DNA of 64,000 nt from Candidatus Cloacimonadota bacterium (GTDB taxonomy: Bacteria; Cloacimonadota; Cloacimonadia; JGIOTU-2): positions 32,001-96,000 of the forward strand of contig JBNGBT010000003.1 of assembly GCA_049903315.1 (NCBI GenBank), written 5' to 3'. The first letter of the stretch is position 1. Every line of letters begins with the position of its first letter. The notes below the pieces were generated by a model. That model saw nothing but the letters and a program-made list of their open reading frames with translations. It was not told the DNA's origin and did no database searches. A program made the position numbers and the translations under genes. Positions 1 to 64,000 of this stretch are shown one piece after another.

Positions 1-2
1 AT

Positions 3-479
3 CCATATAGTTATGAATTAATGAAATATTCTCCCTGCATCGACGCAGGCACACCGGACACAACGGGATTACATCTTCCGGCAATGGACTTGGCGGGAAA
101 TCCGAGAATATTCAACGGGAGAATAGATATCGGTGCGTACGAGTGCCAGGATACTATCAGTGTGGATGAACCAGATACGACTTTTATTCACAATCTGTAT
201 CTTTTCCAGAATACGCCAAATCCTTTCAAGGATGAGACGGAAATATTATTCATTACCGCGGATTATGCAAGAGTTGAAGATTACTCACTTTCCATATACA
301 ACACCAAAGGACAGCTTTTGAGAAGGTTCGACGGAACAACCAATAATTTCTGGATTAAAACAAAAATCATCTGGGACGGTACGGATGAACAAGGTAAACA
401 TGTTGCTCCAGGAACATATTTATACAAATTGGAGTACAACGGGCATGCGGTTGTGAGGAAGATGGTTCTACTCCGCTAA
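3..479 (+). CDS. C-terminal part of a secreted protein with FlgD-Ig/T9SS type A-like sorting domain (5' end outside window)
   Basis: Frame is open back to the window edge; SPCIDAG...DLAGNPR...IDIGAYE motif followed by QNTPNPF...IYNTKGQL...WDGTD..G..VAPGTYLYKL...KMVLLR. Confidence 0.85.
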   Translation, partial: PYSYELMKYSPCIDAGTPDTTGLHLPAMDLAGNPRIFNGRIDIGAYECQDTISVDEPDTTFIHNLYLFQNTPNPFKDETEILFITADYARVEDYSLSIYNTKGQLLRRFDGTTNNFWIKTKIIWDGTDEQGKHVAPGTYLYKLEYNGHAVVRKMVLLR

Positions 480-491
480 CGCTTCGCAATG

Positions 492-900
492 AAAAATGTA
501 AAATAGAAAGTTTAAAATGGAAAATATAGAGTCGACGACTCCGTCGTCGTATAATCGTAGAGAATGGCGAGTTGAGCATTGTGTATTCACTTCTCGGCGT
601 TCTTTGCGTTATTTATTTCCTTTGCGCACTTTGCGTGGAATTATTTTTGGAAGTAACACACCCCCCGATTCCTTTGGAATCACCCCTCTCGAGAGGGGAA
701 TTATTCTTTGTTTTTATAAATCGTTAGAATAAAAACCAGCGCAATTGCCAGCTGGCGGAGGGAGATGTGTAAAAATCTTCCGAACGGTTTCTTTTCGCAG
801 TGGACGGATAAGTTTAACTTTCGCAATGGTTGTATTTCAAATCTTAAATCGGTGTTTTTCAATCATCATTCAAACTCCGTCATGGAATGGTCCATGACGA
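492..900. repeat. Mosaic of short hairpins and 7-/9-mer periodic repeats between convergent genes (REP-like)
   Basis: cgacgac-tcc-gtcgtcg (533-549), gattcc-ttt-ggaatc (667-681), palindrome cccctctcgagagggg (683-698), gtcatgga-atgg-tccatgac (879-898), repeated ctttgcg units. Confidence 0.6.
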
Positions 901-922
901 CACAGGAAATTATAAAAGAGTT

Positions 923-2263
923 CTATTTTTTAGGATTTTTGTCCTCATCCTTTAGTTTCTTCCACCAATCCAGCCGTTTCTTTATTTCCTTTTCAAAGCC
1001 AAATAGTGAAGGAAGATAATACGTTTTTTCATTCATCTTATCCGGGAAATATTTTTGATACGAATACCCATCCTCGAATTCAGGAGAATATTTATAATCT
1101 TTTCCGTAACCGAGTTCTTTCATCAAACCGGTCGGCACATTGCGGATATGATAGGGTACCCCAAGATGGCTTGTTTTTGTGGCATCATCGGCAGCCGATT
1201 TATAGGCAATATAGATTTTATTACTTTTCGGTGCTGTTGCTAGATATATAACAAGTTGAGCGAGTGCAGTATTACATTCCGGCATTCCCAGAAAATGAAC
1301 TGCATCCTTTACAGCAACTGCCTGTACCAGTGCTTGTGGATCGGCAAGTCCCACATCTTCTGAAGCGAAGCGAACTAATCTCCTGACAATGTAAAGCGGA
1401 TTTTCTCCAGCTTCCAGCATGCGAGCCAGCCAGTAAAGCCCTGCCTGCGGATCGCTTCCTCTCAAAGATTTATGCAAAGCCGAAATAATATTATAGTGCT
1501 CTTCTCGATCCTTATCATAAAAGAGGTTATTCCTCTCCAACAGCTTTTTTATTGATTCGACAGAAAGTTTCTCTTTCTGTTTGCCGTATGCCTTGATGAT
1601 GAGTTCAATTGAGTTCAACGCAACACGTGCATCTCCGCAAGAATAATCCGCAAGAAAGTGAAGTATCTTGTCGTCGAACATTTTTTCATATTGTTGGATT
1701 TCGCTATGAGGGTGTATAAAACACCTTTTTATGATCGTATAAACGTCCTCTTCATCGAGCATCTGGAGCACAATGACTTTGCATCGTGAGAGTAGTGGAG
1801 CAATTACTTCAAAAGATGGATTTTCGGTCGTTGCGCCGATAAGGACAATTACTCCCTTTTCGACGAATGGCAGAAATGCATCCTGCTGCGCTTTATTGAA
1901 ACGATGTATCTCATCAATAAAAAGGATGGTCTTTTTATGAAAATTTCGCAGATTGAACTCCGCTTCTTTCATGGCATTGCGCACTTCGAGTATTTTTGAA
2001 AGCACTGCGCTGAAGAAAATAAAGTTGGCTTGTGTCTTGTTTGCAATGATCCTTGCAAGGGTTGTTTTGCCTGTTCCGGGTGGACCCCAGAATATGAGTG
2101 AAGTCAGCTCATTATTCTCAATAATATTTCTGAGGATTGTGTCCTTTTCCAGAATTTTATGCTGACCAACAAATTCATCAAGGGTCTGCGGACGGACGCG
2201 CTCAGCCAGGGGCATGTCTTTATAATCGATCAATTTATCAGAATTGAAAAGCTCTTTATTCAT
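923..2263 (-). CDS. rarA: Replication-associated recombination protein A (AAA+ ATPase, MgsA)
   Basis: PLAERVRP, Walker [54 protein letters not shown]. Confidence 0.97.
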
Positions 2264-3033
2264 TTTTTTACAAACTCTCTTTGATAGAGATAGTAATTGC
2301 CTTGAGCAAAACTTGTAAGTTTTTCATTATTCAAAAAGGCATCAAGCTCATTTTTGGGGACGACCGCCACTTCTTCATGTTCATATCCATCATGAGCAGT
2401 TTTGATCTTCTCGACAACTTCTTTCGCTGATAAAAATGTTTTCGTATAAAATACCAGCTCCGGTTTGAAGTGAGTGGTATCACGTATCAAACCAAGACAC
2501 ACACAAATTTCGATATACCCATTTGTGAGAGCCCCTTCTTCAAATAATTCTTTATTTAAGACTTCGAAGGCAGAAAGAGTTCGGGTTTCGTTCTTTTCAA
2601 TCGAGAACTGCCCTGCAATCAGATGCCATAATCTTTCTCCAAAATATACATTCGAACTCCGTTTTACAAAGACAAAATTACCATCGATTGTTTCCAATAA
2701 TGTGCACAGTGCGAGGGCATTTGATAGAGAAGATATTCCGTATTTGGCGGCAAGTTCAGGATGATAAAAGTTAGTCCCCATCAGCTGTTTGAAGTTGGTT
2801 TCGGACACATATACCATGAGATGATCTTCCAAAATTTCGTAATTTTCAAGACGGTAAATGGGTCCGTTGAAAAGGAGTTTGTTTTTCTCTTTGGCAACCT
2901 TCAATTCTTGTTTCCAATGCCTTTCTATGAGCGCAGAAGTCTTTTCGTCATAGGAAAGAGTACAATTAGTGTGTACGATCTTTAGCTTGTTTTCCGGGAA
3001 TAATCCCGAAGCTAAGATTTCAAAAGGTTTCAT
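2260..3033 (-). CDS. Hypothetical protein, Nudix-like fold
   Basis: 257 aa ORF overlapping the rarA start; LFNGP..RL, KRS..V and degenerate Nudix-like KELFEEG. Confidence 0.6.
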   Translation of the reverse strand: MKPFEILASGLFPENKLKIVHTNCTLSYDEKTSALIERHWKQELKVAKEKNKLLFNGPIYRLENYEILEDHLMVYVSETNFKQLMGTNFYHPELAAKYGISSLSNALALCTLLETIDGNFVFVKRSSNVYFGERLWHLIAGQFSIEKNETRTLSAFEVLNKELFEEGALTNGYIEICVCLGLIRDTTHFKPELVFYTKTFLSAKEVVEKIKTAHDGYEHEEVAVVPKNELDAFLNNEKLTSFAQGNYYLYQREFVKK

Positions 3034-3072
3034 GTGCCGGTTTAGAAATATTGGAGAGCACAGCGCGTCGAT

Positions 3073-4506
3073 TTATAGATGTTCTTTCCGCAGTCTGCTG
3101 GCAGGAATGCCGATTTGATTTCTGTATTTTGTGATTGCACGAAGTGATACTTCGATTCCCTGCTCGTTTAAAATATTTACAATTTTCTGATCGCTGAGCG
3201 GTTTTTTCTTGTTCTCGGCATCGACGATTTTCTGAATTTCTTTTTTGATGAGCTGTGATGAGAGATCGCCGACCTTGCTCGTGAAAAACCATTTCATAAG
3301 ATATACGCCGAGAGGGGTTTCAATATAATAATTATTCACAACCCTGCAGATGGTAGAAACATCGCGTTTGATCTTTTTTGCGACATCCTCATAGGTCATT
3401 GGCTGGAGCTCTTTTTTCCCTTCCCGGAAGAAAGAAGATTGTTGGTGAATAAGCTCATCAGTTATCTTAAGAAGCGTCTCCCGTCTCATCCACAATGCCT
3501 TCACAAAATTCTCCGCAGCAAGGAGCTTTGATCGCACATATTTCACTGCGCCTTTCTTATCCACACTCTGCGCAAGTATCCGCTGTGCATACTCTTTATT
3601 GACCGTTATCTCCGGGATATATGTGTCATTCACAATGATCTCGAGATCGCCGTCGATCTCTTTTACGATGATATCCGGTTTAATGTATGATAAAGTCCCA
3701 TTCGTTATCCGGCTGCCGGGTTTGGGGTCAAGGTGGCGGATAATATTTTTGATGGCAACCAGCTCTTCGAGAGCAATATTGTATTTCTTTGTCAGCATAT
3801 CCAGACGGTGATTCTGTAAGATATCAAGATCCTTTTCAATAATAGAAGTAATGACCGGATGGTTTGCAGTTTCCTCGTCGAGCTGTGCAAGCAGGCACTC
3901 CGAAAGATTTCGTGCTCCCATTCCTCGCGGATAGATACCCATTATCATGCGATGTATCTGTTCCGCTCGTACTTCAGTAAGTTCGTGGGATGTATATAAT
4001 TCTTCAAAGGGTGCGTCGAGGTAGCCGTTTGTATCAAGGTTATTGAGAATGGAATCTGCAAATTCATGTTCGGTCGAGTTAAGCGGTAACTCTCTCACCT
4101 GCTGGAGAAAGTGGTCCCAGATATTTTCTTTTGAAGTTTCATACTCCTCATTTTCTGGAGAAGGTCTGGATCTATCTTGTCGTTCATACCCGAACTGGTC
4201 ATTGGTCACTTCACCTATATCATTGATGATCTTGTTTAGTTGCAGTATCTGGTCTGCAAGGTCTCCCTCATCATCATTATATTGATATTCCTCCATCTCA
4301 TCCGCGACTTCAGGAGTATCATATTGCCCTTCATCTGAACTGAGATCCTGCAGGAAAGGATTAATGCGGAGTTCCTTTTTAAGCACCATTTCCAGTTCCT
4401 GGATGGGCTTCTGGATCAACTCAGCAGTGATAAGCATCTGCGGTGAGAGCTTAAGCTTCTGCTGCATCAGTTGCGAGGTTCTTACTCCGACTTTCATCCT
4501 GTTCAT
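3073..4506 (-). CDS. rpoN: RNA polymerase sigma-54 factor
   Basis: Gln/Leu-rich region I, ELRINPFL, LDTNGYL, PRGMGARNLSECLLAQL, YIKPD, E..KKPLSDQKI, variant RpoN box SLRAITKYR. Confidence 0.93.
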   Translation of the reverse strand: MNRMKVGVRTSQLMQQKLKLSPQMLITAELIQKPIQELEMVLKKELRINPFLQDLSSDEGQYDTPEVADEMEEYQYNDDEGDLADQILQLNKIINDIGEVTNDQFGYERQDRSRPSPENEEYETSKENIWDHFLQQVRELPLNSTEHEFADSILNNLDTNGYLDAPFEELYTSHELTEVRAEQIHRMIMGIYPRGMGARNLSECLLAQLDEETANHPVITSIIEKDLDILQNHRLDMLTKKYNIALEELVAIKNIIRHLDPKPGSRITNGTLSYIKPDIIVKEIDGDLEIIVNDTYIPEITVNKEYAQRILAQSVDKKGAVKYVRSKLLAAENFVKALWMRRETLLKITDELIHQQSSFFREGKKELQPMTYEDVAKKIKRDVSTICRVVNNYYIETPLGVYLMKWFFTSKVGDLSSQLIKKEIQKIVDAENKKKPLSDQKIVNILNEQGIEVSLRAITKYRNQIGIPASRLRKEHL

Positions 4507-4662
4507 AACTCTTATTTGAGAATTAAATATGTGGTTGTCAATAATTATTTTTGGGAAGATTTTTTAGCAGTCAGTGAGAATAGAAAAAAGGATTATTCAA
4601 CTCAAGTCCTTTACTCTAACTTGATTTTTGTTCTATTGTAAAACGATCATTTTCGTGTATGA

Positions 4663-5007
4663 TTAGCATGTCAAATGAAATGCCGCAATGACTTGTTTTT
4701 CCGAATTCTGAAAATCGTTAAAGACATCTATTGCGCTGGATGTATCCTTGCAAACAAGCTTGATGCCTTGTTGATCACAATACTCAATTACTCCTTTATC
4801 AATTTTCATCAAGCCAAACTTCCCTGATCCAATAATAAGTATATCCGGCTTTTCCTTCTGAAGGCAGGGAATGTCTGCAAGAATCAAATGGTGAGAACGC
4901 TTTCTCCACCAATCTGCCAGCACTTCATTTTTATGAATTATCAGGTCATTTGTGTACGGAATTCCGTCTATGACCATCTTTCCAAACTGGTAACTCTCGA
5001 TTCTCAT
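4663..5007 (-). CDS. Mth938-like domain protein
   Basis: IESYQFGKMVIDG, WWRK..H, IIGSG..G, AAFHLTC C-terminus. Confidence 0.88.
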   Translation of the reverse strand: MRIESYQFGKMVIDGIPYTNDLIIHKNEVLADWWRKRSHHLILADIPCLQKEKPDILIIGSGKFGLMKIDKGVIEYCDQQGIKLVCKDTSSAIDVFNDFQNSEKQVIAAFHLTC

Positions 5008-5128
5008 AATTTTTTTCTGATAGAATGAACATGAATGTCAAGAAAATGCATACAAAATTTGACAAATATATGGGGATAAAAATCTTTATTCTAACCATGC
5101 CAATACAAGGAATAAACAGGGAGCCATA

Positions 5129-5611
5129 ATGGAATTAAAAACGGTGAAATTGACGTTTCCAGAGGAGTGCAATATTATTCTGGGACAGGCCCATTTTATT
5201 AAGACCGTTGAGGACATTTATGAGATCATGGTGAATTCCGTACCGGGCATCAAGTTCGGACTGGCATTCTCAGAAGCATCAGGTCCGTGCCTTATTAGAA
5301 AGGACGGCACTGATAAAGACCTTATTGATATTGCTGTTGAAAACCTGGAGAATATTGCTTCAGGGCACAGCTTCTTCATCGTGATGCAGGATTCATTTCC
5401 TATAAATGTGCTGAACAACCTGAAGCAATGCTTTGAGGTGGTAAATATTTTCTGTGCATCTGCCAATCCTGTAGAGGTTATTGTTGCAGAATCCGAGCAG
5501 GGCAGAGGTATTCTCGGCGTGATTGACGGCTTCTCCCCGAAGGGAGTTGAATCTGATGAGGATATTAAAAAACGAAAAGAATTTCTTAGAATGATAGGAT
5601 ATAAACGCTGA
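5129..5611 (+). CDS. Adenosine-specific kinase family protein (DUF355)
   Basis: NIILGQAHFIKTVED, FGLAFSEASG, CASANP, GRGILGVIDG, LRMIGYKR. Confidence 0.92.
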   Translation: MELKTVKLTFPEECNIILGQAHFIKTVEDIYEIMVNSVPGIKFGLAFSEASGPCLIRKDGTDKDLIDIAVENLENIASGHSFFIVMQDSFPINVLNNLKQCFEVVNIFCASANPVEVIVAESEQGRGILGVIDGFSPKGVESDEDIKKRKEFLRMIGYKR

Positions 5612-6192
5612 TGAGACTCTTTCTGGCAATAGATTTTCCCGACGAACTTAAAGAACGGCTTGCGCGAAATATCGAGATTTTGAAGGGCTACATACCAAAA
5701 GGAGTCAAATGGGTTGATAAGAAAAATCTGCACGTGACTTTCAAGTTTTTGGGCGACGTGAACGAGCGCATTCTGGAGGACATCTACACATCAGTAGAAG
5801 GCGTTGCAGGTACTCATGCATCCTTTATAATTTCTTTTAAAAATGTCGAAATGATTCCCAATCCGGAGCGTCCGCGCCTTATCTGGTATGATATGAAAGA
5901 CGAGACAGAATCTGCAGCAAAGCTTTTCCAGGATGTTGACATGGCATTGTACGATCTCGGTTTCAGTAAGGAAAAACGCCCCCTGGCTCTGCATACAACA
6001 ATTGGCAGAATTAAATTTGCCCGAAATATCGGATGGGCGAAAATTTCTTCCAACTTGATACCTGTCGATGACATTGTCCAATGTAATGAACTCACATTAT
6101 TCAAAAGTCAGCTCACATCCTCAGGTCCAATATATTCAATTTTAAAAACATTTAAATTAGAGAAAGAAATAAATTACGGAGGTAATATATAA
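5611..6192 (+). CDS. thpR: RNA 2',3'-cyclic phosphodiesterase (2H family)
   Basis: MRLFLAID, two HxT motifs ([16 protein letters not shown]), typical position upstream of recA. Confidence 0.92.
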
Positions 6193-7235
6193 TGAAAAAG
6201 GAAGACTACAAAGAATCCTTAGATACTGCAATGGGTCAGATCCGCAAGAAGTACGGAGAGGGCTCGATCATGCGGCTTGGTGAAGGCACTTTGGTCGATA
6301 TCGAGACCATACCGACAGGAGCCATCAATCTTGATGCTGCTCTTGGCGTGGGTGGAATTCCACGCGGAAGGATCTCAGAAATTTACGGCGAAGAAGCGTC
6401 AGGGAAAACAACACTCGCTTTACATATTGCCGCTGAAGCACAGAAACTTGGCGGCGTGATCGCTTTTATCGATGCAGAACACGCACTTGATCCTTTATAT
6501 GCTCGAAGACTTGGCATCAATACTGATGAAATGCTCATTTCACAACCGGACAATGGAGAACAAGCACTTGAGATCGCAGAAACGCTTGTAAGAAGCAATG
6601 CTGTTGATCTTATCGTCGTGGACTCGGTCGCAGCTCTCGTTCCTCAAACGGAAATTGAAGGAGATATGGGAGATTCCCATGTCGGACTGCAGGCACGTCT
6701 CATGTCGCAGGCGCTGCGCAAACTCACCGGCGTGATCAGCAAATCAAACTGTGCACTTATCTTCATCAACCAAACACGCATGAAGATCGGTGTCACCCCT
6801 TATATGAATCCAAGGACGACCACCGGTGGTGTGGCGCTGAAATTCTATTCCTCAGTACGTATTGAAGTCAAGGCTGGACCCAAGATAAAAAGTGCATCGA
6901 ACGAAATCCTGGGTAATGTGATCTGGGTAAAGATCGTGAAGAATAAGCTTGCTCCTCCTTTCCGTACAGTGCAATTTGATATTATTTATGGCAAAGGCAT
7001 CTCATCACTCGGCATTCTCGTGGACGAGGCAGTGAACGCAAAGATCATCCAGAAGAAGGGCTCGTGGTATTCTTACGAGAACACTCAACTTGGTCAGGGA
7101 AAAGATCAGGCGCAGGACTATCTACGTGAGAATCCAAAGGTAAAGGACCAGATAGAGAAAAAAGTGAAAAAAGCACTCGGTATAGAAACACCTGCCAAAG
7201 ATGAAGTTAACAAGGATAAGCAAGAGAAAAAATAA
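6192..7235 (+). CDS. recA: Recombinase RecA
   Basis: [66 protein letters not shown]. Confidence 0.99.
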
Positions 7236-7839
7236 ACGCTTATACGATATTTTCATCGATGATGAGTTCGGTTTTTCGGTCTCATCAAAGAACGTATTAC
7301 AAATATTCGGGCTGGAGCAAGGGCGAATCTTCCAGCCCGATGAATTTTATGAACTGCGCAGGAAGATTGAATTCTTTGAAGCAGAATATATTCTGCTGGA
7401 ATTTCTCAAATATCGGTTCCGCTCAAAAAAGGAAATTGTAAGAAAGCTCACAAGTAAGAAAATTTCTCAGCCAACAATTGATTCGCTTATTACTAAATAT
7501 CAGGAAAAGGGTTTTATCAACGATGAAAATTTTGCCGAATCCTATATGCTGGATCTGATTTCACACCATCCGCAAGGGAACTATGCTATTAAACAGAAGT
7601 TAAAGCAAAAGGGGATTTCTAACGAAATCATTCAAAGATTGAGTGAAAAGTATCTTTCTGGCGAAACAGAACATGATATGGCAGAAAGAGAACTCTCAAA
7701 AAGAAAAACAAAATATATGAAATTGGAACCACGCGAGCGAAGAAATAAAGCGCTTGCGTTTTTGCAGAGAAAAGGATTTTCTTATACCTGTGCAAGGGAA
7801 TGTGTCGAGGAAATATTATTTGGTGCTGAGGAAAGTTAG
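7201..7839 (+). CDS. recX: Regulatory protein RecX
   Basis: Overlaps recA 3' end; [29 protein letters not shown]. Confidence 0.92.
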
Positions 7840-7880
7840 AAGCTCATTTGCTGAGATTTTGTTGGAGTGGAAACCTAAAT

Positions 7881-8117
7881 AATTTCTAAATCCTAATTTC
7901 TAATTTCAAATACAATGTCAAAAACCTAAGAATCAAATTAATTCTTACTTCCTTGGTTTAATAGCAATTCTGGGATTCCCTTTTCCGGAGAATTTCATGC
8001 TCTTTTTTATGGCATTGCCCTTCTCACAAATGGAATTCCTATGCTCCCTGAAGAGCATAATTTACCATTTGTCATTTGAAATTTCATTAGATATTAGATA
8101 ATTTGTTATTAGGAATT
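7881..8117. repeat. Inversely oriented 7-mer periodic repeat tracts flanking a ~130 bp spacer
   Basis: Left aatttct-aaatcct-aatttct-aatttca...; right tttgtcatttgaaatttcattagatattag...ttattaggaatt has the complementary periodic pattern. Confidence 0.55.
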
Positions 8118-8202
8118 CTTATATTACAGGATGAAACTTGTTTAGAATATTTATATTGAATCCTTAAAATGTCTACTTATCTACTTCGAATCTTACGTTA
8201 AT

Positions 8203-9426
8203 TTATTCTTCCGCTTCCTGAATGACCTTTATCGCATCAATATTCATAGTGCGCCGAGCTGGAATGAGTGTGGTCAGCAGGGTGATAATAAGTGATGCGA
8301 GTGCAACCAGGATCAGATCAAAGAGCTCGATTTTCACAGGCAGAGATTGGAAAGGCATTCCTGATATAGGAATGTGTATGAACTGCCATTTTATTTGAGC
8401 ACCGAGGAGTCCAAGAGATACAATAAAACCCGCAACGGTTCCTATCAGATAGATGAAGATCCCATTGAATAAAAATATTTTCATGACATCTTTTTTCTTT
8501 GCGCCAAAAGATTTGAGTATGCCGATATCCTGCCGTTTTTGAGCAACGAGTTTGAGGTAATTTCCAATCATATTGAAGGCAGCTATAAGAAAAATAAGTA
8601 CAAGTACCAGAAACATGATCTTTTTCTCGAACCGGATGGCAGTGAAAAGATGCTTTTCAAACTCTCTCCAATCGAGCACATCATATGCATCTCCGAGTTT
8701 AATCCTGATATTTTTTGCCACACTGAGAGACTTTTGGGGAGAAACTGTCTTAATCCCAAGATACGAAATAGCATCACCTATATTCTGAAATTTTTGAAGC
8801 GTATGAAGGTCTGTGTACGAATATTTCATGTCGTATTCGGGAATGCCGGTATAGAATAATCCCACAACTTTCAGGGTTATGCTTTTTGGCATCATGCCAA
8901 ATGGTGTTGGCTGGTCGGCAATCGGGGACGTGAGTGTCAGTTCATCTCCCCAGTTCACCCCGAGAATAAGTGCGAGGTCGGAACCGACGATTATACCATC
9001 AATTAATTCCTCTTGTGTTGGTGCGCCGATGTATATTCGTTTCATTAAAAATGTGATATCGTCATGCTTTGAGAGGTCAATGCCCTGGCAGATGGTACCA
9101 CTCACTTTTTTCTCGTGAAGAAGCATAAGCTCTGCTTGCACAATAGGACTGATTCCGGTTATTGCTTTATTTTGGATCTCTTTTTCAATGTGTTGCCAGT
9201 TCGTAAGCGGGGCAAAATCCTTTGCAAATATTTTAATTTCAGAGTGCAGCCCTATGATCCGCTCTGTAATATCCTCTTCAAGTCCGTTCATCACGGACAT
9301 AACAATAATAAGAGCAAATACTCCAAGAAAAATTCCAACAACCGAAATAACATTGCCAAAGGAAAGGAATTTGTGTTTTCCAGAGGTCAGATAAGTTCGT
9401 GCAAGCCGGATGTAGTACTTACTCAC
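8203..9426 (-). CDS. lolE: Lipoprotein-releasing ABC transporter permease LolC/E family
   Basis: ISVVGIFLGVFALIIVMSVMNG, EKKIMFLVL, IAAFN, DIGILKSFGA, PARR. Confidence 0.88.
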   Translation of the reverse strand: MSKYYIRLARTYLTSGKHKFLSFGNVISVVGIFLGVFALIIVMSVMNGLEEDITERIIGLHSEIKIFAKDFAPLTNWQHIEKEIQNKAITGISPIVQAELMLLHEKKVSGTICQGIDLSKHDDITFLMKRIYIGAPTQEELIDGIIVGSDLALILGVNWGDELTLTSPIADQPTPFGMMPKSITLKVVGLFYTGIPEYDMKYSYTDLHTLQKFQNIGDAISYLGIKTVSPQKSLSVAKNIRIKLGDAYDVLDWREFEKHLFTAIRFEKKIMFLVLVLIFLIAAFNMIGNYLKLVAQKRQDIGILKSFGAKKKDVMKIFLFNGIFIYLIGTVAGFIVSLGLLGAQIKWQFIHIPISGMPFQSLPVKIELFDLILVALASLIITLLTTLIPARRTMNIDAIKVIQEAEE

Positions 9427-10580
9427 TGAGGTTTTTCCCAGGTAACTTTCTGTGTATGAGAAATGTATTTGAATAGCCCGATGAAAGCTGCGTAATTGAT
9501 TATAACAAGGTAGAAAGGAACTGTGATTATAACAGGCATCTTTTTATTTTTAAAGAATATCACACCTGCTAATCCGAGCAAATAGAAGAGGATTTGGAAA
9601 AGAAAAAATATACGAAATCCTGTAATTGGGATAAAGATATTTGAAAAGAAAAGTATGATCATAAAGAGGAATGAGAAGCTTCTGAGAAATTTATGAGAGA
9701 GAAATTCGAAAGCTATTCTACCGCGGAAGGGATTAAGCAGTTTTCTTAAAATAACGAGTTGCTGAAAATTGCCGACGGAAATGCGTATGCGGCGCTTCAT
9801 CTCTCCTAAAACCGAAGTTGTGCCTTCTTCCACCGCAATTGCCCCGGGCTCATATACTGCACGTTTCTTTTGCTGAACTCCATACATAGGAAGAATATAA
9901 TCATCATTGATGGCGTTGGGTGGCAGGATTCGGAAAAGGGATTTTCTTAGGGCATACAGAGCGCCATGAGCTCCTAATATTGAATAGAAAATACTTTCAT
10001 TGGTTTTAAGAAAGGTCTCATAATGCCAGTAAAAGCCCTCACCTTCTGCTCGGGAAGTCGATGTGGCATCTCGAAGAATATAGAGCCCGGATACACTGCC
10101 GACCTCTGGATCTTTAAAAGGGGCAATAAGTTCTTTCAGCGCATTTGCCATAAGCATTGCTGAAGCATCGGAAAAGATTATAATCTCACCCTTGAGTTTA
10201 GGAATTGTTTTGTTGATCAAACCCGTTTTCCCCTCACGTACAGTGTAAGCCATAATCTGGATTTTATCAGAATAGAGCTGTGCGATCTCGACGGTTCTGT
10301 CCGATGAACCATCTGAAGCCACAACAATCTCGATCTTGTCTTTCGGATAATCAAGTTCCAGTGTATTGCGTATCTTTTTCTCTATAACAGGTTCTTCGTT
10401 GTAAGCAGGTATAAAAATGCTGATCGAGGGAAGCGGCGAGGTATTTTGCAGCTCTTCAACAGAAAATTTCACGTATGGTTTTGGAAGTAATTTTGATAGA
10501 AATAGTATCAGTATAGGATAGCCTAAATTGACATAGATGAGCACAATGCCAGAGATCCAGAATGCAATTATCCAGCCCAT
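9423..10580 (-). CDS. Membrane glycosyltransferase family 2 (SypQ/IcaA-like)
   Basis: IPAYNEE, SDGSSDRT, FSDA, GAHGALYALR, INDD, RRIRI, C-terminal TM helices. Confidence 0.9.
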   Translation of the reverse strand: MGWIIAFWISGIVLIYVNLGYPILILFLSKLLPKPYVKFSVEELQNTSPLPSISIFIPAYNEEPVIEKKIRNTLELDYPKDKIEIVVASDGSSDRTVEIAQLYSDKIQIMAYTVREGKTGLINKTIPKLKGEIIIFSDASAMLMANALKELIAPFKDPEVGSVSGLYILRDATSTSRAEGEGFYWHYETFLKTNESIFYSILGAHGALYALRKSLFRILPPNAINDDYILPMYGVQQKKRAVYEPGAIAVEEGTTSVLGEMKRRIRISVGNFQQLVILRKLLNPFRGRIAFEFLSHKFLRSFSFLFMIILFFSNIFIPITGFRIFFLFQILFYLLGLAGVIFFKNKKMPVIITVPFYLVIINYAAFIGLFKYISHTQKVTWEKPQ

Positions 10581-10581
10581 A

Positions 10582-11349
10582 TTACTCGTACTTCATCTTC
10601 CAAGCTGCATGATACAGCTTATTGCCAAGAATTCTCTGAATAATAAATTTGATATCCTGTTTGAATTTCATTGATTTCCAGAGTTTCCGATCAAGAGATA
10701 CTATTTTATCAAACAACGCTATTGTGCAATTTCTTTTTATTGGAATCCGCCCAAGAGAAAAGAGATTTGTGTCAGCATCATTCGGGTGATATATAGATGT
10801 GCAAAGTGTGTTGTACCCCGCCTTTTGTGCTGCTGCAACAATTCGTTTATTCCCTCTTCCACCTGGAAGCGAAAGGCTTTTTACAGGTTTTTGAACAATA
10901 TTTTCAAGCTGCTTTTTTGATTTTTCCAACTCATAATATAATTTGTCATCTGCAAGATTTGAGAGAAAGACATGATTTACCGTATGAGAGCCGATTTCCA
11001 TACCTTTTTCTGAGAGTGTGCGTATCTGATCCTCTGTAAATCCCATCTCAGAATTTATCAAAGATGTGGTGACGTAGAAAGTTGCTTTAAAATTAAATTT
11101 CTCCAACTCGGGCAGGCAATATTTAAAATTATTAGAATAACCATCATCAAAGGTCAGGCATACATTTTTTGGGGCGTGTTTCTCAAAAGTTTTTTGTTGC
11201 AACACAAAATCTCTTACTGCGATCACATTATACTCATTCTCTTTTAACAATGCTATCTGTACACGGAACTCATCCTTTGTAATAGTATAAGGGTCACCTT
11301 CAGGTAAGATGTTGTGGTACATCAGAAAAGGAACAGCGCTTTTTGCCAT
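10582..11349 (-). CDS. Polysaccharide deacetylase (CE4)
   Basis: LMYH, LTFDDG, IGSHTVNH, SLPGG. Confidence 0.9.
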   Translation of the reverse strand: MAKSAVPFLMYHNILPEGDPYTITKDEFRVQIALLKENEYNVIAVRDFVLQQKTFEKHAPKNVCLTFDDGYSNNFKYCLPELEKFNFKATFYVTTSLINSEMGFTEDQIRTLSEKGMEIGSHTVNHVFLSNLADDKLYYELEKSKKQLENIVQKPVKSLSLPGGRGNKRIVAAAQKAGYNTLCTSIYHPNDADTNLFSLGRIPIKRNCTIALFDKIVSLDRKLWKSMKFKQDIKFIIQRILGNKLYHAAWKMKYE

Positions 11350-11352
11350 TGT

Positions 11353-13260
11353 TTACTTCGAGATAAACTGAACCGGATCAAGAAATGCCCTGGCAACTTC
11401 GGTTGTTCGTAACTGATCAATATCACTTGTATGGAAGAATATGAGCAAATCGTGGGTTCTGTCGAAATCCTGATTTCTTCGAAATTCATAATTTCGCAGC
11501 ATTTTATTCTGAAGAGTATATTTCACATCAATTTCTTGAGCATAAGGCGGCCAGAGCATGAGTGTCACGTCTTTTTTTTGTATGTAATAACCGAATTGGC
11601 TAAGAGCCCAGAATGGTTTGATTGCTATCATAATGCCACCAGACATATTGCTTGCATCTACCCAACGCGAAAGATCCTGATCAAAAAGCAGCTTGCGTCC
11701 CTGGCTTCTCACCTCAGACCTTTCGATGTCAGATTGATACAGAACAACCGGAAGATCCATCTGCACACCCGTATTAGGCGAGTACACCTGGGTAATCTCT
11801 TCTAAATAAGGCATATAGATCGCAGCAGATTCAATTGGGGCAGTTTTGGAAAAGATGAAATCAAGTGAAATTTCCACAAAGCTTTGCTCTGCAAATGCGG
11901 TGATAAGTGCAACGAATTTGCAAAGATCAAAACCGCTATTGCTTCTAAGGTATCCCTGTGCTTGGAAGGTTGTCCGCAATGGTCCTGCTTCAATCATTTC
12001 AATACTGTATGTCGAATAATCAAATGAGCTCTGGTAGAAGATACCGTTATATGTCATTATGATATCTTCCCCTTCAGACAGAACTTCATCATCAGAGTAG
12101 TAACCATCAGCATTTGCATCAAGCCATACTTTATCCAATAATGTGAAATGGTTTTTATTCAAATTAAAGCGCAGTATTCCTGTATTCACCTGTATGACAT
12201 TCTCTTTGTAACGCGTAGTAACACCGGATTTGAAATTCATTTTTGCCAGATCTTTGCCATAAAGAAGGGCAAATTGCTTATCTTCATTTGCTTTGAAGCT
12301 CGTTTGAAAATCGATCTGAGATTCTCTAAAGCTACCATCGTTCCAAGTTGTATTCGCTTTGATCTGATATGGAATATCCTGACCGGATGGTTCTTTGAGA
12401 AGAAGAACTGACTTCTCATATACTTTTCCTGAAGGAAATTCTATTACTCCCGTGCAAGGTGTATTACTAAGGTCGATCTTGTTTGGATTTTTGACTCTGA
12501 ATGTGACAGCATTTCCTTGGGTATAATTTGTTTTTGTAATTTCGTATTCCGGTTGAGATGAAATATCTTTAACTTTCTGTTGAGTTTGAGGAGGTGATGC
12601 AAATATTTTTTCCTCGTATTGTGAAGTTATGAGTTTGACATCATCAATATATACGATTTCATTTTGAGATGGTTTCCATCTGAAGAAATTGAGGTCAACG
12701 ATTTTTTTAATATTGATCTTGTCAGACATTTTGTCGATGGGAATGGAAAATTTGTTCCATTGTTGCGGTTCTAGAAACAGATCATATTTAAACCGATCTT
12801 CACTGCGGTCTTTAATTTGAAGAATTATCCTCACTTTAGATTCAGAAGGATTATATATCTCAAAATTCAGCGCTTCGAAGTTTGACCACCGTTTTGGAAA
12901 ATACTGCAGGAAAAGCTTTGGAGCGCTTCCTAAGTTGGCAAGAAACTCTACTTTCCCGGAGTGGCTTCCGCTTGAAACAAACTGGTTTGACTGATAGAGC
13001 ATGACGTCTTCATGACGCCATTTTTGCAATTCTTCCGGTGTTTCAAAATCACTGAGCATGAGGAATCCACCTTCAGGACTATATCCATCTTTCTCAGCTT
13101 CTTTAAAAACATCACTTGCGTCGTCAATCGAGTCATAAACCGCACTCTGGATCGGTTCAAAAATGTTGGAAATTAATGGAAAAATATCGAGAATATGAAA
13201 TGCAATAACAACACCAACAACAATCAGTATTGAAATGTAATCTCTTTTGTAAAACTTCAT
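11353..13260 (-). CDS. Membrane-anchored protein with CBM-like domain and beta-sandwich domains resembling the N-terminus of YetA/exo-rhamnogalacturonan lyase-like proteins
   Basis: N-terminal TM; SDFET...W..F.IP...IYIDDVKL galactose-binding-like domain; PYQ....WNDGS, VNTGILRF, EAGPLR motifs. Confidence 0.55.
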   Translation of the reverse strand: MKFYKRDYISILIVVGVVIAFHILDIFPLISNIFEPIQSAVYDSIDDASDVFKEAEKDGYSPEGGFLMLSDFETPEELQKWRHEDVMLYQSNQFVSSGSHSGKVEFLANLGSAPKLFLQYFPKRWSNFEALNFEIYNPSESKVRIILQIKDRSEDRFKYDLFLEPQQWNKFSIPIDKMSDKINIKKIVDLNFFRWKPSQNEIVYIDDVKLITSQYEEKIFASPPQTQQKVKDISSQPEYEITKTNYTQGNAVTFRVKNPNKIDLSNTPCTGVIEFPSGKVYEKSVLLLKEPSGQDIPYQIKANTTWNDGSFRESQIDFQTSFKANEDKQFALLYGKDLAKMNFKSGVTTRYKENVIQVNTGILRFNLNKNHFTLLDKVWLDANADGYYSDDEVLSEGEDIIMTYNGIFYQSSFDYSTYSIEMIEAGPLRTTFQAQGYLRSNSGFDLCKFVALITAFAEQSFVEISLDFIFSKTAPIESAAIYMPYLEEITQVYSPNTGVQMDLPVVLYQSDIERSEVRSQGRKLLFDQDLSRWVDASNMSGGIMIAIKPFWALSQFGYYIQKKDVTLMLWPPYAQEIDVKYTLQNKMLRNYEFRRNQDFDRTHDLLIFFHTSDIDQLRTTEVARAFLDPVQFISK

Positions 13261-13264
13261 GATT

Positions 13265-14251
13265 TTACTCTTTTTTTTTATAATATTTTTGAGACTCTTT
13301 TAAAAAAATACCGGTATATCCATATTCGTGAGCGAGTTTGAATGCACATTCTATCTTCGCTCGCACTTGTTCATTTAGAGTTAAATTTTTTGAGTATGGA
13401 GATGTTCCAAGACAGAGTTCATTTGAGTGGAACATAAAATTAATCCATTGGATACCTGACTCAAATAAGCGCCGTGTAATATGTTCAAAGATTTTCACAG
13501 GAATGCGAATATCCGAGGGCCGGAACATCATATTTCCAACTCCTTTATAACCAAAGGAGTAAGCAGCAGAGCGGACAATGCTCATTCCTTTCATATTCTT
13601 GAAAATGTCACCTTTTATTCCGGTAACTGGTACTTCAAGTACGGTGTGAGGATTTTCTGTGTTTGCGTTTTCAGTGATATCATTTTCTGATGGATAAAAG
13701 GGATGATTGGGAATCTTTGAGGAATCACGAGAGATTATTTTTTTGATTCCTGTGATCTTCCTGGTCACATTCGCCGGAGATAATGAGCTGTCCGCAACGT
13801 ATCCATGCTCGTAAAGCCAGTGCAGTGTTCTCGCATCTACTCCCCATTTACCAGCCCTATGAGAACGAGCAGTAATTCCAAAGTTTTTCACAATTGCTTC
13901 ATCTAAACGTGACATTTTGAGGTCGAAGAGGTCTTGAGGTAATTCAGCCTGGATACCCTCGAGCATGGTTTCTTCAACGCCAAATTTGTTGGGTTTAAAG
14001 AATGGTGGAGTACTCCACACATGCAGATGATGGCCGATTTCACAAAGATGCTTGTCAGCATATTTTTTCAGAATATTGACCGACTCACTCTTCGTGGCGA
14101 CCTCGTAGGTAATAAGATAGGTTGGTTTCAGATGATATTTCTCACATAATTCTTGAACGAAGTGAATGCCAAAAATATTTGTTACCCGATTTTCCTTAAA
14201 TGAAAACCAGTCAGCTTCAGTGTCGATAGTTATAAGAAAATACTTCATCAT
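13265..14251 (-). CDS. Polysaccharide deacetylase family protein (WalW-like)
   Basis: FLITIDTEAD, KPTYL, EIGHHLHVWSTPP, HRAGKW, LEVPVT, FMFHSNE. Confidence 0.85.
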   Translation of the reverse strand: MMKYFLITIDTEADWFSFKENRVTNIFGIHFVQELCEKYHLKPTYLITYEVATKSESVNILKKYADKHLCEIGHHLHVWSTPPFFKPNKFGVEETMLEGIQAELPQDLFDLKMSRLDEAIVKNFGITARSHRAGKWGVDARTLHWLYEHGYVADSSLSPANVTRKITGIKKIISRDSSKIPNHPFYPSENDITENANTENPHTVLEVPVTGIKGDIFKNMKGMSIVRSAAYSFGYKGVGNMMFRPSDIRIPVKIFEHITRRLFESGIQWINFMFHSNELCLGTSPYSKNLTLNEQVRAKIECAFKLAHEYGYTGIFLKESQKYYKKKE

Positions 14252-16490
14252 TAATTAATTTCTTATTTTTCAATACATTCCTGTACGTTAAAACCGTATC
14301 ATTAATCATCTTTTCCATAGAAAAAATTTCTTTTACTCTTTGTTGTCCATTTTTTCCGAAATATTCTCCCAGCTCAGGATCTTCAAGGATTTTTATAATC
14401 GCCCGCGCAAGCTTTTCGGGATCATTTGGTGGAACTAGAAAACCTGTTTTTCCTTCCACGACAAGCTCAGGATTTCCTCCAACTGCAGTTGCAACAACAG
14501 GTTTGCATAGTGCCATTGATTCAAGAATGACATTTGAGCACCCCTCGACGACTGAGGTTAGAACCGAAACATCTACTGCATTAATATAATCAAGATAATC
14601 AACGGAATGATCTTTCAAGATTATGCCCTGTTCAATATCGAGTTCATCTAATATTGATTGTATTGATTCTCCGGTCATGCCATCACCCATTGCAAGAAAT
14701 GTAACGTTCTTGTGGTAAGATAGAATGATTTTTGCGGCTTTAAAAAATGTAATATGATCTTTAACCGGATCATTTCTCGCAAAGATGCCAACTAATTGGT
14801 CATGTGTATCCAAAGTAAGATTTTTCCTAACCGCTACTGCTGGTTGTTTGCACTTCATATTCTTTAGGTCAATTCCATTGTAAATTGTACGAATAATTTT
14901 TGGGTTTATTTGTTCTTTGCAAATAAGAAATGAGGTGATTTTATGAACATTTACGAGGATTCGGTCAGTGAAGCATGCAAGAATCCTATCAGTCAGAATG
15001 TGCAGTCTGTTTTTCCACGTATCCACACTACGTAATGAAGTGATAATGGAAGGTATTCGCGCACATACTGCAGCAATCCTTCCATATGTGTCTGCAGTAA
15101 AAAGATAGGTATGAACGATATCAAATGAATTATCCTTGATAAATTTGTACAGCGAAAACAATGCTTTGAGGTCGATGAAACCACTTTGGTAGATCGAGTG
15201 GACAGGGATATCACTCTCTTGAATCTCTCTCGCGAGACCTGCTCTGGTTCCATCGAGATTACACACCGTGATCTGAAATTCAGCACGCGGTAATCTTTTC
15301 ACTAGTTCAATTATCTGGCGCTGTGCTCCCCCGGGATCGAGATGATCGATAATGAGGAGAAGTTTAGTTTTTCTTCGCGGAGCCCCTTCTTTCAAAAAAA
15401 TACCTGATAGAAGTTGTTCGGTCTTTTTTGTCATAATCACCGAAGTAAAATTTTCCCGAACGTTCTTCTGCCCAAATTGTGCAATTTTTTTTGCTGTTTC
15501 TGTATTATCAATCAGAAAATTGATCTTTTGGGTAAGTTCTTCCGTATTATTGGGTTGTATTATAAAGCCATCTATCCCATCTGAAATAATTTCTTTGTTA
15601 CCGCCGACATCTGTAACTATAGCGGGAATACCCGAAGCCATAGCTTCAAGTACTGTTATTGGAAAACCTTCCCGCCGGGAAGGGAGCACAAAAAGATCGA
15701 GAATCTGATATAATTCAGGTATATCTGACCTGAAACCTGCAAATGCAACGTGTTTTGCAAGTCCTAAATCTGCGGCTAATTTTTTAATAATATCTACTGT
15801 GGGACCACTCCCTGCAAAAAGAACTTTTACTTGAGGATGGGCTTTGATAATATTTTTCAGGGATTGAAGGAGTAATTCATGAGCTTTTGCAGGAACAAAA
15901 CGACCAAAAAGACCGATGATATAATCATTATCCTTAAAGCCGAACTCTTTTCTTTTTTTGTTTTTATCAAAGGAAATATTAAACTTTTCAATATCAATAC
16001 CATTGTTAATAATCTCAAATTTTCTTGGAGGAATTTTTGATTTCGTATGATGGAATACTTTTACACTCGAAGAAACCGCAATGATCCTACTTGAAATCCG
16101 AGCTAGAAATCTGTCCGCAAGGTGATAATACCAGGGTCGTTTTTCATCAGTGGTATGTTCGGTGGCGATTATTATTTTCACCCGAGATAAATAAGCGGCA
16201 ATCCTCCCCCAGAAATTAGAAGTCCACAAATGGGTAATGACTATATCAATTTTTTTTTTCGAGATAACCCTTGAAATTTTATAAATAATGAAAGGATCGA
16301 GTTTTGGAAGCTTATGAAGAGCAATAACTTCAGTGCCGAGTTGCTCTAATTCGTTTGCAAAGAATCCTTTTTGGTTAAGACAGCAGATGGTAATATTGAA
16401 TTGAGCCCTATCAGCATTTTTTGCAAGATCGAGCACAACTCTTTCGGCTCCCCCCTGATCAAGTGACCAAATGATGTAAAGAACGTTCAT
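14217..16490 (-). CDS. Tandem double glycosyltransferase family 4
   Basis: Two GT-B units, each with GGA(E/Q)R and EG(F/C)...LE(A/S)MA...P...T.VGGN.E. Confidence 0.92.
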   Translation of the reverse strand: MNVLYIIWSLDQGGAERVVLDLAKNADRAQFNITICCLNQKGFFANELEQLGTEVIALHKLPKLDPFIIYKISRVISKKKIDIVITHLWTSNFWGRIAAYLSRVKIIIATEHTTDEKRPWYYHLADRFLARISSRIIAVSSSVKVFHHTKSKIPPRKFEIINNGIDIEKFNISFDKNKKRKEFGFKDNDYIIGLFGRFVPAKAHELLLQSLKNIIKAHPQVKVLFAGSGPTVDIIKKLAADLGLAKHVAFAGFRSDIPELYQILDLFVLPSRREGFPITVLEAMASGIPAIVTDVGGNKEIISDGIDGFIIQPNNTEELTQKINFLIDNTETAKKIAQFGQKNVRENFTSVIMTKKTEQLLSGIFLKEGAPRRKTKLLLIIDHLDPGGAQRQIIELVKRLPRAEFQITVCNLDGTRAGLAREIQESDIPVHSIYQSGFIDLKALFSLYKFIKDNSFDIVHTYLFTADTYGRIAAVCARIPSIITSLRSVDTWKNRLHILTDRILACFTDRILVNVHKITSFLICKEQINPKIIRTIYNGIDLKNMKCKQPAVAVRKNLTLDTHDQLVGIFARNDPVKDHITFFKAAKIILSYHKNVTFLAMGDGMTGESIQSILDELDIEQGIILKDHSVDYLDYINAVDVSVLTSVVEGCSNVILESMALCKPVVATAVGGNPELVVEGKTGFLVPPNDPEKLARAIIKILEDPELGEYFGKNGQQRVKEIFSMEKMINDTVLTYRNVLKNKKLINDEVFSYNYRH

Positions 16491-17713
16491 TATATATGGG
16501 CTCTCTCTATAAAAATTGAAACCAGTTCTCTGATGTTTTTCTTAATATCGAATTTTTCTTCAACGAGCTTCCTTCCATTTGACGCATATATTTTAGCTTC
16601 TTTTGGATCATTAATAAACTTGATCATTGCTTCTGCAAGCTGAACAGAATCTCTCGGCTCAACGGCAATGCCGGTTACATGATTTATAATTATTTCAGGT
16701 ATTCCCGAAACAGTTGTTGAAATAACCGGTGTGCGCATTGCGAGTGATTCGATCATCACGTTGGGGATACCATCTCTATCTCCGTTTTTTGAGATCACGC
16801 AAGGCAGCACGAACATTCTCGTTTTATTGAACATTTCAAAAATGTAGGATTGTGGCTTCATCCCATCAAGGAAAACAGATTCTTTCAATCCCAGTTCGTC
16901 AATTTGTGAGGAAAGGGCATTTCTGTCAGGTCCTTCACCAATGATGACGCATCTGAATTGATGACCTTTATCCCGAAGGATAGCACATGCTTCGATCAAA
17001 TATGGAAAACCCTTCTGTTCACACAGTCTGCCAATAGAAAAGATCAGTTTATCATCAATTTCTTTTCTGATTTCCGGTAGAGTATCAAAATCAATACCGT
17101 GGTAGTTAAGGAATATTTTATCCTTCTCTTTCTGTCCAAGTAATGAGTCCAAATACTTTTTATTATAACCAGTGCATGTGGCGACGAATTCTGCTCTTTG
17201 TACTTTTTCTTCCAGCATCGGATTTTTGAGAAAAATATCCCAGGCGTGAGCAGTAAAACTAAAAGGAATTCCAAGAATTTCAGAAATTATAACAGCGCTT
17301 GTTGTGGGAATTGTCGCCCAGTGTGCATGGATGTGGGAAATCTTCCTGATTCGCATTAATCGTGCATAATAAAGGGAGATCGGTAATATTGCAAGTGATT
17401 TAATAAGGAATTCGAATGATGTATAATTTTGCTGTATCAAATATACAATCAACCTAAAGAGTATAACTGGTTTTTTCCACAAAAAGAAAAAAAATGCGTA
17501 GAGAATTTGTGGTGACAACAGAGATGAATAATGCGTTTTTCTAAGAAATTCTTTAGCCTGTGGATGAATTACCTTGTCTTTGCATTTTTTTAATGAGAAA
17601 AGTTCGGGCTCGATGCCATTTTTTTTTAGCTCAATAATTTCTCTTAAAATAAAGGTTTCGTGTGTCTCGGGGAACTGAGAAAATATATATGCTATTTTAT
17701 TGCAGTTCTTCAT
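16490..17713 (-). CDS. Glycosyltransferase family 4 (WcaL-like)
   Basis: FP..HETFI.REI, HIHAHWA, SFTAHAWDI, GRL..QKG, DRDGIPNVMIES. Confidence 0.92.
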   Translation of the reverse strand: MKNCNKIAYIFSQFPETHETFILREIIELKKNGIEPELFSLKKCKDKVIHPQAKEFLRKTHYSSLLSPQILYAFFFFLWKKPVILFRLIVYLIQQNYTSFEFLIKSLAILPISLYYARLMRIRKISHIHAHWATIPTTSAVIISEILGIPFSFTAHAWDIFLKNPMLEEKVQRAEFVATCTGYNKKYLDSLLGQKEKDKIFLNYHGIDFDTLPEIRKEIDDKLIFSIGRLCEQKGFPYLIEACAILRDKGHQFRCVIIGEGPDRNALSSQIDELGLKESVFLDGMKPQSYIFEMFNKTRMFVLPCVISKNGDRDGIPNVMIESLAMRTPVISTTVSGIPEIIINHVTGIAVEPRDSVQLAEAMIKFINDPKEAKIYASNGRKLVEEKFDIKKNIRELVSIFIERAHI

Positions 17714-19187
17714 TCGATCGCGCTCTTTTTTTATTTTCGTCTATCATATCCTGAATAATTATCATTTTGAGTCTCTGCATAAGGGCGGCAATGATCCAGA
17801 ATTGTCCTGCTATTTCGAGAGAATTCATTCTTGAACCAAACATACATGCAACGGCAAGTCCAATGATACTTCCCATAAAACCAAGAGCACAACCTTTAAA
17901 GAAATTATCTTTTGAATTCCGGAATACCCATAAGGTTGTTAGAAAAACAACCACAAGCAGGGAGAGGAACACCAGTAAGGCGAATAGGCCCATCTCTGCA
18001 GCGATTCTAAGATATGTATTATGGGCATCACGAGGGACATCGATTTCTGAGTAATCCATAATGTAGTAGTTGAACGTTCCAAAACCAAATCCAAGAACAG
18101 GATTTTGCTTTATCATGTTTATTGCGCCCTTCCAGATTATGATTCTATCAGCTGAGCTTTTGTCAACTGTCTCTTCCACGGATTGTTCTAAATAGGTCTG
18201 CTGCTTTGAAAATGTAGACCTAAATCTTCCCTCAATACTCTCAGGTAGTATCGAGGGATTAATGAAGATAAGGATGACAAGGAGGATTCCCGGAATAATC
18301 AACTTTTTGCTTCTTGATATCACCGCAATAAATAAGGTGCCCGTTCCAAATGCAAGCCATGTCCCTCGGGAATATGTAACATGAGCACCTCTTGCACATA
18401 GCAGGAAGAGGAGCATATAAGCCCAGCTTTTAATTTTATGCACATTATAAACAAATACTCCGAGAAGTAAGGGTCCATAATTAACAAAAAAAGTACCAAG
18501 AGTATTTGGATTACCCGCAATTCCACCAATTCTAGCTTTTGTCCACGTTGAAACATTACCAACATCTGCATGTTCACGAAGTGTGATCAAAGCTACGACA
18601 ACAACGGAAATCATGATGATAGTCAAAACCTTTTTAACAGATTCTCTATCTCGCACATTGTTAACAACAACAACATACAAAAACATGGGGACATACCATC
18701 TCCAAAAAATAAAAATTGGACTCTCACCACCAAGATGTCCTAACAAAAAACTTCCTTGTATCAGGGAAATTATACCTAATAGAGCAAAAAGTAACAAAGG
18801 AAAGTTCAAGGGGGTACTTACAAGGAAACGCTCTTTACCTGATTCATGGCTAACGAACCATGCAAATAGTGTGATTAAAAGAAGCGCATTAGTGAAGTTC
18901 ACTGCAGTGGTGAGATCACCAATGATGATTTTACTAAATGGGACATAGAGAGCAATTGCATATATTGGAATTTCTGGTTTACTCAACGAAAAGAAGAAAA
19001 CAAGTGATAAAGCAAAATAACAAAAGGCGATAAACATCCTTGATTCAATATCAAGATAAACGACGATGGCTTGTAAAATGATAAAAAAGGAAACGATAAA
19101 ATAAAATAATCTATTGCTTGTTAAGGATTGTATAGCTGTACCTGATTGGAATCCAGGTGCATAGGTCAATGTTCCTTGGTTTATCAT
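17697..19187 (-). CDS. O-antigen ligase/Wzy polymerase family membrane protein
   Basis: Many TM segments; RIGG...NPN, TYSRG, R...WKGA..MI...P..G.G, AHNTYL...AEMG. Confidence 0.88.
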   Translation of the reverse strand: MINQGTLTYAPGFQSGTAIQSLTSNRLFYFIVSFFIILQAIVVYLDIESRMFIAFCYFALSLVFFFSLSKPEIPIYAIALYVPFSKIIIGDLTTAVNFTNALLLITLFAWFVSHESGKERFLVSTPLNFPLLLFALLGIISLIQGSFLLGHLGGESPIFIFWRWYVPMFLYVVVVNNVRDRESVKKVLTIIMISVVVVALITLREHADVGNVSTWTKARIGGIAGNPNTLGTFFVNYGPLLLGVFVYNVHKIKSWAYMLLFLLCARGAHVTYSRGTWLAFGTGTLFIAVISRSKKLIIPGILLVILIFINPSILPESIEGRFRSTFSKQQTYLEQSVEETVDKSSADRIIIWKGAINMIKQNPVLGFGFGTFNYYIMDYSEIDVPRDAHNTYLRIAAEMGLFALLVFLSLLVVVFLTTLWVFRNSKDNFFKGCALGFMGSIIGLAVACMFGSRMNSLEIAGQFWIIAALMQRLKMIIIQDMIDENKKRARSNEELQ

Positions 19188-19274
19188 ATTAATAAAATCT
19201 TATTCGAAGTATTATTTAAATTACCAGATTAAGTTTTTGAGTATTGATTAGCTTTAATAACAATGAAAAAATTA

Positions 19275-20342
19275 TTATCCCATCTTAGGTATAACTCCCA
19301 CAACAGGAACGCTAAGCAATCTTTCTATGTCAATGGGTTTTTTAACATAATCCTTTAGGAAATCAACCATAATAGGAAGACCGATTGCCACAAAAAGTGC
19401 AAAAATGAATCCGATAAGCCTTGTTTTCATAGTACTGGATCCAGTAGGCTTGTCTGCAACTTGAGGAACATCAATTACTTGAATATCACTTTTAACAAGT
19501 CTATCCCAAACAAGAATTTCTCTTAATTTATTATACCATGCATTATAGTTTGCTCTACAGGACTTGACCTCTGATGAAAGTCTTGCTAGCTCCGGATCGA
19601 TCTGCTCGACCTCCCACTCCTCTTGATAATCATAATGGACGGGAATACCAATATATTGCTTGTATTTGATATAATTTTCTTCTGCAGTGTTGAGTTTTTG
19701 AGATGCAGTTTCAAGTTCTTCTTCAATAAATTTCTTTGCAGATATTGCATCTTCCTTATTTTCTTGTAGATTCATCCCCTGCCAAAGGGTAATATAGGCA
19801 TCAACTATTTCGTAGGAAATTTCCGGATCTTGTGTTGTGGCCGATATTGTAAGCACACCATCTCCCCGATATCTAATAGAGGTGCTTTCTTCAACTCTGG
19901 CAAGAACACTTTTTTCCATTTCTTGCGTACTTTGATTATCATCTGCCGATTTCCCCAAAATTCTCTTAAAAGAATTATAGGCCTTTGTGCCAATTAATTT
20001 TTTAATTCTTTGCATTACCCGTTCTTTTAAATTAAGAGTGTTATACAATTCAAAAAAAGTTTTTTCGGGAAGAGATCTAATTACAGCCTTAGAAAAATCC
20101 AATGAGCGCAAGCGCACCATTTCTTTTGTAATATCAATACGTGATGAGCCGCGCCTGAAAATGATTTCCTCACTCTTTAAAGGCACTTTTTCAATAAATA
20201 GTATTGCCTCACTCTTATAATTAGAAACAATCTCAAAGCTAATAAAAAATATTGGGATAAAAATACATAAGAAGACAATGATAATCTGCTTCTTGTGCTC
20301 CTTAAGTACTTGAGTATATTCGGTTAAGTCAATTTGCTGCAT
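19275..20342 (-). CDS. Polysaccharide co-polymerase / chain length determinant (Wzz/GumC family)
   Basis: N- and C-terminal TMs, coiled-coil middle, IQVID.P, DIERLL.VPVVGVIP. Confidence 0.85.
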   Translation of the reverse strand: MQQIDLTEYTQVLKEHKKQIIIVFLCIFIPIFFISFEIVSNYKSEAILFIEKVPLKSEEIIFRRGSSRIDITKEMVRLRSLDFSKAVIRSLPEKTFFELYNTLNLKERVMQRIKKLIGTKAYNSFKRILGKSADDNQSTQEMEKSVLARVEESTSIRYRGDGVLTISATTQDPEISYEIVDAYITLWQGMNLQENKEDAISAKKFIEEELETASQKLNTAEENYIKYKQYIGIPVHYDYQEEWEVEQIDPELARLSSEVKSCRANYNAWYNKLREILVWDRLVKSDIQVIDVPQVADKPTGSSTMKTRLIGFIFALFVAIGLPIMVDFLKDYVKKPIDIERLLSVPVVGVIPKMG

Positions 20343-20345
20343 ATC

Positions 20346-21011
20346 TTACTTTACCTCTATTATACCTTTTTTCTTCTTCTCCTGAGGAACAAATTTATTA
20401 TTCATTACCACTCCAAAAATGCTGCTTCCTGCCAGATTTATCAACTCATTTGATTTTAATACAGAATTCTTTCTTGTGCGTCTGGCAAGTACGACGAGTA
20501 AAACGATGTCCATTAACGAACTGAGGATCGCAGGATCAATATTTCCTCTGTTAGATGCCAATATTGGAGAAGATTCAACCATGGTAATATCTGCAGACTG
20601 ACGGAATTCTTCTATCACGAATCGCAGATCATTAAAAGATTGAGCAACAATGCCTCCATAGGTTCCGCTTGTGATGATTTTGAGGTTTGGAAAATCTGTG
20701 GTTTTTAAAGCGTCTTCGTAATGGACTTTATCATTGATAATATCAGTAACTCCGTTTTCTTTTGGGAGTCCAAATATTTTATGCAACTGTGGATTTCTGA
20801 GGTTCATGTCTACCAGGAGAATTCTCTGGGGAGTGTTTTTGATGAAATTCAAGGCAAGGTTTACTGCCATGAAGGTTTTTCCTTCTGCATCACCGCTGCT
20901 TGTAAAGAGAATCGTTTTACCATTCTGCTTTTGAATTTCCTTGGAAATAATCTTGTTCATTCTATTGAATTCTACAAAATTATACGTTTTGAGATCTTTT
21001 GTTGGGTTCAT
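20346..21011 (-). CDS. CpsD/CapB-family tyrosine-kinase-like ATPase (degenerate, SypD-like)
   Basis: TSSGDAEGKT, LLVDMNLRNP, GVVMN; no C-terminal tyrosine cluster. Confidence 0.85.
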   Translation of the reverse strand: MNPTKDLKTYNFVEFNRMNKIISKEIQKQNGKTILFTSSGDAEGKTFMAVNLALNFIKNTPQRILLVDMNLRNPQLHKIFGLPKENGVTDIINDKVHYEDALKTTDFPNLKIITSGTYGGIVAQSFNDLRFVIEEFRQSADITMVESSPILASNRGNIDPAILSSLMDIVLLVVLARRTRKNSVLKSNELINLAGSSIFGVVMNNKFVPQEKKKKGIIEVK

Positions 21012-21014
21012 AGT

Positions 21015-22178
21015 TTATTGTTTTGAAAGTAAATAGAGCGTGGAAAATGCAGAAACAAGATATAATAAGTCTTTCAGGAAATCAATTGAGCCTTTCCATG
21101 CCTTGAAAAGCCAGGTCTTTCTTTGCTCTGGCACATAAATTGTCTCACCGGCCCCGACAAATGGAATATCCTGGAAGTTCTTGTTTTCAATAAATTTTTC
21201 AAGATCCACTACTTTTGACCTGTAATTTCCATCTTTTAATTTTTTAACTAAGAAAATATGTTGTAGGTCTGCGCTTGTAGTCGTGCCCCCTGCAGAAATT
21301 AGAACATCGAGAAGGTTGCTGCCCTTAACCGGTTCTAACATGCTGGGATTTCGAACCATTCCTGCAACCCGGATCTTCTCTTCTGTATCAGTTTCAAGTT
21401 TTTCTTGAGGAGGTGTGTATGCACCAAGTGTTCTTTTTATTGAACCCAAGCGAGGTGTCATTGGCACAACGATGATGTCTTTTGATTTTATTTGTGGTAA
21501 TATATTATAGTCCGTAGACGTAAGAAAGGTGAACATGTCCACCAAAATGGTCTTCTGTTCAGCCGATTTCAGATTATACATTGTTCTATACAAGTTAACT
21601 TCATTAAGAATTGAACCATCAATCATGCCGCCGGCAGCAACAAAAGCTCCCTGTATACCAGCATTTTCTGGTAATAGATACCATCCTGGGGTGACCACAT
21701 ATCCTAATACCTGAATGTATTTCTTTTTTTCTTTTATCTGAACTTGAACGTCGTCCTGCTTTCTCAAATAGAGCGGCAGGCTGAAGAATATTGATTTTTC
21801 CAACTCTCCGATAGTGAGCCCTTCTGCCATGAAATTACCGAGTTTTGGAAGTGTAATATATCCTTCAAAGTTAACTTCATATGTGCTGAATTCTTTTTCA
21901 TCAGGCAATTTAATTATAAGGATATCACCACCGGTAATATAATAGGTTCGTTCTTCAGCAGACAAAAAATCAAGGTTGCCATCTTGAAATTGAAGAGATT
22001 TAAATACTTCTGCACTAATCGGAGGATTTAGTCTGCTGAGGCTTAAGGTCACAATACCAGTATCGTCATCAAGAACATCAATACCATCTTTCTGTGACGA
22101 CACCTCTATACCTCCGGCATAAAGCATGCTTGCAAACAACAAAACAGCTATAAAAGAAATCAGGTATTTTTTGGGCAT
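21015..22178 (-). CDS. Polysaccharide export protein with SLBB domains (Wza/SypC-like)
   Basis: Signal peptide; GDIL, G.ITLP.LG, SLBB repeats VLGYV..PG...AAGG and VAGMV.NP...SAGG, C-terminal amphipathic helix. Confidence 0.88.
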   Translation of the reverse strand: MPKKYLISFIAVLLFASMLYAGGIEVSSQKDGIDVLDDDTGIVTLSLSRLNPPISAEVFKSLQFQDGNLDFLSAEERTYYITGGDILIIKLPDEKEFSTYEVNFEGYITLPKLGNFMAEGLTIGELEKSIFFSLPLYLRKQDDVQVQIKEKKKYIQVLGYVVTPGWYLLPENAGIQGAFVAAGGMIDGSILNEVNLYRTMYNLKSAEQKTILVDMFTFLTSTDYNILPQIKSKDIIVVPMTPRLGSIKRTLGAYTPPQEKLETDTEEKIRVAGMVRNPSMLEPVKGSNLLDVLISAGGTTTSADLQHIFLVKKLKDGNYRSKVVDLEKFIENKNFQDIPFVGAGETIYVPEQRKTWLFKAWKGSIDFLKDLLYLVSAFSTLYLLSKQ

Positions 22179-22312
22179 CTATAGAACTCCGCATTTATTT
22201 CATATCTGATGAAATATTTGTCAACTATATTAATATATTATGTACTATTAATATAAGTTTTATACACCGATAAAATGGATATTCTCTCTTTCTTGACATA
22301 CTTTATTTTTGG

Positions 22313-23179
22313 GTGATGAAAGATGTCATGAAACCAAAAAAGATCTTCATGAAAATTAAATTTCGAATATTTATTCTTATAAAAGCATTATTACAGCCAA
22401 TCATTTACTCGAACAAGTTAAAAAAGAAACTAATATTTATTATTGCATGTCAACGTTCCGGAACCAGCATTATGGTTAAGGTATTTGAGAAGGATTTTCG
22501 GACAAAAGTATATGAAGATGAACATAGTGCTATTACATCCGAAGATACTAATAACTTCATCCGTTTTAATTCTTTTGAATCACTCTCTAAGATATTCAAA
22601 AAAGTCCATGCTAAAATAATTATTACAAAACCACTAGTTGAGTTACAGAATATTCTTTCTTTTTTTACATTTTTCCCCGGCTCGGGAGCAATATGGATAT
22701 ACAGAAATTATAAAGATGTTGCTTTCTCAAATATTGCACACTTTGGTGTCAAAAACGGTCACAATAACCTGAGACCTATCTTATCGAACGAGCAAAACAA
22801 CTGGCGCTCTCAAAATCTTCCGGTTGAGATCAGAGAAGTTGTTCAAAAATATTTTGATGAAGAGATGAGCTCTTATGATGCTGCCGCTTTATTCTGGTAT
22901 GTCAGGAATGCCTTGTTTTTTGAGTTGAATCTGGATAAAAGAAACGATGTGACCATGTGTAAGTATGAGGATTTTGTGCAAAAGCCAAAAGATAATATGA
23001 GAAGGATTTACAACTTTTTTCAAATTAACTATCCTGGTGACAAGGTCGTGGATGAAGTCCATGCAAGGGCTACAGGGAAAGGTGAGACTTTAGAATTGTC
23101 CGCTCCAATAGCAGGGCTTTGCAAGAACTTGTATCAAAAAATGGAACAAGCTTACAAAGAGTGTTTAGATAAGCAGTAG
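22313..23179 (+). CDS. Sulfotransferase family protein
   Basis: PAPS-binding QRSGTS, IWIYRNYKDVAFS, KYEDFV..P. Confidence 0.82.
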   Translation: MMKDVMKPKKIFMKIKFRIFILIKALLQPIIYSNKLKKKLIFIIACQRSGTSIMVKVFEKDFRTKVYEDEHSAITSEDTNNFIRFNSFESLSKIFKKVHAKIIITKPLVELQNILSFFTFFPGSGAIWIYRNYKDVAFSNIAHFGVKNGHNNLRPILSNEQNNWRSQNLPVEIREVVQKYFDEEMSSYDAAALFWYVRNALFFELNLDKRNDVTMCKYEDFVQKPKDNMRRIYNFFQINYPGDKVVDEVHARATGKGETLELSAPIAGLCKNLYQKMEQAYKECLDKQ

Positions 23180-23201
23180 CAGAATTTTTTTTTATAAAAT
23201 G

Positions 23202-24335
23202 TTAGAACATTCGGCTTAGTTGCCGTGTCGCGTTCCACTGCAAGTCTTTATAATGATCTATTTTGGTTTTAAGGATATTCTGATATAGCTGAATATTATG
23301 GTAGATTTCGTCCAACAAGGATAAGACATTATTCATTTCTACATGATTTGTTTTTATATTAAATTCTTCCATATCCATTGAGAGCATATAATCAAGACAC
23401 TTCGGTCTGTATTCTAGCATAATTGCTGGCGTATAGGCGCAGTGCGCGAGGATTACAGCATGAAGCTTCATGCCAATTAGGACATCACATCCTGAAAGAA
23501 ATTTTAATGTTTTACTAATTGATTTATACCCGTTAAATATTTTGATTGGTTTATTTATCCTTTGCGCTACTTGTGTTATGACTTTCAAGTCTTTTTCCCA
23601 CACTGGAAAGAGTGTGATATTCCATTCTTCTTTTATAAGCTGATTAATCAGTTCTACAATTTGATCGAATAAATTTTCCTCATTTCCCCATATTCTCCCA
23701 CTGCCGGATCCAAAATTAATGGCGAGTAATTTCTTTTTCTGTTTTCTTATTATGCGGTCACCTGATAATGATAAGGCAAGATCTCCAATTATTTCTACGC
23801 GTTCAAATCCACCATCTGCCAGTATTTTTTTTGAAAGAGGTCCTCTTACACTAACATATTCGCATTGTTCGAGCAATTTGATCCAGTTTGCAATATTATT
23901 TTGCCAACCTTCGACATTGTTCCAAAAGAGAGGATTTTTTACTCCACTGCCCAAAGCAAATTTTATTGAATCAGGGTAATTATCAAAAGCTTTGTTAAAT
24001 GTGTCAAAGGAGCCGGGACTATTAATTAATGTACCTCCTCCGAGAGCAACTGCCTGTAATTTTCTAGGTCGTAACTTATCCTCCAGTCGTGGAAAGTTTT
24101 TGATTGTGCTGTAGGGGAATATCTTGTAATTTGAAAACAATTTTTTAAACGAGTAAATCATTGCTTCATCACCAAGGTTATTATGCCCAACCCAGCCGAT
24201 ATACCCGATTGAATTTTGTGATAGACCGGAAATAGTTCGCCAGTGCGATGCGACAAGCCTAAGCAGTTTTATCCGATTAATAACATCCATTTCCATCATC
24301 CAATATTTCCAAGGAGCGTCTATATGTATATGCAC
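23202..24335 (-). CDS. Polysaccharide pyruvyl transferase family protein (true start may be a later Met)
   Basis: GWVGHNNLGDEA, GGGTLI, SVRGPLS, GMKLHAVI. Confidence 0.85.
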   Translation of the reverse strand: MHIHIDAPWKYWMMEMDVINRIKLLRLVASHWRTISGLSQNSIGYIGWVGHNNLGDEAMIYSFKKLFSNYKIFPYSTIKNFPRLEDKLRPRKLQAVALGGGTLINSPGSFDTFNKAFDNYPDSIKFALGSGVKNPLFWNNVEGWQNNIANWIKLLEQCEYVSVRGPLSKKILADGGFERVEIIGDLALSLSGDRIIRKQKKKLLAINFGSGSGRIWGNEENLFDQIVELINQLIKEEWNITLFPVWEKDLKVITQVAQRINKPIKIFNGYKSISKTLKFLSGCDVLIGMKLHAVILAHCAYTPAIMLEYRPKCLDYMLSMDMEEFNIKTNHVEMNNVLSLLDEIYHNIQLYQNILKTKIDHYKDLQWNATRQLSRMF

Positions 24336-24338
24336 TCA

Positions 24339-25847
24339 TTATTTGATTGCTGCCCTGATTATCAGTCTTTCATCTTTACTGAAGAAAAAATTATAGCTGA
24401 TCAATACAAAAAAGATCGTTTGTATAAAAGCGATAGTAAAAATAATTTTATACGAAGTGGTTAAAAAACCTTTTGAGATAAAATGATAAACAAATAATAT
24501 TAAAGCCGGACGAATAATATTTAAAAGAAACTGCGAATAGTAATGTTTGAGGTCAAGTTGCAAAATTCTAGAAATATATATTGGTTGGATGATAAGTTTC
24601 ATTATCATCATAGGAATTGCCGTTCCCATCGCAACGCCGCTGATTCCAAATTTTTTTACTAAAAGAAGGCTTAGTACTATGTTGAAAACACCCTCAACGA
24701 TATTAGAGTAAGCCCAGAATTTGGTCTTTGAAATACCGTATAGAACAGTTTTAGTCGGGAACTGTGCTAAAAATATTACTGTCGAGATGGTTATTATAAA
24801 TAGAACCTGATATGCATCCGAGTAATTTCCCCCCATCCATCTTAATATGAAATCTTTGCCGTAAAATATTATTGAAAGTCCAATAAATACAGCTATATAT
24901 GTAGACAACTTTGTCATGAACATAAATTTATCTCGGATGGATTGATAGTTCCCTGCCCCATCTTCCTGGCTGATGTATGTTTGGAAAATGCCAGTAGCGT
25001 TTGTGAAGAACATTATGAAATAAACGATTAAACGAAAACCCACATTGTAATGAGTAACTGCAGCTAAACCAATGAAGGTTGTTATAACAATAGTGTCTAC
25101 CTTGAAACGCAATGTATCTGCAAGTTGCGCAATGAAAGTGAAGAATGAATATGAAAACAGAGTTTTGAATTTACTCTTATCAAAATATTTTAATCCAATT
25201 TTGATTGAAGGATATTTAAAAATAACGTAAATTACATGGAATGCAGATATAAAAATGTTGCAAATAAAATAAATCCACGCAATACTAATAAGGCCATTAC
25301 CGCTACTTACAACGATAAAGATCAATCCATTTTTCAATATCAGAATGATAATGTTTGCCAGCTTAGAGACCATATAGTTCATATGTGCATTCAAAATTGC
25401 ACCAAACACACTAATGGGGGGCGAGATCGCAGTATTGATGCCCAAGATCAGTATTATTGTCTGAAACTGTTTCAAACTCAATGGATTTTTTACAATTATT
25501 TTCGCGCCGAATATTAAACCTACGGTTAGAAACAGCATCGCCACAGAAACACCAAGATATATAAAGAAAGAGGTGCTTGTTATCTTCGACATGCCCTCTT
25601 CATTTTTTTCACCGATAGCCCGGGCTAGATACCGAACAACCGCGGTACTGAAACCCATTCTCAGAAGAACATAGTAATCAAGGAAAGTCATTACAAGTAT
25701 CCATAAACCATAAGTTTTGTCACCCAGGTTGTGGATGAGGAACGGGAGCATGAAAAACCCAATGATAATTTGAAGCACAACTGAAATGGTTATGAGAATA
25801 GAACCTCTGAAAAGTTTAACGCCACGATTTTTCACTGATGATTCCAT
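24339..25847 (-). CDS. wzx: Wzx-type flippase
   Basis: Multi-TM MOP-family profile: LG...YGLW, AVVRY, D...I..F.G...V..Y, G..G.A.GT. Confidence 0.88.
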   Translation of the reverse strand: MESSVKNRGVKLFRGSILITISVVLQIIIGFFMLPFLIHNLGDKTYGLWILVMTFLDYYVLLRMGFSTAVVRYLARAIGEKNEEGMSKITSTSFFIYLGVSVAMLFLTVGLIFGAKIIVKNPLSLKQFQTIILILGINTAISPPISVFGAILNAHMNYMVSKLANIIILILKNGLIFIVVSSGNGLISIAWIYFICNIFISAFHVIYVIFKYPSIKIGLKYFDKSKFKTLFSYSFFTFIAQLADTLRFKVDTIVITTFIGLAAVTHYNVGFRLIVYFIMFFTNATGIFQTYISQEDGAGNYQSIRDKFMFMTKLSTYIAVFIGLSIIFYGKDFILRWMGGNYSDAYQVLFIITISTVIFLAQFPTKTVLYGISKTKFWAYSNIVEGVFNIVLSLLLVKKFGISGVAMGTAIPMMIMKLIIQPIYISRILQLDLKHYYSQFLLNIIRPALILFVYHFISKGFLTTSYKIIFTIAFIQTIFFVLISYNFFFSKDERLIIRAAIK

Positions 25848-25877
25848 ATGTATTAAGTTCTCTTGCTTATGATCATT

Positions 25878-27089
25878 TTAATGTGAGAACTTTCTCGTTA
25901 CTTTATACTGTATCTTTTTTATAAACGGTTTAAGATCCATGAAATTCAGAATTGCAAAAGTTTTTTTACCCCTAATTGATTTAAGCCATTGCCAGAACGT
26001 TAATGACTCTTGCGGATACCCCATTCTTTTAAATCCAACAAGGGAGAGAGAGAGGTCGTCAATAAGCGAAACCCATGTAATGTTCTTACTCTTGTTCGTT
26101 TTACAGAACGATTCTCCGAAATAATCTTTGTATAATATCAAAGGCAGATTGATTCCCGAGGCTTTAACGGAATAATTCCAAACGCCACTTCGAGGATTGA
26201 TTTCCATGAGCTTGTATTGACCATCTCGTTCATCCTTTTTAAACTCAATATTTGAGATACCATAAAACTTGGCAGATTTTACGAGTTTCCGACTGAGGTA
26301 TAGAATTTGAGGAACATTGTCTATTCGCCCAGAGGTTATTGTACCTGCAAAAGGAGGATCTTGCCGGATCTTATGCCCAATGGAATAACTAATGATCTCA
26401 TGATTTCTATTAGTATAAGATGTTATGGTATAGAGGTTCTCGACACTTCCGGGGATGAATTCTTGTATAATGAGCGGTTTTTCAGAAAAAATGGTCGTTG
26501 ATAATTTTGCCCCAAAGGATAATAATTCTTGTTTCGAGTTTATTATGAGCACTTTTTTTCCAAATACTTCTGTAAATCCGATTGTGACTGAAGGTTTGAT
26601 AATAACAGGAAAACCAAGTTGTTCGGTTATACGTTCAATATTTTGAGTGTTTCTCACTTCATATGTACGAGGTTTTTTTATTCCAATAGTCTCAGCAAGA
26701 GCATACAACTTTTCTTTATTTATTAAGTTTTCAAGAGTTGACCACCTTGAAGTTGGAAAGCAGTAATATTCTTCTAATAGCTCTTGATTTTTGCTTATTG
26801 AAATAAGAAATTTATCACTAGTCGCTATCAAAAAACCTTTATACTTTAATCTTCTTCCGAAATTCATTAAAAATTTTATAAATGATCTGTTGTCTCCGAT
26901 TGGACTGGGGCAAATGAGTCCTGTTGAATACCTTGAATACAATGCCACATCTGGATACTCTTCAAAGACAAAGGAATGAATACCTTCTTCGCCAAAACTC
27001 CTGACAACCCCCAGTCCATTTATACCACCACCCAGGATAATTGGAATGCTTTTATAGATAGAAGCTGTCGGATTTTTTGTCAAATCCAT
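25878..27089 (-). CDS. ATP-grasp carboxylate-amine ligase (D-aspartate-ligase-like)
   Basis: GGGINGLGVVRSFG, IIKPS, IQEFIPG, KIRQ.P, NIEFKKD.RDG.YKLMEINPR. Confidence 0.88.
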   Translation of the reverse strand: MDLTKNPTASIYKSIPIILGGGINGLGVVRSFGEEGIHSFVFEEYPDVALYSRYSTGLICPSPIGDNRSFIKFLMNFGRRLKYKGFLIATSDKFLISISKNQELLEEYYCFPTSRWSTLENLINKEKLYALAETIGIKKPRTYEVRNTQNIERITEQLGFPVIIKPSVTIGFTEVFGKKVLIINSKQELLSFGAKLSTTIFSEKPLIIQEFIPGSVENLYTITSYTNRNHEIISYSIGHKIRQDPPFAGTITSGRIDNVPQILYLSRKLVKSAKFYGISNIEFKKDERDGQYKLMEINPRSGVWNYSVKASGINLPLILYKDYFGESFCKTNKSKNITWVSLIDDLSLSLVGFKRMGYPQESLTFWQWLKSIRGKKTFAILNFMDLKPFIKKIQYKVTRKFSH

Positions 27090-27093
27090 AACA

Positions 27094-28176
27094 TTAAATT
27101 CTTCTATTGAGCAAATTTAATAATTCGTCATTTGATAACTTGCTCAACCCCAAGTTATTTAAATTACGACCGATTTCTCTGAAGTCAGTTTCTAATAACA
27201 TACTCGCCAGATTAATAATTATCTCTGTATAGTTCATGTACAGGCCGAATTTTTTTCCAATGGCTTCAAGGGGAACTAGTCCGGATGGAATATCTTCAAA
27301 AATATATCGGTGATGCAGCGTTTTCGGAGCGTCGATAGTGGCGTATGATTTAACATTTTGGATACATTCATAAATATTTTTACCATCGACACCATAGCTT
27401 CTTTTAAGCCAACCCGTTAAGGGTTCCACAGGAGAGCCTAGTTTATTTGAGACCTCAATCCTCTCATTGTCTAGATGCTGTAGAAAATGGGCGATACTTT
27501 CCGTTATGCCATTATAATAGTATTTAAAATTCGCATGTTTATATTCTATCCAGCCGGCATTCAGTAAAACCGGAGTACAGTGTAGTATCATGCCAACATT
27601 TCCAATGGAAGTAGCAATCATGGAATCGGTAGGCTTGAAAAAATTTTTCAAACATTGAGGTAAGGCTGTCATTATTCGGTTCAGATCGCTTTTTTTTAAT
27701 GTAGAAATGAGAACATCTTTCTTCACTGCAAGAATTGTTGAGGTATCTTCTGCAATTTTACGGCAAGTAAAAACAATCGTCTGGGTTTCGGCAATTATCG
27801 GGAGTGGTGAGTTTGATTCTCTTAAAGTATTCCCAAAAACAAGAGCACCAAATGTCCTGCCGGGATTAAGAATTATTGGGACATCTGGATCGATGTGTTC
27901 CTTCAAGATATTTGCAATGTCCACATGTGAGTTCGCCGGAGTCGTGACCATTATCAGATCAGTATTCTCGATTGCCTGGTTAATATCAGTAGTAACGACA
28001 TCTAACCTTGCTTCTCCCTGTGAGACACCACCTACTTTAATAGTCTTAGTCTTGATCAATTTTTTGATTGTTTTATGTGATCGATTCCATAATCTAACAG
28101 AGAAGCCGTTCATCGAGAGGTATCCGGAGGTTGCCAAGCCTGAATTCCCTGCTCCAATAACAGTAATATTTTTCAT
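27094..28176 (-). CDS. NAD/NADP-dependent octopine/nopaline (opine) dehydrogenase family protein
   Basis: Rossmann VIGAGNSG, LNPGRTFGA, AETQT, NVGMILH, FKYYYNG, HRYIFEDIPSGLVP. Confidence 0.9.
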   Translation of the reverse strand: MKNITVIGAGNSGLATSGYLSMNGFSVRLWNRSHKTIKKLIKTKTIKVGGVSQGEARLDVVTTDINQAIENTDLIMVTTPANSHVDIANILKEHIDPDVPIILNPGRTFGALVFGNTLRESNSPLPIIAETQTIVFTCRKIAEDTSTILAVKKDVLISTLKKSDLNRIMTALPQCLKNFFKPTDSMIATSIGNVGMILHCTPVLLNAGWIEYKHANFKYYYNGITESIAHFLQHLDNERIEVSNKLGSPVEPLTGWLKRSYGVDGKNIYECIQNVKSYATIDAPKTLHHRYIFEDIPSGLVPLEAIGKKFGLYMNYTEIIINLASMLLETDFREIGRNLNNLGLSKLSNDELLNLLNRRI

Positions 28177-28979
28177 TTTTGCCTTTGCATTTCAAAATTT
28201 TTATTAAAAACAAAGAAGGTATTTCCGTCATGGTCCTTGAAGAATTTGTCCAGAAATTGTGAAAGAAACAAAAGGAGTTCATTAAACCAACGGAATAATA
28301 TACTATTATTTGCCATAAGAATATCAGAGCTGAAAAATAATTTGCCGATCGGTTTAATGATTCTATATCGACATTTATTATAAAATGGAAAGATTATGGT
28401 ATTTTTGTGATGTAATTTCAGATTGTTTTTGTTAAACAGTTCGATATAATCCTGCTCTGTCCTCCTGAACCATTTTGAGCCACTGAAGGATTCAATCCCT
28501 GTGGCCTCAAATAGTAATATTTTTCCAGAATATGTTAGACGATTTGATAGGACCTCAAGCACGTATTTGATTTGTTTGTCAGTTAAATGGGCAAAAACTG
28601 CAAAAATGTATATTATATCAAATTTCGTATGTGCAGGGAATTTGGCAGAAAAAGTAATTTTTCTTTTATGGGCTGAACCTCTTTTTTTCTTTGCTCTTTT
28701 TATCATGCTATGTGCCACATCATAACCCCAGACAGAACAGTTGCTCAGAAGGTTTCTCGTGTAGATAGAATAGAATCCGTCACCGCATCCGAAGTCCAAT
28801 ACTGTTATGTTGTGGCTTTGTTCACTATACTCTGAAATTTCTTTTCCGAGCAGATTGAGTAATACCTTTCTGCGTTGATAGTAATAAGGGATTGGGCTGA
28901 TAGTATAAAAATCTTCTCCCCTGTAATAATATTTTCTTTTTCCTCGGTTTTCCCAATATTCTCTGTTAAAATTAATCAT
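28173..28979 (-). CDS. Class I SAM-dependent methyltransferase
   Basis: VLDFGCGDG, FDII, L...GKILLFE. Confidence 0.85.
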   Translation of the reverse strand: MINFNREYWENRGKRKYYYRGEDFYTISPIPYYYQRRKVLLNLLGKEISEYSEQSHNITVLDFGCGDGFYSIYTRNLLSNCSVWGYDVAHSMIKRAKKKRGSAHKRKITFSAKFPAHTKFDIIYIFAVFAHLTDKQIKYVLEVLSNRLTYSGKILLFEATGIESFSGSKWFRRTEQDYIELFNKNNLKLHHKNTIIFPFYNKCRYRIIKPIGKLFFSSDILMANNSILFRWFNELLLFLSQFLDKFFKDHDGNTFFVFNKNFEMQRQK

Positions 28980-30837
28980 GTTTTACCTCATCTAGTTCCT
29001 TGAGCCTTTCTAGTCTTCGAGTTATTCCAAGTTCCTTACCGTTTTTGTCTACAACTCTGGTGCTTCCATCAATAAATCCTGTTTTCCAGTTTATTGCATT
29101 TGGAAATTCTTCTCGACATCCCCAAAGAAATGGAACGGGGAAATAGCCCTTTCTAAAGATTTCATAGAAGCCGTTTGCTGAATATGGATTTATGATATTT
29201 GTTTCTATGTCACGAATAAGGATCCAGGCTCTGTTCATTAAATCCTCAAATTTTTCCTGCATCAATTTATTATCAATAAAATCACGTATGTTATTTAATT
29301 CTCGATAGTGAGGATAATGTTTGATTGAACTTTTGGTAATTCTAATACTTTCGTTTATAATTTCCGGATTTGCGAGAAACAACGCCTCAGAATAACTTAC
29401 AACATGGATAATTTCGGGGGAGTCTGATTTATTATACTCCACATCGCTCATAAGTGCTGTGACAGCAGACAATTGTCTCTTTGCTTTTTCTAAATCTGGT
29501 GATAGGTAATTTAATCCTGCTCGAGGTTGATAAATCACCTTGAATGCCTTATCTTCAAGTGTTCTCACGGTTTTTAATAAAACTCGTGCTCTGATCAGGT
29601 CTGCCAGTCCGGATGTAAACTTCGGTGTATTTAACATGTTCTGTAAAATCAAGAATCTTATGCCGGACTTTTTTGCCATTTTTGCAGCAATGTATGTAGC
29701 AGCAATATAGGTCACATCATCACCTCCGCGAAAGGCAAAATGATGGGGAACGTTTGGTTCAAAAGGTTTTCCGGTTTTTGCTATGAATTTCAGCGCGTCG
29801 AAATGCTGGGTAAGATTTTCTTTCAGTGTGAGAGGACCTCTACCATCCAATTGATTGAACCACCAGAAAGAGAGAGCGTGCCAAGCCATATTAAGATTTT
29901 TTTCAAGGATTTTTGCCATTGTTTCGACCTTGTTTGTTCCAGAATATGACCTAGTAAGCATTGGAAGAGAATCAGACCAGATGGCTTTTAATTCAAACTC
30001 GGAATTAACAGGAATGCCGCCACCATTTGGTCTGTCTCCCCAATTTTCTCCGAAGTTTGATTGGCTGAGTTGTGATGAACCAACCGATACAATATCTAAT
30101 AATTTGCTCTTCGAAAGCTCTTTTAACCAATCAGAAAATAACGCTAAAGCTTCTTCACGTTTTTTTATATAAGGACCGATATGACATCTTATCAAGGGTA
30201 GGAGGCCATTTTTTTTTGCATAGGACAGCCTATCGATTAGTGTGTCATCTCTCTGCCCAAAATGGGGATAATTATATTCATTGGTAGCAATGGATTTGTG
30301 ATGAAGACCTTGCGTGATCAGCTCATTTCCAAAACCGTATAATATTTTATCATATTGAGATTGTTGTTTATAGGTTTCAGGAATCCTTGCTGATGGAACG
30401 TGGAGTTTCTCAAGAACTTCTGTTATTTTTTCATCACCCATAAACGTAGTAAATCGTCCGTTAAATCGTTGCTCAATCAGATCACAGGCATCTTTTAAAC
30501 CTGCAAAAAACATATTGTCAGCAAGTTTACAATTTTGTGAATGTAGAATTTTACTAGTGTCGATCTTGTGAACCAACGTGCAAAAAATGTCAGCCCCTTC
30601 ATATGGATCGAGCCTGTAACTAAAACCTAAATGAGTTATTCGGTTTTTTAATATCCAATCTTCAATCAACCCGAAGTGTTGATTGCTCGATATTTTGCTT
30701 ACCGCATCTGAAATAAGCTCATTTCCAATGATTACATCGAATCCGCATTGTTCTAGAATTTGCGATATAGTGATAATACCCAAAGTGTGAGCATCGACAC
30801 TTGGCTTGATAATACCAAATCTATAATTATTTTTCAT
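28972..30837 (-). CDS. Cobalamin-binding protein, fused B12-binding domain plus mutase-like barrel (glutamate mutase-like)
   Basis: DxHxxG motif DAHTLG, GFSYRL, FFAG in the N-terminal Rossmann domain; NGGG.P and IIHVVSYSEA in the C-terminal domain; no CxxxCxxC. Confidence 0.8.
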   Translation of the reverse strand: MKNNYRFGIIKPSVDAHTLGIITISQILEQCGFDVIIGNELISDAVSKISSNQHFGLIEDWILKNRITHLGFSYRLDPYEGADIFCTLVHKIDTSKILHSQNCKLADNMFFAGLKDACDLIEQRFNGRFTTFMGDEKITEVLEKLHVPSARIPETYKQQSQYDKILYGFGNELITQGLHHKSIATNEYNYPHFGQRDDTLIDRLSYAKKNGLLPLIRCHIGPYIKKREEALALFSDWLKELSKSKLLDIVSVGSSQLSQSNFGENWGDRPNGGGIPVNSEFELKAIWSDSLPMLTRSYSGTNKVETMAKILEKNLNMAWHALSFWWFNQLDGRGPLTLKENLTQHFDALKFIAKTGKPFEPNVPHHFAFRGGDDVTYIAATYIAAKMAKKSGIRFLILQNMLNTPKFTSGLADLIRARVLLKTVRTLEDKAFKVIYQPRAGLNYLSPDLEKAKRQLSAVTALMSDVEYNKSDSPEIIHVVSYSEALFLANPEIINESIRITKSSIKHYPHYRELNNIRDFIDNKLMQEKFEDLMNRAWILIRDIETNIINPYSANGFYEIFRKGYFPVPFLWGCREEFPNAINWKTGFIDGSTRVVDKNGKELGITRRLERLKELDEVKHD

Positions 30838-30861
30838 ACAGTATCCGAATCATCATAATAT

Positions 30862-31860
30862 CTATGTCGTGGGATGTACGAGTGACCACATAAAATGATT
30901 AAAATCAGCTTTTGCTGCAACGCGATTTAATGTAAATATATTTGATTTTCTGTCTACAAAATTGCTGTCTGTTGAGAGAGCTGCATCATAATATTTGCTT
31001 GTTATTTCGACTATTTCATTATTATAATCACCGTTTGGATAACAGAAAAACCTAATTTTTTTGTTAATTTTATTTTCCAATGCAGTTTTAGAATCCCTAA
31101 TCTCGTGTATGCTCTCAGTTCTGGTTAGTTTTGTTAAAATTGGATGCGTGAGTGTATGGGAACCGAATTCAACATATTGCGGTGACATTTTTTTGATCGT
31201 ACTATAATCTAACATACGGTAATTTATTGCATTTTGAGGATCTATCTTAACCTTAAGGTCTTGTTGTATCTGGAGCAGTAATTTAATAAGTTCAGATGGA
31301 TGAAGATTCTTCAATAAATTCTTTAGGATTTTATATGCTTTAGACTTGTCTGTTCTGTTAAGTAGCCTAAAGTACGATTCCCCATTATTAGGGATATTGA
31401 TTTTCAAAGAGTCTATCTTTGTTTGAGAGATGATGTATTCGAGAGTATTGACCCAAATCCATGAATCGCGGTTAATGAAATCTGCTGTTAAGAATATGGA
31501 AACAGGAACGTCGTATTTCTTCAATATGGGATATGCTAATGTATAATTGTTCATATACCCATCATCAAAGGTTAATACTACAGAATATTTGGGTATTGAT
31601 ATTTTCCCATTTAAATAATCTACCAGTTCTTGAAGACTAATAATGTTGTAATACTTTTTAAGATATTTAATCTGCCGTTCAAAAATCGTGATATCAAGAC
31701 TAACATTTATATGATCTCGACTATTCGGCTGGTGAAAATTATGATACATCAAAACAACAATCTTTTGCTTGTTAATTATTCTGAGAGTATGATGAATATG
31801 ACTTTTGCATAAAGAGATCCTTATTGCTTTTTTAATAGTGTCCGATATTGATGTGTTCAT
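30862..31860 (-). CDS. Polysaccharide deacetylase (CE4, IcaB/PgaB-like)
   Basis: LMYH, LTFDDGY, FGSHTLTHPIL, FCYPNG. Confidence 0.9.
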   Translation of the reverse strand: MNTSISDTIKKAIRISLCKSHIHHTLRIINKQKIVVLMYHNFHQPNSRDHINVSLDITIFERQIKYLKKYYNIISLQELVDYLNGKISIPKYSVVLTFDDGYMNNYTLAYPILKKYDVPVSIFLTADFINRDSWIWVNTLEYIISQTKIDSLKINIPNNGESYFRLLNRTDKSKAYKILKNLLKNLHPSELIKLLLQIQQDLKVKIDPQNAINYRMLDYSTIKKMSPQYVEFGSHTLTHPILTKLTRTESIHEIRDSKTALENKINKKIRFFCYPNGDYNNEIVEITSKYYDAALSTDSNFVDRKSNIFTLNRVAAKADFNHFMWSLVHPTT

Positions 31861-31879
31861 CAGTTTTTTTTAAAATATT

Positions 31880-32794
31880 CTAGGACTTTTTTAACTTCTT
31901 CCCTGGTTTTAGAAGTATTTTGATGAAGGTTTTTACAAGTCGTGCATATAATAACAAATTAAAAGGGAAGAGCCCGATGGCCTTGTAATACTGTGCAAGA
32001 CCTTGCCTATAATCAGATTTCCAAATACAGCTGTCTGCCTTTTGTAGGTGTATTGAGCTCAATGCCCTGTTTCTTAAAAGTTGTAGTCCTCTTTTCGGAG
32101 GACAATATTTATTTACAATATAATACCTTCCCCGAAGCATGCTCTCATAGTTTGCACTCATGCTTGTGCTTCGGTATCTGCCATAATATAGGGGCATATC
32201 AATATATTTCACCTTGTACTTTCTGGCAATTCTGATAAACAGATCGCGATCTTCACAACCAATTTTAGATAGATTAACATCGAACATACCGACATCATCA
32301 ATGCACTTTTTTCTCACCACTGCAGATGAAAGATTGATATGGGCTTTCCTTAACAAAAGGTTGTGATAAATATGCCCAGATAGGTATTTCCCGTTATTAT
32401 TGTGTCTTCCACCCTCGATAATTTTACCATCTTCGGTAATTCGTATTTTCCCACTATGTACCAGCCCAACCGCATTTTCTTTCTCAAGAACCGGAACACT
32501 TTCAGCCAGCAAATTTGGCTTCCATTTGTTGTCGGAATCTAAGAATGAAATATAATCTCCGGTTGATCGGACAATACCATTATTCCTTGCAACTGCCACA
32601 CCCTGATTTTCTTGATATATATAGGATATTTTGCTTATAAATTTACCCAAAACCAGTTTGGTGTTATCTGTCGAGCCATCGTCTACGACAATTACTTCAA
32701 AATCTCTGAATGTCTGATTAAGGACACTTTCGACAGCCTCGGTGATATATTCTGCACAATTATATGTAGGTATGATAATGCTTACTTTTAGCAT
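31880..32794 (-). CDS. Glycosyltransferase family 2
   Basis: VSIIIPTYN, VVDDGSTD, ARNNGI, FLDSD, CEDRD. Confidence 0.93.
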   Translation of the reverse strand: MLKVSIIIPTYNCAEYITEAVESVLNQTFRDFEVIVVDDGSTDNTKLVLGKFISKISYIYQENQGVAVARNNGIVRSTGDYISFLDSDNKWKPNLLAESVPVLEKENAVGLVHSGKIRITEDGKIIEGGRHNNNGKYLSGHIYHNLLLRKAHINLSSAVVRKKCIDDVGMFDVNLSKIGCEDRDLFIRIARKYKVKYIDMPLYYGRYRSTSMSANYESMLRGRYYIVNKYCPPKRGLQLLRNRALSSIHLQKADSCIWKSDYRQGLAQYYKAIGLFPFNLLLYARLVKTFIKILLKPGKKLKKS

Positions 32795-33710
32795 ACAATA
32801 TCCTTTTTAATGTTCGTTTTACGAATATGGGTAATAAACACAGAATGAGATATTTTAATTTGAATGATCGCTTATTGTATTTTCTCGCTTCAAGAAAACT
32901 TTTATATGCTTTCCAATTTTTTCCATGTTCCAGATAGGCATAACCAAACTTCGTGTATAGTTGATTCATCCTTACATCGACATCTTTGCGATTTTCAGCA
33001 TAAAAATTTTTATTATTTTTAATGAATCTTGTGACAGTTTGGATGTCAATTTTCTTATTTAATTCAAAATTTTGCTTGCTCAAACTTTCTGTCCAAACCC
33101 GACGTTCGAACAATTTTTCTTTAACTACTCCTGCCCTAAAATATTTTGCTAACCTGAAAAAGAATTCAAAATCTTCTCCTACCTCGAGGTTTTCGTTAAA
33201 AACACCTGATTGCTTCAGGCATGATCTTTTGAGTATTATAGCAGACGTGATAAGAAAAAAATCCATAAAGAATTCTAATAGAATATTTCCTTCTATCAAT
33301 TTAACTTTTCTCACATAATCATTGATGATCTTTCCATCTTGATCCATGAAATAATTATCGCAGTAGACAAATCCGAACTCGGGATTGAGATTGAATAATG
33401 CCAGTTGTTTTTCAATTTTCTTTGGTAGCCAGCGATCGTCAGCATCTAAAAAGGCAATGTATTCATTATTACTGTTTCGGATGCCAGTATTTCGAGCTGC
33501 TGCGGGTCCTTTTTGCTTTTGATAGAAATAGTTGATCCTTCCGGGAAATGTGTTCACAAATTCCTCAACAATTTTTTTCGTGTCATCCGTTGATCCATCA
33601 TCAACAATAGTAATATACGTATGTTGATGTGTTTGGTGTAAGACACTTTCTATCGCTTCTGAGATATAAATACAATTATATGTGGGTATTATCACATCAA
33701 CATTTCTCAT
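32760..33710 (-). CDS. Glycosyltransferase family 2
   Basis: VIIPTYN, VDDGSTD, GPAAARN, FLDADD, GEDFE; start placed at MRNVDV. Confidence 0.92.
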   Translation of the reverse strand: MRNVDVIIPTYNCIYISEAIESVLHQTHQHTYITIVDDGSTDDTKKIVEEFVNTFPGRINYFYQKQKGPAAARNTGIRNSNNEYIAFLDADDRWLPKKIEKQLALFNLNPEFGFVYCDNYFMDQDGKIINDYVRKVKLIEGNILLEFFMDFFLITSAIILKRSCLKQSGVFNENLEVGEDFEFFFRLAKYFRAGVVKEKLFERRVWTESLSKQNFELNKKIDIQTVTRFIKNNKNFYAENRKDVDVRMNQLYTKFGYAYLEHGKNWKAYKSFLEARKYNKRSFKLKYLILCLLPIFVKRTLKRILYAKSKHYHTYI

Positions 33711-33835
33711 ATTGGTAAATGTGCAAATAAACATTAATATGTCAATATTATAAATACTAAAATAAAAAAATTACTTTACAAACGAACAGCCCTTCCAAGA
33801 ATATATAAATTAATAAATTATAAAGGTGACGCATT

Positions 33836-34267
33836 ATGCCAGCAACATTTACATTACCAGATGGTGACACTATTCTGATTCCGCAGATTAAAAGAATCTC
33901 AAAGATTTACGCATATAAAATGGACATGAATAGAGGGGTAGTTAAGAGAATTGAGGATCATAAACAGCCCAAAAATGTATCAGAACTCGTAAGTATAGAA
34001 CGTTACATCGATGTAATAGATAAAAGTGATATCGCATCCGACTTTTCATATATAGGTTTTGATATAGTCCTTTTTGATAATGACGTGAAACGCGTATTTA
34101 ATGATTTTTACATTGAGCTAAAAAGAATGCAAGATCAGGAGGATTTTAGCTACGAACATGCTCGAGCTAAATTACGTGACATCATACGAACTATTGTAAC
34201 GGTAAAAGAAGATCTTATTACTGCGATAGAAGATTTTTATCAAACCCACGGAGTTCAGCGAACATAG
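33836..34267 (+). CDS. Hypothetical protein
   Basis: 143 aa ORF with aaggtg RBS-like site; first gene of a same-strand run. Confidence 0.65.
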   Translation: MPATFTLPDGDTILIPQIKRISKIYAYKMDMNRGVVKRIEDHKQPKNVSELVSIERYIDVIDKSDIASDFSYIGFDIVLFDNDVKRVFNDFYIELKRMQDQEDFSYEHARAKLRDIIRTIVTVKEDLITAIEDFYQTHGVQRT

Positions 34268-34279
34268 ATAAGTTATAAT

Positions 34280-36145
34280 ATGCGAACTAGAATTTCATAT
34301 ATAGTTTTCTCAATAGTAGTCATTCTATCTGTGAGTGTTGTTGTATTGCATGCGCAGGATATTAAAGTATTTTGGCAAAAACAATATGAAGATTTCGGTT
34401 CTATGGACATCAACAGCATGATCCCCACGTCAGATAACGGATTCTTCCTGACCGGATCAATTTTTGAATCCAAAGATAATATCGATTGTTGGGCAATGAA
34501 ATTCAATCATTTAGGAAGTATTGAGTGGTATAGAGAGTTTGGAAGCGCTGGACTGAATGAAATTCCACATTCATGCATCCAACTGAAAGACAAAAGTTAT
34601 ATACTTTGTGGTGAGCAAAAAGATCGTATAGTCAATACAACAAGCGCGTGGGTGATGAAACTGGATTTCCGTGGAAGTGTAATTTGGGAAAAAACTTATA
34701 AACGGGGTAGAAATGACGCATTATATGCAATCTGTAGAGCACCGGATAATGGTTTTGTAGTAGCCGGCAGACAGAATATTGATGATATTCAGAAAAGCGA
34801 TGCATTTATATTACAATGTAATAGTGCCGGTGAAACAATCTGGGAAACTGTCTATGGGGGTATTAACAATGATGCTGTTTACTCGATTACCGCGACTCCC
34901 GACGGATATGCCATATGCGGAGCAAGGATTGTCGACGCATCGAGGAAAGCTGATTTTTGGATAATTAAGTTAGGGACAAAGGGAGAGCTTGAGTGGGACA
35001 GGTCTTTTGGTGGAAAGGGAGATGATGTTGCTCTGGGGCTATTTCATATGAACGATGGGGGATATACTTTCTGGGGAAATATGCTAAATCAAACGACTAA
35101 TCAGTCAGACACGTGGATCGTGAGAATTAGTAAAGAGGGGTATATCGAGTGGGAAAAAACCATTGGTGGTTTTGGCGCAGAAATTGCATCATCAGTATTT
35201 CACACACAAGATGATGGTTTTATCATTTGCGGAGAATCTGTTTTTTCTCATGAATTCAATAGCAATTTTTGGGTTCTAAAGTTAAATAGCGAGGGAGATA
35301 TCGAGTTTGATAACGAGTTTGTCGGACCTGGGAAAAAGTTGCTCAGTATGGTCACACAGGTAAGGGACGGGTCATATGTTATTTCCGGTTTTAGTAAACA
35401 GGGCACTTCATTAGAGATGAATTTATTTTTGCTCAAATTCAATCGAATACTCAATGCTGAGGATTCACTATATGCTGAGATTTCAGAATATGTAACCTCT
35501 GATTATGTCGGAGGTATGTTCTTACCAATACGCAGAAATCGAATGAAGCACTTCGAACCGATTGTATATCTTACTGATAAAAGCAGGATAATTGAAGAAG
35601 ATTTAAAAATTACGCCAACAAATTTTATGTATAAAAACAAATATTTTGAACAGACATATCAGTTTCAGGTACAAACAGAAACCAAGACCCTAAGAGAATT
35701 TAATAAAGAAGGCGTACACAAAGAGGTTCCGGTAATAAAGTATTATGGCAGGTACGGTGCCCTATTTGCACGAATGACCGCAAGATACTCCGATAAATAT
35801 CACCGAAGATTTTCAACGAGATTACGACCCAGGTGGCAGCCAAGATTTGAAGAAAGATATACTCCGTATAAAGAAACTTATGAGATTGATTCCAAAGAAG
35901 ATAAAACTGGACCCACAAACATACCGGGTAGATTCACCTGGCAAACTAAAAATCTTCATACTAAATCACCATTCCATCAGGGGGGCACTTTTTTTAAATT
36001 CGAACGAGCTAAAAGCCCAGCAAAAATCCAGGTGAGACTTACGGGATACAAAGTCTCATCTACTGTGCTGGTTCCAATGATCTTCCTTTGGCTTCTCATT
36101 CTAGCTGCTATCTTCATGAAAATATTATTCTCAATGAAAAAATAA
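34280..36145 (+). CDS. Secreted/anchored beta-propeller repeat protein
   Basis: Signal peptide; repeated (D)GG(F/Y)...G.....D.W..K....G...W...(F/Y)GG blades; C-terminal TM plus KK. Confidence 0.8.
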   Translation: MRTRISYIVFSIVVILSVSVVVLHAQDIKVFWQKQYEDFGSMDINSMIPTSDNGFFLTGSIFESKDNIDCWAMKFNHLGSIEWYREFGSAGLNEIPHSCIQLKDKSYILCGEQKDRIVNTTSAWVMKLDFRGSVIWEKTYKRGRNDALYAICRAPDNGFVVAGRQNIDDIQKSDAFILQCNSAGETIWETVYGGINNDAVYSITATPDGYAICGARIVDASRKADFWIIKLGTKGELEWDRSFGGKGDDVALGLFHMNDGGYTFWGNMLNQTTNQSDTWIVRISKEGYIEWEKTIGGFGAEIASSVFHTQDDGFIICGESVFSHEFNSNFWVLKLNSEGDIEFDNEFVGPGKKLLSMVTQVRDGSYVISGFSKQGTSLEMNLFLLKFNRILNAEDSLYAEISEYVTSDYVGGMFLPIRRNRMKHFEPIVYLTDKSRIIEEDLKITPTNFMYKNKYFEQTYQFQVQTETKTLREFNKEGVHKEVPVIKYYGRYGALFARMTARYSDKYHRRFSTRLRPRWQPRFEERYTPYKETYEIDSKEDKTGPTNIPGRFTWQTKNLHTKSPFHQGGTFFKFERAKSPAKIQVRLTGYKVSSTVLVPMIFLWLLILAAIFMKILFSMKK

Positions 36146-36155
36146 ATAGCCTGTA

Positions 36156-37907
36156 ATGAAATTTTTTATTTCAATTTTTTGGTTATGGTTACAAATATTT
36201 CAATTCCAAGCTATCGCACAGAAAGTGTTTCAAACAAATGAACCCATCATCGATCAAACAACTTTCCGATCTCTTGCATTCCGTTGGATCGTTGAAGGAA
36301 ATCTAGAAATTACATCAACGGTGCTGGTTCAATATAGAAAAAAAGATACAACAGATTGGAAATTCGCACTGCCCTTGAGCCGAATTGATGGCGATCTGGT
36401 TAACAGAGAACATGGCTCTTTCAAAACGGGCAACTTGTTTTCCGGAAGCATTTTAAAGCTTGAACCAGCAACACAATATGAAGTTCAATTGAAACTCACC
36501 AATCCTGACGGATCGTATAAGGAAAAGAGAGTTGAGGTCAGTACTCGTGCCCCTGAAGAAAATTTTACTCCACAGAAAGTGCTCCATCTTTATCCGGAAA
36601 ATTATCCAGGGGAAATACAGAAACCGGCTTATACAGATCTTAATGAAATGCTCCATCAGTTAATTGGCGGCACGCTCATTGTTATTCATCCCGGAACCTA
36701 CTATGGATCCTATGAGTTTCTTCTGAGTGGATCAAGAAATAAACCTGTTGTTCTGCGCGGTTCTCCGGAAGGGGAAGCGATCTTCGATGGAAAAGGAACT
36801 GATGGTAAGATCTTTGATGTCACAGGAAAGAGTTATATCCATTTTGAAAATATCACAATCAGAAATGGTTTTACTGGCATCAAAGGAAATGATGCTGATG
36901 GTATTGTCGTGAAAAATTGCACGATCTTCGATGTTCATTACGGGATCACTTCCTTTACAAAAACAAGAAACTGGGTAATAGCAAATAATCACATCATGGG
37001 GCGTGTCGATGATTGGTCAGATAGAGACAGGGTAAAGAAGAAATATGGGACCTGCACCGGTGTGATAGTCGATGGCATCGGGCATGTGGTTTGCTATAAT
37101 ACAGTACATAATTTCTGGGATTGCGTGACGATCAGCAACCTCGAAGAGCCCGAACCCTGGTACGAACCCCACAATATGTGTATAGATTTTTACAACAACA
37201 ATCTCTATAATGCTGCTGACGACTGCATCGAGACAGATTTCAGCTACTACAATGTCCGGGTTTGGAATAACAAGATTACCAATTCCCATGTGGGAATAAG
37301 CACGCAGCCGGTGTACGGTGGTCCTGTATATATTTTTAGAAATGCGATTTATAATGTGAAAATTCCCCTTAAACTTCATAACTGGCCATCGGGCTTACTC
37401 ATTTTTAATAACACTTTTGTGGGTTCCGAACGTGCATTCTGGTCTGATCCTATCTGGCAAAACGCTAAAATTATGAATAATCTTTTCCTCGGAGCAAGCT
37501 CTTATTCAGTTGCAACAGGCTCTCCAGATGAAAGATCCATTTTAGACTACAACGGATACTACAGAATTCCCGCGCAGGAAAAGGTATTCAAATGGAGTAA
37601 TGATGCCGGTAATACATGGTTCCGCATGTCCGATCTCAGCGAATTCTACAATAAAACCGGACAAGAAGCTCATGGACGCATGGTTGATTATAGTATTTTT
37701 AATAATATTCAGATGCCAGTCGAGGGCACGACGTATGATCCCTCACAAATAGATTTGACTCTCTCGGGAGTTGGTGACGCAATTGATACTGGTACTTATA
37801 TACCCAATATTGCTGATGAATATATCGGATCTGCTCCAGATCTTGGTTGTCATGAATATTGCACTCCCCCTCCTCATTATGGACAGTTTGAAAATTTTGT
37901 GTATTAA
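36156..37907 (+). CDS. Secreted right-handed parallel beta-helix protein (polysaccharide-lyase-like)
   Basis: Signal peptide; Fn3-like N-terminus (L.P.T.YEVQL); HPGTY, DDCIETD, NVRVWNN, QPVYGGP, APDLG. Confidence 0.8.
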   Translation: MKFFISIFWLWLQIFQFQAIAQKVFQTNEPIIDQTTFRSLAFRWIVEGNLEITSTVLVQYRKKDTTDWKFALPLSRIDGDLVNREHGSFKTGNLFSGSILKLEPATQYEVQLKLTNPDGSYKEKRVEVSTRAPEENFTPQKVLHLYPENYPGEIQKPAYTDLNEMLHQLIGGTLIVIHPGTYYGSYEFLLSGSRNKPVVLRGSPEGEAIFDGKGTDGKIFDVTGKSYIHFENITIRNGFTGIKGNDADGIVVKNCTIFDVHYGITSFTKTRNWVIANNHIMGRVDDWSDRDRVKKKYGTCTGVIVDGIGHVVCYNTVHNFWDCVTISNLEEPEPWYEPHNMCIDFYNNNLYNAADDCIETDFSYYNVRVWNNKITNSHVGISTQPVYGGPVYIFRNAIYNVKIPLKLHNWPSGLLIFNNTFVGSERAFWSDPIWQNAKIMNNLFLGASSYSVATGSPDERSILDYNGYYRIPAQEKVFKWSNDAGNTWFRMSDLSEFYNKTGQEAHGRMVDYSIFNNIQMPVEGTTYDPSQIDLTLSGVGDAIDTGTYIPNIADEYIGSAPDLGCHEYCTPPPHYGQFENFVY

Positions 37908-37927
37908 CTATTTGAGCTGAGAAAACC

Positions 37928-38401
37928 ATGAAAATAAGATTTATTATAATTAGTTTTGTTTTCTTTATTATTTGCTGTCCTTTATATGCCGAATTGTTGG
38001 ACTCCACTTTCACGAGCGTAGGTTTCTTCCCAGTAGATTTGGGACGCTATGAATCACTGATTGATGTGCAAGTTATTCGATCACAAGCTGAATATGACTC
38101 CATCACAGCTGAGCTGAAGGAAAAACATTCATGGCTTGAAGAGGACCCCCCACAAATTGATTTTGAATATTTTATTTTGGCCGGAGATGAAAGTTGGGCA
38201 GACTGTGTTGCCTCTTTTTCTTATGAAGTTCAAAGAGATACAACTGCACAAAGCGTCATTATTACTATTATTGAGCATTATGGTGGTGGTCGAGGTATGA
38301 ACGTATATGATCATTGGTTCCTGATAAAAAAGATGCCCGAAGAATATTCGATAGAGTTCCGCCACGAAGAAGGAGAACCAAAATATCATTATGAAGATTA
38401 A
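37928..38401 (+). CDS. Hypothetical secreted protein
   Basis: Signal peptide; VIRSQ.EY...PPQIDF motif typical of PrcB-C-like domains. Confidence 0.65.
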   Translation: MKIRFIIISFVFFIICCPLYAELLDSTFTSVGFFPVDLGRYESLIDVQVIRSQAEYDSITAELKEKHSWLEEDPPQIDFEYFILAGDESWADCVASFSYEVQRDTTAQSVIITIIEHYGGGRGMNVYDHWFLIKKMPEEYSIEFRHEEGEPKYHYED

Positions 38402-38573
38402 AATATGCCCGATTTGCGGGAAGGAATTTCCCTGCTACGCAGATGATGATAGAACATGCTGGTGCGAATCATTTCCTCTCATAGATATAGATGATGACCT
38501 GGATTGCCTTTGCCCGGATTGCCTTGCAAAAAGAGCACTCGAACAGGATAGCCGGAAATCAAAAGGAGCTTGA
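38391..38573 (+). CDS. Cysteine-rich CWC family protein
   Basis: CPICGKEFPC......CWC...P......CLCPDCL. Confidence 0.85.
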   Translation: MKIKICPICGKEFPCYADDDRTCWCESFPLIDIDDDLDCLCPDCLAKRALEQDSRKSKGA

Positions 38574-39062
38574 ATGAAAATTTTAGTAACTTACTACTCT
38601 CTTGAAGGAAATACACAATATCTTGCAGAAGGGATTGCGGAATGTCTCGAAGCTGACATTGTACGCTTGATGCCAGTAAAAGATATCAAGAATAATAAAA
38701 CAAAATATTTGTTTGGCGGTCGGCAAGCGGTCATGAAAAAGAAACCCAAATTGTTGCCATTTGATAAAAATCCAGAAGAATATGATCTAATCATTATCGG
38801 TACACCGGTCTGGGCTTCGACGATGACACCTGCTGTTCGCTCGTTTCTAAGTGGTAATGCTTTTAGGGATAAGAAGTTCGGCTTGTTCTGTTGCCATCGA
38901 GGTGGTCCTGGCAAAACACTCAGCTTCATGAAGGAGCTGCTTGAAGGAAATGATATACTTGGCTCAATTGAGTTTCGGGAACCGATAAAAGATGTGCTCA
39001 ATAAAAAAGAACAAGCATGTGAGTGGGCACAAGGTCTTATCGAAACAGCTCAATCTTTGTGA
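38574..39062 (+). CDS. Flavodoxin family protein
   Basis: YYSLEGNT, YDLIIIGTPVWA. Confidence 0.9.
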   Translation: MKILVTYYSLEGNTQYLAEGIAECLEADIVRLMPVKDIKNNKTKYLFGGRQAVMKKKPKLLPFDKNPEEYDLIIIGTPVWASTMTPAVRSFLSGNAFRDKKFGLFCCHRGGPGKTLSFMKELLEGNDILGSIEFREPIKDVLNKKEQACEWAQGLIETAQSL

Positions 39063-39788
39063 ATGAAAGATATATGCTTTGATAAGAATTATGGCAAATG
39101 GTTTATGGGGGATGTATTAAGAGCGATCAGAAAATTCAAGCTTATTTCAAAAAATGATCAAATCTCAGTTGCACTATCGGGTGGTAAAGACAGCACAACT
39201 TTGCTGTATATCTTGTCCTATCTCAAAAAGTTTTCCGATCTGTCATTCTCGCTTTCTGCAGCACATATCAGGATTGCGGATTACGACACATCCTCACTAC
39301 AAACATTCTGCGAGGAATTACATGTCGAGTATTTTGAAGATACGCTCAATTCAAATAATGAGCAGACTGTCGAAAATTGTTATATTTGCTCACGCCTGAA
39401 AAGAGGGGCATTGTCCTCATTGCTTTCAAAGCATAATATCTACAAAGTAGCTTATGGGCACCATGCCACGGATGTTGCCGAGACTTTTCTTATGAATATC
39501 ATCAACAATAAGAAACTTGGAGCTCTGACACCAAAAGTGGAAATTACTGAAAGTACTATGACAATAATTCGTCCCATGATCTATCTCGATGAGGGAACGA
39601 TAAAAAAACTCCATTCGTATTTTAACTTGCCAAGCTTTGATCATCCATGCCCATATAAAGCTAAGACTGTAAGGGACACATATAAAAAGATAATTCATGA
39701 GATCGATCAAATGCAGCCAGATGTGGAATTTTCAAAGAAAGTAATAGAAACTCTCGAACGCAGCGAGCTTAAAGACTGGACAAGATGA
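39063..39788 (+). CDS. TtcA-family PP-loop ATPase (tRNA 2-thiocytidine synthesis-like)
   Basis: ALSGGKDS PP-loop, CYICSRLKRG, GHHATD..ET..MN, IIRPM. Confidence 0.85.
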   Translation: MKDICFDKNYGKWFMGDVLRAIRKFKLISKNDQISVALSGGKDSTTLLYILSYLKKFSDLSFSLSAAHIRIADYDTSSLQTFCEELHVEYFEDTLNSNNEQTVENCYICSRLKRGALSSLLSKHNIYKVAYGHHATDVAETFLMNIINNKKLGALTPKVEITESTMTIIRPMIYLDEGTIKKLHSYFNLPSFDHPCPYKAKTVRDTYKKIIHEIDQMQPDVEFSKKVIETLERSELKDWTR

Positions 39789-39878
39789 TATTCAATTTAG
39801 AAGATGCCAATGTCATAATAATCAATCACCAACTAGTAAATCTGTTAGTATTGCTGAAGGAATAATACCGGAGAGACA

Positions 39879-41702
39879 ATGAAAAGATTTATAATTTTCA
39901 CCTTCTTTTTTTCCATGATATGTACTGCCCTATTTTCTCGATCATTAATTGACAGCCTGGAAACAGAGCTATTAACAGCTGACGGAAAAGCAAGGATAAA
40001 AATATTGTTTAAATTGGCTGAGCAATATCGAAATACTGATCCGCAGAAATCAATAGAATTCGCTGAAGAAGTTTTGCCGGAGATCGATCAAATTGAAAAC
40101 TCCGTTAATAGAGCCATATTTCTCAATAATTTAGGTTGGGCATATTACAATATCAAAGAGTTCCAGAATGCTTTAGATGTAACCAAAAGAGCATTAGTGT
40201 TAAGTGAACAGATTGATCATCAGGGGCTTATATCATTTTCTCTTAACAGTCTTGGCACCATTTATTGGGGGCAAAATAATTATAAAAAGGCTTTAGAAAA
40301 TCACCTTAAAGCTTTAAAAATTAGTGAAACATTGAATGACAGTGTGAATATTGCAAAAACAATGAATAACATTGGTCTAATTTTATTTGCGGAAGATAAT
40401 TACGATAAGTGTCTCGAATATTATCTGAAAGCCTTAGAGATACAGAATGAACTGGGTAATAAATTGGATATTGCAATCACAAACCAGAATATTGCTCATG
40501 TTTATGGTATGCTCGATGATTATGAGAAAACAATACAGTACCATATTTCTTCTTTAAAATTAGCAGAAGAGATAGGGTATGAAAGACTTGTCGGAGTAAT
40601 ACTAACTAATATGGCTATTTCCTATGCATACATGGATAAAATTGAGTTGGCACTAGAATATTTTGATAGAGCGCTGACTATAACGAGGAGGCTTGATGAT
40701 AAAGGTAATATAGCCAGGGCTTTGCATTATATTGCTGCAATAAACAAAGATAAGGGAAAGTATGATGAAGCTATTTCAATAGAGAGAGAAGCACTTGAAA
40801 TGGCTCAAGAAATTAATGATCAATTACAGATTAAATATATTTTAGAGGAATTGTCTTATATGTATGCTGACCTGAATGATTTTGAAAAAGCATATAATAA
40901 TCATGTAAGATTTAAAGAAATAAATGATTCCATATTCAATATTGAGAAATTCGAACAGATCACCGAAATGGAAACCAAATACGAAACAGAAAAGAAAGAA
41001 CAGCAGATCACTCTTCTCGAAAAAGACAATACCATTGCAGGAATGAAGATAAAGCGGCAAAGATTACTTTTGCTTTATTCTGCTATTGGAGTTGTATTGA
41101 TTCTGGCATTTGTATTAATTCTCTCTAATCTGTACAGGCAGAAGACAAAAACTGCCGCAGCTCTTGCTGTCGCAAATGGGAAGCTCGAAGAATTATCCCG
41201 AACCGACCCACTTACAAAGTTATGGAACCGCAGATATATGTACGAGATAATAGAGCGTGAAAGAGTGAGAATAAAAAGGTCCTTCGAAGCATTTTCCTTC
41301 ATTCTTATGGATATCGACCATTTCAAAATTGTAAATGACACCTACGGGCATGAGTGCGGAGATTATGTGCTCTCGACAATGGCAGTTATTCTGCGCTCAG
41401 CAGTGCGAAAACAGGATGTCGTTGGACGATGGGGCGGAGAGGAATTTCTTTTGTTTTTGCCGTCAACTGCACTCAAAGGCGCGATAACAATTGCTGAATC
41501 CATACGAAAAAAGATCGCAGATTATCCGTTTAGTTATGACTCAAAAGAGATTGCTATAACCTCCACGCTTGGAGTGAGTGAGTATGACGAGACAGTTTCA
41601 GTAGAAGAATGTATCAAGCTTGCTGATGATGGATTGTACACAGGAAAAGAGAGCGGAAGAAACAGGGTCGTGTCTGTTCAGGTAGAGGATAAGGGAGTAT
41701 AG
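39879..41702 (+). CDS. Periplasmic TPR-sensor diguanylate cyclase
   Basis: Signal peptide, TPR repeats, TM, TDPLT.L.NRR, DIDHFK.VND.YGH, RKQD I-site, GGEEF. Confidence 0.93.
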   Translation: MKRFIIFTFFFSMICTALFSRSLIDSLETELLTADGKARIKILFKLAEQYRNTDPQKSIEFAEEVLPEIDQIENSVNRAIFLNNLGWAYYNIKEFQNALDVTKRALVLSEQIDHQGLISFSLNSLGTIYWGQNNYKKALENHLKALKISETLNDSVNIAKTMNNIGLILFAEDNYDKCLEYYLKALEIQNELGNKLDIAITNQNIAHVYGMLDDYEKTIQYHISSLKLAEEIGYERLVGVILTNMAISYAYMDKIELALEYFDRALTITRRLDDKGNIARALHYIAAINKDKGKYDEAISIEREALEMAQEINDQLQIKYILEELSYMYADLNDFEKAYNNHVRFKEINDSIFNIEKFEQITEMETKYETEKKEQQITLLEKDNTIAGMKIKRQRLLLLYSAIGVVLILAFVLILSNLYRQKTKTAAALAVANGKLEELSRTDPLTKLWNRRYMYEIIERERVRIKRSFEAFSFILMDIDHFKIVNDTYGHECGDYVLSTMAVILRSAVRKQDVVGRWGGEEFLLFLPSTALKGAITIAESIRKKIADYPFSYDSKEIAITSTLGVSEYDETVSVEECIKLADDGLYTGKESGRNRVVSVQVEDKGV

Positions 41703-41820
41703 TGTAATTTTTTAATATAAAATTGAGGTGCAGCAAAATTGACATTTTATGCTAGTTTGTAATTTATAGCTTATCATATTAAAAAGAGAAAAATGAAAAT
41801 TCATTTTATCGAGGTCAAAA

Positions 41821-42228
41821 ATGAAAAAGATCAAGTTTTTAACTATAATCCTGATCGTATGTGCTTTTTGGTCATGCAATCTATTTAAAGCGCACCATAA
41901 TGATAATATTACAGAGAACACTCCCATAATAACAAATGTTGAAGATGCTTACACATATACGGTTAATGCAGAAGCATTTTCCGACAGCACACGTGAAGCT
42001 CTTGTTTTCGGCAGTAATGAAGCCGTCCTTACGTATACAGTTCTAGATTATTCTGAGGGCTTTATTACTCTCGAAATTGATAATTCGGATACTTTGACTA
42101 TTTATAACGACACGATCGATGGCAATATTATCATCGTAGAAGATATCAACGAAAAGCCCTGTTTCATAGAGCTTGTGTTTGAAAACTTCAGTGGCATGTT
42201 TGAGCTTGCACTTGCGAGGGAAGATTAG
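41821..42228 (+). CDS. Hypothetical lipoprotein
   Basis: Lipoprotein-type signal ending FWSC. Confidence 0.7.
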   Translation: MKKIKFLTIILIVCAFWSCNLFKAHHNDNITENTPIITNVEDAYTYTVNAEAFSDSTREALVFGSNEAVLTYTVLDYSEGFITLEIDNSDTLTIYNDTIDGNIIIVEDINEKPCFIELVFENFSGMFELALARED

Positions 42229-42275
42229 AGAAGTACTATTTGTTTTTACAAAACTAAATTAGGATATAAAACTCA

Positions 42276-42932
42276 GTGAAACCATACGTCACCACAAAAA
42301 CTCTTGAAGCAAAAACACAGCAATGGCTTGATAAAATTTCTCCTTTTAATCAGCATAAAATGGAGCTTGATACAGAGCATGCCTGCCTGCTGGTCATCGA
42401 TATGCAGAAATTTTTTCTTGATCCCAACTCACCGACCTATACCTGCGGCGGTGCTGCAATTCTACCAAATATAAAGAAATTGATAGAACAATTCAGAAAG
42501 CTCAAACGTCCGGTTATCTATACAAAACATGTCCATCATCCCGATAAATTGGACGCAGGCATCATGGGATGGTGGTGGGAAGGCATGTGCAAAGAAGGCA
42601 GTCCGGAAAGTGATATTGTAGAAGAATTATACCCTTTGCCCAATGAAAAAGTTGTTTTGAAACATCGGTACTCATCCTTTTATAATACAGATCTGGAAAT
42701 TGTGCTCAGATGCCTTGGCATCAAAGATGTAATTATCACAGGAATTATGACGTGCATGTGCTGCGAATCGACTGCGCGGGATGCGTATTATAGGGATTAT
42801 CGCGTATTCTTTCCTGCTGACGGCACAGGTGCGATCAACGAAGAGATGCATTTAGCGAGTCTGCTGAACCTTGGGTTTGGCTTTGCGTATATTACAAAAG
42901 TTAAGGAAATATTAACCCAACTTAAAAAGTAA
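42276..42932 (+). CDS. Isochorismatase-family cysteine hydrolase
   Basis: LLVIDMQ, KHRYSSF, GIMTCMCCESTARDA. Confidence 0.92.
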   Translation: MKPYVTTKTLEAKTQQWLDKISPFNQHKMELDTEHACLLVIDMQKFFLDPNSPTYTCGGAAILPNIKKLIEQFRKLKRPVIYTKHVHHPDKLDAGIMGWWWEGMCKEGSPESDIVEELYPLPNEKVVLKHRYSSFYNTDLEIVLRCLGIKDVIITGIMTCMCCESTARDAYYRDYRVFFPADGTGAINEEMHLASLLNLGFGFAYITKVKEILTQLKK

Positions 42933-43136
42933 GAAATTTTTAAATTCGGAATGTCTTTATGGCGTACTTGTCACAAGCTCTCGACTTAGATGCACTTGAG
43001 ATATGTCGGAGTATATAACTTATTATTAATAACTCACCTCTAATTTTTATTCCTTAATTCCGACTTATGACAAGAATTCAGTATCGTAGAGCATGTCTTA
43101 AGTGTATCGAAAAAATAGAACTTACCTGCTTTATTC

Positions 43137-43856
43137 TTACTTCTTGCCAATAAAAAACAGCGAACTTGCAGGCGCATAGCCGTAGGTTTCTATCCAATCG
43201 ATGAGTTCATCAATCTTACGTGTATAGCTCTCAAATTCAGGAATTTCTTTATAACGATTGAGAGCTTGTGTTATACTCGCTTTCATTTTCGTAATGAATT
43301 CCGGATTTTTCGGATCATCGACGGGATAGGTCAGGTCGAATACTTCAAGCTGTGAGAAAGGAAATTTCTTTACGATCCTACGAATTCTATCTCTGCTATA
43401 GGTGTGGTCGTGGAAATCACCTTTTACCATATCGAGATCAGCAGCGAGGTGGTGGATTTTAATATGTGAATGCTGCGCTTCGGTTTGATCTCCGTCACCA
43501 TACATCTCTCCAATGAAAAAATACCCGCCCGTCTTGAGCACTCTGAACATTTCCGAAAGTACTGTATCCAACTTCTTCATGTGGTGAAGAGAATATTGAA
43601 TACCGACGGTATCAAACGTATTATCTTCGAAAGTGAGATTTTCTGCATCCATTTTAACGAAATGAACGGGCTTACCCTCAAATTGTTTTTGTGCATATTC
43701 AAGCGCTTTTTCATGAACATCAATACCGACAAAGTCCTGATAATCATTAAGTGTTTCCATTAGCATTTTGATGAATTGCCCCGATCCAGTTGCCACATCG
43801 AGCACTTTCCCGCCTGAAATCTCTTTTAATCGTATTTCCAATTTTTCTAAATCCAT
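43137..43856 (-). CDS. Class I SAM-dependent methyltransferase
   Basis: VLDVATGSG, MDAENL.F.DNTFD, EMFRVLK.GG. Confidence 0.9.
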   Translation of the reverse strand: MDLEKLEIRLKEISGGKVLDVATGSGQFIKMLMETLNDYQDFVGIDVHEKALEYAQKQFEGKPVHFVKMDAENLTFEDNTFDTVGIQYSLHHMKKLDTVLSEMFRVLKTGGYFFIGEMYGDGDQTEAQHSHIKIHHLAADLDMVKGDFHDHTYSRDRIRRIVKKFPFSQLEVFDLTYPVDDPKNPEFITKMKASITQALNRYKEIPEFESYTRKIDELIDWIETYGYAPASSLFFIGKK

Positions 43857-43958
43857 ATGCCTGTTTCTGTGGGAGCATTATGATAAGTCAATAATAATTT
43901 CTTAGACAACGAGAAGATGATTTTTCAAACATTGCATTTCAGAAAGAGTAAAAAAAAT

Positions 43959-44516
43959 ATGCCATTATTTCAAGTTTTGTTTATTGCGGTCGGTCTTGCG
44001 ATGGATGCCTTTGCGGTTTCCCTTGCAAGTGGATTCTCTTTGAGGAGATCTTATGTATTTTGGAGTGCTATAATCGCCTTGTTTTTTGGTGGATTTCAAG
44101 CGCTCATGACGATAATCGGCTGGTTTGGAGGTAATTTATTCCGTGAGTATATTGAGAAGTTCGATCACTGGATCGCGTTTGGTCTCTTGCTCATCATCGG
44201 TTGCCGCATGATTTATGAAACATTTTGTTCACATCCTGAAAAAAAGCTTATTCGTCCGACAAATCTCCTGGTTTTGTTAGGTCTCGCCATTGCCACCAGC
44301 ATCGATGCGCTTGCTGTGGGATTAAGTTTTTCATTGCTTGACACACAGATCTTTTTACCTGCACTTTTAATCGGTATAGTGACATTTATTATTTCGTTTT
44401 GCGGAGTAATGTTGGGAAAATCTCTGGGAGAAAAATGGGGAGAAAGAGCCCACGTTTTTGGAGGAATTGTATTGATCCTTATCGGGATTAAAATACTTTT
44501 GGAGCACCTTACATAA
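43959..44516 (+). CDS. mntP: Manganese efflux pump MntP
   Basis: GLAMDAFAVS, FQALM, DHWIAF, LAIATSIDALAVG. Confidence 0.92.
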   Translation: MPLFQVLFIAVGLAMDAFAVSLASGFSLRRSYVFWSAIIALFFGGFQALMTIIGWFGGNLFREYIEKFDHWIAFGLLLIIGCRMIYETFCSHPEKKLIRPTNLLVLLGLAIATSIDALAVGLSFSLLDTQIFLPALLIGIVTFIISFCGVMLGKSLGEKWGERAHVFGGIVLILIGIKILLEHLT

Positions 44517-44521
44517 AATAG

Positions 44522-44560
44522 TTGACAATCTATTTTGCTTGTTGGCAAACTTGCCAACAA
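44522..44560 (+). promoter_or_regulatory. Sigma-70-type -35 box (TTGACA) followed by a perfect 10-2-10 palindrome, probable ArsR operator
   Basis: ttgaca 44522-44527; ttgttggcaa-ac-ttgccaacaa 44539-44560 directly upstream of the ArsR gene. Confidence 0.75.
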
Positions 44561-44574
44561 AGAAAGAAGGTGCT

Positions 44575-44898
44575 ATGATAACCTATAAAGAAGCGGAAAT
44601 AAGAAGCGAGGTCATCAAGGCAATGGCGCATCCGGTGCGGTTAATGGTGATCGAACTTCTAAAAGATGGCGAGAAGACCTTTTCCGAGCTGATGGAGTAT
44701 TTTGATATTGATAAATCAACCCTTTCCAAACACATCAGCGTACTGAAGGTTGCGGGTATCGTGTCATCTCAAAAAAGCGGTGCGGAGTCGGTTTTTCGAC
44801 TTCAGGTGCCGTGTGTTACTGAGTTCTTCAGCTGCGTGACCGCAGTGATACAAGATAAAATTACACAGCAGCAATGTTGCATCCGACCTGTAGATTAG
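44575..44898 (+). CDS. ArsR/SmtB family transcriptional regulator
   Basis: KAMAHPVRL, STLSKHISVLK.AGIV, C-terminal Cys residues; gaagg RBS before ATG 44575. Confidence 0.92.
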   Translation: MITYKEAEIRSEVIKAMAHPVRLMVIELLKDGEKTFSELMEYFDIDKSTLSKHISVLKVAGIVSSQKSGAESVFRLQVPCVTEFFSCVTAVIQDKITQQQCCIRPVD

Positions 44899-44907
44899 AG
44901 GAATTCT

Positions 44908-46029
44908 ATGAATAGAGAATGGAAAAAATTCTTCTGGCTGATTGCGGCGTTCCTCGCCTTGTATTTTCTACCTTTTAATAAACAGATTGTTGCCGGTGCC
45001 CTTATAAACGGATTTTCTTTGCTCCACGAATATGCACGCGATCATGTACTTTTATGCCTTGTTCCGGCTTTTTTTATAGCAGGAGCGATCACAGTTTTTG
45101 TCAAAAAGGATGCAGTTCTCAAGTTGCTCGGTCCAAAGACCAAGAAGTGGATTTCCTACCCTATTGCTTCGATCTCGGGCGGAATTTTGGCAGTTTGCTC
45201 ATGCACAATCCTCCCTCTTTTTGCAGGTATCTGGAAGCGTGGCGCTGGCATCGGTCCCGCAACGACATTTCTCTATGCAGGTCCCGCAATCAATGTTGCA
45301 GCAATATTTCTGACTGGCACCGTTCTCGGGTGGGAACTTTCATTAGTTCGCCTGTTCTTTGCAATTTTCGGCGCAATCCTAATTGGATTGATTATGGGAA
45401 CACTCTTCAGGAATAATGCTGATGCCACGCAAAATGGATTTTCAGTTTCATCTGAAGAAAGCAATGTCTCAACAATCCCGATCGTGCTCTTATTCCTTAT
45501 GCAGCTTGCCTTTCTGATAACTGGCGGCTTAGCGATCAACGGCATTTTGAAATCAGTTCTATTGATTTTATATGTTATTATCATTTTGTATATCATTTTT
45601 TTCAAAATTGATAAAGAGTACCGAACTGGCTGGATCGATGAAACCTGGTCATTCACCAAAAAGATACTTCCCTTTCTCTTTGTCGGAATTTTTGTTGCAG
45701 GAGTTGTTGCAAAGGCATTACCCGAACATCTCATAAATTCTTTACTCGGCGGCAATCGACTTTTCTCAACTTTTTTTGCTTCAATATTTGGCGCAGTCAT
45801 GTATTTTGCTACCCTCACAGAAGTTCCGATCATACAATCCTTGATGTCTTTGGGTATGGGCAAAGGACCGGCACTAGCGCTCTTTCTCGCTGGATATTCT
45901 CTCAGCTTACCCAATATCATCGTGCTCAACAAGCTACTCGGCTTCAAAAGAGCGATGACCTATATCATATTGATAGTCGTCTATTCAGCAGGAGCTGGAT
46001 ATTTGTATGGAAATTATTTATTCGTATAG
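44908..46029 (+). CDS. ArsP/DUF318-family permease
   Basis: HVLLCLVPAFFIAGAI, LAVCSCTILPLF, GPAIN, MYFATLTEVP, GPALA. Confidence 0.9.
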   Translation: MNREWKKFFWLIAAFLALYFLPFNKQIVAGALINGFSLLHEYARDHVLLCLVPAFFIAGAITVFVKKDAVLKLLGPKTKKWISYPIASISGGILAVCSCTILPLFAGIWKRGAGIGPATTFLYAGPAINVAAIFLTGTVLGWELSLVRLFFAIFGAILIGLIMGTLFRNNADATQNGFSVSSEESNVSTIPIVLLFLMQLAFLITGGLAINGILKSVLLILYVIIILYIIFFKIDKEYRTGWIDETWSFTKKILPFLFVGIFVAGVVAKALPEHLINSLLGGNRLFSTFFASIFGAVMYFATLTEVPIIQSLMSLGMGKGPALALFLAGYSLSLPNIIVLNKLLGFKRAMTYIILIVVYSAGAGYLYGNYLFV

Positions 46030-46036
46030 GAGAAAA

Positions 46037-46546
46037 ATGCTACATAAAATCACCATAACCTTACTGTTGTCTGCTGCGCTCATGCTTTTGAGTTGTACTC
46101 AAGGGGAAACTGATTCAAAATATCAAAAAACTGATCCGAATCAAACAAATGACCAAATCCAAAAGGAAAGGAGTTTAGATGAAGATCAGATTACTTCCCC
46201 GATAGAAAAAAAGGATCAGGTGGCACCCGAAGCTGAAAAAGAGACCTTGTCCGAAGAAGTAAATATAAAAGTTACATTTATTGAACTCGGCTCTAAGGAT
46301 TGTGTTCCCTGCAAAATGATGGAACCGATTCTTGATGAAATCAGAGAGGAATATAGCGATCAGGTAAATGTCGTGTTTCATGACGTGAAAACCAAAGAAG
46401 GTTATGCGTATGCTCAGCAATACAAGATCCGCGTGATTCCTACTCAGGTTTTTCTCGACAGCAATGGCGATGAGTATTTCCGGCACGAGGGATTTTTCCC
46501 CAAAGAAGAGTTGGTGAAAGTCTTCACTCAAAAGGGAGTAAAATAA
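46037..46546 (+). CDS. Thioredoxin-like lipoprotein
   Basis: Lipobox LLSC; ELGS..CVPCKMM; IPTQVF; RHEGF; aggag RBS. Confidence 0.88.
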   Translation: MLHKITITLLLSAALMLLSCTQGETDSKYQKTDPNQTNDQIQKERSLDEDQITSPIEKKDQVAPEAEKETLSEEVNIKVTFIELGSKDCVPCKMMEPILDEIREEYSDQVNVVFHDVKTKEGYAYAQQYKIRVIPTQVFLDSNGDEYFRHEGFFPKEELVKVFTQKGVK

Positions 46547-46556
46547 TCGAGGCACT

Positions 46557-47264
46557 ATGATAGAGAACATTTTCACATGGCTGACTCACGCGCTGTATAC
46601 ATCGGTAGTTCTGTCTCTGCTAGCTTCGTTTTTGTGGGGCATATTGAGCATATTGCTCAGTCCATGCCATCTCACCAGTATTCCGCTCATTGTTGGTTTC
46701 ATAGATGATCAAGGACGTATCTCGACAAAACGGGCATTCTTAATCTCATTACTTTTCGCATTAGGTATTCTCATCACGATTGGTGTTATAGGCATTATTA
46801 CTAGTTTAATGGGAAGGATGTTGGGTGATATCGGCAATATCGGAAATTATATTATTGCGCTCATATTCTTTGTTATCGGTTTACATCTACTTGAAGTCAT
46901 TCCGCTTCCATTTGTAGGAAATGCTCAACAGCCGAAATTCAAAAAGAAAGGTCCCTTAGCAGCTTTTGTTATCGGTTTATTGTTTGGGATAGCACTTGGA
47001 CCATGCACCTTTGCCTATATGGCTCCAATGCTGGGAATTGTATTCAACGTATCATCTACCAATGTATTTTATGGTGCTTCCCTGATCTTTGCATATGCAC
47101 TCGGTCATTGTATTATAATCGTTCTAGCAGGTACTTTCACACAAGTAGTCCAGAAATATCTTCATTGGAATGAAAGAACAAAAGGGGCAATTATTGTAAA
47201 AAAAGTGTGCGGAGTTTTAGTCATTCTCGGTGGTATTTATCTTGTGATCAATGTTCTATTATAA
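46557..47264 (+). CDS. ccdA: Cytochrome c biogenesis CcdA/DsbD-TM family protein
   Basis: LSPCHL..IPL and LGPCT motifs in a multi-TM protein. Confidence 0.88.
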   Translation: MIENIFTWLTHALYTSVVLSLLASFLWGILSILLSPCHLTSIPLIVGFIDDQGRISTKRAFLISLLFALGILITIGVIGIITSLMGRMLGDIGNIGNYIIALIFFVIGLHLLEVIPLPFVGNAQQPKFKKKGPLAAFVIGLLFGIALGPCTFAYMAPMLGIVFNVSSTNVFYGASLIFAYALGHCIIIVLAGTFTQVVQKYLHWNERTKGAIIVKKVCGVLVILGGIYLVINVLL

Positions 47265-47350
47265 ATCGTTTAATATTTGAAAGACACATAGAATTAATCC
47301 TAGAAATTTAAAATGATAGAGATTTGTTTATTTATCTCGGAAAGGAAAAA

Positions 47351-47590
47351 ATGAATATTAAAATTTTAGGAGCCGGCTGCGCAAAATGCAGACAGCTTGA
47401 AAAGAATGTTCAGACTGCCCTCGTAAATCTTAAGAGCGATGCTACAGTCGAAAAAGTAACCGACATCAATGAAATCATGAAGTACGAGGTTATGATGACC
47501 CCAGCACTCGTTATTGATGGAGCGGTGAAATCAACTGGAAAAGTATTTACAGTGTACGAATTGGAGAAACTCCTTACGCAATTGCAGTAG
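47351..47590 (+). CDS. Small redox-active disulfide protein (MTH895/ArsE-like thioredoxin)
   Basis: IKILGAGCAKC, KVTD, TPALVIDG. Confidence 0.9.
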   Translation: MNIKILGAGCAKCRQLEKNVQTALVNLKSDATVEKVTDINEIMKYEVMMTPALVIDGAVKSTGKVFTVYELEKLLTQLQ

Positions 47591-47635
47591 AACTTTTTCT
47601 ATAAATCAGTTAATTATCTTGCCAGATTTATAAAT

Positions 47636-48553
47636 ATGGTTCAAAAAACACACATGGAACACTCGCTAAATAATAGCATTACTGAAGTCGAAAACCATGA
47701 GATCAAAAAGGTTACATGGATTGGACTCTTTGTAAATCTCATTCTCTCTCTGCTAAAGTTCACTGTTGGTATTCTTGGTTACAGCCAGGCAATTGTGGCG
47801 GATGCAGTTCATAGCGTTTCTGACATGGCTACTGACGCTGCGGTTCTTATTGGAGTGAAATACTGGTCTGCGCCCCCCGATAAAGATCATCCATACGGAC
47901 ACTGGCGGATAGAAACAATTATCACAGGTTTTATAGGGATCGCACTTGCTGCAGTTGCAGTCGGAATAGGATACAATGCAATTGCGACCTTGAAAGATCA
48001 CTGTATTGAGACTCCAAGGTGGATTGCAATAATTGGTGCGCTCGTTTCGATCATCGTGAAGGAGTTCTTGTATCACTGGAATGTTAAGGTTGGCAGGAAA
48101 GTGAAGTCCTCTGCCCTTATTGCGAATGCCTGGCATCACAGATCTGATGCGCTGAGTTCTATTCCTGCCCTGCTTGCAGTAGCAATTTCCGTGATCAAAC
48201 CTCAATGGGCATTTGTTGATCACATCGGTGCGATCATCGTTTCATTGATCATACTCAAAGTTTCATGGGATATAGTTTTACCTGCGCTGAAAAAATTATC
48301 AGATTCCGGTGTTTCTGCCAAAGAAACGGAGCATATCCGATCTATCGCAATGCGAGTCGATGGTGTTAAGGATGCTCATGCAATACGTACCCGCGATGCA
48401 GGACACGGTATTTTCGTTGATATGCATGTACTAGTTGACGGAGATATTTCTGTTTCTGAAGGACATAGTATATCTGAAAAAGTACAGGACGAGATAATAA
48501 AGAACGGGCCTGATGTGCTCGACGTGGTGGTTCATATCGAGCCATTCATATGA
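47636..48553 (+). CDS. Cation diffusion facilitator transporter
   Basis: ADAVHSVSD, HPYGH, ANAWHHRSDA, DMHV.V, VVVHIEP. Confidence 0.93.
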   Translation: MVQKTHMEHSLNNSITEVENHEIKKVTWIGLFVNLILSLLKFTVGILGYSQAIVADAVHSVSDMATDAAVLIGVKYWSAPPDKDHPYGHWRIETIITGFIGIALAAVAVGIGYNAIATLKDHCIETPRWIAIIGALVSIIVKEFLYHWNVKVGRKVKSSALIANAWHHRSDALSSIPALLAVAISVIKPQWAFVDHIGAIIVSLIILKVSWDIVLPALKKLSDSGVSAKETEHIRSIAMRVDGVKDAHAIRTRDAGHGIFVDMHVLVDGDISVSEGHSISEKVQDEIIKNGPDVLDVVVHIEPFI

Positions 48554-48615
48554 AAATACAAAAAGTATATTATAGACAAAGTTGACTAAAATTAAATTGT
48601 CTTTATAAAATATTT

Positions 48616-49185
48616 ATGAAAAGAGGTATAAATAGTATTACTGAAATTGATATAGAAAATATTGTTGGTTATAAAAAAATCGTTACTAGTTTAATTGAAT
48701 ATTATAAGAAATGCAAAAAAACGATCCTTGGAGAATTAAAAGATCTTCCTTCTAAGGGTAGTATACAACCAAAAAGAAGAGGTAAGAAATATTATTATTA
48801 CCTCGCTTTCAGAGAAAACGACAAAGTAAAGTTCAAATATATAGGAAAAGTTCGACCAATTGAATTAGAGGAAAAGTTGAAAAGAAGCAAGGAGTTAAAA
48901 AGAAAGCTTACTTTAATTAATGGTTTTTTATATTCTTTAGGAATGGCGAGACGTACCAATAGATTATCTCTTTCGATGCGTTTCCAGATTTTTGAAAGAG
49001 ATAATTTTACGTGTCAATATTGTGGTAGAAATGTTAAGGAAAATAATGTTATTTTAACTGTTGATCATATTTTACCCAAAAAGTTGGGCGGATCAGATAA
49101 ATTTGATAATCTTATTACGTCCTGTAGGGATTGTAATTTGGGAAAGCATGCCCATTATTACAAGTCAATCATAGATGGAGAATAG
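48616..49185 (+). CDS. HNH endonuclease with basic N-terminal domain
   Basis: RF.IFERDNFTCQYCG, VDHI.P...GG....NL..SC..CN.GK. Confidence 0.85.
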   Translation: MKRGINSITEIDIENIVGYKKIVTSLIEYYKKCKKTILGELKDLPSKGSIQPKRRGKKYYYYLAFRENDKVKFKYIGKVRPIELEEKLKRSKELKRKLTLINGFLYSLGMARRTNRLSLSMRFQIFERDNFTCQYCGRNVKENNVILTVDHILPKKLGGSDKFDNLITSCRDCNLGKHAHYYKSIIDGE

Positions 49186-49217
49186 CCTTCGTTTGTTTTT
49201 TAGAATACCAACCTCCT

Positions 49218-49246
49218 TTGACATAACCACTAATAACACCTATATT
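49218..49246 (+). promoter_or_regulatory. Sigma-70-type promoter upstream of htpG
   Basis: TTGACA-17 nt-TATATT. Confidence 0.6.
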
Positions 49247-49276
49247 ATCTATTAAAAATATTTGAGGATTTTACCT

Positions 49277-51091
49277 ATGGCACAAGAGAAAAAACAAGGG
49301 AAATTAACAGTTCACACTGAAAATATATTTCCTATCATAAAAAAGTGGCTCTACTCCGAGCATGATATTTTCCTGAGAGAACTCATTGCGAATGCTGTCG
49401 ATGCAATGAACAAGCGCGAAGCAATGGATCCCGATGTGAAAATTGATGAGCTTCAGGTCGAAGTAAAGATCAACAAACGCAAAAAAGCACTCGAGATCAT
49501 CGACAACGGCATCGGTATGACCCAGCAAGAGATCAAGAAATATATCAACCAGATCGCCTTTTCCAGCGCAGAAGGATTTGTAGAAAAATACAAGGATAGA
49601 CAGGGCAAACTTATTGGGCAATTCGGATTAGGATTTTACTCTTCATTTATGGTTGCGAAGAAAGTCACCATAGATTCTCTTTCATTTAAAAAGAGCTCAG
49701 AACCGGCATACTGGGAATGTGAAGGCAGTACTGATTTCCAGCTCGATGTTGGAAAACGAAAAGAGCCGGGCACTACAATCACAATTTATCTAAATAAAGA
49801 AAATGAAGATTATCTCGAGGACTTCAAAGTGAAAGAGTTGATCGAGAAATACTGCAACTTCATGCCCTTCCCCATCGTTTTTGATAAAAAAGTGGTGAAC
49901 ATCCAGAAAGCACTCTGGCACAAAAAGCCAAAAGATATCGAAGAAAGCGAATACAAAGAATTTTATAAAGAACTTTTTCACCAATACGAAGACCCGCTTT
50001 TTTGGATACATCTCAATGTTGATTTTCCGTTCAAGCTTGAAGGAATTCTCTACTTCCCCAAAATTAATCAACTCGATCTTGACCTCAACCGGGGTAAGAT
50101 AAAACTCTTTTGCCACGATGTTTTTGTTGCAGATGATCTGAAAGGCGTTGTGCCGGAATTCCTGCTTTTACTCCGTGGTGGCATGGATATTCCAGACATT
50201 CCCCTCAATGTTTCGCGCAGCTTTTTGCAGGAAGATAAACAGGTAAAAAAGATTTCTCAGTACATCATAAAGAAGGTGGCGGACAGTCTCAAAGACATTT
50301 TCAAAGAAGATAGAAAGCGCTATGATAGTTTGTGGAATGACATCAATCACTTCATCAAATACGGCATGTTGACCGAGGAAAAATTCTATGAAATTCTCAA
50401 AGATCAACTCATTTTCAAAACAACAAAAGGTGATTATGTAACAGTCGATGAATATCTTCTCAGAAATCCGCAGGAAGGCAAACAGAAGAAGATTTACTAT
50501 GCACCAAGCGAAGATCTCCAGGTTACTTATTTGAATATGATGAAGGAGCAGGGCGTTGAAGTGATCTTTGCACCAACGGTACTAGATGGTCATGTTTTCC
50601 AGAAAATAGAAATGGATAAAGGCGATGTATCCTTTGTGCGGATCGACTCCGAGATCAATGATAATATGGTGAACAAAGATAAAAAGGAAATCGTTGATCA
50701 GGATAATAAAACTCCATCCGATAAGATCAAGACCGTGTTTGAGAAAGCATTGAATAATGATAAGATCACAGTGGAAGTAAAGAGTCTGAAGGTGAAGGAT
50801 ATTCCAGCAATGGTTGTGTTTAATGAGCATATGCGCAGATTCCAGGAAATGAGCCAGTTCGCAAATCCGGAAGCAACAGATATGCTCGCAAGCCATACTC
50901 TTGTCGTGAACAGTGAAAATGATACAGTAAAAAAGATACTCATACTCAACGACAAAGGGAAAACTGAAGAAGTTGCATTGCTCTGCAGCTATATTCATGA
51001 ACTCGGGCTTATCGAGCAAAAACCTCTTACAGGAAAAGAACTTCAGTCATTCATCGAAAAATCTAACAAGATTTTGCAGATGATAGAATAG
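49277..51091 (+). CDS. htpG: Molecular chaperone HtpG (Hsp90)
   Basis: IFLRELIANAVDA, DNGIGMT, IGQFGLGFYSSFMVA, DIPLNVSRSFLQ. Confidence 0.97.
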   Translation: MAQEKKQGKLTVHTENIFPIIKKWLYSEHDIFLRELIANAVDAMNKREAMDPDVKIDELQVEVKINKRKKALEIIDNGIGMTQQEIKKYINQIAFSSAEGFVEKYKDRQGKLIGQFGLGFYSSFMVAKKVTIDSLSFKKSSEPAYWECEGSTDFQLDVGKRKEPGTTITIYLNKENEDYLEDFKVKELIEKYCNFMPFPIVFDKKVVNIQKALWHKKPKDIEESEYKEFYKELFHQYEDPLFWIHLNVDFPFKLEGILYFPKINQLDLDLNRGKIKLFCHDVFVADDLKGVVPEFLLLLRGGMDIPDIPLNVSRSFLQEDKQVKKISQYIIKKVADSLKDIFKEDRKRYDSLWNDINHFIKYGMLTEEKFYEILKDQLIFKTTKGDYVTVDEYLLRNPQEGKQKKIYYAPSEDLQVTYLNMMKEQGVEVIFAPTVLDGHVFQKIEMDKGDVSFVRIDSEINDNMVNKDKKEIVDQDNKTPSDKIKTVFEKALNNDKITVEVKSLKVKDIPAMVVFNEHMRRFQEMSQFANPEATDMLASHTLVVNSENDTVKKILILNDKGKTEEVALLCSYIHELGLIEQKPLTGKELQSFIEKSNKILQMIE

Positions 51092-51113
51092 AATATTAGA
51101 ATCCATAATAAAT

Positions 51114-51144
51114 AAGCGGTTGTAAAAGCAGCCGCTTTTGCTTT
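51114..51144 (+). terminator. Probable intrinsic terminator after htpG
   Basis: aagcggttg-taaaag-cagccgctt stem followed by T-rich tail. Confidence 0.65.
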
Positions 51145-51193
51145 ATTGTTTTGTTGACAAAAAAACATCCCGATGCAAACTTAATTTTATAAT

Positions 51194-52003
51194 TTGGATG
51201 TTAAACATGGAGAACGCTTGAACATATTTGATTCTGCCGGCATCGGGCTGCGTGCGCGCCTTGAGAACACAAAAGAATTCTATCTTTTTGTGATGCAGGT
51301 CTTCCGTAAAACCCTTACTTTTCACAGGCAAAAACAAATAGGATTCATCGTGCTGCTGCGCCAGATCATGTTTACCGGTTACGAAGCGCTTCCGCTTATA
51401 ATCTTTATCGCACTGAGCATTGGGGGACTCATCATTCTGGAAGGAAACTACATACTCGGCGGATTCGGGCAGAGCCAGCTTGTGTACGTGATACTCGTCA
51501 CCGTTGTTATTCGTGAACTGAGTATCATCATCACTGCACTTATTGTTATTGCCAGATCCGGGACAGCGATTTCCACTGAACTCGGCAACATGATCGTTAA
51601 CAACGAGATAAACCTTCTTCAGTCATTTGGCATTTCACCGATTTCATATCTTGTGGTATCCCGTTTTATCGGTGTCGTTGTTGCAGTATTTCTGCTGACC
51701 ATTTACTTCAATCTTGCTGCAGTAATCGGAGGGTGGCTTTTCTCAACGATCTTTTATCCAATGAATTTTGGCTATTTCGTAAGTCAATTTCTCTACGAGC
51801 TCTCTTTCGCAGATATCATCATTTTTGTGATCAAATCCATAGTATTCGGCACAGCTATTGCCCTTATATCTTGTTATCAGGGTTTGAAAGTTTCAGTTGC
51901 CTCGACTGAAGTGCCACAGCGCACCATAAAAGCAGCGGTCTCATCAGTGATAGCGGTTGTTGTATTCGATATAATAATTACAGTATTATTTTATATATTA
52001 TAA
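51194..52003 (+). CDS. mlaE: MlaE-family ABC permease (TTG start)
   Basis: IRELS.IITAL...ARSGTAISTELG.M....EI..L...GISP..YLV..R. Confidence 0.9.
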   Translation: MDVKHGERLNIFDSAGIGLRARLENTKEFYLFVMQVFRKTLTFHRQKQIGFIVLLRQIMFTGYEALPLIIFIALSIGGLIILEGNYILGGFGQSQLVYVILVTVVIRELSIIITALIVIARSGTAISTELGNMIVNNEINLLQSFGISPISYLVVSRFIGVVVAVFLLTIYFNLAAVIGGWLFSTIFYPMNFGYFVSQFLYELSFADIIIFVIKSIVFGTAIALISCYQGLKVSVASTEVPQRTIKAAVSSVIAVVVFDIIITVLFYIL

Positions 52004-52007
52004 CATC

Positions 52008-52754
52008 ATGAATGTAGAAATTAAAAACCTGTCTGTTGATATCGAAGAAGATATCATCATGAAGAATATTTCTTTTTCTATTGAAGAGCATCAGTCCTGC
52101 ATAATTATCGGCTCGTATGGCTACTATAACGGCATTTTGCTGAATGTGCTCGGTGGATTTTATCATCCTGCTGACGGAACTGTGTTTATTGCAGGGAAAG
52201 ATATTTATTCCAAAACTGAAGATGAAGTCATAGATCTGAGAAAGAAGATATCTTTTGTTTTTCAGGAAGGCGCGTTTCTTTCAAACCTGACTGTTCTTGA
52301 GAACTTGCTTTTGCCGGTAAAATTCTATGCAAAGAAATTTCAGAAGACAAAGATCATGAAGGAGATCAGGGATTATTGTGAGTACTTTGATGTACCTCCT
52401 GTTCTTGATAAGCGTCCCGCATTTATATCCTACACTTCGAAAAAAATACTTTCACTTATACGGGCACTCATTACTCATCCTGAAATAATTATCATCAATA
52501 AACCGCTATTTAATTTGGATATCAGAAATCAGATCAAAGTAATAAATTTGTTGAAAGACGTGAAAAAACAAGGCATGACCTTTATTATTTCAAGCAATTC
52601 CTTCGATGTGATAAAATCTCTTGCTAATCAGGTCGTGCATATCGAGAAGGGCTCGGTCCAGAAAATTATGTATGCAAAAAATAAAGATTTTTTAAAAGAA
52701 ATAAAACAATTAGATATATTATCAGACTTAGTAGGAGTCGAAGATGAAGTTTAA
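52008..52754 (+). CDS. MlaF-like ABC ATPase-fold protein with degenerate catalytic motifs
   Basis: Scaffold retained (P..G.V.I.G, LRKKISFVFQ, NLTVLENL, RALI..P) but Walker A, signature, Walker B and H-loop are altered. Confidence 0.8.
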   Translation: MNVEIKNLSVDIEEDIIMKNISFSIEEHQSCIIIGSYGYYNGILLNVLGGFYHPADGTVFIAGKDIYSKTEDEVIDLRKKISFVFQEGAFLSNLTVLENLLLPVKFYAKKFQKTKIMKEIRDYCEYFDVPPVLDKRPAFISYTSKKILSLIRALITHPEIIIINKPLFNLDIRNQIKVINLLKDVKKQGMTFIISSNSFDVIKSLANQVVHIEKGSVQKIMYAKNKDFLKEIKQLDILSDLVGVEDEV

Positions 52755-53790
52755 ATTCAAACATACAGATAAAATCGTGGGTATATTCTTTCTCGTTGCA
52801 GTAGTAGCACTCATTTTTACCCTGGTAGTGGTTGCTGTTTCCAAGCGGATATTTGATAGAAAATATTATTTCACGACCCAGTTTGTTGATGCCACAGGGC
52901 TTTCAAGTTCCACAAAATTATTTTTTAAAGGTTACGAGATCGGGAAATTGAAAAAATATACTCTCAATATTAATAATCAAATCGATGCTGAGCTGGTTGT
53001 GTATAAAGAGTTCAGGAATAAGATCGTGGAGAATTCTGCAATTTTCAAAGCAACGAATCCTATAACTGGAAAGAGCACGATGGAATTTCTACAAGGACCG
53101 GACTGGAGCAAGGTGCTTGCAGAGGGTGAGTTCATTCCTTCTCTTGGCTCAGCAGCGGGAAAGCAGTTGCTCAAAGAAGGCCTTGTAAAGAAGAGTGGCG
53201 ATATGATGGAATCCGTGCTGAAAAATGTAGATCAGCTTTTGTATAACCTCACTCAGGATGAAAATCCTGATCAGGGAGCGCTTTTCCGCATGGTGTATAA
53301 TCTTGCAAACATGACAGATAAAATGGATGAGTCGTTGGAGAACGTCAATGCGATATTGGTATCATTGCAGAAGGATAATAATCCTGAAGACGGTGCAATG
53401 TTCCGTATTCTCAGCAATGTTGCAGACCTCACTGATGATTTTAAAGGCACTGCTGCACAGCTCGACGAAATGCTGGCAAATTACAAAAATCCAGATGATC
53501 TCATCGTAAAGCTGATCGATCCTGATAGAGAAAATCTCATATTTCCTATGCGAGATATGTTGCTCAATCTGAATGAAAATCTTGTTTCTATGAATAAAAT
53601 ACTGGAATTCATGTATATGCAGATGCCCGAATTTGCGGATATCCTGGCAAAGAGCAAAGTGTCGCTGCAAACCGCTCAGAAAACGCTGGAAGCCCTCAAC
53701 AACAATCCCTTCCTGCGCGGAGGCATCAAAGAGGAAGCTCCAACCCAGCAAAAAAATACAAAAATCAGATTAATGGATTTAGACCAATGA
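52744..53790 (+). CDS. mlaD: MCE/MlaD family protein with long helical extension
   Basis: N-terminal TM, A.GL.....V/L.FKG..IG MCE motif, coiled-coil C-terminus ending NNPFLRGG. Confidence 0.85.
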   Translation: MKFKFKHTDKIVGIFFLVAVVALIFTLVVVAVSKRIFDRKYYFTTQFVDATGLSSSTKLFFKGYEIGKLKKYTLNINNQIDAELVVYKEFRNKIVENSAIFKATNPITGKSTMEFLQGPDWSKVLAEGEFIPSLGSAAGKQLLKEGLVKKSGDMMESVLKNVDQLLYNLTQDENPDQGALFRMVYNLANMTDKMDESLENVNAILVSLQKDNNPEDGAMFRILSNVADLTDDFKGTAAQLDEMLANYKNPDDLIVKLIDPDRENLIFPMRDMLLNLNENLVSMNKILEFMYMQMPEFADILAKSKVSLQTAQKTLEALNNNPFLRGGIKEEAPTQQKNTKIRLMDLDQ

Positions 53791-54638
53791 AAAAAATAAT
53801 ATTATTCTGCGGACTTATCGCACTCGTCGCTTGCTCGAGTCTTCCCAAATATGTTGATCTGCAATCCACAAAGGATGCAAACGATGCTATGAAGCGCGCA
53901 CAAAGTGCAGAAGCCGTCGGGTATTATCCGCAGGCGCAGCTTCTTTTTGAAAAAGCGTTCGACCTCTATACCAGTGTGGACAATCTGAAGGGAATCATTA
54001 TTTCCGGTCTTGCAGTGGCGCGGCAGTATTATTACTTGGATAATATGGAGCAATACGATATGTGGTATATGAAAATGTCCGTCATCGCACACAACGATGC
54101 GCCGGATTTCATCCCGCTTCTCTATCTTCTGCAGATGGAAGTTGCTTTTGATAAGGGAGAGTACGGCAGAGTGGTTACACTATCCCTCGCAGTGGAGACA
54201 ACTCAAAAGGAAATGCAGACGGAGTTGCTTTCATATAGATTACTGGCACTCTTGAAAACAGGTCAACCCTACCAAAAGGAGTTCGAGAAGATCAAACACA
54301 ATATTCCCGGTTTGCGTTCCATGTTCAAAAAGAACAAGCTCGATGACCCAAAGATAGTTTCCTATGCTGCCTATACTCTTGGCTACGCAATGAGCAAAGA
54401 GAAGCAATGGGTAAAAGCAATAGAATTCTTTGAAGTAGCACACAAATATGATCAACTTATCGAGAATACAGGCGGGCTTGCTGACGATGTGTATGCAATG
54501 GGAGTTGCCTATGATAAGCTTGGCGATACTGAAATGGCGTTGAGCTGTTATATCCGAGCGCGGGATATGTATGATATCATCAAAGATGAGGAGATGAGTT
54601 CGGTCGTAGAAACAAAGATCAAAAATATATTAGAATAG
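53787..54638 (+). CDS. TPR-repeat lipoprotein
   Basis: Lipobox LVAC; TPR-like helices; ATGA overlap with mlaD. Confidence 0.8.
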   Translation: MKKIILFCGLIALVACSSLPKYVDLQSTKDANDAMKRAQSAEAVGYYPQAQLLFEKAFDLYTSVDNLKGIIISGLAVARQYYYLDNMEQYDMWYMKMSVIAHNDAPDFIPLLYLLQMEVAFDKGEYGRVVTLSLAVETTQKEMQTELLSYRLLALLKTGQPYQKEFEKIKHNIPGLRSMFKKNKLDDPKIVSYAAYTLGYAMSKEKQWVKAIEFFEVAHKYDQLIENTGGLADDVYAMGVAYDKLGDTEMALSCYIRARDMYDIIKDEEMSSVVETKIKNILE

Positions 54639-54694
54639 AGCTGAGATTAAGGGAATTGGGCTGAAATTTTTGGATGCTAAAAATATATGTACGT

Positions 54695-55564
54695 ATGATC
54701 AAAGAAATACTCGCCAAAACAATTCTCAATAATGTAAAACAGCCGGATACATGGTTTGGACTGCGCTACAATTTGAACCTCTACCGAGGATGCCAGCACC
54801 AGTGCATCTATTGTGATTCCAGAAGCGATTGTTATCATATCGAGGATTTTGCCGATATCCTGATCAAAACAAATGCAATTGAAGTCTTGAAGGATGAACT
54901 TCCGAGAAAACGAAAGAAGGGAACCATAGGTTTTGGCTCAATGAATGATCCATACATGCCGATCGAAAAGGAAAGGGAACTTACAAGAAAAGCGCTGGAA
55001 GTAATTAATAAGAATCACTTTCCTGTTCATATTCTTACGAAAAGCACTTTGGTTTTAAGGGATATTGATATACTAAAAAAGATGGCTGAGCACTATGCAG
55101 CAGTGAGTTTTACTATTACTACAGCATATGATGGACTGTGCAAAAAGCTTGAACCCGGTGCACCTGTAGCGTCCGAAAGGTTTGCTGCGATGAAGGAGTT
55201 GAGCGAGAATGGGATTTATACAGGAATACTTATGATGCCCATTCTGCCTTTTATTGAGGATACGAAAGAAAATGTTGAAGCGATCGTGTCACGAGCAGCT
55301 GAGAGTGGCGCATCGTATATCATTCCATGGTTTGGCATGTCTATGAGAAGCGGACAGCGCGAGTATTTTTATGCAAAATTGGACGAACTCTTTCCCAGAT
55401 TGAGAGCAAAATATGAGATTAGATTTGGGGAGCAGTATCAGTGTTCAGTTCCTCATGCCAAAGAGTTGTCTCACTATTTTGATGAGATATCTAAAAAGTA
55501 CGGCATTACTAAAAAGATGAATGTGTATGAGGAGAAAAGAGAGCAGGAAGAGTTGTTTGGATGA
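54695..55564 (+). CDS. Radical SAM protein (SPL/Rv2578c-like)
   Basis: NLYRGCQHQCIYCDSRS, GSMNDPY, LTKS....RD, LEPGAP; alternative start 54674. Confidence 0.9.
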   Translation: MIKEILAKTILNNVKQPDTWFGLRYNLNLYRGCQHQCIYCDSRSDCYHIEDFADILIKTNAIEVLKDELPRKRKKGTIGFGSMNDPYMPIEKERELTRKALEVINKNHFPVHILTKSTLVLRDIDILKKMAEHYAAVSFTITTAYDGLCKKLEPGAPVASERFAAMKELSENGIYTGILMMPILPFIEDTKENVEAIVSRAAESGASYIIPWFGMSMRSGQREYFYAKLDELFPRLRAKYEIRFGEQYQCSVPHAKELSHYFDEISKKYGITKKMNVYEEKREQEELFG

Positions 55565-55594
55565 TAAACTTATTTTTTAAATTTCTAAATCCGA

Positions 55595-55762
55595 ATGTCT
55601 GATAAAATTTCAAAGCACAAAACTTTTCTTGATGAAGAAAGAAGTGCCGGCAAACACTCAATTTCCACCACAGTTGACAATTTCTCATCAGGTATTTATT
55701 TTACCAACCTGAGTATTGACGGAGTTCAAAAAGAAGTCAGTAAAGTAGTGGTGTTGAGGTAA
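55595..55762 (+). pseudogene. Orphan fragment of a T9SS/FlgD-type C-terminal sorting domain (truncated paralog)
   Basis: Translates to ...SSGIYFTNLSIDGVQKEVSKVVVLR*, nearly the same as the end of 55785..58517 (SSGIYFTKLTIDGVDKEVSKVVVLR*). Confidence 0.75.
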
Positions 55763-55784
55763 AAATTCTGAAAATAAGGATTTA

Positions 55785-58517
55785 ATGAAAAAGTTAATAT
55801 TGTTTGCTGTTTTGTTTATTTGCTCAAACTTATTGGCGCAAAATCGAGATATTCCTGTAACACGAGATTTAAATCCCGATGCCGTGTATGATACCTACCA
55901 GGACTGGATTGCCAAAAATCCGCCGCAAATAACCAATGCTTTTGAAGTAAGCAGAATGCACACAAATCAAAGAGATGAGGGACTCCTGATACTAGTTAAC
56001 AGCGACCTGTATGAACATATTGAACATTCACTGATTGTGTATCAGCAGGATTTGGCAGATGACGGATTCAATTCATATATCGTGGTATTCGAAGGTACAT
56101 CATCTGCTGATCTTAAACAGGAGATACTTTTGTACTATCAGTTGGAAAGCATTATAAATGTGGTTCTTATAGGAAACCTGCCGGTTGCATGGTACGAAAT
56201 GTTTGAAGACTGGAATGACAATGGAGTGCAAGATCCCGACGAAAACTGGGTTGAGTTTCCATGTGATCTTTATTTCACTGATATAGATGGGATATGGGTT
56301 GATTTTGATGAGGACGGCATTCTTGATTATCATGGAGGTGAGCAGCATCCGGAACTCGCCATAGGCAGGATAGTTGCCAATAATATGAGTATGGTTGATG
56401 CATCTGAATATGAACTTGTGAATAGTTATTTTCAGCGCAATCACCTTTTCAGGTCTGGCGTCATTACTAGCCACTATTTTTCTCTGGCATATATTGATGA
56501 TGACTGGGCGTATTGGGGAAATGAATATCAGCAGTCAATGCTCTTGGCATATCCTTCAGTCGAACTTGTAAATGATATAGAAGAAACCAACGCTGGAGAT
56601 TATCTTAATAATCGTTTGATCTCTGATTATGAACTCATCCAGGTGCATGTTCATTCAGGACCGGATGCCCACTACTTCTATTATAATTCCGGGAGTGATT
56701 ATCAACTTGTACATAATTATGAAATAGCTGCCGTCAATCCTACAGCCCATTTCTATAATCTGTTTGCGTGTTCGAACTCAAGATATACCACTTCGAATAA
56801 TATGGGCGGCATGTATATTTACGGCAGCGAGCACGGTTTGGCAACTTTGGGTTCTACAAAAACGGGCAGTATGCTTGGATTTACCGATTTCTATCACCCT
56901 CTTTCTGAAGATAAAACAATCGGAGAGTCACTGCGTTTATGGTGGGAATTGAATGTGGATACTGCACCATATTCCGGTTGGGAGAGGGCATGGTTCTACG
57001 GTATGATAATTCAAGGAGATCCTTCACTCAGAAGACATTATGATAAACATTCTGGAATTTTTGCATACTTCGAAGCAGACGAATATATCGGTCTAACTCC
57101 TCATTTGGTTCATTTTACAGACCTAAGCGTTCCACCCGACTCGATTGTATCATGGCAATGGGATTTCCAGAATGACGGTATTATTGATTCTTATGAACAG
57201 AATCCTTCCTTTTCATACACCGAGTCAGGGAGTTTTACAGTGTCATTAACAGTAACTGATACGCATGATTCAACAGATACGGAAATCAGGGAAAACTATA
57301 TAAGAGTGGATATTCCTCTTGTGAATAATATTACACAGCATACAGGCTATAGAACAATACAAGAGGGAATTGATAACGCAAATGAAGGTGATGTCATTAT
57401 CCTTGAGGAAAATTGTTATTTTGAAAATATTAATTTCAACGGGAAAAATATTACACTTGCTTCCAAATATTTGACGGAACAGGATACATCGTATATTTCC
57501 CAAACTATTCTTGACGGAAATAATGAAGATGCTGTAGTGAAAATCATAAATGGAGAGGATTCGACAGCTGTTTTAATGGGTTTAACAATAAGAAACGGGT
57601 ATTCAAGTACTGGTGGCGGGATTTGCATTGAGAATTCTTCCCCGTGTTTGTATAATTTAAAAATATCGGATAATAGCTCAACTTCCGGAGGTGGCATTTT
57701 CTGCCAAAATTCTTACAGTACTGTAAAAAACTCAATCATTTCAAATAATAGTTCTGTCTATTATGGCGGTGGTGTTTTTTGCAATAAATCTTCACCGGAC
57801 TTTGTAAATGTAACAGTTGAGGGTAATAGTTCAGCTTATCAGGGGGGCGGTATTTCCTGTTATAATAGTTCTGAACCGGTTTTAACAAATACAATTTTCT
57901 GGAACAATAATCCGCAGGAAATTTACTTTAGTGGAATATTAGATCCGAATGAAATTACTATAAATTACTCTGATGTTCAAGGTGGCGTGACGGGAATAAC
58001 GACAAATAATAACGGGGCAATACACTGGCTCTTTGGTAATATTGATGATGATCCATTATTTGCCGATCCTCTCAATGGAGACTATCATCTGAGCTGGACA
58101 AATTACCCAATTACTGATTCAACAAAGTCGCCATGTATCGATGCGGGAGATCCGAGCTCTCCATTGGATCCAGATGGTACTATCGCTGATATAGGAGCAT
58201 ATTACTTCAATCAAAATGTTTCAGTTGATGATCCGCAGGGAACTTGGCTATATATGCTTACAAATTATCCTAATCCAATTTTTATAAACAATAGCGATCT
58301 CTCAGTGAGTTTTTCTATTCATAAGCCAAGCAGAGTTAAAATTCAACTTTACAATATCAAAGGACAACTTGTTTCAACACTTATTAATGAAAATAAAAAT
58401 ATCGGAAATCACACAGTTACTTGTTTCGTTGAAGCGTTGTCATCAGGTATTTATTTTACAAAACTTACTATTGATGGAGTTGATAAAGAAGTAAGTAAGG
58501 TCGTGGTGTTGAGGTAG
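55785..58517 (+). CDS. Secreted C25 (gingipain-like) peptidase - PKD - beta-helix - T9SS-type CTD multidomain protein
   Basis: Signal peptide; VLIG.LP, CDLYF.D.DG, PELAIGR, HSG and FAC putative catalytic His/Cys, GDP; PKD WDF.NDG; TIQ.GID; NYPNP...YNIKGQLV. Confidence 0.88.
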   Translation: MKKLILFAVLFICSNLLAQNRDIPVTRDLNPDAVYDTYQDWIAKNPPQITNAFEVSRMHTNQRDEGLLILVNSDLYEHIEHSLIVYQQDLADDGFNSYIVVFEGTSSADLKQEILLYYQLESIINVVLIGNLPVAWYEMFEDWNDNGVQDPDENWVEFPCDLYFTDIDGIWVDFDEDGILDYHGGEQHPELAIGRIVANNMSMVDASEYELVNSYFQRNHLFRSGVITSHYFSLAYIDDDWAYWGNEYQQSMLLAYPSVELVNDIEETNAGDYLNNRLISDYELIQVHVHSGPDAHYFYYNSGSDYQLVHNYEIAAVNPTAHFYNLFACSNSRYTTSNNMGGMYIYGSEHGLATLGSTKTGSMLGFTDFYHPLSEDKTIGESLRLWWELNVDTAPYSGWERAWFYGMIIQGDPSLRRHYDKHSGIFAYFEADEYIGLTPHLVHFTDLSVPPDSIVSWQWDFQNDGIIDSYEQNPSFSYTESGSFTVSLTVTDTHDSTDTEIRENYIRVDIPLVNNITQHTGYRTIQEGIDNANEGDVIILEENCYFENINFNGKNITLASKYLTEQDTSYISQTILDGNNEDAVVKIINGEDSTAVLMGLTIRNGYSSTGGGICIENSSPCLYNLKISDNSSTSGGGIFCQNSYSTVKNSIISNNSSVYYGGGVFCNKSSPDFVNVTVEGNSSAYQGGGISCYNSSEPVLTNTIFWNNNPQEIYFSGILDPNEITINYSDVQGGVTGITTNNNGAIHWLFGNIDDDPLFADPLNGDYHLSWTNYPITDSTKSPCIDAGDPSSPLDPDGTIADIGAYYFNQNVSVDDPQGTWLYMLTNYPNPIFINNSDLSVSFSIHKPSRVKIQLYNIKGQLVSTLINENKNIGNHTVTCFVEALSSGIYFTKLTIDGVDKEVSKVVVLR

Positions 58518-58776
58518 GAAAATGCTCAATATAAAAAAACTTCTCAATTAATGCAGTTGAGTTTTCATTCGCCATCTTTATTTTCTCTGTAGTGCTCTAT
58601 TGATGCCACTCACATCTGCAAATTATATTATGTATTCATAAATTTGGACAATTTGGAGAAAATATTGACAGCTAAAGCAAAATTCAATCAAATTCATCTC
58701 GTTGTTTTGTGAATATTTTTTGAGTGCTCTATTATTTGCGTATATGGGTTTTACTATAGTAAAAAACCCATGAAGG

Positions 58777-59619
58777 GTGAATCAAATGAAAAGGATAATT
58801 TTTCTTCTGTTTATTCTTATTTCATTAAAATTTTATCTGTGTTGTGATAATTTACATTGTGTCGTCGAAATTGCATTAAGTTCAATTAGATGTGATAAAT
58901 TTGATATAGTTGCCGAGTTAGACACTGATGGACTAAACATAAAAATCATGAGTGACTTACCATCAAATACAATCATCAATGTAGACGTAGTACGACAATT
59001 CTGGGAGGTCGGATCTTCAAGAAATTATACGATACCATATTATTCTGAATTTACAGCCCTTGCAAGATGGCAAAAAGGTGAAGTCATAAAATTAGATGAT
59101 AATGCATGGCTCAAGGATCTAAATAATAAAAAAGAAACCTTGGAGAAGATGGGAAATCCTATAAAAATAAGTGAGATCAGCGATTGTGTCGAGGTTCAGG
59201 TTTATCTGCCCCTTCAAGAGGAAAATTTTGGTTTTAATAATAAATATCTTACAGGCAAAGAGGTTTCGGTTGCCAATATGAATTATATTCAGAAAAACAT
59301 TAAAGTCCTGTCACCATTACTTAATGCTCCGCCAAAATCAAAATTAAGCATTACCGGCAAGTGGATTGACACGTCAGAGGTGCGTCCTGTAGGAATTGTT
59401 TATGTTCACCAGGAGCAGGGTGTCATTCATGTAGATTTTCTCCATAATAATGGAAGCGTGACCAAGTATGAAGCGATTGAGTTTAATGTTGAAAACGATA
59501 CGCGATATTATATAAAAAATAATTATGATGGGGAATATTTTATTATACGAAATGATGGGAATCTATATTGGTATGATGATTTTGGATTGGTAATGAAATG
59601 TTATAAGTATAATGAGTAA
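58777..59619 (+). CDS. Hypothetical exported protein (start GTG 58777 or ATG 58786)
   Basis: 280 aa ORF with hydrophobic N-terminus; no recognisable motif. Confidence 0.7.
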   Translation: MNQMKRIIFLLFILISLKFYLCCDNLHCVVEIALSSIRCDKFDIVAELDTDGLNIKIMSDLPSNTIINVDVVRQFWEVGSSRNYTIPYYSEFTALARWQKGEVIKLDDNAWLKDLNNKKETLEKMGNPIKISEISDCVEVQVYLPLQEENFGFNNKYLTGKEVSVANMNYIQKNIKVLSPLLNAPPKSKLSITGKWIDTSEVRPVGIVYVHQEQGVIHVDFLHNNGSVTKYEAIEFNVENDTRYYIKNNYDGEYFIIRNDGNLYWYDDFGLVMKCYKYNE

Positions 59620-59747
59620 CAATTCAGATCAAATTCAGTAATTCCAACAATATCCATTCCGTTTACATTAATTTCTGCCATCACTTCTTTACTATATAAC
59701 AAGACACAGTGTCAGTCTTCGTGTGTCGCTCCGCTCCAAGCGAAGAC

Positions 59748-59823
59748 TGGTGGAGCTAACGGGGCTCGAACCCGTGACCCTTTGTCTGCCAGACAAATGC
59801 TCTCCCAGCTGAGCTATAGCCCC
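59748..59823 (-). tRNA. tRNA-Ala(GGC)
   Basis: GGGGCTATAGCTCAGCTGGGAGAGCATTTGTCTGGCAGACAAAGGGTCACGGGTTCGAGCCCCGTTAGCTCCACCA: cloverleaf, GGC anticodon, G3:U70, encoded CCA. Confidence 0.97.
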
Positions 59824-59858
59824 ACGTATTGCGTAAAATCTATGTGCGAGTTTTTATG

Positions 59859-60320
59859 TCAAATTTTGCTGTTTGGAAATTGTTCTTTAATAATAATAGA
59901 AGTAATCTCAGGAATTACCTCAGCAACTTTTTCAGTGCATTTCTCGGAAAAGGTAAAAATATCTTCAACTTCAATCGCATAAATTATAATTTCTTTCGGA
60001 AGATCAGCATCGTGTTTTTTCATAAGTTCGAGTGCGCTGAACATATCCATGTCGTGCGGGGAACTGTGATGGAGTGTGGATTTGAATTCCTCGATGCCAA
60101 ACTTGAAATAATTACCGGGTTGTCCATTCTTGGTTCTGATTGAATCAATTAAGATAAGCTTGTCATAACCGATTATTTCATCAACAACACGAAATCCAGC
60201 AGCACTTGCTTCGATTACATCTATATCAGGTAGTTTTTCCTTGATCAGTCTGGCGACGTGAATCCCAACACCATCATCAGAGAGAATTGTGTTACCAAGT
60301 CCAAGAACAAGGGTTTTCAC
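59859..60320 (-). CDS. Hydrogenase maturation protease
   Basis: LVLGLGN.ILSDDGVG, LIDS, SPHD. Confidence 0.93.
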   Translation of the reverse strand: MKTLVLGLGNTILSDDGVGIHVARLIKEKLPDIDVIEASAAGFRVVDEIIGYDKLILIDSIRTKNGQPGNYFKFGIEEFKSTLHHSSPHDMDMFSALELMKKHDADLPKEIIIYAIEVEDIFTFSEKCTEKVAEVIPEITSIIIKEQFPNSKI

Positions 60321-60322
60321 GC

Positions 60323-61786
60323 TTAGTCTCTACGAATGGTTTCTACTATTGAATTGTCCTTGTCATGCACGTTTATAATAAGAGGTGTCGAGCCGGGTAA
60401 TGAATGCGTCGCACATGCCATACAGGGGTCATATGCACGGAAAGCCATTTCCACCATGTTTAGCAAACCATCATCAACCTTACCGTTCTTAATAAGGGCT
60501 TTGGCGGCTTTTGCAATAGAAAGTGACATTGCTGCAGAATTTCCAACAGTCGCAACAATCAGGTTTACTGCTTTGACCATTCCCTGCTCATCAGTTTTAT
60601 AATGATGAATAAGTGTACCTCGTGCAGCTTCAACGATGCCAACACCTTCAGATGGTGTCTCAGTAGGTATATTTCTGATATCTGGAGAAATGATCGTTTT
60701 ATCTTCGAGCAGTTCAATAATATGCTCGGATGCGTATAAAGCTTCGATCAAGCGTGCCCAGTGGAATGCCAGCGTGTTATGTGCCGGTTTGCCACCGAGT
60801 GTTTCATACATGCGCTCATATTCTTCTTGAGCCATTGGAGTTGCCATGCCATCAGAAACATTGAGACGCGCAAGAGGAGCAACGCGGTAAATCCCACTTT
60901 TCTTTCCATCTTCAAAGCCTTTCCAGCCGATGGTTTTGAGGAAGGGGAATTTCATATAACTCCAGGGCTCAACGTGTTCTGCGATCTGCTGCAGATATTC
61001 CTCAGGTCCGAATTTTGAAAATTCTTTGCCGTCAGGATCGACCACACGGACTTTGCCGTCATAAAAATTCACTTTATTATTTTCATCGACCAAGCCCATG
61101 TAATAGGTTTTGTGTTTATAAATATCACCGACAATAAGATCAACATATGCATTATTGCCAAGGACAATATTGTTGAATATTTCGATGCTTTCTTTTGCGA
61201 AATCTCGCGCTTCGAGAGCAATTTTCAGGAATTCCAGTCTTTTTTCTTCAGTCAAACCCTTAGAGACACCGCCGGGAAGCCCACCAACAGGATGGATTAT
61301 CCTGCCGGAGAGATACGTAACGATATTTCTTATCTGTCTGCGGTTTTTGATTACTCTGGTCCCGATTTCCAAGCCGACTTTTGCAATAACGCCAAGAATA
61401 TTACGCTCTTTTGCAGGTGCTGATGGTGTGACTACAAAATCAGGACCGCCAAGGAAGAAGAAGTGCAGCATGTGATCTTCAAATATATAGGAATCATAGA
61501 CAAGTTGGCGAAGTTTCTTTGCAGTTTCAGTTGGTTTGACATTATATACGGCATCGACTGTTTTCGTGGAAGCCATATGATGAGCCATGGGACACACACC
61601 GCAAATTCGTGGTGTGATACGTGGCAGTTCTTCGACGGGACGGTCAATGCAAAACTGCTCAAACCCCCTTAATTCAGGAATTTGCAGATATGCATTTTCT
61701 ACATTGCCGCTGTCGTCTAAAAATATTTCTATTTTACCATGGCCTTCCAGCCTGGTAATAGGATCTATAGTGACTTTTGTACCCAT
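60323..61786 (-). CDS. mvhA: [NiFe]-hydrogenase large subunit, group 3c (Mvh-type)
   Basis: IDPITRLEGHGKI, RGFE, RICGVC, EAARGTLIHHY, RAYDPCMACATH plus cleavable C-terminal tail. Confidence 0.93.
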   Translation of the reverse strand: MGTKVTIDPITRLEGHGKIEIFLDDSGNVENAYLQIPELRGFEQFCIDRPVEELPRITPRICGVCPMAHHMASTKTVDAVYNVKPTETAKKLRQLVYDSYIFEDHMLHFFFLGGPDFVVTPSAPAKERNILGVIAKVGLEIGTRVIKNRRQIRNIVTYLSGRIIHPVGGLPGGVSKGLTEEKRLEFLKIALEARDFAKESIEIFNNIVLGNNAYVDLIVGDIYKHKTYYMGLVDENNKVNFYDGKVRVVDPDGKEFSKFGPEEYLQQIAEHVEPWSYMKFPFLKTIGWKGFEDGKKSGIYRVAPLARLNVSDGMATPMAQEEYERMYETLGGKPAHNTLAFHWARLIEALYASEHIIELLEDKTIISPDIRNIPTETPSEGVGIVEAARGTLIHHYKTDEQGMVKAVNLIVATVGNSAAMSLSIAKAAKALIKNGKVDDGLLNMVEMAFRAYDPCMACATHSLPGSTPLIINVHDKDNSIVETIRRD

Positions 61787-61792
61787 GATATA

Positions 61793-62806
61793 TTATTTCT
61801 CCTCTTTTGAATCGGTCATAATTTTTCTGCGGAAATAGGATTTCGCAAGAGAGAATCGATAGAACAGACCTGCTGGATCGACAATCTGGTCAAGGAGTTT
61901 CTGAACATGAGCTTCACTCATATCCTCCTCGCCTTCCAGTCCTACTACAGAAGCGAGGGCAGCGATCATTTTCGCGCCGACATCATGTACTTCTGAGGGT
62001 GGTCCATAGCAGCCCCTGCACGGCATATTTGCTGTAATACAGCGTCCGTCATTCTCTCCATTACAGCCCGAACGGGTGACAGGACCCATGCAAATGATCC
62101 CCTGTGCAAGAAAGCATTTTTCGGGATCTACTTGTACTAATGAGACACGATTTATTTTATCCAGAGATAGTTTTTCCGGTTTAGTTTCATTTCTGGAGCA
62201 TACTTCGCAGAGCGCTTTGTTTGGAGCGAGAACTGTTCCTTTTGGAGGTAGATCTCCGGATAAGATCGTTTTGATTGCACGCATGGTGAGATAGGGAGCA
62301 GGAGAACAGCCCGGGAGATAGTAATCCACATCAATGACTTGATCGGTCGCTTTCACCGTGTTGTGGAATTTTGGAAGCGTGAGTTCACCCTCTGGTACTT
62401 CGGATAGCTCTTGTGGGACAACGCCATCTGGATTATCAACAGAGGGGCATTTGCCCCCATAGGATGAAGCGAAAATAGATTCCCTATCCCAGAAATTTGC
62501 AAGACCAGGTATGCCGCCAAGCTGCGAACAGGATCCGAAAGAAATAATGAGTTGCGCTTTCTTACGAAGCAGTTTTGCCATCTCTTCCTGCTCGTCTGTA
62601 CGAATAGCTCCATTTATAAAGCATACAGTGATCTCATTATCCTGCATGTTTTTTACATCTGATGTCTTGAAATCCATCGCACAGGGCCAGAATACTATAT
62701 CGATGAGCTCAGCAACTTTCAATATATCCTCATGCAGATCAACGATCGCTTCTTCGCATCCACCACAGGATGCGCACCAATAAAAACCAACTTTTGGCTT
62801 TGCCAT
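61793..62806 (-). CDS. mvhG: [NiFe]-hydrogenase small subunit (MvhG-type)
   Basis: YWCASCGGC, GSC...GGIPGL, LPGCSP, CEVC.R, CFL.QG..CMGP.TRSGC, MPCRGCYGP. Confidence 0.92.
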   Translation of the reverse strand: MAKPKVGFYWCASCGGCEEAIVDLHEDILKVAELIDIVFWPCAMDFKTSDVKNMQDNEITVCFINGAIRTDEQEEMAKLLRKKAQLIISFGSCSQLGGIPGLANFWDRESIFASSYGGKCPSVDNPDGVVPQELSEVPEGELTLPKFHNTVKATDQVIDVDYYLPGCSPAPYLTMRAIKTILSGDLPPKGTVLAPNKALCEVCSRNETKPEKLSLDKINRVSLVQVDPEKCFLAQGIICMGPVTRSGCNGENDGRCITANMPCRGCYGPPSEVHDVGAKMIAALASVVGLEGEEDMSEAHVQKLLDQIVDPAGLFYRFSLAKSYFRRKIMTDSKEEK

Positions 62807-62824
62807 TAAACCTCCAAAAATATT

Positions 62825-63263
62825 AAACCACGAATTAACACAGATTTTCTCGAATTATAAAATGATTCTTTCATATTGCAGACTCTGTGAATGAAAGTTC
62901 AAAATAATTGCTAAACGCAATCCGGTGGCTTTTAAATAATTAAGTGCTTGAGCTTTATGAATATCAGTTATTTGCTCAACAGTTTTTAATTCTAATATGA
63001 CTTTATTCTCCACAAGAATATCTGCAAAATAGCTGCCAACATTCTCATTTCTAAACATGACATTTATTTGTTTTTGTTGTTCAGCTTCAATTCCTTCCTT
63101 TCGAAATAGAACCATCATAGCATTTTCATAAACCTTTTCTAAGAAACCCGGTCCGAGTTCTCTATGAACACTCATAGCGACACCTATTATTTTGAACGAA
63201 AGATTTTTAAAAAGAAGTTTTTCTTTTTGCACATTAGTGTCCATTCGAGTTAATCCGTGGTTT
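62825..63263. mobile_element. GxxExxY cassette bounded by terminal inverted repeats
   Basis: aaaccacgaattaac (62825-62839) and gttaatccgtggttt (63249-63263) are complementary at 14/15 positions, with 9-mer periodic sub-repeats inward. Confidence 0.55.
62855..63244 (-). CDS. GxxExxY protein (PD-(D/E)XK-like)
   Basis: VHRELGPGFLEKVYENA, ADILVE.KVILELK, AQ.LNYLKAT, LNF. Confidence 0.93.
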   Translation of the reverse strand: MDTNVQKEKLLFKNLSFKIIGVAMSVHRELGPGFLEKVYENAMMVLFRKEGIEAEQQKQINVMFRNENVGSYFADILVENKVILELKTVEQITDIHKAQALNYLKATGLRLAIILNFHSQSLQYERIIL

Positions 63264-63265
63264 CT

Positions 63266-64000
63266 TTATCTTAATGTTCCTTGATATTCAGTAGTATGTT
63301 GACGTTCTTTTACAGAAGAGGGAGTATAATCTGGTAGCACCATTGGGGAGATATGTTTTTTATCTACTCCGATCTTTTGAACTTCCTTATCATATTCGGT
63401 GATATGGGAAAGGGTCAATGCACCAGTTTTAATTTTCTTTGCGTACTGCGCCGCATAAATACCAGCGCGACGTCCGAAGACAATGAGATCTAGTTGAGAA
63501 TTTCCCATCAAACGATTACGACCATGAATGCCGCCTGCTGCTTCACCAGCAACAAAAAGACCATTAACTTTTGTTTCACAATGATCATTTATTTCTATTC
63601 CGCCGTTCTGGTAATGAAGTGTAGGGTACACAAGGATGGGATCCTGGGTAATGTCAACATCAAATCGCTCGAACTGACGAAGCATAGCGGGCAGGTTTTT
63701 CTTTATTGTGCCTGATCCGCTTATTTTTTCTATTAGCGGCGAGTCAAGCCAGATACCGACCTGACCACCTGGTGTTGGGATACCCAGGTCGCGAGCTGTG
63801 CATTCCCGAATGAACGATGATGCTTCAATATCACGTGGTTCAAGAGGATGAACAAATAAATCACCATTTTTATTTACTGGCTGTGCACCGAGTCCACGAA
63901 GTTTTTCCGTGCAGAGAAATCCAAGAATTTGTGGAGGATACACGGCACCTGTCGGATGATATTGCACCGAATCCATGTACAACAGATTTGCTCCAGCGCG
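63266..64000 (-). CDS. FAD-binding fumarate reductase/succinate dehydrogenase flavoprotein-like protein (5' end outside window)
   Basis: QYHPTG, EPRD, PTLHYQNGG, GLFVAGE..GGIHGRNRLMGNS; frame is open to the window edge. Confidence 0.88.
   Translation of the reverse strand, partial: RAGANLLYMDSVQYHPTGAVYPPQILGFLCTEKLRGLGAQPVNKNGDLFVHPLEPRDIEASSFIRECTARDLGIPTPGGQVGIWLDSPLIEKISGSGTIKKNLPAMLRQFERFDVDITQDPILVYPTLHYQNGGIEINDHCETKVNGLFVAGEAAGGIHGRNRLMGNSQLDLIVFGRRAGIYAAQYAKKIKTGALTLSHITEYDKEVQKIGVDKKHISPMVLPDYTPSSVKERQHTTEYQGTLR

Follow-up and report, generated by a model that had tools for sequence, protein, structure and literature searches.

What do a B12-binding protein and its three neighbors make inside a polysaccharide locus? 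The question is raised by the window, a stretch of 64,000 nucleotides of Candidatus Cloacimonadota bacterium. A sequence-only reading had described here four packed minus-strand genes with overlaps of 8 and 4 nt and a gap of 4 nt, and had proposed that a mutase makes a branched amino acid, which a dehydrogenase converts to an opine and a ligase attaches to the repeat unit. The ORF check of the window finds the four ORFs at 25878..30837, and their coordinates and spacings (-8, -4 and +4 nt) are reproduced. The features of the locus are as follows.

31880..33734, minus strand, two GT2 glycosyltransferases at the head of the gene run (PF00535, 1.5e-35 and 4.2e-33)
30862..31860, minus strand, NodB-type polysaccharide deacetylase (PF01522, 3.6e-25)
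28972..30837, minus strand, GlmE-like single-chain B12 protein, 621 aa (fold and profile matches)
28173..28979, minus strand, class I SAM methyltransferase, 268 aa (PF08242, 1.9e-12)
27094..28176, minus strand, opine dehydrogenase, Octopine_DH, 360 aa (PF02317, 2.2e-42)
25878..27089, minus strand, ATP-grasp carboxylate-amine ligase, 403 aa (PF02786, 6e-9; PF15632, 7.5e-8)
24339..25847, minus strand, Wzx-type flippase (PF01943, 6.6e-15; PF13440, 3.5e-10)
23202..24335, minus strand, polysaccharide pyruvyl transferase (PF04230, 4.6e-30)
9423..23179, not on a single strand, remaining genes of the Wzx/Wzy-type locus (ORF list and Pfam)

The methyltransferase, the dehydrogenase and the ligase are thus what they had been taken for, based on the Pfam matches. 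The ligase gene is followed by the flippase gene after 30 nt, and the upstream deacetylase gene by the B12 gene after 24 nt. The remaining part, 9423..23179, encodes a Wza-like export protein, Wzz-like and kinase-like genes, a Wzy/O-ligase-like gene, a sulfotransferase (plus strand), GT4s, a GT2, a deacetylase-like gene and a second NodB deacetylase. The Pfam scan of the locus detected no DegT aminotransferase. The deacetylase at 30862..31860 has neither a signal nor a membrane segment (maximum hydropathy 0.87), and is a candidate for supplying the free amino sugar that would act as acceptor. The gene order of the window is seen again in G003 and L091, and the order mutase, dehydrogenase, ligase and deacetylase in G309, which belongs to another family. 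All four genes are also present, in different orders, in Polaribacter marinus L031 and in L076. Since the order or the gene set recurs in these loci, the arrangement is not due to chance.

The 621-aa protein has no match by sequence in Pfam, NCBIfam or PDB. As a profile, its N-terminus matches B12-binding domains (4jgi, 1.5e-5; 2yxb, 1.1e-4). This N-terminal B12-binding domain (residues ~1–150) contains D15-x-H17-x-x-G20, S73-Y-R-L76 and A112-G113. Among 87 aligned homologues, D15 and H17 are conserved in 85, G20 in 86, and S73 and L76 in all. A GlmE-like TIM barrel (~190–611) follows. With the AF2 model (pLDDT 90.3), the best Foldseek match is glutamate mutase (1cb7_B, E 2.3e-11), which is also the best VIA match (Z 26.6, rmsd 3.6, 378 aligned). 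The top 18 VIA rows for this predicted model are all AdoCbl mutases, and the IcmF rows cover residues 1–587, that is, both domains. The hhalign comparison with the GlmE profile gives P 95.6% and E 1.2e-8. The DxHxxG motif, the N-terminal profile matches and the fold together indicate a B12 protein, and support its being a relative of B12 carbon-skeleton mutases, as the sequence-only reading had assumed. Based on the model, it is predicted to be a single-chain B12 radical enzyme resembling GlmS plus GlmE.

Glutamate mutase GlmS/GlmE (EC 5.4.99.1; 1CB7, 6H9E; PF02310 + PF06368), the best structural and profile match, has the DxHxxG Rossmann domain and the (beta/alpha)8 barrel in common with the window enzyme. 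The latter differs in combining both domains in one chain, led by the B12 domain, in its 13–14% identity, in being constantly accompanied by an opine dehydrogenase, in its biosynthetic gene surroundings, and in having no match to PF06368 above the cut-off, either in itself or elsewhere in its genome. A distant relative, P0158, narrowly passes PF06368 at 27.5 bits. Among 21 family proteins scanned, 3 distant members are fused to GlmL/MutL, 1 is fused to a RimK/GshB-type ATP-grasp domain, and 2 match Met_asp_mut_E, the only Pfam barrel family matched. Acyl-CoA mutases (MCM/ICM/HCM) are weaker VIA matches than glutamate mutase (Z up to 18.5). The genome of the window has a CobA/BtuR adenosyltransferase match and a methylmalonyl-CoA-mutase-like gene pair. 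The family as scored includes 2,973 clusters at 90% identity and 486 GTDB stretches.

Residues were mapped to GlmE through a profile alignment at 14% identity, not from inspected coordinates. In this mapping, G68 and E330 of GlmE correspond to G221 and E484, both of which are invariant (E484 in 87/87 homologues). E330 is presumably the glutamate beside the adenosyl ribose. The arginine claw of GlmE, R66/R100/R149, is replaced by H219/Q259/Y298, which are invariant across genomic contexts, and the pocket residues are identical in glycan and non-glycan contexts. No counterpart of E171, which binds the substrate amine, was found: the strand at 319–327 (WHALSFWWF), where the alignment is gapped, has no acidic residue. 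In glutamate mutase, G68 has a role toward the adenosine, and R66, R100, R149 and E171 have roles in substrate binding (PMC10947579). Since the claw and E171 are absent here, the substrate should differ from that of glutamate mutase, and a glutamate-type rearrangement is not assured.

The dehydrogenase aligns with 1bg6_A at E 1.8e-59. Opine metallophore systems of the staphylopine/pseudopaline type carry a nicotianamine-synthase-like gene beside the dehydrogenase. No such Pfam family was seen among the 23 locus proteins (E<=0.01), and the PDB search gave no cntM structure match. The fold family is shared with mODH (Telek et al. 2024, PMC10787698) and Arthrobacter CENDH (1BG6). R107 and G195 correspond to R111 and G198 in ArODH numbering, the signature for acidic amino acids, and R32 to position 35, which suggests that NADPH is accepted. 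The partner dehydrogenases aligned have R111 in 73/73 and G198 in 72/73. The R111/G198 pair switches the preference of opine dehydrogenases to Asp/Glu, several acidic amino acids are taken by enzymes with this signature, and the combination with R35 is that of the mODH subclass using Asp/Glu and pyruvate and accepting NADPH (PMC10787698). Based on R111/G198, the window dehydrogenase is predicted to belong to the Asp/Glu-preferring subclass. It could differ from mODH in that its natural substrate may be the rearranged acid. The mODH paper mentions neither cobalamin or B12 nor genomic context (PMC10787698).

The methyltransferase family is small, with 12 matches at E<=1e-15, self included. Among 160 loci, it was found 9 times, always with an ATP-grasp gene and a glycan marker. 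Its fold weakly matches those of amine N-methyltransferases (TM ~0.55). Several relatives of the ligase bear the JGI automatic label D-aspartate ligase; the link to Aslfm stands on these labels of homologues, not on a comparison with the characterised enzyme. Aslfm/AslA with AsnH is a D-aspartate ligase of the ATP-grasp type, which activates the beta-carboxyl of aspartate, and Aslfm puts D-Asp from RacD onto the lysine of the peptidoglycan stem (PMC4155827). The ATP-grasp domain is common to both, while the window gene lies in a Wzx/Wzy locus, in which no racemase matched among the 23 genes scanned. For the best ligase match in the phylum from outside the genus (G309, 43%), the gene likewise comes after that of the dehydrogenase. 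Relatives with ~30% identity are located at other loci of the phylum Cloacimonadota, many with glycan-type neighbors. Based on inspected ORF starts, no dehydrogenase was recognised within 1.5 kb in 27 of the 29 ligase-relative loci listed. Since relatives occur without the dehydrogenase, the ligase could act on a substrate of its own. The window ligase and that of L031 are 25% identical over 127 aa; ligases so barely related across loci point to repeated recruitment.

The distribution of the module was analysed in 69 dereplicated, well-flanked loci. The mutase-dehydrogenase pair is outside glycan context in 53 of them and with glycan markers in 16. An ATP-grasp gene is present in all 16 glycan loci (15 within 3 kb; the 16th is PylC-like) and in none of the 53 others. 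Glycan loci with the pair and ligase, aminotransferases and flippases span many phyla. On the family tree, the glycan context requires at least 7 changes, and the kinship-corrected test of ligase against glycan context is not significant (7 pairs, median p 0.125). In the phylum survey, the mutase was found in 8 of 232 genomes, with the dehydrogenase in all 8; the dehydrogenase was also found in all 10 genomes that were picked for having no dehydrogenase called next to the mutase. In G012, G333 and G337, the pair lies outside glycan loci beside a Ddl-like ATP-grasp gene and a racemase-like gene. Since most loci are non-glycan and the pocket does not differ in its residues between the two contexts, the reaction is not specific to glycans. 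The neighborhood comparison proposed with the sequence-only reading thus gives a divided answer. In glycan loci of many phyla, the mutase is accompanied by the dehydrogenase, the ligase and the methyltransferase. Homologs lying mostly outside glycan loci had been named as evidence against the proposal, and this holds by half, because only the ligase and the methyltransferase are glycan-specific.

The pair is a general module, and was already flagged in 2009. Zhang et al. (2009) predicted a B12-dependent family with a distant N-terminal B12 domain, always next to PF02317 and sometimes near D-Ala-D-Ala ligase and asparagine synthase (PMC2667541). All three kinds of neighbors are seen at the present loci, the match being by description and not by comparison of sequences. 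The N-terminal B12 domain and the adjacency to PF02317 are found here too, with the methyltransferase between them in the window. No reaction, mutase assignment or link to glycan loci is given for the family in the available part of that paper (PMC2667541).

It can be speculated that the four genes build an acidic amino acid that carries an N-(1-carboxyethyl) group and a rearranged skeleton, and link it through an amide to an amino sugar of the Wzx/Wzy polysaccharide; we put this forward as plausible, short of probable. The dehydrogenase would join L-glutamate (or L-aspartate) and pyruvate with NADPH, judging from a residue signature that has been tested. The AdoCbl enzyme might then rearrange the skeleton of the opine in the manner of glutamate mutase to N-(1-carboxyethyl)-3-methylaspartate, and the invariant R217, R296, R439, R333 and R370 of the rebuilt pocket would hold the three carboxylates. 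The ligase would turn the side-chain carboxyl into an acyl phosphate and couple it to a free amino sugar, which could be supplied by the cytoplasmic deacetylase here and by DegT aminotransferase at other loci. Methylation of the substituent, possibly at the secondary amine, would be an optional step and is the weakest of all. At non-glycan loci, the pair would make this acid available to different enzymes that form amides, in keeping with the AsnB-type amidotransferase genes found within 4 kb in 8/53 such loci versus 0/16 glycan loci. The amides of uronic acids, in which an opine is the amine donor, had been cited as a precedent and fit poorly. The only amine of an Asp/Glu opine is a secondary one, and ligases of this type activate a carboxylate; it is therefore more likely that the opine gives its acyl group to an amino sugar. 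The product of the pair probably ends up on the glycan. Its rearrangement at the opine level on the way there is a tentative addition, and N-(1-carboxyethyl)-3-methylaspartate amide on an amino sugar as the exact structure is doubtful.

The pair and the ligase could be uncoupled, the former yielding a free small molecule (a compatible solute or other metabolite) and the latter adding a common amino acid, for example aspartate. The many loci without glycan markers, the ligase relatives without the pair, MscS channel genes in 6/69 loci, the AsnB-type genes at 8 loci, and the PTS-EIIA-dehydrogenase fusion in 3/3 long forms scanned are consistent with this. We consider it unlikely, as the genes overlap in the window, the module-specific methyltransferase is restricted to the glycan version, and ATP-grasp genes of unrelated families lie within ~2.5 kb in 16/16 glycan loci with the pair. 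Besides, an Rfam scan of 20 non-glycan loci detected no riboswitch preceding the pair; the only match, nhaA-I in L052, lies on the opposite strand. Most known amino-acid mutases that use B12 serve fermentation, and some Bacillota copies of the pair adjoin amino-acid ABC transporter or arginase genes. The dehydrogenase might thus oxidise an opine taken up from outside, with the B12 enzyme feeding the amino acid to fermentation and the position in the locus being incidental. Such catabolism is very improbable, for it leaves unexplained why the pair is repeatedly embedded, across many phyla, among ligase, aminotransferase and flippase genes, and the Pfam scan of the window locus found no methylaspartase-like or other fermentation gene.

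Two further possibilities concern the order and kind of the rearrangement. The mutase could act first, as the sequence-only reading had it, converting free L-glutamate to 3-methylaspartate, which the dehydrogenase would cap with pyruvate and the ligase attach; the end product would be that of our proposal. GlmE is the nearest fold, acidic-type dehydrogenases take several acidic amino acids, and a congeneric locus with a true glutamate mutase (G005, below) would fit such logic. This order is not favoured and appears improbable: the glutamate-holding residues are replaced, and the dehydrogenase accompanies the mutase throughout the phylum survey and the picked genomes, although an enzyme for free glutamate would not need so fixed a partner. 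Comparably improbable is another radical rearrangement, such as a 1,2-nitrogen shift without PLP, giving a beta-amino acid or an N-(2-carboxyethyl) product for ligation to the glycan. Lysine 5,6- and ornithine 4,5-aminomutases (1XRS, 8T0V, 3KOW) share the B12 His-on domain, and their barrels (Z 22.9–25.8) come near that of GlmE, from whose pocket the present one differs. In G012, a radical-SAM gene like lysine 2,3-aminomutase, presumably KamA from its motifs, adjoins the pair. These aminomutases have another domain order and other partners, and their PLP-binding lysine is, we assume, ~11 residues past the cobalt histidine, where none of 110 sequences has lysine (L97, I10, V2, A1). Met_asp_mut_E as the sole Pfam barrel family among the relatives also argues against a nitrogen shift.

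Returning to rearrangement of the opine, related substituents are found in Providencia O-antigens: alanopine-Qui4N in O35, N-acetyl-aspartyl-Qui4N in O33/O4, and N-epsilon-carboxyethyl-lysine on GalA in O14, amides of 4-amino-4,6-dideoxyglucose with alanopine or N-acetyl-aspartyl being known (PMC10609480). These are N-capped amino acids amide-linked to sugars, and in O35 it is an opine that acylates the amino sugar. The tabulated Providencia rows differ in containing no Asp/Glu-type opine and no branched skeleton, and require no B12 step (PMC10609480). Literature searches found no description of a B12-dependent step in any surface glycan, in agreement with the sequence-only reading, which knew of no characterised pathway of this kind. 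With slightly more reserve than the pathway itself, it can be proposed that these enzymes are a new class of AdoCbl mutase acting on an N-alkylated amino acid (opine) without CoA or PLP, the first B12-radical step in a surface polysaccharide, paired repeatedly with unrelated ATP-grasp ligases in many phyla to decorate amino sugars with a branched and in some cases methylated tricarboxylic opine.

Few AdoCbl carbon-skeleton mutases are known, and the present family has had no assigned reaction since it was flagged. The reaction becomes testable with the glycan version: an isolable polysaccharide should carry the product in a fixed stoichiometry, the dehydrogenase signature narrows the candidate substrates to a handful, and the L031 locus belongs to a cultured strain, MSW13. 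If the proposal is true, the radical reaction would be new, surface-antigen structure would be tied to B12 supply, and the predicted substituent would be one absent from the rows considered of the review table (PMC10609480).

A further point in favor of the proposal is the congener G005, where a Wzx/Wzy locus includes a true glutamate mutase, in fused form, together with ATP-grasp and GNAT genes. This is a single case, and the mutase contains an in-frame stop. Its GlmE is the only one above the cut-off in the 232 phylum genomes. In the phylum of G066, 401 genomes contain one GlmE, in an ordinary fermentation operon.

The four minus-strand genes are where the sequence-only reading had placed them, with a deacetylase and two GT2 genes on their upstream side and a Wzx-type flippase gene on the downstream side, followed by a pyruvyl transferase gene; the spacings are -8, -4 and +4 nt. 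The module and its surroundings are as follows.

Features of the window
9423-33734: glycan locus; across its whole length there are two NodB deacetylases, the one next to the module included, a deacetylase-like gene, a sulfotransferase, GT4s, and genes resembling Wza, Wzz and Wzy
11353-13260, minus strand: 635-aa protein; its sole match is weak and PcRGLX-like
13265-14251, minus strand: deacetylase-like protein, 328 aa, without a Pfam match
22313-23179, plus strand: sulfotransferase gene, inverted within the minus-strand locus; the inversion is shared with the congener G003 (L227)
25878-27089, minus strand: ATP-grasp ligase, 403 aa
27094-28176, minus strand: opine dehydrogenase, 360 aa
28173-28979, minus strand: methyltransferase, 268 aa
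28972-30837, minus strand: mutase (B12 protein), 621 aa
33836-37907, plus strand: divergent genes for proteins of 143 aa and 621 aa without a Pfam match and a 583-aa beta-helix protein
59751-59823, minus strand: tRNA, the sole Rfam match within the window

No DegT aminotransferase is found in the glycan locus. The mutase, methyltransferase and dehydrogenase genes are single-copy in the genome, and the ligase has a 28% paralogue. The nearest named homologues are from Ca. Cloacimonetes (mutase 64%, ligase 65%, methyltransferase 62%), which makes Cloacimonadota the probable phylum of the host. The window polysaccharide may also be sulfated and pyruvylated. The divergent genes are kept beside the locus in G003.

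By sequence, the mutase has no match in Pfam, NCBIfam or PDB, and B12-binding domains are reached only by broadened alignment of its family, which counts 2,973 members at E<=0.001 out of 7,999 candidates. Its AF2 model (pLDDT 90.3) is placed by Foldseek closest to glutamate mutase E (GlmE; 1cb7_B, E 2.3e-11). VIA-align aligns 378 residues with GlmE (Z 26.6, rmsd 3.6), followed by lysine/ornithine aminomutases (Z 25.8-22.9) and then acyl-CoA mutases (Z <=18.5). In the broader alignment, the N-terminus matches B12-binding domains and the barrel matches the GlmE profile (P 95.6%, E 1.2e-8). A PLP aminomutase is ruled out, since the aminomutase PLP position is lysine in 0 of 110 family sequences.

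The GlmE numbering in the profile alignment was verified against 6h9e_B. Here G68 and E330 of GlmE correspond to the invariant G221 and E484 of the mutase; E330 is the glutamate next to the adenosyl ribose in GlmE. The GlmE residues R66, R100 and R149 are replaced by H219, Q259 and Y298, and E171 has no acidic counterpart. The roles of R66/R100/R149 as the substrate claw, of E171 and of G68 are described in the available portion of PMC10947579. Five arginines (R217, R296, R333, R370, and R439) are invariant in 87/87 close homologues and are the same in glycan and non-glycan contexts, with R370 and residues 319-326 kept in the loci by construction because both served as search patterns. R217 and R296 stand two residues ahead of the R66 and R149 positions. 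This offset is read as a pocket that would be deeper than that of GlmE and suited to a larger polyacid.

Among 21 distant or long relatives scanned, GlmL/MutL is fused in three and a RimK/GshB-type ATP-grasp in one. Together with two fusions to dehydrogenase pieces, which are possibly gene-calling artefacts, the proteins concerned are P0166, P0224, P0181, P0158, P0165, and P0255.

The dehydrogenase matches Arthrobacter CENDH (1bg6_A, E 1.8e-59), and in this alignment its R107 and G195 occupy positions 111 and 198. As far as the text available of Telek et al. (PMC10787698) goes, the R111/G198 pair shifts specificity to Asp/Glu with pyruvate, and R35 is the mark of NADPH use. Among the partner dehydrogenases recovered at about 300 aa or longer, R111 is seen in 73/73 and G198 in 72/73, a count which takes in 5 of the 11 dehydrogenases sited elsewhere in the genomes. 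The closest partners are Bacillota-type for the window dehydrogenase (about 54%) and Aminicenantes-type for the mutase (about 55%), and these similarities suggest a mosaic origin of the two.

Neighbourhoods were taken from the best 80 of 486 GTDB stretches and the best 80 of at least 575 metagenome stretches, which weights the sample towards close relatives. Neighbours were found by tblastn. Dereplication at 90% leaves 112 loci, and 69 of them have 1.5 kb flanks on both sides (43 dropped). The sequence-only reading expected homologues to co-occur with the dehydrogenase and ATP-grasp genes in glycan loci. Among the matches listed, a dehydrogenase lies within 3 kb of the mutase in 42 of 69 loci, and an ATP-grasp gene within 3 kb in 15, every one a glycan locus. 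The expected setting is less general, with glycan markers in only 16 of 69 loci. Again among the matches listed, AsnB-type genes lie within 4 kb in 8/69 loci, none of them glycan loci, and DegT is present in 11 of the 15 glycan loci with ATP-grasp. The methyltransferase is in 6/69 of these loci, each with ligase and glycan markers, and the same is true of its 9/9 occurrences across all 160 loci. One of the 16 glycan loci (L091) is a 90% relative of the window, and the 16th (L115) has a PylC-like ATP-grasp matching no other locus. In two glycan loci, L028 and L111, AsnB-type genes lie past the 4 kb cut-off.

A naive Fisher test gives p 3e-14, a figure that treats related loci as independent although they are not. 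On the FastTree tree the glycan label requires 11 changes, 7 of them forced by starred branches. The independent-pairs test of ligase with glycan context (7 pairs, median p 0.125) is not significant.

Genomes picked for having no dehydrogenase called beside the mutase contain one in 10/10 cases, against 0/14 controls; in one of these ten (G070, L068) it is in fact adjacent. Of 232 genomes in the window phylum, 8 carry the mutase; PF02317 is present in 8/8 of them versus 8/224 others. In three of the eight the mutase lies in a glycan locus (the window's own genome, G003, and G309). In three more (G012, G333, and G337; loci L088, L238, and L239) the mutase and dehydrogenase lie outside glycan loci and are accompanied by a Ddl-like ATP-grasp and an alanine-racemase-like gene, and in G017 and G343 the pair has little context. 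In G012 a GNAT and a radical-SAM gene are also present, and the mutase gene of this genome is divided between two ORFs.

The module with its uncharacterised B12 radical enzyme is real and assembled repeatedly. Its genes, predicted folds, signatures and co-occurrence are directly visible; its chemistry we infer. The amide-forming partners seen (D-Asp-ligase-like, other ATP-grasps, AsnB) are all compatible with side-chain carboxyl chemistry. Because of this, the Asp/Glu-tuned dehydrogenase and the GlmE-like enzyme with a re-built pocket, we favour a route by opine rearrangement. The dehydrogenase would join Glu and pyruvate to an opine, the B12 enzyme would convert it by radical rearrangement to N-(1-carboxyethyl)-3-methylaspartate, and the ligase would attach this to an amino sugar, with optional methylation by the methyltransferase. 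Both the order and the acceptor are putative. The acceptor amine in the window locus might come from a cytoplasmic deacetylase; the candidate has no hydrophobic segment, and in G309 a deacetylase directly follows the ligase. According to the available part of PMC10609480, 4-amino-4,6-dideoxyglucose can carry an opine or an N-acetyl-aspartyl group in amide linkage; the former, a Providencia precedent, is an opine amide on an amino sugar, as proposed for the window glycan.

The loci with the pair outside glycan contexts speak for another explanation, that pair and ligase are uncoupled and the pair makes a small molecule. It is unlikely, and the ligase in glycan loci speaks against it. That the mutase acts before the dehydrogenase is quite improbable; the GlmE-like fold favours this order and the altered claw tells against it. 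A nitrogen shift by the B12 enzyme is similarly doubtful: the aminomutases, next to GlmE in fold, speak for it and the absent PLP lysine against it. A catabolic pair, which would leave the ligase and flippase genes around it unexplained, is very improbable.

A metallophore pathway is rejected, as there is no nicotianamine-synthase-like gene among the 23 locus genes scanned; PMC7438024, on opine zincophores, mentions neither cobalamin, ATP-grasp nor polysaccharide. An amide of a uronic acid is also rejected, since an Asp/Glu opine has no free primary amine.

PTS EIIA domains are fused to opine dehydrogenases in L052:8122-9813, L063:450-2078, and L066:8301-9971, where AsnB-type genes adjoin. MscS channels occur in related loci, a hint that the role may be that of a regulated osmolyte. 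Salt or osmotic riboswitches are found neither in front of the pair in 20 loci nor in the window. L242:1912-12402 (G043:C1) has an opine dehydrogenase but no B12 gene; the locus also contains DegT, flippase-like and PGA_cap genes plus a gene of 442 aa that lacks a Pfam match, and its substituent may be alanopine-type.

Ligase homologues bear automatic labels such as D-aspartate ligase, and the characterised D-aspartate ligase activates the aspartate beta-carboxyl according to the accessible text of PMC4155827. Ligase relatives are present in 28 of 232 phylum genomes. A dehydrogenase precedes the two closest (G003, 65%; G309, 43%), and does not precede the roughly 30% relatives within 1.5 kb. 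The methyltransferase family is small (12 matches). Its nearest folds, at low similarity, are amine N-methyltransferases, a weak lead that it may act on an amine.

A parallel is seen in the congener G005. At L226:8737-12532 (G005:C6), a true fused GlmS-GlmE is flanked by an ATP-grasp gene on one side and a GNAT gene on the other, within a Wzx/Wzy locus that also contains LicD and DegT-like genes. It is 41% identical to GlmE, keeps R66, R100, R149, E171, and E330, and has one in-frame TAA stop. It is the sole GlmE over the cut-off in the 232 phylum genomes. The deacetylase-like gene at 13265-14251 (minus strand) has a 35% identical counterpart there. This single, possibly broken case suggests methylaspartyl decoration with an acetyl cap instead of carboxyethyl, a possible N-acetyl-3-methylaspartyl glycan pathway. 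In a second phylum, no true GlmE is found in glycan loci; the one GlmE in 401 genomes is in a fermentation operon.

In the part available of Zhang et al. 2009 (PMC2667541), this B12 family was predicted. Its members always adjoin PF02317, and genes for D-Ala-D-Ala ligase and asparagine synthase are in some cases nearby. A literature search that covered few of the subscription journals in which many O-antigen structures appear gave no reaction or glycan role for it. What this analysis adds is the deacetylase-type version of the module, which lacks DegT, the replacement of one ligase by another unrelated to it, the mutual exclusion of ligase and AsnB, the methyltransferase specific to the module, and the true-GlmSE parallel.

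The host genome has two GlmL/MutL homologues (G000:C69:16659-18098 and 63084-64553) on a contig other than that of the mutase, and no GlmE match; no evidence tying them to the mutase gene was found. A search of the genome for a PduO-type adenosyltransferase gave none. The genome has a CobA/BtuR adenosyltransferase match and a methylmalonyl-CoA-mutase-like gene pair, so AdoCbl is plausibly available in the host.
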